A stretch of DNA of 64,000 bases from Lepidodermella squamata (taxonomy: Eukaryota; Animalia; Gastrotricha): NCBI GenBank assembly GCA_047495785.1, contig JBLDXI010000011.1:434001-498000 (forward strand). The letters are read 5' to 3'. Position numbers and translations under genes: made by a program. Positions 1 through 64,000 of this stretch are shown in pieces (position 1 is the stretch's first letter; each line of letters begins with the position of its first letter). Below the pieces are notes generated by a model. That model did no database searches, had not been told where the DNA came from, and saw only the letters and a program-made list of their open reading frames with translations.

Positions 1-1
1 T

Positions 2-64
2 GTGATCATTGTTGTCTTCTCAATCATTGTCGACTGCATTCTCTTGCGTAAAATGCTCGAATAA
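2..64 (+). CDS. 3' end (M4 helix + stop) of a divergent Cys-loop ligand-gated ion channel subunit, partial at window edge
   Basis: Translates VIIVVFSIIVDCILLRKMLE*, matching the C-terminus VFYSIVDGVLFRKMLE* of the paralog ending at 3954. Confidence 0.8.
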   Translation: MIIVVFSIIVDCILLRKMLE

Positions 65-192
65 TCCACGACGTTTTAGAGAAAAGGTTTCGTGTTATCA
101 ATCAAAATGCCTGTTATTATGAAAATAATTTAACCAAGTGTAGCTATAACTGTTTCTTCAATCTTCAATGTCGCTTGCATGATAAATCCCAG

Positions 193-1207
193 CAGGGCTG
201 CAAAACATGCTAGACTTCCCGCGCACCGATTTAAATTTCCCGCTAAACCCGCTCGCTCGCGGTGTATTCCGTTCTATATTTCGTATCAACCACGTACTGG
301 CTTTTAGGGCTTATTTTATTCGTCTTCTGTGGCAGGGCGCGCGACCAACTAATTCACCGCGAATTTTTTGTTTCGAGCGATTTGACAGGAGACTATTAGC
401 GATATTTTACTAAAATTTGCGTGTGCTCGCGTTACTGTGAATCAGAAATTAATAACTGCACGCGTTAGGACTCGTTTTTCGTGGGCAACCAGACGCGCGC
501 GCTTGGAAAAAAATGATTCACTGATCGCACAAACTCGGCTTAAAAAGACAAAAATCAAGTTTTTGACAATGAGGAATTCCACAAAACAAATTAGATATTC
601 GGATTCAGCGTAAAAAGTTAGGCAAGTGTGCAAATTTGCGCACGTTTATCTTCCAAAATGAAGAAGAAATGCGGTAGAACAGTTTAACTGTGTGTGTGTG
701 TGCGCGCCTAATAAAACAGCGCGAGTGCTCTCAAATCTGCTCTCTCCAAGTCGAAAGGTGTAGTAAATGCGCGAGAGGTTGTGCGCGCGCAGCAACGCAC
801 ACCGCACAAAAGCACACACACACACGCGCGCGCGCACTAACGAAATTGAGATTTATTCCCTCAATGTTTTCCCCATTTTTAATCGCAGCCGCGCGCAAAT
901 ATGCCATCTAACTCAACTTTTTGCGCTGAATCAGAATATCTAATTTGTTTTGTGAAATTCCTCATTGTCAAAAACTTGATTTTTTTCATGATATCCGAGC
1001 TAAAAGAACGATTTTAGAATTTCCTCCGATTTTAAATATTCCATGGGCTAGAAAAATACGAGTTCCCCCACGGAAATTGTATTTTCTAATACTTCCCGGT
1101 AATGTTTTTTCCAAATTTCCCGGTGTTTTTTTGAATTTTCCAAGGCGAAATTTCCCAAAAATTTCCCGCGCACATTGTGCGCCATTTTTGCATGTTTTGC
1201 AGCCCTG
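193..1207. mobile_element. Non-autonomous hAT-type DNA transposon (MITE)
   Basis: 18-bp TIR CAGGGCTGCAAAACATGC / GCATGTTTTGCAGCCCTG; perfect 8-bp TSD AATCCCAG (185-192, 1208-1215); internal ~68-bp inverted arms (~552-620 / ~915-983) around CA/CG-rich microsatellites. Confidence 0.9.
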
Positions 1208-2075
1208 AATCCCAGAATGCATTTCATCTCATTTTTATATTCATCCACTCAACTGTCATATCCGTATTCCGTATAAAGTTTGTGCTTGTATCTTGTATCT
1301 ATAACGAAATAAATTTGTCATACGTGAAGGGATTTATCCAGCTTTTTTGTCCGAGGTGATGGATTGAAAAGTTGAGGGGGTTTAGAGGTTAGAAAATTTG
1401 GATAATTAGGGAATTTGAGGAGCAGTGCTCGAAGTATGGGGAAAGGGTCGTACCCCTAGTTTGCAAGGCAAACATGGAAAATCCTCATAAAAAACCACAA
1501 GAGGGCTCTAGTTCCTACTTCGCGCACTGTTGAGAAGCAATACGTCGCTGAATGATGGCAAATGGTTTGGTGTTAAATATGGCCAGATCCGATGCAGGAA
1601 TATCCCAGAAAAGCGGAACATTTTTTTGATCCAGAAAATTTCTGCCAAGAAGCTGGCGGAGAATATGCTCATTGGTCTGTGTTTTGTAACATGTCTGTTA
1701 CAGGTTTCCTATAACGAATTTTTATGTGTCCATGAGCATTTCAGTCAATAAGCAGATTTCGTCAATTTATTGAACTCTTATTTACAATGGCCAAGCCAGG
1801 AGAACGGCTGCCAGGAGAATACAGAATACGCCTTTACATGTTTTACAACTGGAAGCAATTCGTTACATGAGGATATATGTCACGCGCAGTACTCTTCAAT
1901 AGCGCGCCAGCGGCTTCGCAAGCGGGAGCATGGCATTTGTAATCGCAAGCCCAGTCAGAAGTATTTGCTCGGATATTGAGCCGAGAACTACGTCAAACAT
2001 AATTTTACGTCTCGTATCTGTTTTAAAAGTTGCTCTGTCGACGAATTTATACCATTTGCTCGCACAGATCTCGTA

Positions 2076-3954
2076 ATGCGATCATCGTTTTTCATCCTAA
2101 TGTTGTTCGGCATTGTAATAAAAGCTTTAGCAACAGCTGAGTACGATGAACTGAGCCTTATCCATAATTTATATCGCGAATCATGCCCCATGGCGTTCTA
2201 CCAATGGCTGCCTCACTATTTCAAAGGCAGTAACGAAACGCAGAGGTTTGACTTAGTCCTCAACTTGAAAACGGCCGTCGACATACGCGATATCGACCGC
2301 CGCTTATCCCTCTCGGCTGAAGTGACCGCCAACTGGCCGTGGCCGTGCGACTCAAATGCTTTAAACAAGAAGCTGGCAGCCGCCAATATCACTGGCATCG
2401 ATGCGCTTCGAGCTGATGGCTTCCAAATGAGTGCTTCCTTAGACGAAGTCTGGCGTCCGAGTGTGTATCACAGAAATGCAGCCTCCTCTCCTGGGGTCAT
2501 AATGGAGTAAGCAATTTTGTTTAGTGATTAGCCGCAAATTATTTCGCCTAGTCGATTTCCTATAAGTAATAAATGGTCCTTCTAAGAACGTAAAAATAAA
2601 AAGAAATTGCGTAATACATGCAGCTTCAAGCTGAATAACAACTTCACAGCTCAACAGAGAGAAAGTCGGCGTTAGGAGGTTCATAAATACTCCAATTTTT
2701 AAGCGATGAAGCATGCGGCTCTCGGGCCACCGGGCTAAGTCTGCCAGTCTTCGACCAGCCTACAAACAACGCCCAACCGGGTCTGTAAATCCAGCGACCC
2801 ATGCCCAATGCTCCTAGTGCAATGAACCAAGATCCTTTCAATGGGGTTCCGAATTCGCAGTTAATTTTCCGCTTGAAAATGGTTTCTAGTGAAGTGATAG
2901 ATACAAAAAAATAAGACTTGCGCTAAAACCTATAACTCATCATAAACCTAAGCTCCACCCTAACCAAACCGTAACGTTAACCATAACCCGACCCCTCCTA
3001 ACCTGGACACCTAGCCCTTACTCCTTACCCCAACCATTGATAATCGATTTGTTGAAAAACGCATGTTTATAGGTTACAGGAGTCCGTATAGGAGGTAAGG
3101 AGGAAAACGACTCCTTCGAAAATCTTCGAAAAAGTTCCCACTTATAATTCCTTAAAATTTGGGATCAGAAGTGCTGAATTTACCCCCTGGATCAAGTTGG
3201 ACCACTGCAACATTTTGCATGAAACGATGTTGGATAGGTTTTTAATTTAAGCATACAAATTACGTATGAAAGAGCACTTTGAAATTTTTTTTTCGCAACA
3301 AATAAGATAAGGCCAGATAACAGATAATTATTTCCAACCCGTTAATTATTAAATAACCGCTTCTGGAACCCTTTCTAAGAACGAATACACCGACCATCGA
3401 CCCTACAAATTATTACGTTACTGAAATTTTTGAGCTTTTTTAATTAAGCTGCCGACTTCAACAATATTTGGGCTTTCGAGAAACACAATTATACAAATAA
3501 AGGCGACTCGCTGTTTGTATACTTGTCATTCAAACGCAAGTCTGGTTTCGTGATCCAGCAAATCATCGCGCCCTGTTACATTCTGGCTGTGCTTCAGATT
3601 CTTGGCCTGCTGATGCCTGCGAAAGCGCCTGACCGGCCTCTCTTCAGCATCACAGTACTACTCGCGTTCTTCGTCATTCTTGGCATGACGTTCAAAGCAA
3701 TTCCTCAATCGCCAGATCCTGTTTACCTGGCAATTTTGATCGAGACAAAAATTGGCATCGGGGCAATGGTTACTTTGTACAGCTTAGTAACAATCCGCTT
3801 TGCAAAGAGGCAGATTTCGAAGCATATCCTTTTCCAGATATTTAATTTCTATTATTTTACAATCATTAAATTGCTGGACTTGATGCCGATTGTTGCTGTA
3901 TTAGTATTCTACAGCATTGTTGATGGAGTTCTTTTCCGTAAGATGCTAGAATAA
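2076..3954 (+). pseudogene. Divergent pLGIC subunit paralog 1, probably disrupted (Cys-loop-coding segment not found)
   Basis: Exon 1 is 2076-2506 (signal peptide, SCP, WPWPC, VWRP; same phase-2 GA|gtaag donor as the paralogs). Homology resumes at ~3448 (IWAF...FKRK, M1-M4). No C...FPFD...C segment seen between, and the AG at 3447-3448 is not phase-compatible. Confidence 0.65.
2920..3036. repeat. Degenerate (CCCTAA)n telomere-like tract
   Basis: Run of imperfect CCTAA/CCCTAA/CCATAA hexamers inside pLGIC paralog 1. Confidence 0.6.
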
Positions 3955-4465
3955 TCTTCAACCTTCAAGCTACGCCATCTCTTAAAACTAAGTAAATTGG
4001 CAAATGCTGATTGCATTTGCCGGTACTCTATCGTGAAAAAACCATGGTTATCAATTGTTCCTTCTAGGCTATGGGAAACCGGTCGTTCTAATAACTCCAA
4101 TACGACGATTATAAATAAATGTGAAACAATTACAACGAAATCTATCACCGTTCTTGAGAAAATAGGTTTGGAATTTCAGGTCTATAAGTGCTGATTTTTC
4201 TTTTTTTCACGCTGATTACATACTTTCTTCAAAATCAATAGCTTAAAAAATGCAATGCTTGGCTTTTTGGATATCGAATTATTGCATATCTCTAACTTTG
4301 TTAAGGTCTCCGCACAAACTCCGTATCTTTTTTTTTGCTTACGCATACGACCAATCACTTACGCAAACGGCGAAAAACATACGACCACATACGCACCCTA
4401 TTCACAAACTCTGCATGCGTATGCGTTATGTTTTTGCTGAACGGCGTTGTCACCTAAAAAAGGCT

Positions 4466-4537
4466 TGCTTTGACCGGGGATCGAACCCGGGTGACTTGTT
4501 TGTGAGATCGGCATAACACCGATTACACTAACAAGAC
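4466..4537 (-). ncRNA. tRNA-derived (Val-like) Pol III cassette in left MITE arm; not a canonical tRNA
   Basis: Minus strand has A-box TAGTGTAATCGG, B-box GGTTCGATCCC and a T6 run just downstream; anticodon arm does not pair well. Confidence 0.5.
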
Positions 4538-4845
4538 GCATGATTTCGAGTTGTAGTAATCAGTACTTGACGGATCACGCATCGTGATACAATTATTAAT
4601 TAATATAAATGGTAATTATTTATAGAGCACTTAAAATTTCTTATTTATTTATCCCAAATGACCCCAAAAGGTACAGGGAATTAAAAAAAATTCTTCTGAA
4701 TTTTTATGATTTTTTCCTGAATTTCCATCGAGTTTTTGATAATTATTCAATTAGTCATAATAATTAATATTTTCAACTTCAATGTTCGCAGAGTTGTGAT
4801 GGTGGCACGATTAAAACCGGAGAAATTATCTCACTGTTTGCGTAA

Positions 4846-4927
4846 GTCGTTGTGGCGAGGTTGGTTATTGACTTGCCTCGACGATGGGAGGCTCGGGTTC
4901 GAACCCCGCTCACCACACGACTTTTTT
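4846..4927 (+). ncRNA. tRNA-derived Pol III cassette in right MITE arm; not a canonical tRNA
   Basis: A-box TGGCGAGGTTGG, B-box GGTTCGAACCC, TTTTTT at 4922-4927. Confidence 0.5.
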
Positions 4928-6179
4928 AAGCGATCAGGCCTCGTTGCAAAAATACATAACGCTTACGCATTCAGAGTTTGTGAATTGGTCGTATGTGATA
5001 TGTTTTTCTTAAAACATGCGAGCGAGGCAAAAAACTTAACGCAAAACTTGTCTACTTATTTCATGCAGAGTTTGTGCGGAGACCTTTACGACTGCTCACG
5101 TGGCAACATACCTCGTGGTGAACGAAACACTCGAAACACCTGGCCCGACGATTTTCCTGTTATCACCCGCGTCGACACCGATGATGCTATCCGGAATCTA
5201 GCCCGTCTATTGCGAAATAGGCTAGCACTACCACTACAGCAAGTAGCGAGTATCGATTCGGAAACTCAAACGGCCTCGGCAGCGACGAATTGCCCGATTT
5301 CCAGGCGCTCAGAATACATCTGCGCGGCGAAGCGATTTGTCCCTTCACCAGCACAACGAAACGAAAATCGTTTTTATTTGCCCTTATGTGACATACAAAT
5401 TGCATTTAAAGGCAGAAAAATATCATTAAAAGTAAATGTCAAACAAGGCGCCAGCACAACGCGGACAAAAACTGGATACATGAGCCGACTTTCATGAGCC
5501 CTGTGGAGAGCTAATAATTTTTGCCCACTTATTTTGAGGAATTCGGAAATTTTAGGAGATAACTTAGATGATGGGGAATGGTTTGATATTAAATAGTCCC
5601 AGATCCGATAAAGATCCGTTGCAGGGCAAACTCGCAAAAGCAACAATTCAATTCCAAACTTTCTAAGACTACGGATCACTCGAAGATTACAAGATCGAAT
5701 CGATAACTCAGCGGCTAAATGAGTTAGGTCTGTCCAAGGAGACATGTACAGGTTCCAATAAATCCAATTCGACCACCTTTTGATACACTTGAAGTTAGGC
5801 CAGGGGAAATTCAGAAGACAAAACAGGGGAAAATGTAAAACCTCTCGACGGTGCCTAATTTTGAATAACAGCTTCACTTCTGCTGAACCTAAACTGCATT
5901 TTTGAAGCGTTGCGAGAACACGATGAAAATATCAATCTGCCATAATTAGTGTCTTTCATTTTACGGATTCGCACACCTGATTTTGACCCGCGACCCACGA
6001 CAATTTTGACCCCCATAATTTCTAATCTTTGCAAGCTCTGCCATCATACGTTGTGATATACGCCCATGTTTACCGGAGAAAAAATGCAGAAGGGGGTCTG
6101 TGGATTCCTCAGGCTATGTGTGACACTCATCTTGTCCTCTGACATACATAGACCTGTAATCAGTCATTTTTTCTGCATT

Positions 6180-6238
6180 TGATAAGCTAATTTCAACCTG
6201 GCATGTGCGCCTGATAAGAACTGATCTGGCTATAAAAG
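6180..6238 (+). promoter_or_regulatory. Putative core promoter: TATA box and two GATA sites
   Basis: TATAAAAG at 6231-6238, ~40 nt before ATG 6274; TGATAAG at ~6180 and ~6212. Confidence 0.5.
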
Positions 6239-6273
6239 CTTAGATTGAAACCGTTGAGTAGCAGCCTTATAAA

Positions 6274-8540
6274 ATGTATTCAATCGTTTTACTTTGCTTG
6301 ATTGGTCTCAGTGGTTCAGCTACTGCCACGTGGGTCCGGCGGGAGAGCCTTGAGCTCTTTGCGGTAATGGACGCGAAAAATGGTGTTAACGACTTGTCGG
6401 GCAAGCAGGCGATCAGCTCGAGCAACGATGCGGTGTTGAATTCTTACTACAGTGGACCTTTCAACGAGCCGCAGTCAAGCTATAGCGTCAAATCGAGTTA
6501 CCGGGCGATCGTTTACTACAACACCACGAAGAACACTTACAGAAGCTTCACATACACGATGTATTACCACGCTGATGCATTTGGAGATTCCGGTTTATTC
6601 TCAGAGCAGAACACGGCCTCGAGAAGACTCGGTCTCGTGCGGAAGGGAAATACGCTTGAAATTCACGGCTACAGCGGGACCGAAGACAAATCTTCGTCAA
6701 TCCGTGTTGAGAAAGCAGCAGATTTCTTCGCATTCTCCCGTTGGCATTTCATCGCTGTTACCTACGACGACGCGAATAACGAAGTAGCCCTCTACGATTC
6801 GGCTGGATTTTTGAAGAAGAGCTTTAAAAACTTCCACATCGACCCAAGTTCCTCGACGGGCTACGTTGTTGGCAACGCGAGGGATAACTATGGCTATTCG
6901 TACGGTCTGCAAATGAATGAAGCTATAGCTTGTGTGACAGTTCACAGCTCTGTTCTCAGCCAGTCTGAAATAAGCCAGCTGAGTGATGCCTGCAAATACA
7001 AGGGCGAGTACCCGCCAATGTGGCCTTCGACCGACAACTTGATGGCCGTGTGGCCTCTCACCAATAAACACAAGTTCAAAGATTTGGGAAAGAATGATCT
7101 TTCCTCTAGTTTTCCCTCTAATGGTAATTTCGTCGCAGTCAACGGTCCATTCGGAGGAGAGCTCAACGCAATCATGCCAACAAAGGACACGTACATGGAA
7201 ATGTTCAAAGTCTCGCATTCAGCTTTCAAAAGTAACAAGAGGTCTTTCACAGTCTCGTTTTTCCTTAGGCTAGATAAAAATGACTCGAAAGGAGGGATAT
7301 TTCAGTTCTTCGCTGAATTTGCTACTACCAACAAACTCCCACAAATTCACTACTCTGGTAATAAAGTTACCCTATCCGCTGGAGGAGTCGTTGCGGGTAC
7401 TACAATGCTAAGCTCGGATTCTGTCTGGAGTTTTATCAGCTTCAGCTACAACGGATATTCCCAGCTATTGACTGTCTACAACAAGCACGGTGTCGCTTAC
7501 AAGAGTACGAATATTGTTCCGATTGATATAAGCAATTATATTAATGGTGCGCAAGTTGGATATGCCGTCACAGCCGGTAGTTTGGCGCGTGGTGACAGCT
7601 TGTCCTGCTTATCGGTTTATTACTCCGACTTATCCTGGCCCGAGGTTCAGCGTCTGATCAGCGCTTGCCGGAACACACACGAAGTCACGATGCCTGGACA
7701 GCCCAAGTTGCCGCTGTCACCGATTCCAGCCCACACGTCGTCTTCAGCTCAAATCCCGCGAGCTGGCCAGTTTCCATGGCTCGGCGTCCTTAGCAACGTA
7801 TACGGAAATGAAACCATGTGCACTGTGTCGATTATCGACGAACTGTGGGTTCTAACCTCGGCTAAATGCGTGAATTCTAGCGATGCATACAAGCTTCCAG
7901 TTGTGACAGGTGTTCACGATTTCGCAGTCTCTTCTGTATACAAAAAGACGCATGCCATCTCCAAAATTATTCGATCCGGTAACTCAGAACGCGACATAGC
8001 TCTGCTGAAGTTGAAATCACCAATTGACATGACCTCAACTTATGTAAACGACATTTCGATCTACGGCAAGGATTCTAATAATGTCGACCAGAGTTCGTTC
8101 CAATTCATAGCCGGCTGGGGTAAAAATGGCCGATCCAGCCCGACAAGTAAAACCCTGCCAAGATTCGTTCATGGCGTGAAACTGGACGATGAGAACTGTG
8201 TGATTTCGTGGAAAGATGGCTTCGAGCCAGCGACTGACAGCTGCTTCCAATCTGCCACTCGAGATTTGAACGTGCCCTGCGACGGCGACGAAGGCTCCCC
8301 ACTCATGTTCCAATCACTTGGCAACGGAAAATCAGGAGACAGCCTCTTGCAGGTACTAGATACTAAAATGTATAATCTGCTTGTTTTATTGCTAAATGTT
8401 TGCAGTACGGGATTTATTTTGGCCGCGATGAAAAATGTTCAGCTAATAAGTTACCGCTGTTTGCAGACCTGGAGCCCTTTGGATCGTGGATTTCCGAAAA
8501 GTTGGTTTGTGACATAACCACAGACAATCCGAGCTGTTGA
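6274..8540 (+). CDS. Secreted protein with two LamG/ConA-like domains + catalytically inactive trypsin-like domain; exons 6274-8352, 8406-8540
   Basis: Signal peptide; two repeats with GPF..FT.S/T..W.F...Y..ACL/V..LS..E/V..L..AC; S1 protease motifs FPW, WVLTSAKC, DIALLKL, GWG, CDGDEGSP. A 53-nt GT-AG intron restores the protease C-terminus (YGIYFG..C..LFADLEPFGSWI). AATAAA at ~8649. Confidence 0.85.
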
Positions 8541-9763
8541 GGAATTGAATGCTATTTGACTTTCCAAAATTGATTTTTGTCCAATTATACATTCGACGAG
8601 GTGTGGTCTTTTAATTATTACGATTACTAATGATATCCACTTAAATCGAATAAAGAATAAGAACTGCAATTTCAAAAGATCTTCTGACCATGTAAAACGT
8701 TAAGCTCTCTTTTGCTTATTGAACAAGTATCAATTTCATGGCGGTAAACTCTCAAAATATTTCGGGACTAGTGCCCATGAAACTGGAAGGTTATTTGACG
8801 GGGAGGAGGGTTGGGAATGACCCAGCTCTTCGGCTGCGATAACGCTCCTCGCATAGAGAACATAGTGATTATATAAAATGAGGATAGTGCTGACCGGGCT
8901 ACCAGGTAAGCTACCACCTTGAGGTACCAAACTGCCGAATGAGGTCCTTTCAGCCTGCTGTTGAACGTTGAACAAGATGGCATCAAAATTCTGAGGTAAA
9001 ATTTCCGTTTGGTCATCGATGATTCAGCAGCAGTGCGACTTCCAGCTCGGCCGGGCCAGACAACAAAATGAGAATTTATCACACTGTTTTGTTAATTTTG
9101 GAAGGTTGTGGGGCGTGTTTTAGTGAAAATCCCAAAAGTTTCTCGCTTTGCTCGGTTTTTAGCCGAAATGACTCGTCATCCCTGGGTGCTCGGGGATCGA
9201 AGATCGCACCCTGGCGTTGCGTGAATACGCATCTCACCGAGCCTTGTGTTCACGACAATCGAGCAATCCAATAAGAATGATTAGCTTTATTTCAGCTTCC
9301 TTTCGCCTACACGTCGAAATATGTTGTCATCTGTACTATGATTAAGAGACTTCAATGAGTCCTAATTCCTAATAAAATGCGTTGATAACAATCCCTTTCA
9401 ATATGAGTCACTTTTCACTGGAAAAGATGGTGACTTATCAACAAAGATTACAAAAAAGATTGAACTCCACCCATGAGTAAACGCTAAATATAAAAGATTC
9501 CTTCTTGTTCACTTCAAGTCACTTTATTGCTGCTGAATTCACCCTCAAGTTCCCAAGTTCCGAATAATTATATTTCTACACCAATTCAACCTGGCTGACG
9601 TGCTATTTGCTGAAACCGGTAAGAATATGTTCACATTTGCTTAGTTCGATCTTGCGGATCAATGCATTTTCCAGGCTCTGTTGCCAACGGCGGAGCTGGC
9701 ATTGCCGATGATGTAAGAAAGCTGTTTCCCTCCAATTCGATTCATCATTCAGGTTTTCTATAG

Positions 9764-12156
9764 CTTGGGAGGATTCGCCGCAAAATCAATGTGACACCAC
9801 CCACTAAAAAATCTTATCTTTCCGCTCATGCCTGGAAAGACCAAGCTGGAACTATTAGAGAGGTAAAGTTTTTTACAGGTGACATATCATTTGCAAAATC
9901 TCTAATCTCTATAGTATCAACTGCTGAAATGTATCACTATTCCATTCATGGTTAAAGTCCTCGACGTGATGATCACAAATTCGTACACGGCTATTGTTAT
10001 TGAAAGCTACGGCTTTGGTAGGTGGCAAATATGTCTATTCATGACGCTGGAATAAAAGCAACTTCAGTGTTTCGACGTGTTCAAGATTGTATTCAAAATT
10101 AAGACCTCTTAAAAAAAACTAGAGGCTAGGAGTCTTTTCTCGCTATATTAGCGTTATACAGTTGGGCAAATGGCGGCAGTTGGTAGGGTCGAGCACAGCA
10201 TTGTCATTGAAAAGTGAAACGTGTTCCAATTCAATTTCCCAATTAAAGTTGCCAAGGGAATTGCGTGCTTTCGATGGACTTCGAACCCAGGGGCGTAACT
10301 AGCCGGGGAAAAATTGCCAAAAAATTAAAAGTTATGTTCTTCCTACTTCTCAAAATTGATGCCTTTCGAACTAGGGGGAGTGTAATGCTCACGGAAGGTA
10401 TAAAGCTTGATGTCAACCAGGCTTTTCTGTTAAAGTTTGAAGCATGTTTAGGGTATTTCTGAGGCAAAAATAAAATAAAAACCATTATCTGAAGCTTGCT
10501 TCGCTCGCGAGTGGCTGATTCCTGAGGGAATCTTGATTTAGTCTACGAAACTGGGGGGGGGGCAGCCTTGGGGCCAGCACATCTTTTCTACGTATTTGCG
10601 GCCCCGAATTTTTCAGACCAAAGGGTCCCCCTGTGGTACCCTGAGTGGATTTTTCCTGCTGGTGGGGCCGGTCGGTGCCCCCCCCCCCTTAGTTACGCCC
10701 CTGCCTTGGTCGTTCCTAGCATCGGCGTCATTCAGCGTGGCTGTCGAGTTGGGCCAGCTGGTACTGATGAGACCTTGGTTAGTCGCGAAAAACTCTGTTC
10801 TGATCTTCGCTTGTTGATTCCTCGGCTGAGTTGAGGTCAGAGAAAGATTTGTAATACCGGGAATGTAGTGGGCTTGGCGATTAGTATATTTACCAGGGAT
10901 TGTTAGCTCAGCATACATTTACGAGTCCTGTTTCCTGTTTCATGGGGCGGGTCGATTGTTCTGTTCTGATGTTGTGAACAGCTATCTTGAGATTTCGAGT
11001 CCGTTGTCGCTGAAGTTGGCGATAATTTCAGCATCTTCGTTTGAGTGCAACCTGACTAGAAGCCATAAATTCATATAATTACGCACAGGCTCGGATCTTT
11101 CATCTTATTTGGCTCAGTCAAAAGAACCTATCTCAGAAAATACGATTAGGACTTGGGCTGCTCAGCTTGTGATAGCAATTCGATCTCTTCATGATAACGA
11201 AATCGTTCACATGGATATACGACCCTCGGTATGAATTGATCTTAACCCCAAATCCTAACTGGCTCATGTTTTGCAGAACATTTTCCTCGCTGTTAATGGC
11301 ACTTTGAAACTCGGAGACTTTGGGCTGGCAAAACGGAAATGGTTAGCAATCAAACTTCGCACAAATAATGTCAACAGTTTTGCCATGTTACTATCATAGC
11401 TTGGAATCACTTCCGAATCTCGAACAGGGAGAAGCAGTTTACGTCGCCCCAGAGCTATGGAAAAAGCAAACGTTATCTGCGCAATCCGACATTTGGTCTT
11501 TGGGAGTTACATTATTCGAAATGGCTAGCTTAAAATCGCCAGCTTACACGGTAGAACTTGGTGAAACTTACGAAATGGCAATAGCAAGGTTCGCCGATTT
11601 AAATATTAGGAGCATGCTCTAAAGCATTCACATTTCTTATCATTCAGATGGAAGAATAGGTCTATACCTGAGATTTACAGTTCAGATCTTCGCAATCTAA
11701 TCCAATCTATGCTCAATGATGACCCTGCGTTGAGGCCGTCAGCTCATCAACTTCTTTCAAACGACATTTTAGCCGATAAAGTAAAAGAAGCCTTAGAGAT
11801 GAATGGTAAGTCATCAAACCATCATTTCCTGCCAATTAATTTGCGATTTGAAGGTTGCGACAAAGAAAGCGATTCTTTAGGTTGCTCAACGATTTCTTCT
11901 CTGCCAAAACAAGTCTCTTCAAGTTCAGTCGTTACCATGGTAAGCCATCAATTTCATCTGAAGTAGTGCAATCATCTACATTTTTGCTGCGGTTTCAGAA
12001 TAATAGGAATCAAGGACTAAGCGAGGAGAAAAGAATCGGGATTCAAAATCAATTGATCCTGATTTTACAGGCTCACCACCAAGCGTCACAGGAATACACC
12101 GCTTGCAGCAGCGATTACGCAACGCAAATAATGCGCATGCAGCGTGAGTGCACAAG
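9764..12156 (+). CDS. Multi-exon NEK-like Ser/Thr kinase continuing into a TAZ1-like helix (5' start and 3' junction unresolved)
   Basis: Phase-consistent exons 9764-9862, 9915-10017, 11089-11228, 11277-11341, 11400-11588, 11648-11805, 11854-11939, 11999-~12156. They give IRE|YQLLK, HMDIRPS|NIFL, LKLGDFGLAK, YVAPE, SDIWSLG, DPALRPSA, then EEKRIGIQNQLILILQAH. Confidence 0.8.
10288..10703. mobile_element. Intronic non-autonomous TIR element (hAT-like ends)
   Basis: TIR CAGGGGCGTAACTA / TAGTTACGCCCCTG; no matching TSD seen. Confidence 0.6.
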
Positions 12157-13767
12157 GTGGCGCACGCGCGCTTGACTTGCAACATAAATATTTTAAACGC
12201 AACCGTATTCAACCAAAGTGCAGCAGGAATTAACCAACCAGAAACACGATTTTTACAATATTGTAACAGGCATTTGAACCGCTTAAAAAACATTTTGGCT
12301 GGCAATATTTGCTGCCGCCATGGTTTTCATTAACGATTTTCAGACTTTTCATCAAAAAATTGCCGTCAGCTAAAAGCTCGCTGCGCTCGCATCTATGTAG
12401 TTTGGGCTTAATTTTGGTCAATGAAAAATATCCCCTCTCCCCTCCAACTATTAAGAGAAGTGTTTTGGTGCTTGGCACGCGACCGCTAAATTAAAAAATC
12501 CCCCAAAAAATCTTTAACCTTCGAAACTGCAACAAGTCATTTTACGGGACAGCCGGGGCGATGATGACAGCAGTGGTGCTGATGTAGTGGTTATTTATAT
12601 TGATGTCGAAATAAAGGTGGCCGTCGACGACACTGCCAAAATATATGTATAACACCAAATGTTACGGTTATTCCGGTGAGCTAGACCTTACACGTGGATG
12701 CCGCCTGCAATTATCAGCAATTACCCCTTCTTATTCTCGGTGTGATCGACCGGATCCGGAAATTCCACTCAACAGCTGTAGAGCTACTAAGAGTGGTTTC
12801 GTGTGGGTTTATCCACTTCAACCACTCGATGTCGACATTAAGTCCACCTTAATCCGTCTTTGTTTACACAGGGACGCAACATGCTGGGCGCACGGTCATT
12901 ACCTGTGATCGCAGCGGCGTGTCTTTGAAGTCTTGTAAGGCGGCCAAATTGCTCAATAATTAGATGAAGCGTGCCCGGTGCCCATCATTTCTGCCCGTTA
13001 CCGAATTTATGACTGGCATACTTTGGACGAGGTAGAATAAGGGTAGAATGGGCTCGTTTCAAATTTCCGGACCGATTACATTGGCCGGAAAATGACCGTC
13101 GTCGAAGTCTGGCAGTCCAAGGCGGCGCCCGCTTTGGCACCAGTGGAGGCGATGCCGTTGGACTTGCCACGAAGCTGCCGAAGCCCACATCGACTTTATC
13201 GACGGCGTCATGGGGGAGGGGTGGGGGTAGCTCTGCCGGTCGTAAACGGTAGCGTCGAGCCTGGCTGTGCTTGTAAGACGGGTTACAAGAAAGGCGGCCG
13301 GGCAGGCATTATCAGTACAACCACGTGACCCGAAAAAATGCAGGGGCAATAATTGCACTTTTTTGTTGAATCACTGTTGAAATATCACTGTTGCCATTCG
13401 CTCGGCTTCGAGATTGATTCGGGCCGCCGTCGGATTCCTACTAATGCAGCTAAGCTAATGACCGTTGTTGAAGGCAAGCGTAAGCGGGGTAGGCAGTCGA
13501 AGGCGGCGAACGCTCTCCAACGAACTCCGGCTCCGATTAAGGTGGCGCCCTTGGTGTTTGCCGAAATTTTTAGAAATTTCGACTGAGTTTGTCTTATTAT
13601 TGTTGAAAATGATATTTCTAGGAAATAAATGGCTGTGCTGCGCTCCGGTTAATTTGTGTTGCACTTGGGTGAAATCATGTTGCGCGCTGTGTAAATAATG
13701 ATGCGCGTGTTACGCTTATTTATTTCCTGCTGCACTTTGGTATATCGTGTTACGCTGTGGTTTTCAG

Positions 13768-14757
13768 CGGATTTTACATGCTCATAAGTGTACAAAACGA
13801 CATGCTATGGCAAAGGCGATTGCAGCAAGTGTTGCTGGTACTGCGACAAACCCGACTTTTCCGAACTGTAGAGTCGCTTTTTGTCAACGAATGAAAGAGG
13901 TGATAAGCCACGTGAGAGGCTGCAGCGATGATAAATCTTGTCTGTGTAAGTTTGAATTTTAAATTTATTTTCGAATGCTCAATGTTGAATCGATTGTAGA
14001 CAAAAGCTGCCTGTCTACGCGACAAATAATCAAGCATTGGCAGTCGTGCAATGACGAGGAGTGCCCCGTGTGTAAGGAAGTTAGGATGCTGAGTCTCTTG
14101 TCGAAGCCAGTTTTCGACTCGAAAGTGTTGCGAAAAACAACGAGTGATGCTATCCCTGTGCATCATTCCGTTATTCCCATTCAAGCTAATATTGCATCAA
14201 CCTGGCAGAAAGAATTCGGCACTGCAGCTAGACAGGCTGCGATCGATAAATTTATCGAAGAATTAAGGTTGAGCAGCGGTGGCTACAGCGACCTGGAGGC
14301 TTTGCGCAAGTTTGCCGTGCAAACCGAAGCTGAAATTTACACCCGGGCTGATACATCTGAGCGGTACTTCTTTTTACTGGCTGAGAAGCTGTACACTGCT
14401 TCGAAGGAACTTTTGCATACTGGAGGAAATAGTAAGTGTTGATGACATTCTCTTAACACCTTTTCAAGTTTTGTTTTTCATCAGTGGACAAAGACAATGC
14501 AAATGATGAGAAGCATCAATGCCCGATTTGTTACTTGGACATCGTAAAACTCGGTTGCAGTTCGAGACGATTGATTTGTGGGCATGGTAAAATTAAAGTC
14601 GATGATAGAATTACCTCTTCCTTATATTGATGGTTTTCTAGTTTACCATATGGCCTGCATCAACCGCTGGCTCAGAGAGAGTGACAGTTGCCCAACCTGC
14701 AGAGCTATTGTACAGTCGCGTTCAACAAGTACACAGCAGATAGCTACAAATGCTTGA
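13768..14757 (+). CDS. CBP/p300-type TAZ1 zinc finger + KIX domain + RING-H2 finger; exons 13768-13945, 14000-14431, 14485-14586, 14642-14757
   Basis: TAZ1: ILHAHKC..C..FCQRMKEVISHVRGC..KSC..C.STRQIIKHWQSC..CPVC. KIX: WQKE..FAVQTEAEIYTRA..YFFLLAEKLY..KEL. RING-H2: CPIC..LICGHVYHMACINRWL..SCPTCR. All three introns are GT-AG phase 1 and keep frame. Confidence 0.85.
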
Positions 14758-15687
14758 TATTCGAGCTACTACCATTTAAAAATCATCATTGTGATTGAAT
14801 TATTATTCAAGAGCTGATTGTAAACTTATTTGCCGCGAAAATAAATATTATCCAAGTCCGTAGCGAAATAATCGGTAGTAACTATGAGCGTCGTGCTCAC
14901 GCGTGGATACCACCTTATAGTAATATCAGTCCGCTCACTGCGAGCTAATTTATAACGATACCATTGTTATCCGTCGCAAGATTCGATACGCATGACTGCC
15001 TGCGTGGTTTATTAATGACACTGCTTGGGGCCAAGCCCGATTTAGGGCCGGGCCGCGTGCTGTCGGGTAACGGCACTTTGCTACTCCTTTGCCATTCAAC
15101 GAATTTTACTACCAAATCTCGCTTGACTGCACGAGGTATCGGCCCGAACACGGCGGAGAGAAATGGGAACCAGAGCTATTGTTGATCGCTCACGCAGTGC
15201 CAGTGTACGAAGTAAAACCTTTGAGGTGGGGTTACCTCGGTCATTCAGCGTATTGTCTAAAACATATCGCTGAAGTACGGAAAAATGCAGAAACATCGTT
15301 GTCGTTGTCGCTCTGTCCATCCCATTCAACCGGGAAGGTCCTCATCGCGATCATAAGAATCATCACGCAGGCAAGGCCCCGATCAAAGCTGTGCGCCTAT
15401 TTTTTTGAGGAAATTAAAATCAAAGCCAACGTCGATAAATTCTGCCAATCACGGCGTTTGGCGCGGCTGTTTCAGATCCAGATTGAGACGGCAATGTTTC
15501 ACACCTACGAATCGATTATAGCTGCTCATAAGCTGTATATCATAGAAATATTTCATCGGATATTAAAATGTGTGCGACTAAAGCATCTTGCACTGTTTAT
15601 TCTTTATTCCAGCTAGGAAATATAGAGCACTGAGCATGATAACAGAAGCACCGAACTTTAGATTCTAAGGATTTTAGAATTAAATTC

Positions 15688-17054
15688 ATGATGTTCCTGT
15701 TCTTATACATGATTTTCGCGCTTTCAAATAGCGCCAATGGGGATCTGAGCTTTCAAGAATTAACTTCTATTGACGAAATATTCCGAAGTTCATGCCCACT
15801 TGCTCTGTACAAACGGCTGCCAAATCACTTCATCAGCAGCCACGGACCCATGAACGTAGAGCAAATCAGCATTCATATTGCAGCGCCTGTCGATATTCAC
15901 GACACCGAGAGCCAGCTATCAATTATGGCTTCGGTAGACGTAAAGTGGAGATGGCCGTGCGATTTGAACGCGTTTTGTAGCAACCTCGCTGCTGCTAAAA
16001 TTACCGAAACGAAGTGCGATGCGATGGCTAAATTAGGGTTATCAATTGATGCGTCACAGGAGGAAATTGCCGCCAAATATGCAGATGATCCATCATTCAA
16101 GCTTGATCACGAAGTATTAGCAAAATATGAGTTCTCACTCGATGAACCTATCGACGAAATTTGGACACCGATTATCTATCACAAGAATGCTGTCTCTAAT
16201 CCTAATGCCATTATGGAGTAAGTCTTGGAATTTCCTATTTTCTTTCTAGGACCTGTGGGGGAAAAGCTTCAAAAACTGCGGCTCATATTAAATTAAGTTT
16301 TAAGCCTAAAGCATAAGTTTTTTACAGGGCGGTGTCACAGTCGAAAGCTGAAGTCTTCATGTTTTCCGGCTATTCAACGTGGCATACTCGAGGAAAGTTG
16401 GAATCTCACTGCTTTGACAACTCGAAAATATCGCAATTTCCCTTCGATCACTTCGAGTGCGTCATTATCTTGCATGGAGATAATTTTGTTCTTCGTTCTT
16501 CTGACAAGCTTCACGTGCGAATGTACTTTGAGCCCGATGACGAAGTTGCCAACGTTTGGATATTCAAACGCTATTACAATGAGTCGTGCTCTCTTTACGA
16601 TTGCTTTGTAAAGTTGTCCTTCGAACGAAAGCCAAGTTTTATCATTCAGAAAGTCATCCTACCCTGCTACATCCTGGCCCTGCTTCAAATCCTAAGCCTG
16701 CTGATGCCTGCTCGAATGCCAGATCGGCCCGTTTATAGCATCACAGTCCTTCTGGCTTTCTTCGTCATTTTCAGTATGATTTTCGAGGCGATTCCGCAAA
16801 CATCAGAGCCTGTTTACCTGGCAATTTTAATCGAGACAAAGATAGGAATAGCAACGCTTGTTACCCTGTACACCCTGGTTACAATCCGTTTAGCAAAGCG
16901 ACGTTTGTTCAAACAACTGCTTGTGGACAAAAGTTGCATTTCGTTAACAGTCATCGATATCATCGACTGGATAGCAGCTATCATTGTAGTAGCCGTATCA
17001 TGCATTATCGATGGATTCCTTTTATTCAAAATGCTGAAAGGCAACGATTCTTAG
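15688..17054 (+). CDS. Divergent Cys-loop ligand-gated ion channel subunit (paralog 2); exons 15688-16217, 16328-17054
   Basis: Signal peptide, IWTP loop A, Cys-loop CFDNSKISQFPFDHFEC, pre-M1 RKP, four TM helices with M2 DRPVYSITVLL; phase-2 intron keeps frame. Confidence 0.9.
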
Positions 17055-17298
17055 AATGCTATAAAATATTATTAGAACACAGAAAATCGAAATTTAAAAT
17101 AAAGTAACTAAGAACTAAGATTTTCCGAGCATTAGTTGATGTTGCGGGGCTGATTTTTCTCATTATTTTTATCGCAACATGAAATAAATGACGCTGAATT
17201 AACTCTTTTGGATAATCGATAACCATAAAACGATCTTAAAATTTGCAAAACCCTTAAACGTTGGCTAAAATGTTGATCTGCAATATTAAATTGAGTGC

Positions 17299-17529
17299 TT
17301 CTCAAAACGGATATCTCCGTTGTTCACCAAATGTTGCATGCATATAGAACGCGAACTGCTCTTTCACGTGGTATAAGATTTGACTTGGGCAATTGCTGCT
17401 CAGTCTTGATCTCATCAAAATAAATGAAACCAACGGTTGGGTTGCCCACCTCTTATACCACGTGAAAGAGCAGTTCGCGTTCTATATGCATGCAACATTT
17501 GGTGAACAACGGAGATATCCTTTTGAGAA
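17299..17529. repeat. Near-perfect ~80-bp inverted repeat (foldback core of a non-autonomous DNA element)
   Basis: 17299-17378 is the reverse complement of 17451-17529, with a ~72-nt spacer. Confidence 0.85.
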
Positions 17530-18013
17530 ATTCAGCTTTGAATAAACATTGAGATTCTGAAATTTTAGCTTGAGTGTCATTTATTTATCTATGGAATCAC
17601 CCGTATCGTAAAATTGTATCATGCAGCTTCTGGTCGTGGCTTTTTCAAAGAAAACTATGTTGATTCGGATATCTAATCCTTGCCTGATCTCGGTAAATCA
17701 GTTTAGACATGAGATTAGTAAAGCGGGGTACCGAAGAGAAGGAATTACACAATTTTTTACAGTTCAGTTTAGTAAATGTTAGTCCCGCCAGTTCTTCAAC
17801 GTCAAAAAATGCTCTGTATTTTGTTTTTATTCGACCAATAATTCGATATTTCGACCGGATATCACGAACTGCCACGCTAGAGGCGTCGCAGAGCGCAGAA
17901 ATAATGGAAAAGTGCATGGCGAATGCGGATATTCAGGAACAACCCTGCAAATATTGTGAAACTCTCTATTTTATTTCGAAAAACGTTCACAGAAATTAGA
18001 GGCGCTTCAAACA

Positions 18014-19711
18014 ATGGAATTTCCACTGCTGGTTTACGTACTGGTTTCTTCACTGGCGTCTCTAATCCACGCAAATATGCGTTTCGATGAAGTTGATACG
18101 ATTCATCGAATATTCCGGCATTCCTGTCCATTCGCTCTGTACAAATGGCTGCCTAATTATCTTACAAAGAGCAGTGAAGATTCGAGTAAGCGAATTGACA
18201 TCAACGTCCAGATAGACGTGCGAGCGCCCGTTGATATCCAAGACACTAACCGAAGACTGTCACTTTTCAGTAATGTATACGTCTCATGGCAATGGCCGTG
18301 CGATTTTGAAGTGTTCCATCAGAATCTCGCAGCTGCGAACGTCACTGGCGGCGATTTGCAAGATTTCTTCATGGATACGTCCCTTGACGAAGTGTGGGGA
18401 CCAACCATCATGCACCATAATGCAGTTGCTAATTCTGCGGCTATAATGGAGTGAGTTGAAACCAGTTTTTCGATTTTGCGAACGCGACGAATTGTTAAAA
18501 CAGCCAAGGGTGGACTCGATTCTCAGACATATCCTGGGATTCTCAAGCGGGGTAAATTCCATGAGCGAACAATTTTTCGGACAGTATACGAAGTACAGGG
18601 GGAGTAAGGGTGCCGTACATAAGAGCTCGAGAGGTCCTGGCAAAAAAACTCGGAAACAAATCAAAGGGGACCCTTTTGGTCCAAAATACCTTCCACCCTA
18701 GGGATCAAGATTATGGTTCTAGGTATGAAAAACATTTGGTGGGGAAACTTGAAACCAACCGAATTTTATTCCGGCCCTGAATGTAAAAGTGATATCTTTT
18801 GTAGGACCTTGACGAAAAAAACGAAAACAGTTTCATTTTGTCTCAAAACTTAAACCTGAGGACTTCTTAGCTTTCCTTAGCAAACTTGTAATCGAAACTT
18901 GTCGCATTTGTCGATTGTTGTTGTATTATCAGTCAATAAAACGTCCCTTTTTGCCATGATTTGTGCATGAATCACTAATTACACACTGTAAATTTTCAGG
19001 TCTATAATGCGTTCGAACGTTCGAGTCAACATGTTTACCGGCGACTCTTGGTGGTCTAGTTCAGGCTTGTTGGAATCTCAATGCCCAGAAAACTCGAATA
19101 TCGCGCAATTTCCATTCGATAGCTTTGAATGTGACATTATTTACGCGATATTTTACGATGTCAGATTCTCATCTGCTCATGTGGTAACCGATTTCAAGCG
19201 AGGTGTCGGCGACGTTTGGACGTTGCAAGACTTCAATTATACTTACAGCGACGATATGTGCACTGTTCAGCTGTGCTTTCAGCGCAAGCCGGGTTTCATA
19301 ATCCAGCAAATCATCGTGCCCTGCTACATATTGGCTATTCTTCAGATTCTCGCCCTCATCATGCCAGCTAAAATGGCAGACCGGCCTGTTTACAGCATTA
19401 CAGTCCTTCTGTCGTATTTCGTCATTCTCAGCATGATCTTCGAGGCGATTCCACAGTCTTCAGAGCCCATTTACCTGGTTATTTTGATCGAAGTGAAAAT
19501 CACAATTGGAGCAGTAATTACATTGTACACCCTCATAACACTACGCTTGGCGAAGCGCGGCCTATCGAAGAAAAAAGTGACGAAGATTTTCTCCAATTCT
19601 ATCGCTGTCATCGATTTAATGGACATGGTTGCAGCGATCATTGTCGTTGCTTTATCAGCCATAATTGACGGAGTACTATTCAGAAAAATGCTTCAGGGAG
19701 ATAATCAGTGA
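18014..19711 (+). CDS. Divergent Cys-loop ligand-gated ion channel subunit (paralog 3); exons 18014-18450, 19000-19711
   Basis: Signal peptide, VWGP, Cys-loop CPENSNIAQFPFDSFEC, RKP, M1-M4; same intron position and phase as paralog 2. Confidence 0.9.
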
Positions 19712-20775
19712 ATGAACGGGGTTGAATTTTAATTAATTATTTTTTATTTATTTATTGTGTTCGCAATTGCATGTGCCGTTTAAATTTATGTCGAATCTCT
19801 TAATCAATTTGTTTCCAGCTTAGTTATATTTCTAAAAATCGTCGTCAAAATGTCAAAAACATTGATAGTAAAATTAAAGCTCACAGATAAACTAGTGCAG
19901 AATTTTTCAGTATAAAATGAAAATGTAAATCAGGCGTTTACCGAACGATTGTGTTTCAAGGCCGACACGGCAGATTTTATGGACATTTTCCGATGAGAAC
20001 TGTATGTTCTAGATTCTGAAGGCATCATTGACCGGACGATAGACACTCGCTTCTTCAAAATTGGCTGAGAAAGATGCTCTAAAAAGGTTGCCCATAACGA
20101 ACGACATACGATACTTCGTTCAAATATTATGCGTTAAATGTTCTCAACCGAAGCGAATTTGCGATATGATGAACGCGCCGCAATTTATCATGTATTGAAA
20201 CAATGCTGGAAAACACAGGATGGGGTCAAAGGGGTCGAACAATTGCGATTTTGAGCGCGGCGTTCTATATGGATGAAACTTAAATGCTTAAGACTGAACC
20301 CTTCTACTGTGTCCCTGTCATCCTATGATTTCATTCTTTGCAGTGTTCCAAGTACGGGGAAAGGGGGAGAATGACCCCCTGGCGGATAAAACTATTCCAA
20401 TTTCACGAATAACGTGAAGCGTAAAGGCCTCCACTTGTAATTAGCAAATTTTCGCCTCAAATAGTCCATTTACATCTGCGATCTGGACCGAATCGCACCA
20501 CTGCTTTAGGGAAGGGTTTCTTGAAAGAATGAGAAAATGAGAGAAATAAACTGAAACAAGCAAAATAGGGTAATCACCAGTATTATTTGCTCTGCTGTTT
20601 TAAACAGCTATCAACGAAGATTAAAGGAAAAGATGTGTCACTATTTTGACTATTTTGATAAAAAACCTCTCAGAGTACGTCTAATCACTCTTAAGAGCGC
20701 GCGGGTATTTTAGTGACAAAATGTCGTTTAAGTGAAAAAGGTTCCAGCAGATAGCTTCGAGTAAAACTTCGAAGT

Positions 20776-22017
20776 TCAACGAGATAGCCCTCGTAACCTC
20801 AGCAGAATGGCTGCTGCATTTTTACCATTGAAAATTGCTCGATCAAGTGCTGTTTGATCATTCACGTCCTTCATATCTGAATTCGCACCTTTGTCAAGCA
20901 ACAGCTTAATACAGTTCACGTGCCCATAGCTGGCGGCCCACATCAAAGCCGTCGTACCAAAGTTATCCTTATCATCGATTGCACCGCCGCGGTTGAGTAG
21001 TAGCCGCACTGCATTCACGCTCCCATTCGCGGCCGCAATCATCAACGCCGTCGTGCCGTTGACATCTTTCGCCTCGATGGAAGCGTTTCGGTCGAGCAGC
21101 AGTCGCATTGCATCGACGAACCCACCCGAGGCCGCGAACATAAGCGCTGTCGAGCCATCGCTATCCTTCGCCTCGATTGCAGCGCCGCGGTCCAGTAGCA
21201 GTCGAACTACATCAGTCTTCCCTATCGCAGCTGCCAACATCGAAGCAATCGAGCCGTCCTTATCTTTCGCCTCTATTGAAGCGTTTCGGCCAAGCAGGGG
21301 CAGAACTACCTCGACACTCGCATTCTTAACCGCAAACATCAACGGCGTGGTTCCTTTGAAATCCTTTGCCTCGATAGCAGCATTACGCTCGAGCAGTAGT
21401 TGAATTGCCCCAGCCTGTCCGTAATTAGCCGCCCACATCAACCCAGTCCTGCCATAGTTATCTCTAGCCTCGATAACCGCATTTCGGTCGAGCAGCAGGC
21501 GAAGTGTTCCGACCTGCCCGTACCTGGCTGCCCACATAAGCGCAGTGCTGCCGAAGTTATCCTTAGCCTCAATTGCAGCATTCCGATCAAGGAGCAGCTG
21601 AGCAGCTCCGACCTGCCCATACCTAGCCGCCCACATCAATCCTGTGCCGCCGTAGCTATCTCTGGCGTCAATCGAAGCGTTTCGATCGAGCAGCAGTCGT
21701 ATTGCATCGACATTCCCATTTCCAGCAGCTAGAATCAACGCTGTCCTGTTGACCTGATTCTCCCTGGCATTTACATCAGCGCCACGGTCTAACAAAAGCC
21801 TCGCAATTTCCAGCCGCTGGCCCTGTTGCCGTGACGTATCGGCACACAGCATTACGCGGTGAAGCAGCGTGGCGTTTCTGTTTCTCCATTCACATGCGAC
21901 GTAAGCGTTAGGATCGCGCCAGTTGGGGTCGAAATTGCCGCCAGAGGCTTCGTCTATCTCGGCTACGAGCTGCCGCACTTTCACTGCATCTGCAGTCTCA
22001 CCTGTCACATTCCACAT
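20776..22017 (-). CDS. Ankyrin repeat protein (~11 repeats); an upstream exon is possible
   Basis: Tandem 33-aa G.TALM.AA..G..D..RLLLDR.A.IEAKD units; AG directly before the ATG may be a splice acceptor. Confidence 0.9.
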   Translation of the reverse strand: MWNVTGETADAVKVRQLVAEIDEASGGNFDPNWRDPNAYVACEWRNRNATLLHRVMLCADTSRQQGQRLEIARLLLDRGADVNARENQVNRTALILAAGNGNVDAIRLLLDRNASIDARDSYGGTGLMWAARYGQVGAAQLLLDRNAAIEAKDNFGSTALMWAARYGQVGTLRLLLDRNAVIEARDNYGRTGLMWAANYGQAGAIQLLLERNAAIEAKDFKGTTPLMFAVKNASVEVVLPLLGRNASIEAKDKDGSIASMLAAAIGKTDVVRLLLDRGAAIEAKDSDGSTALMFAASGGFVDAMRLLLDRNASIEAKDVNGTTALMIAAANGSVNAVRLLLNRGGAIDDKDNFGTTALMWAASYGHVNCIKLLLDKGANSDMKDVNDQTALDRAIFNGKNAAAILLRLRGLSR

Positions 22018-22143
22018 CTGCGCGTAAAAGCCACGGATCTGGAATGAAAATTTGATGATCAGATGAGAATCGATGTGAAATAATCATGTATGTGTTGTAC
22101 GCATATAGGGGATTGAAGCCTTTGGGGTATGCGCAATATAATT

Positions 22144-23211
22144 CAGGGTTGCACTTTATACATATGGACCCGACTTTCTACATGTTTAAACGTTTAAATG
22201 TTTAAACATGTTTAAACAGATGTTTAAACAGCTCTGGGCTACGGGATCCATTTTATTCGGAAATATTAAGAAATGCAGATCTATATCAAACTATTAGTTT
22301 CAATAACAGATATTAAGCGATACCGTTTGTATTTTTGTCAGCATTTAGTAGATCATTCCGATATCTTGATATGTGTATTTGACGTGTAACCCGTAATCAC
22401 TGAAAAATCCAAGTGTACCCAGCAGTCTGAGATTATTCGGTTAATTAGGCGTGGATTAGCGCGCGCATCTTCCGTTACAAAGCATTAAATTTGAGCATTA
22501 GTGCGCGCACCTTTCGCAATGACGTTACGCAATGACGAGAGCTTGAGCGCACGCGTTAATGCCACGCCTAGTTCCTAAAACGGCTGTTAATACGCGCGCA
22601 CAGTCGCTATCGCTTGCGTAACAGGCTTTTGAAAGGTGCGCGCACTAATGCCCAAATTTAATGCTTTGTAATGGAAGATGCGCGCGCTAATGCTTCATTC
22701 CTTCTAACGACATGCACACAAAAATAGGGCTATTTTCAATAGGCTGTTTCAAAATTGAAAATTTCTGGTACGTGAGTCCACACCAGCCTAATTTTTGAAT
22801 CTAAAACTACAGTAATCCACGATTGCAAGGTATTTTCCGCAAAGTTAATTGTGCACTACACTTTTCATTCTTAGCGAAAACATGTTAAATTTCAGAGCAA
22901 CGCTCACGAGGCCGAGAATTAGTTGTATGGCGCTCTTATGAATAATTAAACTTTTTCGGTTTTCGTGAATGATAAAAATTTCAGAGATGCAACAACAGCA
23001 CATCATCAAATACGATTAATTGCAGCGAGTATTCCAGATTTGCTATAAAAGATTCAAGATCATGGCGGAAGCCTGCTGGTTTTTTTTTAGTAATTTGGGG
23101 CATTTTATATTAGGACTTTATACATATGTGTAAACCCTCGGACTTTATACTGTTTAAACATGTGTTTAAACAGCCTGTTTTAACACAGGTGTTTATACAA
23201 GTGCAACCATG
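22144..23211. mobile_element. Non-autonomous hAT-type element with a probable nested element
   Basis: TIR CAGGGTTGCACTT / AAGTGCAACCATG; perfect 8-bp TSD ATATAATT (22136-22143, 23212-23219); subterminal TGTTTAAAC repeats at both ends. Confidence 0.85.
22418..23079. mobile_element. Probable nested non-autonomous element with CCCAGCAG-type ends and internal ~60-bp inverted repeat
   Basis: CCCAGCAG at 22418 / CTGCTGG at ~23073-23079; inverted arms ~22457-22515 / ~22631-22690; no clear TSD. Confidence 0.5.
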
Positions 23212-23229
23212 ATATAATTCACCAAAAAT

Positions 23230-23512
23230 AATGGCCGAACCGAGAGGGTCACTATGGATCATCTTCATCATATGTCAATCGATTGCTATAATCAAGGGCT
23301 ATCGATTGATGCCCGATCGAATTCTTTTGGCAATAGGTAAGATTTTTGCCTTCGAAGTTGAACAAAATGCGCAGTATTCGCGTTTTTTGGCCGAAACGTG
23401 ACCCTGAATGTGCCGTGTGGACTTCGATCGGACAATAATCGATAGCCCTTGATTACAGCAATCGATTGATATGTTCTGATCCATAGTGACCCTCACGGTT
23501 TGGCCACTATGG
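23230..23512. repeat. Imperfect foldback (inverted arms ~70 bp)
   Basis: 23230-23307 is an imperfect reverse complement of ~23436-23512 (GATCCATAGTGACCCTC; ATCGATAGCCCTTGATTA). Confidence 0.7.
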
Positions 23513-24198
23513 CAATCGAAAATATGTATGGTAACCCTATTCTCTATATGGGCAAGACTAACCTTTAATTGTAGTGGACTTGCAGAAGTTGGGTTGGCTG
23601 TAGCAGAGATATTCGATATAAACCATATAACCGATGCGTTGGGACTATCGACTCCGTTTTCCATGTCTTGAGCTATAGAAAGCCTTAACAAAACTGCAGT
23701 GACAAGAAGACGCATTTGTGAATGTAACACTTGAACAACTATTTTGTAAACAATTGTCGTATTGTTATACTGCATTTAAACGTGCAACCACCAATGCCTT
23801 CACGCCAACACCTTGTTGAAACAATGTTATACGCACCATTACTGTTACTTGGGCAGATGTGGCATTGTACGTGCCGTGATGTTGATGTACAGATGTACGT
23901 GCGGGGGTGAAAATAAGCGCATCATTACGTCGTCCCCATGATTTTTATTAATTTCTACCTTCTGCGTGTCTTTCAATAGAAATAAACTTTAATGCTAATG
24001 TTGAGGCTGTCGATAAATCTTGCAACTCTGGCATCTCGTAAGCATGCCTTGCGTTACATTTATTTCAAACCTCGCACGTCGTGGGCGCTATAGAGATATG
24101 CCATCAAATCGAAATGCACGCTTTATTTGTGCGGATATTCAAATTGTCGTGGCGACAGCCGTTGAACATGCTTCCATCCTCGGAATCCGTTTCGTAAA

Positions 24199-27126
24199 AT
24201 GTCCCGACACCGCGCATCTATTTTGATACTCTTGCTAATTTCCGGAATCTCGCCAAATCCTGGTCCCGACGCTGCTATTCCACAGGTGCCACCCACGCTT
24301 GATCATTGTGATCTGGTTTCATCCCGGTTTGCTCCGGATTTTCACGCATGTGTCAGCGCTAACCTGAATGGTCTGCTAACCCTTGACAAATTAGATGAGC
24401 TAGCAGAATTCGCGGAGGTTATTCGGCCGATGGCAATCATGTTGTGCGAAACTAAAATTCCCGATGGGTGTACCCCGAAACACGTCGAAGATCAATTCGA
24501 ACCTGATATGAGTCTTCAAGATCCTTATTTCGGGTATGATTGCTTTTGGAAGGGCCGGAATAGGTCAAAAGCAGGCGGAGTTGGCCTGCTTGTTTACAAG
24601 AAATACGCGGTGGTCCTGGACCGGGTGATACCTTCAAAAACGGTTGAGAACCAACAATGTGTCCTGCAAATGCCATCTGGAAAACGCCTAGCTCTAACAG
24701 CGATTTACCGCCGACCGAGCAACCCCGACAGCTTCACAGCATCAGAGGCTGAGGAGATCGAATGTTTCTTGATCGGGTGCATGTCAGTTGAGGCCGATTA
24801 TCACGTAATCTCCGGCGACTTCAACTGGAATCTTCGCAATTATGGTGTATTGAAATCAATGAAAGAAGTATTCCAAGATTTCGGCCTGCAGCCTGCCTAC
24901 GAAAATCTAGTTACACGCCCTGCATCAGGGAGATGTCTCGATCATTTCTGGTCAAACGTTACAGAATCGAAAGTCGCAACTGCTGGAACAATCGTTGGCC
25001 TCAGCGATCATTATGGGACGACAATGGTCATTGAAGATGAGAATAATTCGAAACCTGTCAGCGAAAACGTGCGAGTTTTTCGTGATGTTCGAAATATTGA
25101 TTCTGATCAACTGAATCGTCGGCTCAAGTCCAAGCTCGAAAATATCGACGAAGACCTGCCCTATACTTGCGAAGCGTACTGGCAACTTGTCAAAACCTGC
25201 CTCCTCGACACTGTTAACGAAGTGGCTCCGATGATTGTCAAAAAGCCCGGCCGAAAAAATCGGGTTCGCAAATCTGACATCAACCCATCACTATCGCGAC
25301 GCGAACGAAAACGCTTGCGAAGAAAGATGCGGCGAGCCAAGTACCAGAAACAAGTCAAAGAGGCTGGACGAGGCCCTCGCAAGCTGTGGCGGGTCATCAG
25401 TGACTTCAGGCCAAAGAAGAAAACTCAGGGATCATTTCAGGGATTGGACAAAGATAAGTCGCTGCTGAAGGCAAATGAGTTCAATTCATTCTTTGCGCAA
25501 GCCGGTTTTAAAGTTGCTCAAGCCCTATCGAAAAGCCTGAACTTCGTGAGACTGCGCACTGGCTACAACAAGTTTGATTTTCGATCGATATCGCGTGCTG
25601 AGGTTGAGGCAGCTATTGACAAGCTGTCGTACAAATCGACAACTGGGTACGATGGAGTGCCGGAATGCGTCATCAAAATGGCCAAGTCTACTTTAACTCC
25701 TTGTTTGCTTAAACTTTTTAACTTAGCGATTGCCGAACGAACCTTTATATCGGACTGGAAGGCATCAATTGTAACTCCGCTTCACAAATCCGGCAGCAGA
25801 TTGGAGACAGCCAATTATCGGCCGATTTCAATCACGTCACCAGTTGCTCGGACGTTCGAACGGTGTCTGGCGTTTCAGCTTAAAGGTCACTTGGCTAACT
25901 TCTGGTCTTCTGCGCAACACGGTTTCCGAGAGAAACACTCGACGGACACGTGCGTTGCCGAATTTACCGAAAACTGGCGGCGGTCCATGTACGAAGGCAA
26001 GGTTGTGGGCGCTGTCTCAATCGATTTGTCAAAGGCCTTTGATACGCTGAATCACGACGCAATCATAGAGTCATTCAAAAGTGCTGGTTTATCACCTGAT
26101 GCCCTTCTATTACTTCGAAACTACCTCTCAGATCGCCGTCAAGCAACCAGGATCAATAACGAATTGTCTTCGTTTGAGAGCGTTGGTCTGGGCGTACCTC
26201 AGGGGTCCGTTCTCGGACCGCTAATGTTCACCGTTTATGTGAATGAATTGTCGACGGTTGTAGAGCGATGTGGCTTGAAACAATATGCTGACGATATTAC
26301 TATTTATTTTGCAAGTAGGAATGTGAACGAACTTCGCGCTGTCTTGCAACTTGAGATGAATCGAGTTTGCCACTGGCTTCAAGGCAACTCGTTGGCTGTT
26401 AATGGCAAAAAGTCACAGTTTATGTTGCTGAAGTGCGCTAAGCCTGATGCTCCGAATTTCTCGATCACCATCGGCGACACTGTTGTTAGGCCTGCAAACG
26501 TCATGATAACTCTTGGGTTTACAATCGACTGCAAGCTCACGTTCAATCGTCACATCAAAGGTGCAAAAAGCAAAGCAAGGAAAGGTTTGTTCGCCCTGAA
26601 ACTCGCAGCTAAGTTCATCGACCGAAAGACAGCAGTAATGATGGCCAACGGTCTCGTGTTCAGTCATCTCAACTACGGCGACTTGACTCTTGGACAAGCT
26701 GCGCCGACTACGTTGGATCGGCTTCAGACAACTCAAGACCGCGCTGTCCGAATTATCTGTGGCGCTCATCCTCTGGCCGACGCAGCGCCTCTTCGTCATC
26801 GCCTCGGCTGGGTCGACGTAAATCAAAAGCACGCTATTCATCTGGCTACCTTTCTATGGAACTGTCTACACCAACAAGCACCCACTGTCATGCAGTCATG
26901 GTTCCAGCTGAACGATCCCTCGAACTATGAAACTCGCCACTTTGAACCGATGTTTAAACCAACGTACTCAAAGGTTCGCGGCATGCTGAGCATGAGCTAC
27001 CGAGGCCCTGATCTATGGAACCAGCTCCCGGTCAATGTCCATCAATCTGAAACAGCTCAGACCTGCAGGGAAGCCACCTACTCGCACTTCTACGAAAAAA
27101 ATGCTGCAAAATTGAAATTAAAATGA
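24199..27126 (+). CDS. APE endonuclease-reverse transcriptase of LINE, with N-terminal 2A-like motif
   Basis: EN: NLNGL, LCET, GGVG, IYRRP, GDFN, LDH, SDH. RT: NYRPIS, QHGFR, DLSKAFD, GVPQGSVLGP, YADD. N-terminal LLLISGISPNPGP. Confidence 0.93.
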   Translation: MSRHRASILILLLISGISPNPGPDAAIPQVPPTLDHCDLVSSRFAPDFHACVSANLNGLLTLDKLDELAEFAEVIRPMAIMLCETKIPDGCTPKHVEDQFEPDMSLQDPYFGYDCFWKGRNRSKAGGVGLLVYKKYAVVLDRVIPSKTVENQQCVLQMPSGKRLALTAIYRRPSNPDSFTASEAEEIECFLIGCMSVEADYHVISGDFNWNLRNYGVLKSMKEVFQDFGLQPAYENLVTRPASGRCLDHFWSNVTESKVATAGTIVGLSDHYGTTMVIEDENNSKPVSENVRVFRDVRNIDSDQLNRRLKSKLENIDEDLPYTCEAYWQLVKTCLLDTVNEVAPMIVKKPGRKNRVRKSDINPSLSRRERKRLRRKMRRAKYQKQVKEAGRGPRKLWRVISDFRPKKKTQGSFQGLDKDKSLLKANEFNSFFAQAGFKVAQALSKSLNFVRLRTGYNKFDFRSISRAEVEAAIDKLSYKSTTGYDGVPECVIKMAKSTLTPCLLKLFNLAIAERTFISDWKASIVTPLHKSGSRLETANYRPISITSPVARTFERCLAFQLKGHLANFWSSAQHGFREKHSTDTCVAEFTENWRRSMYEGKVVGAVSIDLSKAFDTLNHDAIIESFKSAGLSPDALLLLRNYLSDRRQATRINNELSSFESVGLGVPQGSVLGPLMFTVYVNELSTVVERCGLKQYADDITIYFASRNVNELRAVLQLEMNRVCHWLQGNSLAVNGKKSQFMLLKCAKPDAPNFSITIGDTVVRPANVMITLGFTIDCKLTFNRHIKGAKSKARKGLFALKLAAKFIDRKTAVMMANGLVFSHLNYGDLTLGQAAPTTLDRLQTTQDRAVRIICGAHPLADAAPLRHRLGWVDVNQKHAIHLATFLWNCLHQQAPTVMQSWFQLNDPSNYETRHFEPMFKPTYSKVRGMLSMSYRGPDLWNQLPVNVHQSETAQTCREATYSHFYEKNAAKLKLK

Positions 27127-27361
27127 AGCTCTATATATTCTATTTTTATATTTCCTTATCCACGGTAAAAAAAAAAACGGTGAGCTGCCGTTGTTGTAAT
27201 ATTGTTTCGTTTTACTTATCGTTGACTCAAATTTATGTCATCTCCAATTGTCCTATCCTTTTGTAACTGTCCTGCAATTATCTGTTTCCTTTCAAACTTA
27301 ACTTTGTCGAGCTGCCCTCTCTGGGTGTCATAGCTTTGAAATAAATAAATAAATAAATAAA
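24199..27361 (+). mobile_element. Non-LTR retrotransposon, CR1/L2 group (LINE)
   Basis: Intact 975-aa EN-RT ORF, AT-rich 3' UTR and (TAAA)n tail at ~27339-27361; 5' boundary and TSD not resolved. Confidence 0.9.
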
Positions 27362-27609
27362 TGATACATGCTGCAAAACCTGAAACTTTCAGATTCGCCG
27401 CCATCGACATCACAGACACAGTTGCTGCCTTCGCTTTCACCGTCGTTTCAGCAGCAGTCGACGGGGCTTTATTCTAATAATTCCACTAATAATCTGCGCA
27501 GAATTCAATGAACATTTTCTATTCATTTTATTCAATTCGAGTTAAGCTTGTAAATCGTTATTGCCGAGTGTCATTCGTTTGAGATAATAATGTATAACAT
27601 CGGCTGTTC

Positions 27610-30600
27610 TCAATATGTCTCGCGTTTCAAAGGTAGTGATTTCACCTGCACAAGAGACGGGCGCGGTTGGTTGTTGTTAGGCGGTGTCGCAACAACGAGG
27701 TCGGAAAGCCTGCGATCAGATGAAAAACGGACCACAGGGGGCGGCCAAATTAGCCGGCTCAGTTTAGCGGAAATGTGTGCCATGAGGTTGACTACAGCGA
27801 TCAGCTGACTGCAAACAACAATGATCAGCGGTAGAAAATCATCGGATAACGATTGCGAGACAAGAACAGCCGCTGCTATGATTAACAGCTGACAGTAGAC
27901 TCCAATGGCAATCTTCTTCATGTCATCGCTCGATATCAAACTTCTAGCGAATCTCTGGGAAAAAAAACAAGAGTTGATGATGAGTTGAAATAGGATGATC
28001 CTAAACCTTGATTTGGTTAATCTGTAATCGAAGTCTTTCGTGTGAGATGTTATCGATTATAAGGCCTGGTTACGCACTATGAACCCTAACCCTAACCCTA
28101 ATATTTTCTATGTCTTACCCAATAGTTCTATTTAGCGAGCTAGCGTATTCCTTCTCAAATCGAAGTTCTCACTGATAGGATCCTCGTGAAACACCGAACT
28201 CAAGCCCTGATTTCCACTCCTAAACACCTTACCCGCCTATCTTCAAATTTGTTCCGCTATTTTAACCCTTGACCATAACCTAACCCTAATCTGAAGGCTT
28301 ATCTTTGCTGTGGCAATAGTCATAGCCTCAACCCTAACCCTAATACTAAGCCCCGAGGATCCTTCAAACATGGAAGAAGAAGAACATGGAAGCAACCATC
28401 CTATGTTGGTAAAGGTCCGATTGTTTGCTCCCAGAGCTTTGCATCCATGTCGAAAACTCACCGATTTATATGCCAAAATTGCGGTTCTGAATAGCCCAGG
28501 CACGAAGAGAGCGAGCAGGGCAGCTAGCAAAACATTAGCAGCTATGATTTCAGTATTTAGCTGGCAGACGTAGTGATACGGTTGGTAAATCAAACTGAGA
28601 TCAAATTCATCCGTATATGGCGCATCATCCCGTACAGCGGCCGAAAGACTTGCAACGTCGAAAAACACTCCAAGAACAATCGCTTGTGTGCTAATCCAAA
28701 GCAGACCGACGCCGAATTCAACTTTCAAACTTGGCTGCTTGAACAGTTGCATTTTAACGGCATTCCCGTATAAGCAACTTGTTAGCCCGATTAGTAACGC
28801 GAAAGATTGAAAGATACATAACGGGACAGGCGAGGCAGCATTTCGTTGTTGACTCGACAAGCCGTAAGTCGTGATCACGAGCATCCAAACTCCGATAAGT
28901 AAGAACAAATCACTTGGATTGAACGGAATTTCGATAGGCTCCGAGTCTGGTTCGCGTAGCCTCTCCAGCCATTTCTTCCTCGTAAGGAGAGCAATTAGAA
29001 AGGCCGAAGCTATCGAAAGTATGACAGCACCAACAAACGAGACGATGGAGAAAGCTGCTGAGCTTATGACTTTCGTCTCGATTCGGACATGACGAATCGT
29101 GTCTTTCGGAGGCAGGCCGTCGATGGTTCGCCATTTCAAGCGATCTCTGAAAATTTCGAGTGGGTTTTCTCTGCTGCTCGATTTGTACATGCCGACCATT
29201 CTGTAATCGCTTTTTAGGCTGTTGTCGATAGAGACCTGGCTGAATGTGATTGGTATGTAGCCCTAGAGAATTGTGAAAATAGCGTGAAAATGCGAGGCTG
29301 CTAACAGAACTTACTTTTGAATTCACAGTCGTTTCAGCTTCGAACTGATACTCGCCTTTCATAGCTCTTACAATCGGCATCGTAAATAGAGCGTCGCGAA
29401 TCATCGAAGTTCCCGCATCGGCCAAAGTCAAATTTCTCGCCCTAGCCAATTCCAGAGTTCGATTCAGCAGACAACCAGCGAATAGGGCGAGATCAAACGG
29501 GTAAGTGGTGAAAAATGGCCATAACGGGCTAGTTTGAGCATTAGGCACCCGGTTGATTATCTCTGCATGCAACTGATCTCCTCTCAGCCCAGTTATGTCT
29601 GTCGAATTTTTGAAGGCCTCCATCAGTGAAGAGTCGCCGAAAAAGAACGAACTTCGAGCGATTTCTGCGACCATGTGTGGCGTGCACCAACTTGCGACGT
29701 AATTAGGAATGTTGCCTGCAGGGTCCACGCCGGCCCAGTTCAAGAAGAATAGGACGTAGCTTCGGCCGTACAAGCCGAATTTGTATAGCCAACAGGCGAA
29801 ACTGATGCCGTAGTCGACCTCAAGAAAGATTATCCGTGGATCACGGCGCGACATCTCTGAAAAAGCTGTAGAAACAGGCAAAGTGCAAATAGATTAACCA
29901 TAAAAGCTGTTCGAAATTGTTATCTTTGTAGAAAGCACAGGAAAGCATAACTGGCTACTTACTGCAATCTTTAACCCTAACCCTAACCCTAACCCTGACC
30001 CTGACCTCAAGTCTAAGCCTAGCCCATCCTTAACCTTAGCCTTAACCTTAGCTTTAACCCTAACCATAACTCAAGTCAAAACCTTATATCAACCATTTAG
30101 TTGAATAAAACAGGCTTCGAGGGTCTTGTTTTGGCCCACTGAACCTGTCCCTTAAATGCCTAAAGGTGTCGCAAAGATTGATCTTCTTATGAAGCTTCTT
30201 CTTTGAGATTTGATTCTCAGCTCCATTACCGTTCTCAAGATAATCACTCAGGTGTAACGTGTGACCAAAGTGAAGTTTTGTTTACCTTTCTCCATCTCAT
30301 CTGCATCCGAAGAGATGTACGAAACTTTGCCGTACCACGCCACTGTGATATTCAGCGATTCAAGGTAGGGCAGTAAGGACGCGTCCATTAGGTTGAAGAA
30401 CGGCATCAACTCGCTGAGAATGGCAACGCGGCGCCAGCCCATTTTCTGGATGAAAGCTGCCAGTGAGACGTGGCTCATGTCGGCACGTTGCCCCAGGCCA
30501 AAGTAGTGGCTGTAGCGACGCCGATCAAAATGCAGAGCTGGGGACATTTGAATCTGACCAAACTAGAAAAAAATATTTGAAGAATCGCCACCAATTGAAA

Positions 30601-31427
30601 TTTGAATTTCGGATATTTGAAAAGTGTTGAAAATTGGAAATGAAATAGGTATGATGAAAGAAAATAGTGGAAAAAGTTAAAAATAAATAATTGAAAATAG
30701 TTAAGAAATTAAAAAAATGTCAAGTAAATCTGATTGTTACTTACGATGAAAAAATTGAAGTATTTAGTGACTTCAGCCGGGATAATACGGCCCACGGCTG
30801 CACAGCCCATACTGAAAACCAGCGGCAGAATTTCTCGCTGCGAAGACCCGATCTCGATCTCGGTTAAATCTCTCATTCGGCGAATCAGCCTCGAAATCGA
30901 CAACGCATCGTCGCACTGTAAAAAAGGTCGGTTAATTTCACACTTTATAAAATTCGATTAAAATTCAAATTTAATTTTGAAAAAAATCTTTGAAATATTT
31001 AAAAAAATTCTAGAAAATTCAAGAAAATATATAAAAATTCTAAAATTCTTCAAATTTATTTTAAATTCTTATTTTATTTATTAAAAATGAAAAAAACCTC
31101 ATCATCGATGAGCTCTATAGCCATTTCATAGCCCGGCAGCCAATTCGCCTGTGCCCTGAGTCGATCGAGAGCGATTTCCATGGTTTTCGATAGAATAGGC
31201 CCACCTGGAAACACTGAGCCCGCGTACATAATTTGAGCCAGCACGACTACAACCTTGCTTCTGTCACCCCGATTTGAGCCGAAAAGGCGTGGCACAACGT
31301 ATTTAGGCATCGGAGCGCTCATGTAAACTGTCTCATTAGCGAGTTGATTTTCGATAATCGAATCGAACATCGATGCGACAAGGCCTGTAAACGAGGCTAA
31401 AATCGCGATTTTCGTAGTGAGATGCAT
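27610..31427 (-). CDS. Divergent GABA-B-like class C GPCR (Venus flytrap + 7TM), about 6 exons
   Basis: Exons ~31427-31098, 30915-30745, ~30563-30286, ~29866-29314, ~29262-28462, ~27954-27610. VFT motifs (LPGYEM..IDDE|CD, GC, MGWRRVAIL, DPRII, YKFGLYGRSYV), W..G.PPKD linker without a Cys-rich domain, seven hydrophobic segments. Confidence 0.8.
28082..28345. repeat. Intronic (CCCTAA)n telomere-like tracts
   Basis: AACCCTAACCCTAACCCTAA at 28082-28101 and degenerate copies at ~28262-28345. Confidence 0.7.
29971..30070. repeat. Intronic degenerate (CCCTAA)n tract
   Basis: TAACCC units decaying into CCTGA/CCTTA variants. Confidence 0.75.
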
Positions 31428-32052
31428 GATGAAAATAGCAATGAATATCAAGGGGCAAGAATCGAGAAAAAAAACGTTACATGATATGTCGATCTTAAGT
31501 CTGAAATTTCAGATGAATGCTGAAAGCTTCCGGCTGCTTGGCTAGCTATTTTTCCTCTCATCACTCAGCGTAATTACACGAGACGAACGAACATTGGCCT
31601 CGAGCCATTTTTCAGGGTAGAACAGACAATTTATCGAACATTTTCATTTTATTGTCTTCAAATTGATAGATTATTAATAGCTTGTTGCGGAGACACCGAG
31701 AGAAGTAACACCGAATTCAACTAATGGCAAAATTTTGATTCATTCACCGAAAATATTGCAAAATTAAAAATAACGTGGCATTATTTTTTCTAACATAAAA
31801 TAGCAATAAATCACCGGCAGGAAATGTTATTCAGTTGAGATGGAAAAATATTAGGAAACGAGGATCAATTTTTTCAAAAATTTTCCAAACGCAAAAATAT
31901 TTAAATTAATCAATTTTTCCGGATTTTTTAATTAATTCCTAATTCCTAAAAAAACTAATCAAAAATTTTAGAAAATTGATCCTCGTTAGAAATTATGCAA
32001 AAAAATTAATTTAATTAATAAAATTGAGGTAGAACGAAGTTAGGAAATCGGG

Positions 32053-32830
32053 CTATAATAATTGCCGAATTTCGTCGGATTGCGCTAAATCCCTCGCAAT
32101 TTCGCCGTCGCTATTTTTCGATTCCAAAAAATCGCGATCGACCTCGGCCAACAATTTCACAAATTCGATTCGATTTTCTAGAACAGCGACGAAAAGCGCC
32201 GTTGACCCGGCGGTGATTTTTCGATTAACGCCCCGTGACGTCACGTAAAACGCGGATTTTGTCGATTTTTTGCGAAAATCACAGCCGTGACGAAGGAGAA
32301 GCCGGCCGAGCGTGACGTCACCGTGACGAGCGGCTAGAAACAACGCCGACCAGCCGTTTTCATCCGCCTGGTTAACATCGGCGTGATTCTGGAGTAGCAA
32401 ATCGACAACGTTATGCCGCCGGTTCAGTGAAGCGTAAAATAGCGGTGACCAACCGAAATTGTTTGTCCTATTGGGCGAGGCGCCCTTTTCCAGGAGAATC
32501 CGGGTGCTTTCGAGACAGCCGGATTTAGCCGAGGCGAACAGCGCCGACCAGCCGTCTTTTGACAGGGTGTCTACAGTAGCACCGCGTTGGATGAGTAATT
32601 TGACGAGGTTAGGGTGTCTCTGGGAAGCGGCGGCCATCAGCACGGTGTAGCCGGACTCGTCGGCGTAATTGACTAGGGCGCCCTGGTCGAGGAGTTTGCG
32701 AACTTCGGCGACAGATTGATTCGGGTGCCGGTCGAGTAGGATGAGTAGGTGCTGGCTGAGGACGAGCGGGTCCGGCTCGTTAAGCGACGCCGGCGGCACC
32801 AGGGCGCCGCGCAAATCAGGCGTGTCGTAA
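32053..32830 (-). CDS. Ankyrin repeat protein, last exon (5' exon(s) unresolved)
   Basis: ~6 ankyrin repeats (GYTVLMAAA, GWSALFAS, GWSPLFYAS, GWSALFLAA, GSTALFVA); AG acceptor at ~32831; candidate upstream donor CAG|GTGAGT at ~33412. Confidence 0.8.
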
Positions 32831-35800
32831 CCTATTTTTGCGAATTTTCCCAAAATAAAAATCAATGAAGATTCCTAAAAAAACAGTAGGAGCAATTTAA
32901 AATATCAATTTTTCAAAACGATCTAAAAAAATATTCGAAACATCTAATAAACATAAAAATAAAAAAAATGCATAAAAAATATAATTTATTCATTTATTCA
33001 TCAATAAATTCTAAAAAATAGCAGAAAAAATAGCCGTATTAAATTTATTCAAAATATTGAGGGTGGGTTGCGACTCGGAATAAATTTTAAAAAAATTCAA
33101 AAAATTCAAATAATATTAAATTGGGCGATTTAAAAGTTTTAGCTCGTTTTTTCAACCTTCGAAAAATATTGAACTTATTGAGGATCATTGGATTTTTCAA
33201 CAAAAAATTTTGGGGTCCTATCAGGTTCAAAATTCCATGATTTGAGAATTCCTGAGCAAGAAAATAATATAATGTGACCTATTTTTGTGGCATATGATGA
33301 TTTTTTGGCATGTTTTTACGCCCTAAAGGTGATATTATGCTATGCTGAATGAGAACGCACAATAAAAAGCCGCTTTTAAGCAAACAAAGCCCAGCCGCCT
33401 TAATGCACTCACCTGGTTATCAGCAACTTGTTACGCGAATAAAAGCCGCCATTATTTATCAGGAATAATAGGAAATTTTATGAATGACCTCGAAAGGCCA
33501 ATAAGAATAAAAAGGCAAAATTGGGGGAATATTTTTGTACAGAAATTCAGAAAAAATCCAGAAAAATAAATTACAATAAAATTATTAAATATTCAATAGG
33601 AAATTTTATAATGACATGCTACTTCGAAATTTCCCGTAATTTTTAGATTTTTTCTGGCGCGATGAGTGTTCTAAAAAAACTAGAAAGCTGTTACTACCAT
33701 CATCAATTATCTAACAACAGGTAATGAATATTGGCGTGAATTTTCACAGCTCAGATACCATAGCAGCCACCAGTAAAAAATATACTATACGATGCGCTCG
33801 GCTGGCCAGTCGGCCGCGTGATGATATTGCGGTGTAAAAAAGTTCCGAGCATGTCAGTTTTTTTAGACATTTTTTCATCCTGTTGTAGTATATTATATGA
33901 ATGCACGGCATGCTGCATTAATAAAATATCTGCCGCGCGCGCGCTCACTCGCTCGCTGTGTGAGAAAATGCGAATTATATTGCTATACATGCGCGGCGGG
34001 GCAATTTTTTCGCCGTCTTTTTATATTATAACAGCACAGAATAAAAGTCTGCATATCGATTTTATTACACACTTCCGCTCATTTTTTGCGTTTTAACGGG
34101 CTTGTTTTAATGCAAATATAATCATCGTAATAAAAAATGAGAATAACAAGGAAAAACACGCGGAACAATTTCGAGCAAAAAAACGCGAGGAAGAAACAGA
34201 TGAAATTTTGAAAATATACTTCCATATTTTTAAAAATTCTTAGAAAATATTTTATTGATTTTTGTGCCAAAGAAAATAATTGGACTTGTGTGTCCCAAGG
34301 CGTTGTTGTTCAGAAGAGGATGAAAAATAGTAAATATTCGTAATTAATTAGTAGAATCCGAGTCCGAGTCCGAGTATCTGTAGTCAATGTTGACTCAATT
34401 ATCGATATGAAGAAAACACTACATCTACATTGCGCTGTCTCGCACTGATTCAAATTCGCAATTTCACGAGTGGAGTAGAATTTTTAATCAAGCCGGAAAA
34501 AGTGATTTTTTCATCACGTAAATTTAGAACTAATGCTTAAATTTAATTGCGATTTATTAGGTGAGAACAGCAATAATCCACGCTTTATTTCCTTTTCATT
34601 GAAAGTTTTCCTATTTATACGGCTTGGTGCATTCCAAGAAACAGTTCGATTAATTGAAGCTGATGTTTCGAATTTAACCCCAAATAAGTCGATAATTTTT
34701 TATTTACTTCGAAATTTAACCTAGCCTGGATTTTGTTTATTCCTGTATGTATGACCCAAAATGACCCAATTTAGGCGTAACAGGGGCAAAATCCTTCCTA
34801 ATTAATGTAATGATAATATATAGCCTCAAATATTGGAAAAATCACTCATATTAAAGGTCGATATCGATATCTTGATCGGGGATTTGAATTGTCCACATTT
34901 TTCAAAATAATCCATGTTTTTTTTAATTTATTTCCCAATTTTTAGTCTCTAACTTGCTCTAAAGTTACCCAAAATACTTTGACTCAATAAATTATCACTA
35001 ATTTCCAAACTTTAAAATCGTTTCTTCATTGATATCACGTGCTTCAATTTTCAGTCTATTATCATCTAAATAAAAAAAACGCATCATCCCCGCGCGCAAT
35101 ATACGATAAACACGGCAATTCGATACCGATTGTTATGAGCCCGCGCAATTTATGCAAAACTATTTATACCACAAGCATCGCTCTTTATAACGATGTCCCG
35201 GCGCTTTTCGCCTTTTGAGAGTGTATCATTTTTTCATCTTTCAGCACCAGAATCGAGTACATGAGATGCGCAGTTTTTTTCTCGTAAAAAACCGATTATC
35301 GCCTCCAATTTTCCCTACAGCTGTTTTCCAGGGACCTAAAAAAATTGATAAAATTATTTTTATAAATTCTTATTTTTAGACAATTTTTTTGAGTTGAAAT
35401 ATTTTACATTATAAATAATTTGAAAATATTTTACACATTTCATAAGAATTTTTGTTTAATTTTTCAGCCATATTTCTCAAATTTTACAGTGCTTCATTGA
35501 TTATTTTCAGAGTAGGAAATCACCTCGCCGCATTAGTATCGCTAAAACATAGCAACAAATTGCCGCAAATTTCACTCTCTTAATGTCTTGTCGATGGAAA
35601 AACAATAGATTAGAGCTGCTTCCTTTCATCGAAATATTGGCAGAGGCTGAATGCTGAATGATGATTTTTCTTCTATTACTGTAGTAAAAAATCTCGACAG
35701 CAAAAATATTTTACGCACAGGTGCTCCGTGTTGTGCGCTCTCATTTGCATTATTTCATTATTATTATTATTAGGTGCAACAAATCACATCGCTTATCGAC

Positions 35801-36067
35801 GACAACAATGACGACAAAATTGGTCTCAAGTGTCTTTATTATCATAATAGAGCGTAAAATTTGGGCTAGTAAAGACAACATATAGCTGGCAAAATGCCTA
35901 GACGAATTAGATCTAATCGCATTAATTTTTGCATTTTTTCATGTGACGAGTTCGATTTTTTTTAAGCTCTCAAAAATCAGGGCAGTTCGGGACATTTCAA
36001 ACTCAGATTTAAAGAATTTTTAAAATTTTAGATAAATGTTGCAATTTTATATATATTTTCTGAATTC

Positions 36068-38001
36068 ATGATATTACTCGTTAACGCGGTAATATTCGTG
36101 ACAATTCGACTCCACCCCTTCACAATCGCCGCGAGTGATGTTCCGAAAATTTCGAAAAACAACGACCCGAATTCGATTTTCCACGGCGTGAGAAACGCGC
36201 AGCTAATCGGCTATTGGCCTTTAGACACCCTGAGCGTGCTATGCACCCGCCACCCGCCCCGCTTTTCGACCACCGATCAATGCGACGATCGGTCGAAGAT
36301 CGGCCAATCGAACCGCGGCCCGTTCGGACTCAACGGCACGGCGATATCTTGCAACGACAAAATCGCCGGCCACTGCGATCGCTACCTCGTCGAGCTGCGA
36401 GGCGTGAAAAATCTCAACGCTTTCACGTTTTCGTTTTATTTCCGCAAAAATAAGCCATTCGGCCGCGGGTCGCTGTTCCAGTTGATCGACTCGCCGACTC
36501 AGCGGAGTTTGATCACCTTCAGCTATTTGATCTCGCCAAAGCTGAGAACGGCGGAAATTTTAGCCGCGAAACTGCAGCAATGGCTGCGATTTGTCGGGCA
36601 ATACGAGGCGAAAAAGTTGAAAATCTACGCGTATGACATGCGTGGTGGTCTAGTTTTCAGCCAGACCTTCGATAATCCGCTGCTGGAGGATAAATTGGAC
36701 CTGGCTGATGTGAGATTCGGTCGGCTGGAACGCGGCGATCAAGTTGCGTGCCTTCAAATTTATCGTGATATTCTCAATAAAAAGCAAATCGAAGGTAATT
36801 TTTGAACAATTTGATTCACACCTCACGGTCAAAACCAATGGTATTCATTACCATACACGAAGTTAATTTGAAAAACATTAAAATTTCAATTTTGAAATCA
36901 AACTTGAATTCGAACAATTTGATATTATTTGGGCTGTGCTGGAAATTCAAAAATAAAATAAAATTGAATAAAATTAATTTGAATTTTAAGAAATAATTTT
37001 AAAATAATTTCAGAATTTTGTTGAAATTTTTCAAATCACTGAAATTTAAATTTTAAATTGTCATCGAAATAATTTTTTTTTATTTTTTAGAAATGGAATG
37101 CGTTTGTCAAACGCGTGGTCACTGTTTGCGGCGAAGTGCCATTTCGAAAATTTCCGACTACCTCACCTTACTTCCGGCTCAGCTCAATCAAACCCTAATC
37201 GCTTTCTGGCCACTCATTTACAAACGCTCGAATTTATTAGAAATTATCAACAGCACCGAACCTTCAAAACCGCTTCAGCCCTTGAAAGTGCAACGGGAGA
37301 ATCGATTATTTCAAAATCAATCGATATCGCTGTTCGAGCCAGTTTTCAGCTATCAATTCATAGCAAATTATCGAAAAATCGATTTGCCAAAAAAGTGGAC
37401 CTTATCATTATTATTTGCCAGACAAATCGATATTACCACTTCGAGAATCGAATCAGAAATCACTCTGCTAAAAATCGGTTCGATTTCCGTTAATTATCGA
37501 TTGACAGATGGCAAACTCTTGCTGAGTCATCCGGCAATATCGGTGAGAATCGAATTCGATTGTTCGAGAAATTTCGATAATCGAACGACGCGATATTTCG
37601 CAATCACCTATGATTTAACGGGGAAAGAGTTGAATTTCTATTCAATGTACAAAAATGGCGATATTTTGAACACAGCCTATGCGAATGTTGATTTCGAGCC
37701 GGTTTCAAATTCGGTCACCCTAGGCCCTGATCGGTCTGGTCACGGTTCACTGGCCTGCGTAACGTTACACGCGGGTTCAGTCGAGCGTGAAAATCTCGCT
37801 AGGCTGGACTGTTATTGCCGGCGTGAAATTTTGCTGGAAAAACTGGAGAGTTACTGCGTGAATTTAGAGCGAAATCTGGCGATGTTATCATCGACTGGCT
37901 CCGGCGGATCCAGGAATTGGCCGTGGGTTCTTCTACTACTGCTGCCCGTGTTACTCGTGATTTTTTTCGTGTTACTCTGTACGTGCCTGAGGCGGAAATA
38001 A
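36068..38001 (+). CDS. Type I membrane protein with two LamG/ConA-like domains; exons 36068-36794, 37091-38001
   Basis: N-terminal hydrophobic peptide; two repeats LI..WPL...ACL/V.I/LY/H, like those in 6274-8540; phase-1 intron keeps frame; C-terminal TM followed by RRK*. Confidence 0.8.
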
Positions 38002-38726
38002 TTACATCATGACAAAAATAATGCTGAAAATACGAAAAATATTTTCCACCTTTCCATTATTCTTGCTACTCATCAATTTTGCCATTAATTGATTTTTCTC
38101 CGAAAAAATATCTATTTTTTTTACATTGAATGCTGGAATAAAAAGGAAACGTCTGATTTCTGAGTATTTGCAATTTGCAAGTGAACATTATTTATTGAAA
38201 AATATGGGCGAAAGATACAAGTTCATCTCGAATCCCATGTGAATCCCAAAAACATCCTGTTACATTTGGATGACTTGTTCAGGCAATCTTCTTGAAAATG
38301 TTATTTTAAATTTGAATTGTCTTGTATTATTATAACATATTTTCTTGTTGTTTAGTTATCGCTAGCCCGAGGTTTTTTTCGATATGCGGAACGGGAAAAA
38401 CGGAACAGAACAATGGACTGCTTCCCTCCGAAATTCGACATTTCATATTTCAAACAGAAAATGAACGCTCTAGGCCCAAGTCTTTAAATATTGAAATTGT
38501 GATGTGGCCGAATATTCTTGGTAAATAAAAAAATATTCTAGACTAACACTACAAGGAAGATCATTGATCTCAACATTTCGCGGAATTCAACCTTTCACTT
38601 GATAGGTAATATAGCATCATGTTTTTGTTAGAATCGACTTAGTCAAGGTTTTAAAAATGTTGCCCATCAAAGACAAGGCTCACATATCCACTGCACACGA
38701 CGTTCCCATTGTATATAGCCATCGCA

Positions 38727-39855
38727 TCACGGAGTAACACAAGCATCAAAAATCAGGCCATAAGCCGGGTTGATGGCATAATATCTGAGAGTAACCGTGA
38801 AAAGCCCGCAGCACTCTGCGAAAGAGTTAGCGCTGTAGGTACTAGGCGGCTTGGTGGCCTAGAAGCGAAAAGAGACGATTGGAATTAGCAAACATTTCAG
38901 TCTAAAAGCTACCAATGCGGAGTCGACGGCAGTTAACGAGGATACTGCTGCGGTATAAGGAAAGCGGTAACATGATGATGCAGGGTCTCCATCAGATGTA
39001 AAAGCTGCTATTTTGTAGGGGTTGTCAGCGCTGAATGTGCCAATACACATCAGTACAGGCGGAGAGCCAGGAGCAATCTCGTATATCAGAGAATTAGCTC
39101 CCTTCGCCGCATTGCAACAAGCAGTAAAAGAGCTGAAAGTATTTGGCGAGGCGGGGGATGGCTGAAATGAATCAATCAGGTCTTTAAATCGCGGTTTACA
39201 TCAGTTAACGATTCTTACGGCTGTTCCATCTGTGAGAACCGAGTTGCATGCACCAGCATTCGCTGTGCAGAATGGGACATTAGATCTTGAGATCTTTGCA
39301 TCGCCCACCGTCTTGGTTACCACGCACAAATTGTAGGTGGGCTGATGAAAATTTGCAGATGATAAAGGTTTTCGAATATCGAATGAATAAACTTACAGGG
39401 CTAACAGGGCTCGCGCAAGATTGCCCACCCGGGCATTGCGTTGCCGCCTTATCGATGCAATTTTTCGCTGAAACATCGCAAATATTGGCGGCTGGCGTGC
39501 AGCTTTGCCCACCCGGGCATTGCGTACCCGCCTTGTCGATGCAATTTTTGGCTGAAACATCGCAAACATTGGCCGAAGGCGTGCAGGTTTTCGCTGCGGT
39601 GTCACAAGTGTTGGCGGCTACACTTTTACTCAGACAGCTGTTTGCTGTAGCATCACAGACGTTCGCCGATGCAACACAGGACGACCCAGAGTTGCAGGGG
39701 TTGGTCGTTGTATAACAGGCCTGGCCATTCGGGCAAGTTCCAGGCGAATCCGTGACCGTTGCCGATCTCGGGCATGGCGTTGTGCTCGCTGCAGGGCAGG
39801 CAGTGGCAGTGGCGAAAACAGCAGCAAGGAGCACGGCGAACACCGAGGTTTCCAT
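38727..39855 (-). CDS. Secreted Cys-rich repeat protein, copy A (4 exons)
   Basis: Signal peptide METSVFAVLLAAVFATATA; Cys repeats C..AAN.CD.SAKNCIDKA.TQCPGGQS; short introns lead to PTYNLC.., SSFTACC.., and last exon ATKPPSTYSANSFAECC..DACVTP*. Confidence 0.8.
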
Positions 39856-40815
39856 GATGAGTTGAAATAATTCTGAAGAAATGAAAACAGTGGCGAAAAC
39901 AACCGCCGCTTCAGCTCTTAAATACCATCAATTTTTTGCCTCCGAGATTGGACCTTGGCATGTCCCCGTTCGCACTCGCATCAGGTGTTGCGCATTGCCA
40001 AAACAACGGGACGGCCGCTACACCTGGTCGCAGTCGGAGGCGTCGTTGAGAAAATTACGTGGATAATACACAACATGACTATGCTGCCTAGCTAATGATC
40101 GCCAACTCTGCGCGCACCGGCGTAAAACAATTTATTTCATATATAACGCATCCATGGCCCTACATTCGGGCGCTTATTTTCTTGTGTAGGAGAAATGCAA
40201 GTGGAATAAATACGGCGTAAAATGCCGTTCAGAAGTAGAATAGCGCAGTTTAGGTGACTGTCAGGCCGTGTTTGCCGCGCACGCCGAACATTAGCTTGGA
40301 TATCTTCTCAACGTATCGAAATTTTTTGCTTTAGATACACGCCACGGCAACGCGACCCCGGTGTAGAAACTCGTCACTGATGGCAGCTGGTGCTTGGGAC
40401 TAATTGTAGTATGGACTCGAGACACTGCTTAACAAACACACACGAAAACCATCTGATCGAGGCAAAAAATAAGATGTTTGTTAGTGAGGCAACAAATGGG
40501 TTTTTAGCAATAGTAACATTCTAGGCTTACTACATTGTGGAACCGCTGGTAAGTCGAAATTTGGCGCGCACGCTGATTGGTTGATTTATCGTTGCTAATG
40601 ATGAATGCGGAATGAAACAATATTTTCGTGTGATCCACTAATAAATTGTTTCATATTTATGCAAAAATGACCTTGCAACACCCTCTGTACTGTTTCCATT
40701 GACCACGAGCGTAAACTCCATATTAATGGTGGTAAATTGCTGCGGCACAAAACACTTGTTGACTTGTTGACCAACATGTTTTATCCGGGAGTCATAGCAG
40801 CGATCGATTGACCAA
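39856..40815. repeat. Segmentally duplicated upstream region of the Cys-rich genes
   Basis: Nearly identical to ~51379-52330, and partly to ~56806-57530; includes a TATTTAAG TATA-like box on the minus strand ~65 nt above the ATG. Confidence 0.85.
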
Positions 40816-40914
40816 TCTGGTCGACCAGACCGCGACGTGGTCGCTTTCGGACTTGGGTCGTAACATCACCAAAGCCATATATAAGCTAGCGTGAGATCTC
40901 ACCTGCCGCGCAAA

Positions 40915-41168
40915 TCGCGGTTTACACCAGTCAATACTTCTTATGGCTGTTCCTGTTGTAAGAACCGAGTTGCATACACCAGCATTCGCTGTGCAGAATG
41001 CGACATTAGATTTTGAGGTTGATACATCGCCCTGCGTCTTAGTTATTACGCACAAATTGTAAGTTGGCTGATGATGGCATATGAAAATTTTCATTTCGGA
41101 ATGAAAACGGGTAACTTACAGGGCTCACAGGGCTCGCGCAAGATTACAATGCCGCCTTATCGATGCAA
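40915..41168 (-). pseudogene. Fragment of a Cys-rich repeat gene (end of exon 1 + exon 2)
   Basis: QPTYNLCVITKTQGDVSTSKSNVAFCTANAGVCNSVLTTGTA and the SPVSP|gtaag donor; no signal-peptide exon or 3' exons. Confidence 0.75.
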
Positions 41169-41741
41169 AAAAAGCAAAAAGGGTTTTTAGCAATAATAAC
41201 AAGGCTGCATTCTCCCATTACAATAATTGTTGAGGTGGACGCGACAGTTAGCGAATCAACTGCTTCTCACGTGTAAGAATATCCAGGTCTCCATAGGAAA
41301 ATGTTTTCATAAAGGTGGATGGCGGAATATGCCATCTCAGCCTCGCTCGTCACGAACTGCACGACCTCAAATTGTGAACTTCCCATCAACAGTGCTGAAT
41401 ACCCTCTGAAAAATGTCTTTTAAGCGACGGAGAATGACAAAATTGAAACCACATTTATTCATTCATTTATTGAAAAAATAGGTGAAAGATAGAAATTCAT
41501 CTCGCAATTAAATCTCGAAATTCCATAACAATTAGCAACAATTCCAATCGAGAAATGAGCAATCGATCCAAAACACATGGCTTTTTTGCCGTCATTTTTC
41601 GCGCTTGATCGGCCGCCAAGAAATCGCCGGGTTACAACCTTGAAATATAATGTTTATACTCCTAATAGGTATGAGTGAAATTGATCTTACGGGATCAATG
41701 ACACGATCAACCAGGAGGCTTTGAGCGGGCCCGCCTGAATA

Positions 41742-41901
41742 CAGTCAGTGAATAACGCCTGAATAACGCAACTTGTTATAGCACAAGTTTCGCTGGCGCG
41801 CAAGATTTTCGGCGGTCGCAAATACACAGAAACAGTGGAAAAAGCATCGCCATAGCGCAACTTTTTCTCCGCTGATATTGCGTTATAGCGGGGGCTGACT
41901 G
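41742..41901. mobile_element. Short Tc1/mariner-pogo-type MITE
   Basis: TA|CAGTCAG ... CTGACTG|TA ends; absent from the paralogous segment near 52915. Confidence 0.6.
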
Positions 41902-42103
41902 TACATTGTAATGTATCGATAATGGTATACTGTAACGCGGGGTGATTGTGGCCTTATAGCACATTTCAGACATTGTGGAGCAAATGCTGAATATTAATGT
42001 TCGAGAAACACGATTTGCCCAAAGATGCAAATCATCAGAAACTAGTGTGGCCTGATCTTCTTGGCCGAAATAAGTGTAGCCTGTAACAACGGAGCGGATG
42101 TAA

Positions 42104-42857
42104 CATAGATAATAATAAAGATCGGAAGTTTACGATCCTGCCATAGTGTCAAAATTTTAGGGTGCAAAGGTCACCATGTGCAAAGCCACATTTTTGTGCG
42201 TTTTATTTGAGCCATGTGCGCCTAGCTAAATACATGTAAAATCGACCCATTTTTAAATTATCGATTTGTTGAAAAACGTCATTTTTGTAATTTATTGGTA
42301 ACTTGTGCCCTGGACAACTTTTTCCGCTCTTTCAAACGAGACCAGGCTCGACTTCCTAGGACCTTTGCAAGGCCATCTATATATTCGCGAAGTAGCTAAA
42401 AAAATCCCGAAGATCGAAATTTGTCGATTATGTCGGGGCGGAAAAAATTGTTAAAGCTTGATCAGAAAATTCCAGAAAAAATATTTTCGTTACCAGGATG
42501 GGCTAAGCTATCGAAATATATAACTTTTATTCCGGTCCGATTTTTTGGGAATTTTCCAGTAATTGCGGTGAAATTGTTGTAAGATTGCTCAATTAAGAGT
42601 TTTATTCAATTTTCAACTCAAATAAATCCCAGTTTTCAATGTATTAGACCACAAGCCAATCAGCATCCTCGAAGAAGAAAAATGACGTTTTTCCAAAAAT
42701 CAATTTAAAAATGGGTCGATTTTACATGCATTTAGCTAGGCGCACATGGCTCAAATAAAACGCACAAAAATGTGGCTTTGCACATGGTGACCTTTGCACC
42801 CTAAAATTTTGACACTATGGCAGGATCGTAAGCTTCCGATCTTTATTATTATCTATG
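42104..42857. mobile_element. Foldback MITE, P-element-like ends
   Basis: ~150-bp near-perfect TIRs starting CATAGATAAT; 8-bp TSD GGATGTAA (42096-42103, 42858-42865); empty paralogous site with a single GGATGTAA at ~53455. Confidence 0.9.
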
Positions 42858-43437
42858 GGATGTAAAGTTCTCCTTAAACAAAGATTCGAGAATCTACTAA
42901 AAATTGGCATTTTATTAATATCACAGAGAAAATAAAGAGGCAAAGCTAATAAATCCACTGCACACGTCGTTGCCTAGGTAAATAGCCTAACTGCGTCGAA
43001 CGTCAGCTTGGATATCTTTTCAACGTATCTTAATTGGATAAAAGAAATGTATAACAACAATGCAATAACAGTGCAATATAATTTGCTTGACGATCAATAT
43101 AGCTAGGCAGCATAGCCACGCATCCGAGCTGTGTATTTTCCACCTGCCCGTTAATGTTTTTAAAACCTGCCTGCCTGTCTCCGTTTGTCAATACCCAAAA
43201 AATGGAATGTGTACCTAAAAGCGAGTGTAAACGACCCACTAGAACGCAGCATCGCAGGCGGGTAAATCACATAGCGACTGATAGCCCGCTTGATTCTCTA
43301 CAAGGTATCAGCGCGTCGTGTCACTCGCGTGAAAATCGCGTCTTGAAAACCAGCGATTTTTAGCCTGCGTGATCCGCGTGCTGTCCGCGTTCACCGAGGC
43401 TTAGGGCCGTAAAATTTCTCTTTCGAGAAAATTCACG

Positions 43438-43508
43438 TTACAGGGCTGGGAATCGAACCCATGACCTCTGTGCAACCAGTCACGTGCTTAACCAATAAGC
43501 CACGAGAC
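43438..43508 (-). ncRNA. tRNA-derived Pol III cassette near the left end of the Harbinger element
   Basis: Minus strand has A-box TGGCTTATTGG, B-box GGTTCGATTCCC and TTTT downstream; no valid anticodon arm. Confidence 0.5.
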
Positions 43509-44233
43509 TGGTCACATTCGGCTCTATTAAAAAGTTGTTTTTGAAGAGCACGCGATCTATTTTTTTAAGCGACCTCACAAAGCAATGTTTTAGCTCTAAC
43601 CGGTGGCTCAATCGAACAGATTGGAGCTGTTATTCAGCTCCCAACAAAACATTCCGAGGGTGGTGATCGAAGGTAGTAAAAAATAAACAGCCATTTTAGC
43701 TAAAAGTTCTTGTTTACGATAAAATGGAAACGAATTTTTGCTCGTTAAAATAGAGTTGAACTTCATTTTTCAAGAATTTAATTTTATCTGCCAATTTCAT
43801 TGTTACATCACAATAATAACAATGGATGGGAATGACCTAGTTGTGGACATTGCGTCTTTTGGACATTTCCTTTAAAACAGTTTTACTGGAGAAAAACGTG
43901 CCAAAATCGTCATAAAATATAACATTCAATAATTCGACAGATAAAAGTTATTTCTATACGAACTTTTGTCGTTTTATCGACCATTTTATGACACTTTTTC
44001 GAGTTGTCGAAAAATAGCTCTGAGGCATGTTTATGATAAAATAATTTTCCAGCCAAAATCGCACCTTAATGACGCAAGTTGACCCAATTTTCGCGAATAG
44101 ATTCGGATTGCATGCTGCATGAATTTTTTAATTTAAACGAAATTGATGACGTCACACCGAGTCACGTGAGCAGCACAAGCCTCATTTCATTATTTCCAAA
44201 TCCCATGCCAAGCTTTCTTCTTATTGAAGTTAA

Positions 44234-45392
44234 ATGGAACTATCTAACCGAAGAAGAGTGTACGGTCGTCGGTTCGACCCGTTCGCGAGATTTTCAGATT
44301 ACGAATTTTCAAGGCGCTATAGATTTTCCAAAGCAGGTGTTCGCTACATCCACGATTTGATTCGAGATGACCTGCCTCGGCGAACAACTAATCGAAGTAG
44401 GGCAATAACGACCATGGTTCAGGTCCTGATTGCCTTGCGGTTTTTTGCGACCGGCACGACTCAGCGTGAAATAGGTGATCCATTAGGTGATTTTTGATTT
44501 TTTTACTCGTGACATTGACCCTTTGTACTCTAGGCGATTTACACGGTTTAAACCGAACTACAGTTTGCAAGGTTGTCCATATCGTGGCAGCTGTTCTGGC
44601 CTCGAAGTTGGCAGAATTCGTGTTTATGCCTCGGCAATTAGAAGAAGTGCGAGAAATTGCGCGCGAATTTCGCCATTATGGCCGAATGCCCCATTGCACA
44701 GGGGCGGTTGATTGCACGTTGGTCAAAATTCGTCGTCCCTACGAGTTTCCTGACCCTGATGCCTTTTGGAGTAGGAAAAGTAATTTGTCCTCAAAAGCAA
44801 TTTGCAATTTGCGAGCATCCTAATTATGTTGATTTGTGTAGAATTCTATGAGCTGAATGTTCAAGTGGTCTCCGATGCATTCATGCGAATCCGTGATATC
44901 GTTGTCAGATGGCCTGGCAGTGTTCACGATGCTACAATTTTCAAATACTCTCGAGTCCGCCGTCAGCTTTTCACACAGCGCCGGTTTCGAGGATATTTTC
45001 TCCTCGGAGATAAGGGGTATCCCATTTCCCCGGTTGTCATGACGCCCTTGCGGCATAGTCGTAGGGGCCGTCGAAGCCGTTATAACAGAGCTCATGGTCG
45101 ATGTCGCAGTGTAATAGAGCGAGTTTTCGGCGTTTTGAAAGGACGTTTCAGGTGTTTGCTTGGGGTGGACAATCGCCTCAGATTTCATGCAGCTCGATGT
45201 GCAAAAATAGTACTGGCTTGCGCTGTTCTACACAACATCGCTTTGGATCTACGCGAGCCAGAAAATCCCGATTGGCGGCGAATGAGGGATCCCGAGGGCA
45301 ATCGTGGCCGAATCAACTATGAAGATGATGACTTCGCTTTACTTAGACGCGGTGAAAGAATTCGAAGGAACTTGATCAGAAATTATTTTTAA
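44234..45392 (+). CDS. Harbinger (HARBI1-like) DDE transposase; exons 44234-44474, 44534-44779, 44842-45392
   Basis: FSRRYRFSK, ALRFFATG, QREIG|DLHG..TV, GAVDCT, RK|KFYELNVQ, WPGSVHD, LGDKGY, IERVFGVLKGRFRCL, ACAVLHN; spliced frame open. Confidence 0.92.
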
Positions 45393-45568
45393 CTTAATAA
45401 CTGGAGCTGAACCATTGAGACGATGCTGGAAAATTTTCAGAAAATTAAGTCCAATTTTGTATGGCTACACAAATTAAATAATGTTTAGATGAGCAATAAA
45501 AAATGACAATTCATCTAAAAATCAAAGATGGGATTTTTCTTGAATTTCTATAATTTAATTAATCAATT

Positions 45569-47683
45569 GAAGTATTAATTAATTGAAGTCAAAAAGGAAC
45601 TTGGAAATAAGTTCTACGCGCTCAGAGATAAGCCTCAGGAAGCACAGTCGTTCTTTTGGCATCTAATAGCTTCTCTTACTAAAGGGTCGGGCAAGCACGA
45701 CTATAAAATTGTAATCGAAGACGAAAATGGGAGGATTTTATCAGACAAAATTCAAGTAGCAGACAGATGGAGACGTTATTTTATGGGAGTTGTAGATGGG
45801 GTGGAAATATTAGCTGAGGAAATAAATAAATTGAATGAAAATTTAGAATTTACTAGTAAATGTGAAACGCGCGTCATGAAACCGATAACACGCGACGAGA
45901 TTCAGCTCGCAATTTCAAAGGAAAAATTAAGAAAATCACCCGGTCTTGATGAAATTAGATTAGAAATGCTTAATGCGCTACAAAATTCGAAAATTGAATG
46001 GCTAGAGTTTCTCTTCAATAAAATATGGGCTGAAAAACGCGTTCCTGATGATTTTCTGAATTTAATTCTGATCCCAGTGCCAAAAAAAGGAGATTTAAAT
46101 AAGTGCAATAATTACCGCGGCATAAGTCTAATTAGTATCGTTGCAAAATGTTACGCGCGAATTCTTCAAAAGCGGCTTCGCGATGAAATAAATATAAAAC
46201 TGGAAGAATTTCAACATGGTTTTATGCAAAACAAAGGCACGGGTGACTGCACCTTCATATTAAGGCAAATAATGGAGAAAATTATTGAATTTAACAGGAG
46301 TATTTTTATAACTTTTATGGACCTGGAAAAGGCTTACGATTTTGTCGACCGCGATCAAGTTTGGAAAGCGCTCGAAGACCTAGGAGTTTCTCGCGATCTT
46401 ATAGATAATATTAAGGCATTATACAGGGATAGCATTGCTACTGTGAGAGTAAATGGCGTTAGCGCGAAACCCTTCCGGGTGACCAAGGGACTGAGACAAG
46501 GCTGCCCATTGTCGCCCCTGTTATTTATAGCAGTATTTAATGTAGTTTGCAAGCGAGTTAAATTAGAAAAAACAGGTATCCCCCTAACTGACGATGAGTG
46601 GCTGATGTTACTAGCATTCGCGGACGATACTGCTTTATTATCGCAAGATTCGGAGAAAATGCAATTGATTATAGATATTTTTGTTGAGGCGTGTGGACAC
46701 TTGGGCTTGAAAATTAATGTTCCAAAAACCAAATTCATGAGAGTTAAAAAAAATGACTGCAATTTACATTTACCTTTTTCCATCTACGGGCAGTACATTG
46801 AAGAAGTTGATGAATTCGTATATTTGGGAAGTGTTATCACGTCTGACGGCAGGTGTAAGGCTGATGTAAGGACTCGTTTAGAAAAAGGCAACAAAGCGTT
46901 TGGCGCTATGCGGAAATATATTTTTGGCAATCGATCTGTCCCGACTAAAGAAAAAATGAAATGTTTAAAGGGCGTTGTGGATGCGACTATCATGCATGGC
47001 AGCGAAAGTTGGACGTTAACTTCTGAGGATGCGAGGCGACTCGACGTAGGCTATATGCGTTATTTGCGTAAGATATGCGGAGTAACACTTAGGGACAGGA
47101 TTCGCAATGAGGTCATTAGAAATATGTGTGGTTCAGAACAATTTACATTCAAAATTGCTAGGCGGCAACTTCGCTGGTACGGGCACGTCGCTCGCATGGA
47201 CCCCGTAAGGCTGGCAAGCCAGATGCGGTACTGGCAGCCGCCGGATGATACTTGGAGTAGACCTCGAGGGCGACCAAAATTAAGGTGGATTGATTGCATC
47301 AAAAAACATTTGAACAAAATAGGGATTAACAATTTTGAGGAGGCCAACGCCCTGGCCCAGGATAGAACTACTTGGAGACAAAAAATTCATAGTTATTTTG
47401 GTGAAATTGAAATATCAGAGTAAGGATGAGTTTTTGAGGTTGACGATCAGGATAGGTAGCTTGCTACCGGTCCTCCTCCGACACTCGGTTCGCTTGGCGT
47501 GAACAAAATTTACATCACGCCCGGCGAATTGGGTACACCGGAGTGAATTTTATTTTATCATTTTTCCTTCTCATTTTTGTTTCTTCGTTTCTGTATTTGA
47601 ACTCAATTGTTATTGTTATGTTATTGTTGATCAATTAATGAAGGAAAAGATAAAATAAAGAAAATGCTATGCTATGCTATGCT
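45569..47683 (+). mobile_element. 5'-truncated RTE-clade LINE
   Basis: RT ORF, (ATGCT)n tail at ~47664-47683, 12-13-bp TSD (T)AATTAATCAATT at 45556-45568 and 47683-47695. Confidence 0.9.
45783..47423 (+). CDS. RTE-type reverse transcriptase (endonuclease lost by truncation; frame open from ~45585)
   Basis: PKKGD..C.NYRGISL, QHGF, DLEKAYD, GLRQGCPLSP, FADD, YLGS, RQLRWYGHV.RM, RPRGRP..RW.D. Confidence 0.9.
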   Translation: MGVVDGVEILAEEINKLNENLEFTSKCETRVMKPITRDEIQLAISKEKLRKSPGLDEIRLEMLNALQNSKIEWLEFLFNKIWAEKRVPDDFLNLILIPVPKKGDLNKCNNYRGISLISIVAKCYARILQKRLRDEINIKLEEFQHGFMQNKGTGDCTFILRQIMEKIIEFNRSIFITFMDLEKAYDFVDRDQVWKALEDLGVSRDLIDNIKALYRDSIATVRVNGVSAKPFRVTKGLRQGCPLSPLLFIAVFNVVCKRVKLEKTGIPLTDDEWLMLLAFADDTALLSQDSEKMQLIIDIFVEACGHLGLKINVPKTKFMRVKKNDCNLHLPFSIYGQYIEEVDEFVYLGSVITSDGRCKADVRTRLEKGNKAFGAMRKYIFGNRSVPTKEKMKCLKGVVDATIMHGSESWTLTSEDARRLDVGYMRYLRKICGVTLRDRIRNEVIRNMCGSEQFTFKIARRQLRWYGHVARMDPVRLASQMRYWQPPDDTWSRPRGRPKLRWIDCIKKHLNKIGINNFEEANALAQDRTTWRQKIHSYFGEIEISE

Positions 47684-48079
47684 AATTAATCAATTAAATA
47701 CAGGGTGGCCGGAAAGAGCCGCACTTCGTAAGAAATTTGATGATTTTTCAAAATTATTTTCTCAAACCACTGGATTAGAATTATTGAATTAAATAGATTA
47801 GTCGAATTCTTTTTAGAATTTTTTTGCATTCAAAATTCACAAATTTATATTCTCATTTATATTCTCAGAAAATAAAGCCACTGCAAATCTTAGCGAGTTT
47901 ATTCGGATCAGATGTACTTTGTACTGCGTGTATACTAGGGCCTATAGTAAGCAATGCCATATTTTTTCTCAATATTTCCAAAATATTTGCAGAATTATTT
48001 GAATATTTTTGTAGATACAAATTTGTGGAAAAAAAAGAAAAATTAGTCATAGAAGAAAGTCTGTTTTCGTTGAAGTCAG

Positions 48080-48955
48080 TTAAAGCGGTGGCAAATCAAG
48101 AGGCGGCAAATCGTCATTGGCGAGTGATTCAGGAAGAGTGGGTAACATCATTCGCAATTTGCTCACTTTGTCTAACTCAAGGTTCTCGACTCGGAGGCGA
48201 GCCTCCTTCAAGGCTAGTTCCCGTAATTCTTGTTTGATTTTCGCTGCCGAGAGAGGTTGAGTGATTGGTGGTGCCTCTGGCTGAGGTGGCGTGGCCAAGA
48301 ACGGATTTTCGTCGTCTTCATGATCGCTTCCATCCAGATCGGCTGACGATTCGACCGACGATTCCGCCGACTCAGAATTTTCTTGCATATCGCTATCTTC
48401 CGATGTCTCTTCCTCGTCATCGTAGGCACCTCCAGCGTCTGAATCATGAATTCCTAAGGAAAATAGATACATTATTCACTGGGCAATTTGAACATTTGAT
48501 GATTATCGCCTACCATCCAAGCCGGATAAAGCTGTTGGGCACTTTTTCTTGAGAGCATCCGCCAGAATCAACTCGGCCGATGTCATTTCTACATCTTTGT
48601 CTGGGCTTTATACACTTTATACAACTTTATACACTATACCTGTCTTCCTGCCGCCTGCGCTGATTTGCCGGTACTTCTTACGAGTCGATAGAAGAGTACG
48701 CGTGTAGAGACCCTTCATCTCTCCTAACGTGAACTGCTTACGCCTTCCTTTATTGAATTTATCGAGTACCTTCTCTTAAATCTTGATTCGCTTCTTGTTG
48801 GTCTTTTGATCGTTGTTTCGAGATTCGATATCTTCAAGGTGAGGCTTGACTGCCTCAACCAGGCGTAATTTGTCATCTTCAGAAAACCGCACGCGCTTCT
48901 TTCGCACCTTCTTCTTGCCCGCCATTTTGCCTTGCTTCTTCGCAGGTCGCGGCAT
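48080..48955 (-). pseudogene. Harbinger Myb/SANT-like DNA-binding partner gene with in-frame stop
   Basis: KKRVRFSEDDKLRLVEAV..IES..N..TNKKRIKI*EKVLDKFN, with TAA where the conserved Trp is expected; later exons encode an acidic tract and a coiled-coil-like C-terminus. Confidence 0.75.
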
Positions 48956-49459
48956 TAAATCGATGGTCAAAAAACGATAAGAAGTTGAGATAGCAAAATT
49001 TAATGATCTTCAGTCATGAGAGCGTGGTAGTTGTTACTATTTATACACTATATTAATAGGTAATGTCCCTCCACGCAACAATGCGCATCATTGTTGAGTA
49101 ACACAATGTCTCGAGAAAAACAAACAAAAAACATAAAAAACAGTTTGGATAACATAAAACATTGTTTTAAGATAAAAATGAAGTCAATTTTTACATAAAA
49201 ATGAACTGCCATATAAATTTATTTTATACCGGTAAAACAGCTTCGATCACCACCCCCTCCTTTTTTTATTTCGAAGTGCACTTTCATACATATTTATGTA
49301 TGACAAAATTAACTTTCATACATATTTTTTTCATAAAATAGTGTTTTTCAGCCAAACTTTAACATCCGTTTCTTCTTGTTTAGTAAATGCCAGCATATTT
49401 AAAAAATTCGACTGATCGCGGAACGTGAAAACGGAACATGAATACTCTAACCAAAAGCG

Positions 49460-49930
49460 GAAGCGACCGTAATCTGCTTCTGATCACAACTTTATTTATA
49501 ACAAGTCGAGGAACATAAGCTTGCTTCGAGTTAAATCGGCAAACATCTGGCCACACACAAACTGCCTGATAGCTTTGACATCAATGCTCAATTCAAAGTG
49601 TTACGCAAGTCCCGCAACAGGTGAGACCGCTTGGTCCACGAAAGTCTACTCATCAAGCAGACAAAGATCGCTGTGAGCCTCAACGTGCAGTGCGACTCAA
49701 TAAAATTAAAGCTATTTTGACAGTTTCTATTTTCATCCTACTACCTTGTTGTGCTTTCGATCTTTACTGTATTGATTCTTGTTGCGATTTCTTTTGTTGT
49801 AGCCTGATGATGGTCCGCGCAAGGACCGAAACGTCGCCTGTTATAAATAAAATTGTAATCAGAAGCAACTTACGGTCGCTTTCATTTTTGGTTAATCTGT
49901 ACCGGACTCGGGTGTTTATTTCCTCACTAT
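49460..49930 (+). mobile_element. Penelope-like retroelement 3' remnant with inverted pseudo-LTR
   Basis: 49511-49720 translates EH..S*IGKH..FKVLRK..*DRLVHESLLIK..LNVQCDSIKLKLF*, the C-terminus of a PLE GIY-YIG endonuclease; 49461-49504 is an inverted copy of ~49840-49882. Confidence 0.8.
49797..49842 (+). ncRNA. Minimal type I hammerhead ribozyme motif
   Basis: CTGATGA (49804-49810), stem II GGTCC/GGACC, GAAACGTC with palindromic ACGT helix III; stem I weak. Confidence 0.7.
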
Positions 49931-50122
49931 AAATACTCTAGATTAACACTACAAGAAAAGTCACTGATGTTGAAATTTCGCGGAACCCCGAAGTTTATTT
50001 TAGTTTAGTTGAGCTAATACACTAGTTTTGGTTTAGTTAGTTAGATTTTGTTGTTTGTTCAGAACCACAAGGCTGACAAATCCACTGCCCACGTCGTTCC
50101 CATGGAATCTATAGCCATCGCA

Positions 50123-51378
50123 TTAACTGGTATAACAAATCTCAAAACCATTCAGGCCATAACCCGGGCTACTGCTATAAACGACATTTGCCGGCGAGAG
50201 AAGCCCGCAGCAGGCTGTGTAAGAGTCGGCGCTGTAAGTAGCATCCGGCTTAGTGACCTAGAAGCGAAAAGAAATCATTGGAATAGCAAACATTTCAGTC
50301 TGAAAGCTGTACCAGTCCGGTATTGACGGCAGTGAACAGGGATAATGATGCGCTATATGGGAAGCGGAAGCAGTTTGATTGTGGGGTTCCAGCAGACGTT
50401 TGAGATACTATTCTGTATGCTTTGTCAGTGTCGACTTTTCCAATACACGTCAATACAGGCGGAGAGCCAGGAACGATCTCGTATATCACAGAATAAATTC
50501 CCTTCGCGGCATTGCAACAAGCAGTAAAAGAGCTGAAAGTATTTGGCGAGGCGGGAGATTGCTGAAATGAATCAAGCAGGTCTTTACATAGCGGTTTACA
50601 TCAGTTAACGATTCTTACGGCTGTTCCTGATGTGAGAACCGAGTTGCATGCCCCGGCATTCGCTGTGCAGAATGGGACATTAGATTTTGAGATCGTCGAA
50701 TCGCCCACCGTATTGGTTATTACGCACAAATTGTAGGTGGGCTGATAATGGCATATAAAATTCACATTTCGGAATGAAAACGGGTCAACTTACAGGGCTC
50801 ACAGGGCTCGCGCAAGCTTGCCCACCCGGGCATTGTGTAGCCGCTTTATCGATGCAATTTTTCGCTGAAGCATCGCAAACATTGGCCGCAGGTGTGCAGC
50901 TTTGACTGCCCGGGCATTGTGTAGCCGCCTTATCGATGCAATTTTTCGCTGAAACATCGCAAACATTGGCCGCAGGTGTGCAGCTTTGACTGCCCGGGCA
51001 TTGCGTGGCCGCCTTATCGATGCAATTTTTCGCTGAAACATCGCAAATATTGGCAGCTGGCGTGCAGCTTTGGCCGCCCGGGCATTGAGCGGCGTCCTTC
51101 GCTATGCAAGTCTTTAACGATGTGTCACAAGTGTTGGCGGCTACAGCTTTAGACAGGCAGCTGCTCGTCGTAGTATCACAGACGTTCGCCGATGCAACAC
51201 AGGACGATCCAGAGTTGCAGGGGTTGGTCGTCGTATAGCAAGCCTGGCCATTCGGGCAAGTTCCAGGAGAATCCGTGACTGTAGCTGACCTCGGGCATGG
51301 CGTTGTGCTCGCTGCAGGGCAGGCAGTGGCAGTGGCAAAAACAGCAGCAAGGAGCAGGGCGAACACCGAAGTTTTCAT
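50123..51378 (-). CDS. Secreted Cys-rich repeat protein, copy B (most repeats)
   Basis: Same 4-exon layout as copy A; about four 27-aa Cys repeats; last exon VTKPDATYSADSYTACC..EICYTS*. Confidence 0.8.
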
Positions 51379-53794
51379 GATGAGTTAAAGTAATTCTGAA
51401 GAAATGATAACAGTGGCGAAAACAACCGCCGCTTCAGGTCTTAAATACCATCAATTTTTTGCCTCCGAGATTGGACCTTGGCATGTCCCCGTTCGCACTC
51501 GCATCAGGTGTTGCCAAAACAACGGGACGGCCGCTACACCTGGTCGCGTTCGGAGGCGTCGTTGAGAAAATTATGTGGATAATACACAGCATGACTATGC
51601 TGCATACCTAATGATCGTCAACTCTGCGCGCACCGGAGTCATCCAATTTATTTCATGTATAACGCATCTATTGCCCTACACTCGGGCGCTTATTTTCTTG
51701 TGTAGGAGAAGGGCAAGTGGAATAAACAGGGCGTAAAATGCCGTTAAGAAGTAGAATAGCGCAGTTTAGGTGGCTGTCAGGCTGTGTTTGCCGCGCACGC
51801 CGAACATTAGCTTGGATATCTTCTAAACGTATCTAATTTTTTTGCTTTAGATACACGCCACGGCAACGCGACCCCGGTGTAGAAACTCGTCACTGATGGC
51901 AGCTGGTGCTTGGGACTAATTGCAGTATGGACTCGACACTGCTTAACAAACACACACGAAAAGCATCTGATCGAGGCAAAAAATAAGATGTTTGTTAGTG
52001 AGGCAACAAATGGGTTTTTAGCAATAGTAACATTCTAGGCTTACTACATTGTGGAACCGCTGGTAAGTCGAAATTTGGCGCGCACGCTGATTGGTTGATT
52101 TATCGTTGCTAATGATGAATGCGGAATGAAACAATATTTTCGTGTGATCCACTAATAAATTGTTTCATATTTATGCAAAAATGACCTTGCAACACCCTCT
52201 GTACTGTTTCCATTGACCACGAGCGTAAACTCCATATTAATGGTGGTAAATTGCTGCGGCACAAAACACTTGTTGACTTGTTGACCAACATGTTTTATCC
52301 GGGAGTCATAGCAGCGATCGATTGACCAATCAGCGTGCGCATTGGATTGGACTTTTAAGTGGTCACACAATGTAGGCTACATTCTCCTATTACATTCACT
52401 TATAAGGAGGATCCGACAGTTAGCGAATCAGCTGCTTCTCAGGTGTAATTGCTATTGCTATGAGATCATATCCGGGGCTCAATAGGAAAATGTCTGTATA
52501 AAGGTGGATGGCGGAATACGCCACCTCAGCTTCGCTCGTCATCACCTGCACGACCTCAAGCAAGTTGTGAACATCCCATCAAAGGAGCTGGATACCCTCT
52601 GAAAAATGTCTCTAAACGACAACGGAGAATGACAAAATTGAAACCATATTTATTGAAAAATAGGTGAAAGATGGAAATTTATCTCACAATAAATTCTCGA
52701 AAATCCAGAAAAATGAACAACAATTCCAATCGAGCAATGAGCAATCGATCCAAAATACATGGCTTCTCCCGCCATCATTTTTTGCGCTTGATCGCACGCC
52801 AAGAAAACGCCAGGTTACAACCCTACAAACAGTTTTTCAAATCCGAAGAGGTGTAAGTGAAATTAGACTTACTGGATCAATAACACGGCCAACCAGGAGG
52901 CTTTGAGCGAGCCTGCAGATATAAATGAAAAATACATCAATTCAATTAAACAAAATATCGAAACGATTTTATAAATGACGTATCAAAATGACCCACTTTG
53001 GAGCAAATGTTCCTCGGTACAGTAGGTGATAATATAATAATAATAGTTTTATTTGGGCCTCTCCTTGACTGAATCATTACCGCTTCCGGTTTTGAAGAGG
53101 GAGAAGGCAGGCAAAGAGAAATGCTTACCCAACCCCTCAGTTGAAGATCTTGCTTTTTCCGAAAAATTCACAGTTTTCAATCGAATTAACAATCATGCGC
53201 CATTCATCTTGGTTGATAGTAATGACAAAAATCCTTGATTTCAAAGGGTCTTGATTTAGATGACTTGAACAGCCAGGGCTCGTCCGTTACTCGGATCACG
53301 AAGTTTTGGGGCTCAAAAGGCTCCTTGAAAGGTATTGATTAATAATTTAGAGGTTACCTATACTGAAGACGATTGAATAGATCCACTTAGATCATCAGAA
53401 ACTAGCGTGGCCGCATCTTCTTGGCCGGAAGTGTAGCGCCTGTAACAACGGAGCGGATGTAAAGTTCTCCTTAAACGAAGATTCGAGAATCTACTATCAA
53501 TTGGCATGTTTTCAATATCATAGAGAACTTGGAGAGGCCGAGCTCAATAATCCACTTCTCACGTCGTTGCCATCGTATATAGCCTAACAACGTCGAACGT
53601 GAGCTTGGATATCTTTTCAACGTATCTTAATTGGATGAAATAAATGTATAATAACAATGCAATAACAACACAACATAATTTGGTTGACGATCATTAGCTA
53701 AACAGCATAGCCACGCATCCAAGCTGTGTATTTTCCACCTGCCAGTTAATTTTTGCATTTTTGTTTGCAACACCTGAAAGCGAGTGTAAACGAG

Positions 53795-54680
53795 GAGATA
53801 CCCAAATGCCCCGGAACTGCCCCGATGGCCAAGCCTGTTATACGACATCAAACCCGTGTAGCACTGGATCATCTTGAGTGGCGTTAGCTAACGTATGAAG
53901 TACAATAGCGAACAGCCAAATCCTCCATCGTCTGCGAATTTGCATAGGTATACCTACAATTTGTGCGTTATATCTCAATCGCCGGGCGGTGCTGGGATCT
54001 CAAAATATTATCTGCACGGCAAAAGCTGGCGACTGGCGAGGGCGACTGGGCTCTCAAAACCAGGTACAAAATCACCAGCTCATATACCGTAGTTACCGAA
54101 ATACTAACCCGGGCTTATACAAAAATGATACCTCGAAAAATGGGGAAAAGTAGGCTTCTATTTAAGACTAGGCTTCTATTTGAGATAGGCTTACGCAACG
54201 GAGACCTGACGTTACTTTCCGTCTTTCAATCTCAAAACTCATCACAGTATTTATTATTAGTTATTAGCTAGGTCGTCTAATAGCTGGAAATCAAGACTAA
54301 TAAGGAAAGCTTTCACTAAAATCATCATAAACAGCAGATTATTACATAACTTTCTTCCACGCATTTTTCGCTTTTAAATACCGTTCAGCGCAGCAGAGCA
54401 CACGTGCCGTAGTAGCCTAGGCTACTATTCGAGATAGGACTATGCATCGACGAATTTCAATTTACCTAGGCTTCGAATCGAGACAGGCTTCTAAACGAGT
54501 GGGGGCTTATATTTCGGTAACTACGGTAACTGCGATTCATTGACACCTGATTCTTTATAGCAATCTTCTCCCACGAATAGGATTCAGCTCCTTCAATGAT
54601 TGTTCCACTGCGGTGAAGGGAGCTTCATTTACCATTTACCAGCGCTGAAACTTACGCGGCGTGCACCAACAGTTTCAAGT
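53795..54680 (+). pseudogene. Inverted, decayed copy of the Cys-rich repeat gene, interrupted by a MITE
   Basis: Plus-strand relics GQACYTTSNPCSTGSS*VALANV, TYNLCVISQSPG and FSSFNDCSTAVKGAS, with stops and deletions. Confidence 0.65.
54087..54526. mobile_element. Tc1/mariner-pogo-type MITE
   Basis: TIR CCGTAGTTACCGAAATA / TATTTCGGTAACTACGG flanked by TA; subterminal TAGGCTTCTATT repeats. Confidence 0.85.
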
Positions 54681-55413
54681 CGACAGAGCGGTGGTGCCCA
54701 CGCTTATGGAGTTAACGATTTCGAGTATTTTACTTATGGTAAACAGCTCCTCAAATGTTGCCGATAAAATGGCCGATAAACAGTAAAACCGCAGAAATGA
54801 GAAGGTACCAACTAGGCTTATGTTTGTGAGGATATACCGTGCTATCTTGAAATATGTCTTTGTTTTTGTTCCGTTTTTCCTTTTCGCATACCGGAAGAAA
54901 TAAAAAGTATGCTGAAAGCAGGACTCATTTCTTTAGCTTCCAATTTTTAATTGCTAGAATTACCTCGGTGCCATCGTCGGTGCCATCTTTTTTGGTAAAA
55001 TAAAGTTTCAACAGGGAGTCAAAATCAGCGGGAAACTAGAAGCATTGCGAAAGCCGGCTGTTGTTTTGGCGCCATATGGCGCGTAAATATACCGTGAATT
55101 TCCGTAATAGCTTCAGTGGGCATTGTAATTTAAAATGTTTAAAAAGGGGGTCATAAACGGTCGCCGTAAGAGTACACTTTGAGCTTTTAGATTTTTTCTC
55201 TGCAACCATGAGCTTGCGACTAGGCTGTTTGCTATTCATAGCGAATTGCGGTCCACTGACATTTGAGTCCTCGACAACTCAGCAATGACAAATCAGCCTG
55301 CAATAACTCAACCTTTAAAAATATGATTTCAATTTGCGACATCTCAGCCCACGAAAAAGTTTGCCACGCAAGGTTTGTTCTTGTTTTATTCTAAAATCCG
55401 TTCTTGTTAGTTA

Positions 55414-55510
55414 CCGTAGTTACCGAAATACAAGCCTGGGCGGCACTACAAAGAACATCAAAGTACCGACAAAAGGGGTACCGCCTAGGCTTGTATTTCG
55501 GTAACTACGG
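55414..55510. mobile_element. 97-bp hairpin MITE sharing TIRs with 54087-54526
   Basis: Same CCGTAGTTACCGAAATA TIR, arms ~33 bp, TA flanks. Confidence 0.85.
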
Positions 55511-55762
55511 TAGTTATTGCCAGCCCGAGTTGCGGAACGGCAAAACGGAACAGAAATATTCCAAATTTGCACTACAAGGAATCATTGTTCACTGATGTTA
55601 AAATTTCGCGATACCCCACCTTTCACTAGTTGGGTAATATGGCTGCACATTTTGTTAGTTTCGATTTTTAGTTAAGGTTTTTAATAATGTTGTATATCAC
55701 AGAGAAAGACAAGGCTCACAAATCCACTGCACATGTCTTTCCCATGGTATGCTATCATCGCA

Positions 55763-56805
55763 TCACGCAGTAAAACACTTATCAATAAGCAAGCCATAAG
55801 CCCTGCTGGTGCCATACTTGAGAGCCACCGTCATCAGCGCGCAGCACGCTGCGTAAGAGTCAGCGCTGTAGGCACCAGGCGGCTTGGAGGGCTAGAAGCG
55901 AAAACACAGACGATTGGAATTAGCAAACATTTCAGTCTGAAAGCTACCCCGGAGATGACAGTAGTGAACGCGGGTCCTTCTGAGGTATATGGAAAGCGGT
56001 AACATGCTGACGTTGGAGTTCCGTCAGATGATAGCGCTGTTATTTTGTATGCTTTGTCAGTGTCGACCTTTCCAATACACGCCATTATAGGTGCGGAGCC
56101 AGGAACAGGAACACTCTCGTATACCAGCGAAAAAGATCCCTTCGCGGCATTGCAACAGTCAGCAAAAGAGCTGAAAGTATTTGGCGAGGCAGGGGATTGC
56201 TAAAATGAATTAATAGGTGTTCAAGTCACATCAGTTCTCAATCATTCTTACGGCTGTTCCATCTGTGAGAAGCGAGTTGCATGCGCCAGCATTCGCTGTG
56301 CAGAAGGGGAGATTAGTTTTTGAGACCGTTGAATCTCCCACCGTCTTGGTTACCACGCACAAATTGTAGGTTGGCTGATGGTAGTATACGGTGAAAATTC
56401 ACATGCTGGAATGAAAATCGGTCAACTTACAGGGCTCACAGGGCTCGCGCAAGATTGCCCACCCGGGCATTGCGTTGCCGCCTTATCGATGCAATTTTTG
56501 GCTGAAACATCGCAAACATTGGCCGTTGGCGTGCAGGTTTTCGTTACGGTGTCACAAGTGTTGGCGGCTACACTTTTACTCAGACAGCTGTTTGCTGTAG
56601 CATCACAGACGTTCGCCGATGCAACACAGGACGACCCAGAGTTGCAGGGGTTGGTCGTTGTATAACAGGCCTGGCCATTCGGGCAAGTTCCAGGCGAATC
56701 CGTGACCGTTGCCGATCTCGGGCATGGCGTTGTGCTCGCTGCAGGGCAGGCAGTGGCAGTGGCGAAAACAGCAGCAAGGAGCACGGCGAACACCGAGGTT
56801 TCCAT
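55763..56805 (-). CDS. Secreted Cys-rich repeat protein, copy C (fewest repeats)
   Basis: Exon 1 nearly identical to copy A but one repeat shorter; last exon PSKPPGAYSADSYAACC..DKCFTA*. Confidence 0.8.
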
Positions 56806-57686
56806 GATGAGTTGAAATAATTCTGAAGAAATGAAAACAGTGGCGAAAACAACCGCCGCTTCAGCTCTTAAATACCATCAATTTTTTGCCTCCGAGATTG
56901 GACCTTGGCATGTCCCCGTTCGCACTCGCATCAGGTGTTGCCAAAACAACGGGACGGCCGCTACACCTGGTCGCGTTCGGAGGCGTCGTTGAGAAAATTA
57001 CGTGGATAATACACAGCATGGCCTAGCTAATGATCGTCAAATCTGCGCGCACCGGCGTAAACCAATTAATATCATGTATAACGCATCCATGGCCCTACAT
57101 TCGGGTGCTTATTTTCTTGTGTGAAAAGTAGGAGAAATGCAAGTGGAATAAATACGGCGTAAAATGCCGTTCAGAAGTAGAATAGCGCAGTTTAGGTGGC
57201 TGTCATGCCGTGTTTGCCGCGCATGACATTAGCTTGGATATCTTCTCAACGTATCTACATTTTTTTCTTTAGAAACACCCGGTGTAGAAAATCGTCACTG
57301 ATGGCAGCTGGTGCATGGGACTAATAGCAGTTTGGAGTCGACACTGCTTAACAAACACACACAAGGCCTTGGCTGCATTCTCCCATTACATTCATTTGTT
57401 AAGGTGGACACGGCTCTTGGGGAATCATCTAAGTGATATTGCTATGCAACGAATAATAGCAGGAGTAATAACTCGACACTGCTTAACAAACACACACGAA
57501 AGCCATCTGATCGAGGCAAAAAATAAGATATTGAAGGTGGACACGACAGTTAGCGAATCAACTGCTTAATCGCGCAAAATGCGTAATCGTTTTATATTAC
57601 GAAATAAATGCTGAAAATACGTTACATTTTCTACGCCTTTCAGTCTCGAAACTCATAAAATTAGCTGTTGATTTTTCTCCGAAATA

Positions 57687-57734
57687 CAGGGTGGCCAAAT
57701 AATTCCGCAAAGCGGAAATTGTTTGGCCACCGTG
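57687..57734. mobile_element. 48-bp palindromic mini-element with mariner-like ends
   Basis: TA|CAGGGTGGCCAAATAATT-CCGC-AAA-GCGG-AAATTGTTTGGCCACCGTG|TA; the same TACAGGGTGGCC end occurs at 47699. Confidence 0.6.
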
Positions 57735-58268
57735 TAGCTGGAATAAAAAAGGACTCGTTTGACTTCCGAGTTTGTGCATGCTAAAATTATTTATTCAAAA
57801 ATATGGCTGGAAGTAGAAATTCATCTCGCAATAAAATCGCCAAATTCCAGAGAAATGAGCAACAATTCAAATCAAGAAATGAGCAGTCGATTCAACACAC
57901 GAATTAGAAAAATCAGAAACATAACAGAATCGTCAAATCTGTCGTGAACATATCTCGGCGATTTTTTACTTTTTTCTGCCATCATTTTTCGCGCTTGATC
58001 GCACGCCAAGAAAACGCCGGGTTACAACCCTGAAAAATTATGTTTAAAATCCGAAGAGGTGTTATAGTACAATTGAACTCACGGGATGAATAACACGGCA
58101 ACCAAGGAGACTATGAGCCTATCTGCGAATGAATGAAAATACATCAATTCAATTAAACAAAATATCAAAACGATTTTATAACGGGGGGGAGGGGGGTGAT
58201 TGTCGCTTTGGGACACATTTCAGAAATTGAGGAGTAAATGTTCGAGAAACACGTTTTGTCCAAAGGTA

Positions 58269-58293
58269 ATATATATATATATATATATATATA
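58269..58293. repeat. (TA)n microsatellite
   Basis: About 12 AT units. Confidence 0.9.
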
Positions 58294-60480
58294 CCTCGCT
58301 ACGGTAGTTTTTAATAATGATAAAAAATTAATCAAGTTCAAAGGGTCTTGATTTCGATAAATTGATACCGTCAAATGGGTATCAAATGGATACCGTCACT
58401 AGCCATATCTCAAGATGAAGACCCCTTGAGTGGGATACCGTTGAAAGCCCAAGAAAAGACCAACTATGGAATACCTTGAACATACTTTAGCCCTTCAGAA
58501 TGCCTAGTGATTAAACACAGGTAAAGTTGGGCGAAAAATACAGTTTTCGGCAGAATTTAGATGACTTGAGAAGTCGAACAGGTGTGATCAAAATGAAATA
58601 TCCTTGCCATTTCCGAGCAGCCCCCGGCAGACGCTATCCAGCGGTACCCCACTGGAGAGGTATCCGCCTTTCCACCTGCGGTTTGATAGGGCAAAGTCAC
58701 CCCATCTGCATCTAAACCGTAATCAGGGTCACATTGCCACACTTCCACGTCAGTTATAAAGTTAAAAAAAGCCCAAATACAACGGTTCCAAAATGTATAT
58801 AATTTAATTCTCCATCATCAGGGCTTTCCAATGACATCCTACTTGACATGTATTATGCGTGAGAAAATGAAATCGTGGGTGATCTAAACACGATCGCAAA
58901 AACCTATGGCAATGTCGCCCCACTGATATCAGCAGTAATCGGTTGACCAATGTTGAACATCCATGGCTCTCGAATGAAGTTCATGGGCATTTCCTGGGCA
59001 AGAGAAGGGCGGTTACTAGCAGTTGGGTTACTAGTGGAACAAATACAGCGTAAAATGCTGTTCAAAAGTGTAGTTTTGGTGGCTGCCAGGCCAGCTTGGC
59101 CGCGCACGCCGAACATTAGCTTGGATATCTTCTCAACGTATCTAAACCTTTTTGCTTTAGAGAAAAGCAACGTGAACGTAAACAACCCGGTGTTGATACT
59201 CACCACTGATATGCAGCTGGCAGCTCAAATAACAGCCCCCTCGAATAATAGCTCTAAAAATTCCAAAAATACTGGGTCCAAAGGTTAGCATGCCCCGAAT
59301 AATCGGAAAGCAGGTTTAAGTCTGGAAAAGCATCTCGCCTGAAATGATCAGGAATGGCTATTCCGACAGCGGAATCAACCTGGCAAGCCCGAGGGAGCTG
59401 GTCATGTCAACTGATGTGCTTGATTCGAAAATTCAAGAAAAACAGAACTGATGAATCGAATGATTTTAACAGAGAAAATTCCAAGGAAGAGATGTAAATC
59501 AGAAATCCCGGGTACCATGCATGTGTATGAGATTCGGTGCTTAATCTCTGGTAGATGACAGGCTATTAGAACGAGGCTCTGATATGAAGTTTGAATGAGC
59601 ATCTGTGAACATTTCACACTTTCTCATCAAAAACAAAGGTACAGATCGGAAACTAGCGATCTTCCTATAGTAAATAAATTCACACCAAAACGTGAAAAAG
59701 TGGGCACGCGACCTTCATTTTTATTCACTCATCCGCCCATAGTAATTTTTCCGATTTTTAATTATTTTCTAAAATTCCCAGAGACAATCTTTCATTTCCC
59801 AAAAATTGCATACAGATTTACCAGAATAATAGAAGCGCTCCTCTATCGAACGAGTCCCTTCTCATGAGATGGTTTTTTTCTAAATTAATTAAAATGTTCT
59901 TAAACTTGGTCACTTTTACGAAAAATTGCCATTTCAAGAGTCTTTCAGGACGGTAAAATTTTTCATTTTAAGCCGAAAAATTCCGAGAAAAATACTATAT
60001 CTTATTTGATTTTTGCTCTATCCAACGATACAAAAACTTGAGCGAATCAGATTTTTTTTGAATTTCGAAAAATATAAAATAGCTCACTTCGAATATCAAT
60101 TTCCTGATTTTAATATACGTTGGAAGTCAAAATCACGGAACAACCAATGCTTATCTAAAACTTCAATTCAAGTTTTGTCAAACTCCAACTGAAAAGGTAT
60201 TAAACGATGTAAAACTGAAATCAGCAACCTAAGCAAACAATTGTTTCAAAAATTTGGCTATTTATCCTTCGGATGAGACCATTTTTGCTGGACATTAGCA
60301 AACATTTTGTTAAATCCCAACTTATTGGCTTCGAAAGACCTTTCGCCGCAACGGGCCTCGCCGGGAAAATCAGGGTTCGAGAACCACGAAGTAACGAAAC
60401 GCATCAGCATATTTTAAAATCATAACTTCATCAAAGTGGAAAAAGGAAAAACTGGCGATGATAAAGGGTCCTCCTGTTAA

Positions 60481-61018
60481 TTTTTTAAATATTTTTCCGG
60501 TCAGTTTTACTCGCACGAATATTGGGAACAAAAAGATGGCAAAAATAATTCCTCATTTTCAGAAAAAATTTAAGAGAATTTAAGAAATGGAATATCTTTC
60601 AGCGGAACCAAATTGCTGTCAGCGGAACCAGCGGTTTTAGACTTTTCCAGTGGCCTGAAATCGCATCTCGAATATTTATTGCAGGTCAAGATTGGCCGCA
60701 ATAATTCTAGAAAACTGACCAGTGAATTCAGCGCAGAATTCCCTATAAGACGCAGTGTTCAATTCAGAATTCAGGCTTGGCGTAAAATTCTTGGAAATAT
60801 TCAAAAATGACCCTTATTTCGAATTTGGCTCCGCAAAAAGCACATTTGGTTCCGATACAGCGGATTTGGTTCCGCTCACCGTAAATTTGGTTCCGCTAAA
60901 AGATATTCCATTTCTTAAATTCTCTTAAATTTTTTCTGAAAATGAGGAATTATTTTTGCCATCTTTCTGTTCCCAATATTCGTGCGAGTAAAACTGACCG
61001 GAAAAATATTAAAAAAAT
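60481..61018. repeat. Foldback element with ~130-bp inverted arms
   Basis: 60481-60614 is the reverse complement of ~60884-61018; repeated inner GCGGAACCA motifs. Confidence 0.85.
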
Positions 61019-61614
61019 TCGAAATACCGATCGAGAACGGTAATCAAGCATTTCATCTATGATGTGGAATGCTCTCGTCAAGCCGTTTTAAAGGTTTCGA
61101 ATTTTTGAACGAAATTTGCAAATTTCAAAAAATTCAAAACCTTTGGGACACGCTGAAGAATAGGATTCTATTTTGGGATTAAAAAATTGCTGCGAAAATT
61201 AAATTACGCTCTCACTAAATAATCTTATTTTTACAACCTATTCTCTTCACAATTTTATTGTTCATTTAAATGCTACGAGGATAAAAACTGAATTCGTCAA
61301 GAGAAAATCCGAGAAAAATCACGTAATAAGGACATTTTAACCTAAAAACCTTGTTAGTCCGGATTTGACAATAAATTGTGCATGCCTAGTCCTCACTTCC
61401 GATGTTCTCGGCTTAATATTTTCGACTTGCATGCGAACGTTACACAGAGCTTTGAGCGCGAAATTTTCAAATTAAACTTGAAAATCCCAAAAAAATTGTT
61501 TGCAAATTTTCAATTTTTTTAGGAAATGCGAAAAATAAGGAAATCGTTTGAAAATTTGAGATTAAAAAATTAAAAGTATTCAATTTGTCAATTCTAGCTT
61601 CATATTTTTCTTTA

Positions 61615-63450
61615 GGATTTTTAGCTTGCCTTAGCGTCGACGAAGCCGGACGGGACGGCGTTCGCGGCCAAAATGGTGTAGCGCTGCTTGAAGTCGGGGT
61701 AGGTCATGCGGTTGGCCTTGCGGCAAATACGGATGCCCTCGAGCACACCGTTGCACTTGCGTTGGTTCAGCACCAAGTCGATGTACCACGACTGCTTCAT
61801 TTCATTCGAGATGAGGCAACGCGCCAAGTGGGGATGCTGCATTAAAAAATCAAAGAAAAAATGCAAAATGAATTCGAAAAGTGGGAGAAATAATCGAAAA
61901 ATAACAACGAAAATTTGAAATTATCAGTAACCTATAAAACTAAAAGGCTTGCCATCCAAGAGAAGCAGAAATTAATAAAAAATTCAATTGTGACTGTAAA
62001 TTCAAGTAAAATTCAGGCAAAAAATCTGAAAGAAAGCTGAAAGATGAGATTGAATGAGAATTGCATGCAAGCTTTAAACAGATATCATAAGAGCTTGATT
62101 AGAGTAGCTAAGCTATTTTTCGAAACTCACCTTTTTCGAAAACCAACAATTTTAATAAATTTTCAAATTTAAGGTTTTTTCAAAAATGTTGAAAACTGAC
62201 CCTCGGGCTCGTTCGGAAAGAAGATTGGGACGAGGGTGTCCTTGGAAGACGACATGACTTCGATGGTGCAGGCTTGGATCGGATCAGCTGGGAGTGAGGT
62301 TCCTTGTCCTTTTTCTTGGCCTCGCCCGACGACTTGCACAGATGGTTCTGGTACAGCTTCTCGACGAACGACTTGTCGGAACCTAACAGGAATTTTAAAA
62401 ATTAGAAATTAATTTGGGAAAATTAAATTCGACTTCAAAACAAAGTTTTCGCAAAACGAGAAAGCAACTCGAGTTCCTCAAATCTATTGTCTCCAAAACC
62501 TCCGTGGAAATAAAATTTGAAATTCGATTATTTGAAAAAATTGAAACATTTTACATTTAAAAAAAAAATTTCAACGGGATTTCAGTTTTAACACGAGTTA
62601 CGATTCTCTGTAGCCAGTTGAATTTTAACTGAATTTTGGTTAATTTTCGGATCAGATCAGTTGATTTAATTTTCAAAATTCGAATTAAAATTTTATAAAA
62701 GCCTTAAGAAGTCTGGCTTTTAGCCAACGGGGAGATTTTACCAGGCACCCTATTTTGATATTTTGACAAGTCAGCGAGAATTTTGAAATTTTCACATTTG
62801 AAAAAATTGAAATAGTAATTTTTCAATTATTGATGATTCAAAATTCCGATTTCTTTTAGGTTCATGAGCCCTAATGAACCAAGTAAGTTGTTTCAAATAG
62901 GACCAACTTCTAACTTTCGAAGCTCAAATCGAATGAAGCCGCCCATTGCTCGAGTGAGTTAATTCAGATTATTTCAAAAATTCAAGTTAAATTTCCTCGC
63001 CACTGTTTCAGATTCGAATACCGTGAGAACTTCGATTTACCCATGGGTACTCATAAAAAAGGAAACCTTCCTGAAACCGTATCGGAACCAATGAAATGAA
63101 GGTCAATGAGACACCTTTTCGTTTCGATTCCTTATCCTTTGATTCATCGAGTCCCCAAAAAGTTGTTAAGCTGCTCAAATACTCGAAATTTCGTTCAAAC
63201 AAGCGAAAATTTTTGAATTGTTTTCCAGTTTTTCAATGCCCAAATTTCCCCAAGTTGGAATTCATTTTCTCCCAATATTTTTTCATTTTTTTAATTAAAA
63301 ATTTCAAGGCTAATGGTAAACTGACCTGCGACTTGTTGACCCACTCGTTGCCGACCTTGATCTTGGGCTTGATCGAAGTACTTGATCGAACCGGCGGCGT
63401 TGATGCTCGTCCTTGAACTGCTTGAACTTCATATCAGTGAAGCCGATCAC
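61615..63450 (-). pseudogene. Myosin II heavy chain motor-domain pseudogene (three eroded exons)
   Basis: ~63325-63450 (MKFKQ..KPKIKVGNEWVNKSQ), ~62202-62382 (SDKSFVEKLYQNHL), ~61615-61842 ([32 protein letters not shown]); internal deletions and frameshifts. Confidence 0.8.
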
Positions 63451-64000
63451 TGTTCAACGCAAATAGTGGAAAATTTAAAATATTTTCAAAAACGTGTCAA
63501 TTTTCAAAAACTCGAAAAACGTGTATAAATCCCAAATTGAAAAACAGCCTCGAAATCAGCTCGACGAGCAGAAGGCGTTAGGCTATTACAATTTCAAAAC
63601 ATTCGTTAATTTCCGAGATAAATGAGAAACAGAGTCACATCTCCTAGCCAGAAAAATGCAAGAAATCACGAGAAAACTAATCAAGCATGTCACTTGTCAA
63701 AGGGATGTAAGAAGTCAGGAGAAATTTGGTCCAACCGGGTGAAATTTCGAAATTTGTTCAACCAGTTAGCATCGGGGTTTTCCGGGTTTTCTCCGGCAAA
63801 TTTTTTCAATTTTTTGGTGAAATCGCGGATAACGAATGGAATACTCTCCATGTAGGTTCAATGCCGAAAAATTCGTCGAAAATATATATGAAAAATATAA
63901 AAAAAGTTGCGCAAATTCTTGGTAAATCGCGTAGAATTTCTGCGTAATTTCTTCAAGTGAAAGAAAAATCGAAGAATATGCATTTTTGGGCTTTTTTGGG

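Follow-up and report, generated by a model that had tools for sequence, protein, structure and literature searches.

Within a 64,000-nucleotide stretch of contig JBLDXI010000011.1 of the gastrotrich Lepidodermella squamata (hereafter the window), one locus combines parts of a kinase with the TAZ1 and KIX domains of CBP type and a RING-H2 finger, and raises the question of whether a single four-domain protein can be made from it. An earlier note on this DNA had proposed such a protein, with the caveat that one transcript would need an extra exon or that the gene is broken. Probably the locus belongs to a family of kinase-TAZ1-KIX-RING design and had its TAZ1 exon broken recently by a 1,694-bp insertion.

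Gene model and domain content

The locus consists of 13 exons on the + strand, split in two (Table 1). Based on reading frame and splice phase, nine upstream exons (approximately 9662-12075) specify a kinase-like domain followed by a linker and the first helix of TAZ1, and four phase-consistent downstream exons (13768-14757) encode TAZ1 without the start of helix 1, followed by KIX and a complete RING-H2 finger. The upstream exons give 355 amino acids that end in EEKRIGIQNQLILILQAH, after which the frame continues through 33 unrelated codons to a stop. Spliced together, 13768-13945, 14000-14431, 14485-14586 and 14642-14757 yield a stop-free product of 275 amino acids (the C part), with GT..AG at all junctions and phases that agree, which bears out the earlier description of four consistent exons joining TAZ1, KIX and RING-H2. 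Introns within the gene measure 48-59 nt, save one of 1,071 nt, and, the split in the TAZ1 exon aside, every one of the 13 exons is intact, as are the splice sites.

Table 1. Features of the locus, with positions counted from the first letter of the window
Feature	Position	Strand	Evidence and remarks
Possible first coding exon (ATG at 9662)	9662..9712	+	Reading frame, GTAAGA donor; 5' end uncertain, alternative acceptor 9674
Kinase-like N-lobe exon, LGRIRRKINV...AWK...TIRE	9764..9862	+	Phase-0 AG and GT sites; glycine loop degenerate
Kinase-like N-lobe and hinge exon, YQLLKCI...IVIESYGF	9915..10017	+	Frame
Kinase exon with catalytic loop HMDIRPS(N)	11089..11228	+	Pkinase profile 90-127, E 1.8e-6; spliced form shown by X1 loose end before 11276
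Kinase exon with DFG motif	11277..11341	+	Pkinase profile 128-147; joint 11341/11400 GT..AG, 2 X1 contigs
Kinase C-lobe exon with APE, DIWSLG	11400..11588	+	Pkinase E 4.9e-9
Last kinase exon (subdomain XI) and start of linker	11648..11805	+	Pkinase profile 229-261; joint 11805/11854 GT..AG in X1
Ser-rich linker exon	11854..11939	+	Frame; joint 11939/11999 GT..AG in X1
Split TAZ1 exon, 5' part: helix alpha-1, EEKRIGIQNQLILILQAH	11999..12075	+	Aligned with helix 1 of all relatives through ...LQAH, diverges after
15-nt direct repeat, left copy, GATTTTACAGGCTCA	12061..12075		14/15 identical to 13770-13784; read as target-site duplication
Non-coding interspersed repeat, 1,694 bp, inside TAZ1 exon	12076..13769		X2 depth, end of repeat contig, flanking repeat
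Split TAZ1 exon, 3' part: (R)ILHAHKC..., zinc site 1 and most of site 2	13768..13945	+	zf-TAZ E 5.9e-7; X1 contig spliced 13945/14000 (GT..AG)
15-nt direct repeat, right copy, GATTTTACATGCTCA	13770..13784		Repeat search
TAZ1 helix 4 (zinc site 3), 35-aa disordered linker, whole KIX	14000..14431	+	Pfam zf-TAZ, KIX_2, KIX; CBP TAZ1 and KIX matches
RING-H2 first half (CPIC...CGH)	14485..14586	+	Joints 14431/14485 and 14586/14642 GT..AG in X1; RING-H2 pattern
RING-H2 second half (H..C...CPTC), short tail, stop codon	14642..14757	+	zf-rbx1 E 4.4e-7, zf-RING_2 E 4.1e-6

Domain calls were made with Pfam on single exons, a check that the earlier note had suggested, and all four expected domains (Pkinase, PF00069; zf-TAZ, PF02135; KIX, PF02172 / PF16987; and the RING-H2 finger, PF13639 / PF12678) were matched. 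Pkinase matches fall on four upstream exons (E 5e-9 to 6e-3) and cover profile positions 90-261 in order, with the motifs HMDIRPSN (of the HxD...N form), DFG and APE kept. None of the first three exons (9662-10017) has a Pfam match of its own, the two N-lobe exons (9764-9862 and 9915-10017) not even at E 10, and a GxGxxG glycine-rich loop was not found in the kinase-like domain, in which AWK may hold the beta-3 lysine. The domain had been described as NEK-like; that it is kinase-like is upheld by the Pfam matches, but its best matches do not favour NEK over ULK. Among solved structures, the best matches of 11400..11588 place ULK4 (2.3e-6) above NEK7 (2.2e-5), and those of 11089..11228 are ULK2 and ULK1, with NEK absent among the matches listed. 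While the two largest kinase exons find their best solved structures among these Ser/Thr kinases, with which the domain shares the HxD...N, DFG and APE motifs, the pieces compared are short, the E values are no lower than 2e-6 to 2e-5 and no single family is favoured, and the domain differs from these kinases in having HMD for HRD, no glycine-rich loop and N-lobe exons unseen by Pfam. ULK4 is a pseudokinase.

The remaining domains are close to those of CBP/p300. For 13768..13945 the top five solved structures are all TAZ1 of p300/CBP (7qgs, 1l3e, 1l8c, 1u2n, 1r8u), with TAZ2 entries lower, and the C part contains three HCCC zinc sites (H-x3-C-x25-C-x4-C, H-x3-C-x5-C-x4-C and H-x3-C-x4-C-x2-C). 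As a single exon, 14002-14430 matches zf-TAZ at its start (E 2.4e-4), KIX_2 (E 1.1e-7) and KIX (E 4.7e-4). Over KIX, a structure model has helices at 74-91, 98-115 and 119-141 (pLDDT 85-97), and its top Foldseek matches are the KIX domains of CBP/p300 (target TM 0.70-0.80, rmsd 1.9-3.3 Å). In the alignment, ...AEKIYKIQKEL of CBP stands against ...AEKLYTASKEL of the window, such that the Tyr and Lys of IYKIQK are kept in LYTASK; these we take to be Y658 and K662, which contact the phosphoserine of CREB (phospho-KID). The RING-H2 ligand pattern is a full C3H2C3 (CPIC-x14-CGH-x2-H-x2-C-x10-CPTC, C-part residues 216-257), and the reading frame stops 18 residues past it.

The interruption of the TAZ1 exon

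A TAZ1-like helix 1 at 12022-12075 aligns with helix 1 of every relative, and X1, an RNA-like run, shows the kinase exons spliced to the exon that bears it, in agreement with the earlier reading of phase-consistent kinase exons running into this helix. In the alignment, helix 1 is contiguous with HA(H/N)KC in 6 of 6 TAZ-KIX-RING relatives as well as in Rotaria and CBP-like sequences, and the two halves in the window each match one side of that junction. Here, helix alpha-1 (11999-12075) and the first zinc ligand (HAHKC, 13777 onward) are 1,694 bp apart with no in-frame splice. The donors at 12143 and 12156 are indeed of phase 1 and phase 2 and the acceptor at 13768 of phase 0, as previously noted; no phase-0 GT donor is found in 12060-12172, both usable acceptors (13768 and 13789) are of phase 0, and no start codon lies ahead of the first zinc ligands of the TAZ(minus helix 1)-KIX-RING part.

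This frame problem arises because a 1.7-kb repeat sits in the TAZ1 exon. Firstly, the two copies of the 15-nt direct repeat lie exactly at the two break points. Secondly, in the DNA run X2 the insert has a depth of 204-361 against 55-76 for the single-copy flanks (4-6 times deeper), and an X2 contig of depth 217 terminates exactly at 13769; at the left the boundary is more diffuse, with the X2 repeat contig beginning at 12103 rather than 12076. Thirdly, the insert is almost absent from RNA (X1 depth 0.3-5). None of its 8 ORFs contains a Pfam domain, its inverted repeats are sub-terminal only, and no second copy was found within the window. Since terminal inverted repeats, a poly-A tail and a coding remnant were not found in it, the insert is given no transposon class; it is presumably a mobile element, and a duplication of 15 nt that includes one mismatch could also have arisen in some other way. 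The AG at 13766-13767, ahead of the 3' TAZ1 part, is the end of the insert.

Could the 1.7 kb instead represent two introns around an extra exon at 12553-12616, one base off from where the earlier note had placed it? Such an intact gene, using donor 12156, would encode one kinase-TAZ1-KIX-RING protein with approximately 55 extra residues in TAZ1 helix 1; joined in this manner, 11999-12156, 12553-12616 and 13768 onward are in frame without a stop, and a good pyrimidine tract accompanies the acceptor at 13768. However, the frame is restored equally by 269 AG..GT combinations inside the insert (the candidate and 268 others), so that 12553-12616 is not special, and the X1 depth over 12556-12746 is 0.64 as compared with 21-32 for near-identical exon contigs. 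No such joint occurs among the joints listed, the product would disrupt helix 1 before the first zinc ligand, and the other introns of the gene, the 1,071-nt one excepted, are of 48-59 nt. An intact gene is accordingly considered highly improbable, and of the two options in the earlier caveat it is the broken gene that is retained.

The sequence of events would be that the 1,694-bp non-coding repeat (12076-13769) entered the exon that encodes helix alpha-1 of TAZ1, duplicating 15 nt of target sequence. As a result of the insert in this exon, the kinase frame would end 33 codons into it, at a stop at 12173-12175, the predicted product of 355 aa would contain no more of TAZ1 than its start, and the TAZ(minus helix 1)-KIX-RING part would be left without an in-frame splice link to the upstream exons. 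The break looks recent because no other damage is seen in the 13 exons or at their splice sites, and the two copies of the duplication still agree at 14 of 15 positions. Most likely, then, this copy was recently broken in a way that probably stops the four-domain protein; it is a pseudogene of recent origin or, at most, a gene split in two.

Transcripts, paralogues and the design of the family

Evidence from reads consists of contigs placed at ≥90% identity, and the joints they contain may come from paralogues rather than from the window copy. GT..AG RNA joints were observed at the six introns marked in Table 1, in X1 only, and X1 depth falls to zero over the 1-kb intron as well as over the flanks. 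The 10017/11089 joint is supported by an X1 loose end before 11088 that bears a paralogous copy of the end of the 9915..10017 exon; at the 9662..9712 exon no RNA joint was seen in X1 (depth approximately 11 over 9500-10072). For close copies at least, the TAZ1-KIX-RING-H2 combination is real, and it is both spliced and expressed. Among the exon differences from close copies that are listed, 17 are synonymous and 13 non-synonymous, suggestive of constraint.

A paralogue provides the empty site. Contigs of both X1 and X2 join 12075 to approximately 13824 via 36 letters, reading ...QAH-KCEKRDAIAKS... as one continuous TAZ1 exon, and the joint is assigned to a paralogue because approximately 6 of its 36 letters differ from the window copy. 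As helix 1 of this paralogue runs directly into the rest of TAZ1, the kinase-TAZ1-KIX-RING design is real for the family. The single four-domain transcript once proposed for this locus is thus not upheld, the TAZ1 exon being split, and the design is seen in the paralogue instead.

These data also bear on the idea that two genes are present by origin: a kinase gene whose tail resembles TAZ1 helix 1 by chance, and a stand-alone TAZ-KIX-RING gene with its 5' exon in or beyond 12176-13767. Genes of the latter type without a kinase do exist, and the upstream model has its own stop (12173-12175). Nevertheless, 18 residues of the upstream exon match helix 1, this match breaks off at the very point at which the downstream exon takes over (the two overlap by 15 nt), and in the paralogue both parts occur in a single exon in RNA as well as DNA. 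No start codon combined with helix 1 is encoded in 12176-13767, where the 8 ORFs tested are without a domain, and a two-gene origin is regarded as very unlikely.

An X1 contig over 14098-14421 differs from the window copy by 1 mismatch in 324 nt, and because of such near-identical contigs the locus is not silent: its KIX exon is transcribed, whether from the window copy or from an uninterrupted allele. An allele of this kind would be expected if the insertion were an assembly artefact or polymorphic (confined, for example, to one haplotype), with the animals carrying and expressing an uninterrupted four-domain allele here. Consistent with this view are the correct splicing of the X1 contigs that match the KIX exon and, without mismatch over 128 nt, the TAZ exon of this copy, the frequency with which repeats cause misjoins, and the two different organism labels borne by X1 and X2. 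Yet 85% of the words sampled from the stretch occur in X2, in which depth runs on without a gap in the bins of both junctions, a 15-nt duplication is the mark of a true insertion and not of a misjoin, and among the 15 of 29 joints that are listed there is no X2 empty-site joint with the copy's own flanks. Artefact or polymorphism is judged unlikely, and a genuine insertion into this copy remains the preferred reading.

Proposed function and comparison with known systems

The locus would be a member of a recently expanded, lineage-specific family whose intact members are predicted to encode a kinase-like domain, a Ser-rich linker, CBP-type TAZ1, KIX and RING-H2. By analogy with CBP/p300, TAZ1 and KIX would hold short amphipathic activation domains of transcription factors, RING-H2 would recruit a ubiquitin-charged E2 so that bound activators or their neighbours are ubiquitinated, and the kinase-like domain may make or sense the phosphorylated form preferred by KIX. 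Ligase activity, activator binding and a kinase role are all presumed. It is a tentative proposal, possible though more doubtful than not, that intact members are ubiquitin ligases aimed at activation domains, with TAZ1 and KIX selecting factors via the motifs that recruit CBP/p300, RING-H2 ubiquitinating them, and the kinase-like domain writing or gating a phospho-mark read by KIX. If true, the family would constitute a self-contained switch of kinase, reader and ligase that competes with the coactivator, the window copy would illustrate family turnover by repeat insertion, and such insertion may be one route to the shorter kinase-only and KIX-RING genes.

A literature search found no paper describing the kinase-TAZ1-KIX-RING design, which is an undescribed invertebrate gene family. 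The earlier remark that no described protein of this architecture was known is to this extent sustained; the TAZ-KIX-RING part, however, is not unique, as kinase-less proteins occur in metagenome assemblies. Residues 2-261 of the C part align end to end with TAZ-KIX-RING proteins of 305-320 aa (30-38% identity, E 1e-40 to 1e-58). The closest relatives, the metagenomic proteins P0002, P0004, P0014 and P0107, share with the window protein the order TAZ1, KIX, RING-H2 and the helix-1 motif KRxGIxNQL.L.LHA.KC, but are single uninterrupted, intronless ORFs from another animal with no kinase upstream; the sources searched hold no name or description for them.

With CBP/p300 the window protein shares the N-terminal TAZ1-KIX arrangement (best solved-structure matches for both domains, 12 of 12 TAZ1 zinc ligands), whereas its TAZ1 has a 13-residue insert between helices 1 and 2, its RING-H2 is a canonical two-zinc finger as opposed to the atypical one-zinc RING of CBP, and IBiD is absent, as are bromodomain, HAT core, ZZ and TAZ2, none of which was found after KIX by Pfam on the exons. 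In the tree, a 14-row split with 100/100 support unites the window protein with all 11 RING-bearing proteins included and two cut-off relatives. Since this RING-bearing group is long-branched and set apart (100/100) from CBP-like sequences, it is not a recent offshoot of CBP; of the earlier label "HAT-less CBP derivative", the missing HAT stands while the derivation was put too loosely.

Links between CBP-type domains and ubiquitination are known elsewhere. According to PMC12547938, p300/CBP itself ubiquitinates p53 (Grossman 2003; Shi 2009, cited therein). Plant BTB-TAZ (BT) proteins, a subfamily of CUL3 substrate adaptors (PMC13075204), resemble the window protein in joining a TAZ finger to a ubiquitin-ligase module. 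They differ in that a BTB adaptor takes the place of the RING and in lacking both KIX and a kinase, and their origin is independent. Closer in content are a fish "p300-like" TAZ-KIXx3-SOCS-box protein (P0003; XP_029933398.1, Myripristis murdjan), with CBP-type docking domains and a SOCS box ligase module, and P0082, with KIXx3 and a RING-IBR (RBR) module. Both differ from the window protein in their ligase modules and lack a kinase, both are known from automatic annotation only, with no paper on this type of fusion found in a literature search, and P0003 lies on another branch of the tree. The presence of a SOCS box or RBR in these proteins suggests that the fusion of CBP-type docking domains to ligase modules arose more than once.

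Domain content and expression of the locus

Pfam analysis of single exons in the C part of the locus, which encodes TAZ1 minus its first helix, KIX and RING-H2, revealed matches to zf-TAZ (E 5.9e-7 and 2.4e-4), KIX_2 (E 1.1e-7), KIX (E 4.7e-4), zf-rbx1 (E 4e-7) and zf-RING_2 (E 4e-6). The spliced product carries all three HCCC zinc sites of the TAZ finger (3/3) and a complete C3H2C3 RING-H2, and the window introns are eukaryotic, GT..AG and short (48-59 nt). Splice phases, Pfam matches and zinc-ligand pattern thus bear out the four phase-consistent exons described in the earlier note. The closest solved structures to the C part are those of CBP/p300 TAZ1 (not TAZ2) and CBP/p300 KIX; the modeled 143-aa exon forms a three-helix bundle (pLDDT 85-97) whose top Foldseek matches are CBP/p300 KIX structures (target TM 0.70-0.80). 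CBP AEKIYKIQKEL pairs with AEKLYTASKEL of the window, retaining the Tyr and Lys that we take to be the contacts of the CREB phosphoserine.

In the upstream N part, four exons match Pkinase in profile order, and the motifs HMDIRPSN, DFG and APE are present. As the glycine loop is absent, the N-lobe exons produced no Pfam match, and the nearest solved structures (ULK4, ULK1/2 and NEK7) were recovered with modest E-values, the domain is, as far as the data go, best labeled kinase-like and ULK/NEK-like, and it is possibly inactive. The last N-part exon encodes EEKRIGIQNQLILILQAH, corresponding to the first helix of TAZ1 that the earlier note had pointed out. The sole long intron of the gene is accounted for by a MITE-like element, over which depth in a DNA-like sequencing run (X2) rises to 652 versus ~55-60 in the flanks, indicative of a high-copy repeat.

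Contigs of X2 and of an RNA-like run (X1) were placed on the window at >=90% identity, a threshold at which many of the placed contigs are those of paralogues. X1 behaves as RNA: its depth is zero in the 1-kb intron 10018-11088 and the 3' flank and near zero across 12174-13701, and none of its splice joints is present in X2. GT..AG joints were observed in X1 at 11341/11400, 11805/11854, 11939/11999, 13945/14000, 14431/14485 and 14586/14642, with two more (11228/11277 and 10017/11089) backed by loose ends, and some X1 contigs are almost identical to the window copy (e.g., one mismatch in 324 nt at 14098-14421). The RNA of this copy, or of very close ones, therefore has the kinase exons spliced onto the helix-1 exon and shows expression and splicing of the KIX and RING exons too. 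The 48-nt intron 11229-11276 is retained, with 8 nt missing, in one X1 contig that splices the next intron and is spliced out in another, reflecting either intron retention or a difference between paralogues.

A probable repeat insertion in the TAZ1 exon

A repeat search of the window identified a 15-nt direct repeat, GATTTTACA[G/T]GCTCA, the copies of which lie at the exact points where the upstream exon loses, and the downstream exon gains, likeness to TAZ1. Over the 1,694 bp between them X2 depth is 204-361 versus 55-76 in the single-copy flanks, an X2 repeat contig has its end precisely at 13769, and X1 almost lacks this stretch. A paralogue found in both X1 and X2 links 12075 to ~13824 via 36 letters reading ...QAH-KCEKRDAIAKS..., and this continuous exon is in effect the empty site. 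Helix 1 is contiguous with HA(H/N)KC in every aligned relative, and the alignment matches the window N part up to ...LQAH, with the C part picking up at ILHAHKC.

Splice phases were assessed by listing each GT and GC in 12060-12172 as a donor and each AG in 13700-13795 as an acceptor. Acceptors are usable at 13768 and 13789 only, each in phase 0; no phase-0 GT donor exists in 12060-12172, and the phase-fitting donors are only weak GC sites (e.g., CAG|GCTCAC at 12070); an in-frame splice across the insert was accordingly rejected. The earlier note had cautioned that one transcript would require an extra exon, proposed at ~12554-12617, or that the gene is broken here. The frame is indeed restored by an exon at 12553-12616 paired with donor 12156, yet 268 other AG..GT pairs do likewise, making it one of 269 equal chance combinations, and its RNA depth is 0.64; this candidate was rejected. 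The caution itself was warranted, and its concrete cause is a repeat insertion that most likely broke the gene.

Together, the direct repeat, X2 depth, empty site in the paralogue, alignment of relatives and splice phases indicate that a repeat most likely inserted into the TAZ1 exon, duplicating 15 nt of target, and we consider it improbable that the insertion is an assembly error or is polymorphic. Because the exons and splice sites are otherwise all intact and the duplication is identical at 14 of 15 positions, the insertion looks recent. The insert contains no Pfam domain, no ORF and no Rfam family, ribozymes included; it lacks a tail and terminal inverted repeats, its inverted repeats being sub-terminal and asymmetric. 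No second copy occurs within the 64-kb window, and none of its exact 30-mers was found in JGI metagenomes. A duplication this long would fit an insertion of the retroelement type.

The upstream frame of the window copy stops in the insert, with a predicted product comprising the kinase-like domain, linker and helix 1, while the downstream part could yield a KIX-RING product at most, since its first in-frame Met lies 3' of the first zinc ligands. The window copy is thus most likely a recently disrupted family member, and the chimeric kinase-TAZ1-KIX-RING-H2 interpretation offered previously stands for the family and not for this copy.

Features of the window, with coordinates in the 64,000-nt stretch
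Feature	Position	Strand	Description
N-part exons	9662?-9712, 9764-9862, 9915-10017, 11089-11228, 11277-11341, 11400-11588, 11648-11805, 11854-11939, 11999 onward	+	355-aa frame
C-part exons	13768-13945, 14000-14431, 14485-14586, 14642-14757	+	In-phase splicing gives 275 codons, no stop
Direct repeat	12061-12075, 13770-13784		15 nt
Insert	12076-13769		Splits TAZ1 exon
MITE-like element	10288-10703		Within 1-kb kinase intron; 21-nt terminal inverted repeats CAGGGGCGTAACTAGCCGGGG / CCCCCCTTAGTTACGCCCCTG; G10/C10 tracts inside
Non-LTR retrotransposon copy	24199-27126		Long ORF with RVT_1, E 3e-31; 975 aa, looks complete
Non-LTR retrotransposon copy	45783-47423		Long ORF with RVT_1, E 4e-35
Harbinger/PIF-type transposase fragment	44802-45392		DDE_Tnp_4 ORF, E 7e-29
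Tandem family of three paralogous ORFs	39280-39855, 50785-51378, 56422-56805	-	Cys-rich, secreted-looking, repeated units CPGGQSCTPAANVCDVSAKNCIDKAATQ; no Pfam match for 50788-51378
Laminin_G_3/trypsin ORF	6274-8517		Single 747-aa ORF, Laminin_G_3 (concanavalin-like) and trypsin domains; no homologue at E 1e-10 among proteins similar in length
Ankyrin ORF	20776-22017		Intronless, 413 aa, nearly all ankyrin repeats (Pfam)
Ankyrin-like ORF	32053-32865	-	Intronless, 270 aa, ankyrin-like by eye
Cys-loop receptor genes	2076-3954, 15688-19711

Relatives of the TAZ-KIX-RING module

When the KIX exon was searched with HMMER against the full set of 1.84 billion representatives, 88 matches were returned, none of which (0/88) combines a kinase motif with a TAZ or KIX domain. 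Three clusters (P0002, P0004 and P0014), along with P0107, comprise proteins of 305-320 aa that share the domain order TAZ, KIX, RING-H2 and align end to end with the window C part (E 1e-40 to 1e-58). These proteins, for which no source provides a name, derive from animal-like contigs of a few environmental metagenome assemblies, where their genes are single uninterrupted ORFs with no kinase nearby; a search of JGI metagenomes yielded CBP-like TAZ-KIX loci only. The metagenomic TAZ-KIX-RING gene sits amid Cys-loop receptor genes (metagenome contigs L001, 937-1218 and 11279-11923, and L006, 5937-6218), as such genes also occur in the window; shared synteny was rejected, the receptors having no similarity at E 1e-4.

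Maximum-likelihood analysis of the TAZ-KIX region places the window together with all RING-bearing proteins in a single long-branched split (support 100/100) that excludes CBP-like fragments and the short TAZ-KIX proteins of Rotaria, a rotifer (~30% identity). The module thus did not branch off recently from the host's CBP. X2 depth is elevated over exons, reaching ~1,000 over the helix-1 exon and 380-420 over KIX, an indication of several close paralogues. Among 30 listed differences separating the window copy from its close relatives, the synonymous ones number 17 and the non-synonymous ones 13, a crude sign of purifying selection within the family.

Possible function and comparison with known systems

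In intact members, TAZ1 and KIX may bind amphipathic activation domains as in CBP/p300, while RING-H2 would bring a charged E2, such that activators are ubiquitinated or the protein competes with the coactivator for them; KIX favors a phosphorylated state that the kinase-like domain might create or sense. If intact members do work in this way, they would constitute an animal-built ligase recognizing transcription factors via their activation domains, the very surfaces that recruit CBP/p300, and thereby a natural counterpart to engineered degraders and a new route to switching activators off. What the window itself adds is the insertion and a connection to metagenomic relatives without a kinase. 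As a repeat insertion caused its frame problem, the window copy should serve neither as a reference gene model nor in expression constructs; it offers a dated case of gene death or splitting within a young family.

Literature searches found no papers on TAZ-KIX-RING, kinase-TAZ-KIX-RING or KIX-SOCS proteins, nor on KIX together with a SOCS box in this sense; in the kinase-TAZ1-KIX-RING architecture, known domains are combined in a new way. Among the nearest concepts are the plant BTB-TAZ proteins, adaptors of CUL3 ligases (PMC13075204). Judging from domain annotation, CBP-type docking domains are joined to ligase modules in other database proteins too: two fish proteins (P0003 and P0015) join KIX domains to a SOCS box, the former, 'p300-like' XP_029933398.1 of Myripristis murdjan, carrying a TAZ finger, three KIX domains and the SOCS box, and in a further protein (P0082) three KIX domains precede RING-IBR. 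The TAZ-ligase design appears to have evolved on more than one occasion, with RING-H2 in the window and metagenomes, with a SOCS box in a fish and as BTB-TAZ in plants.
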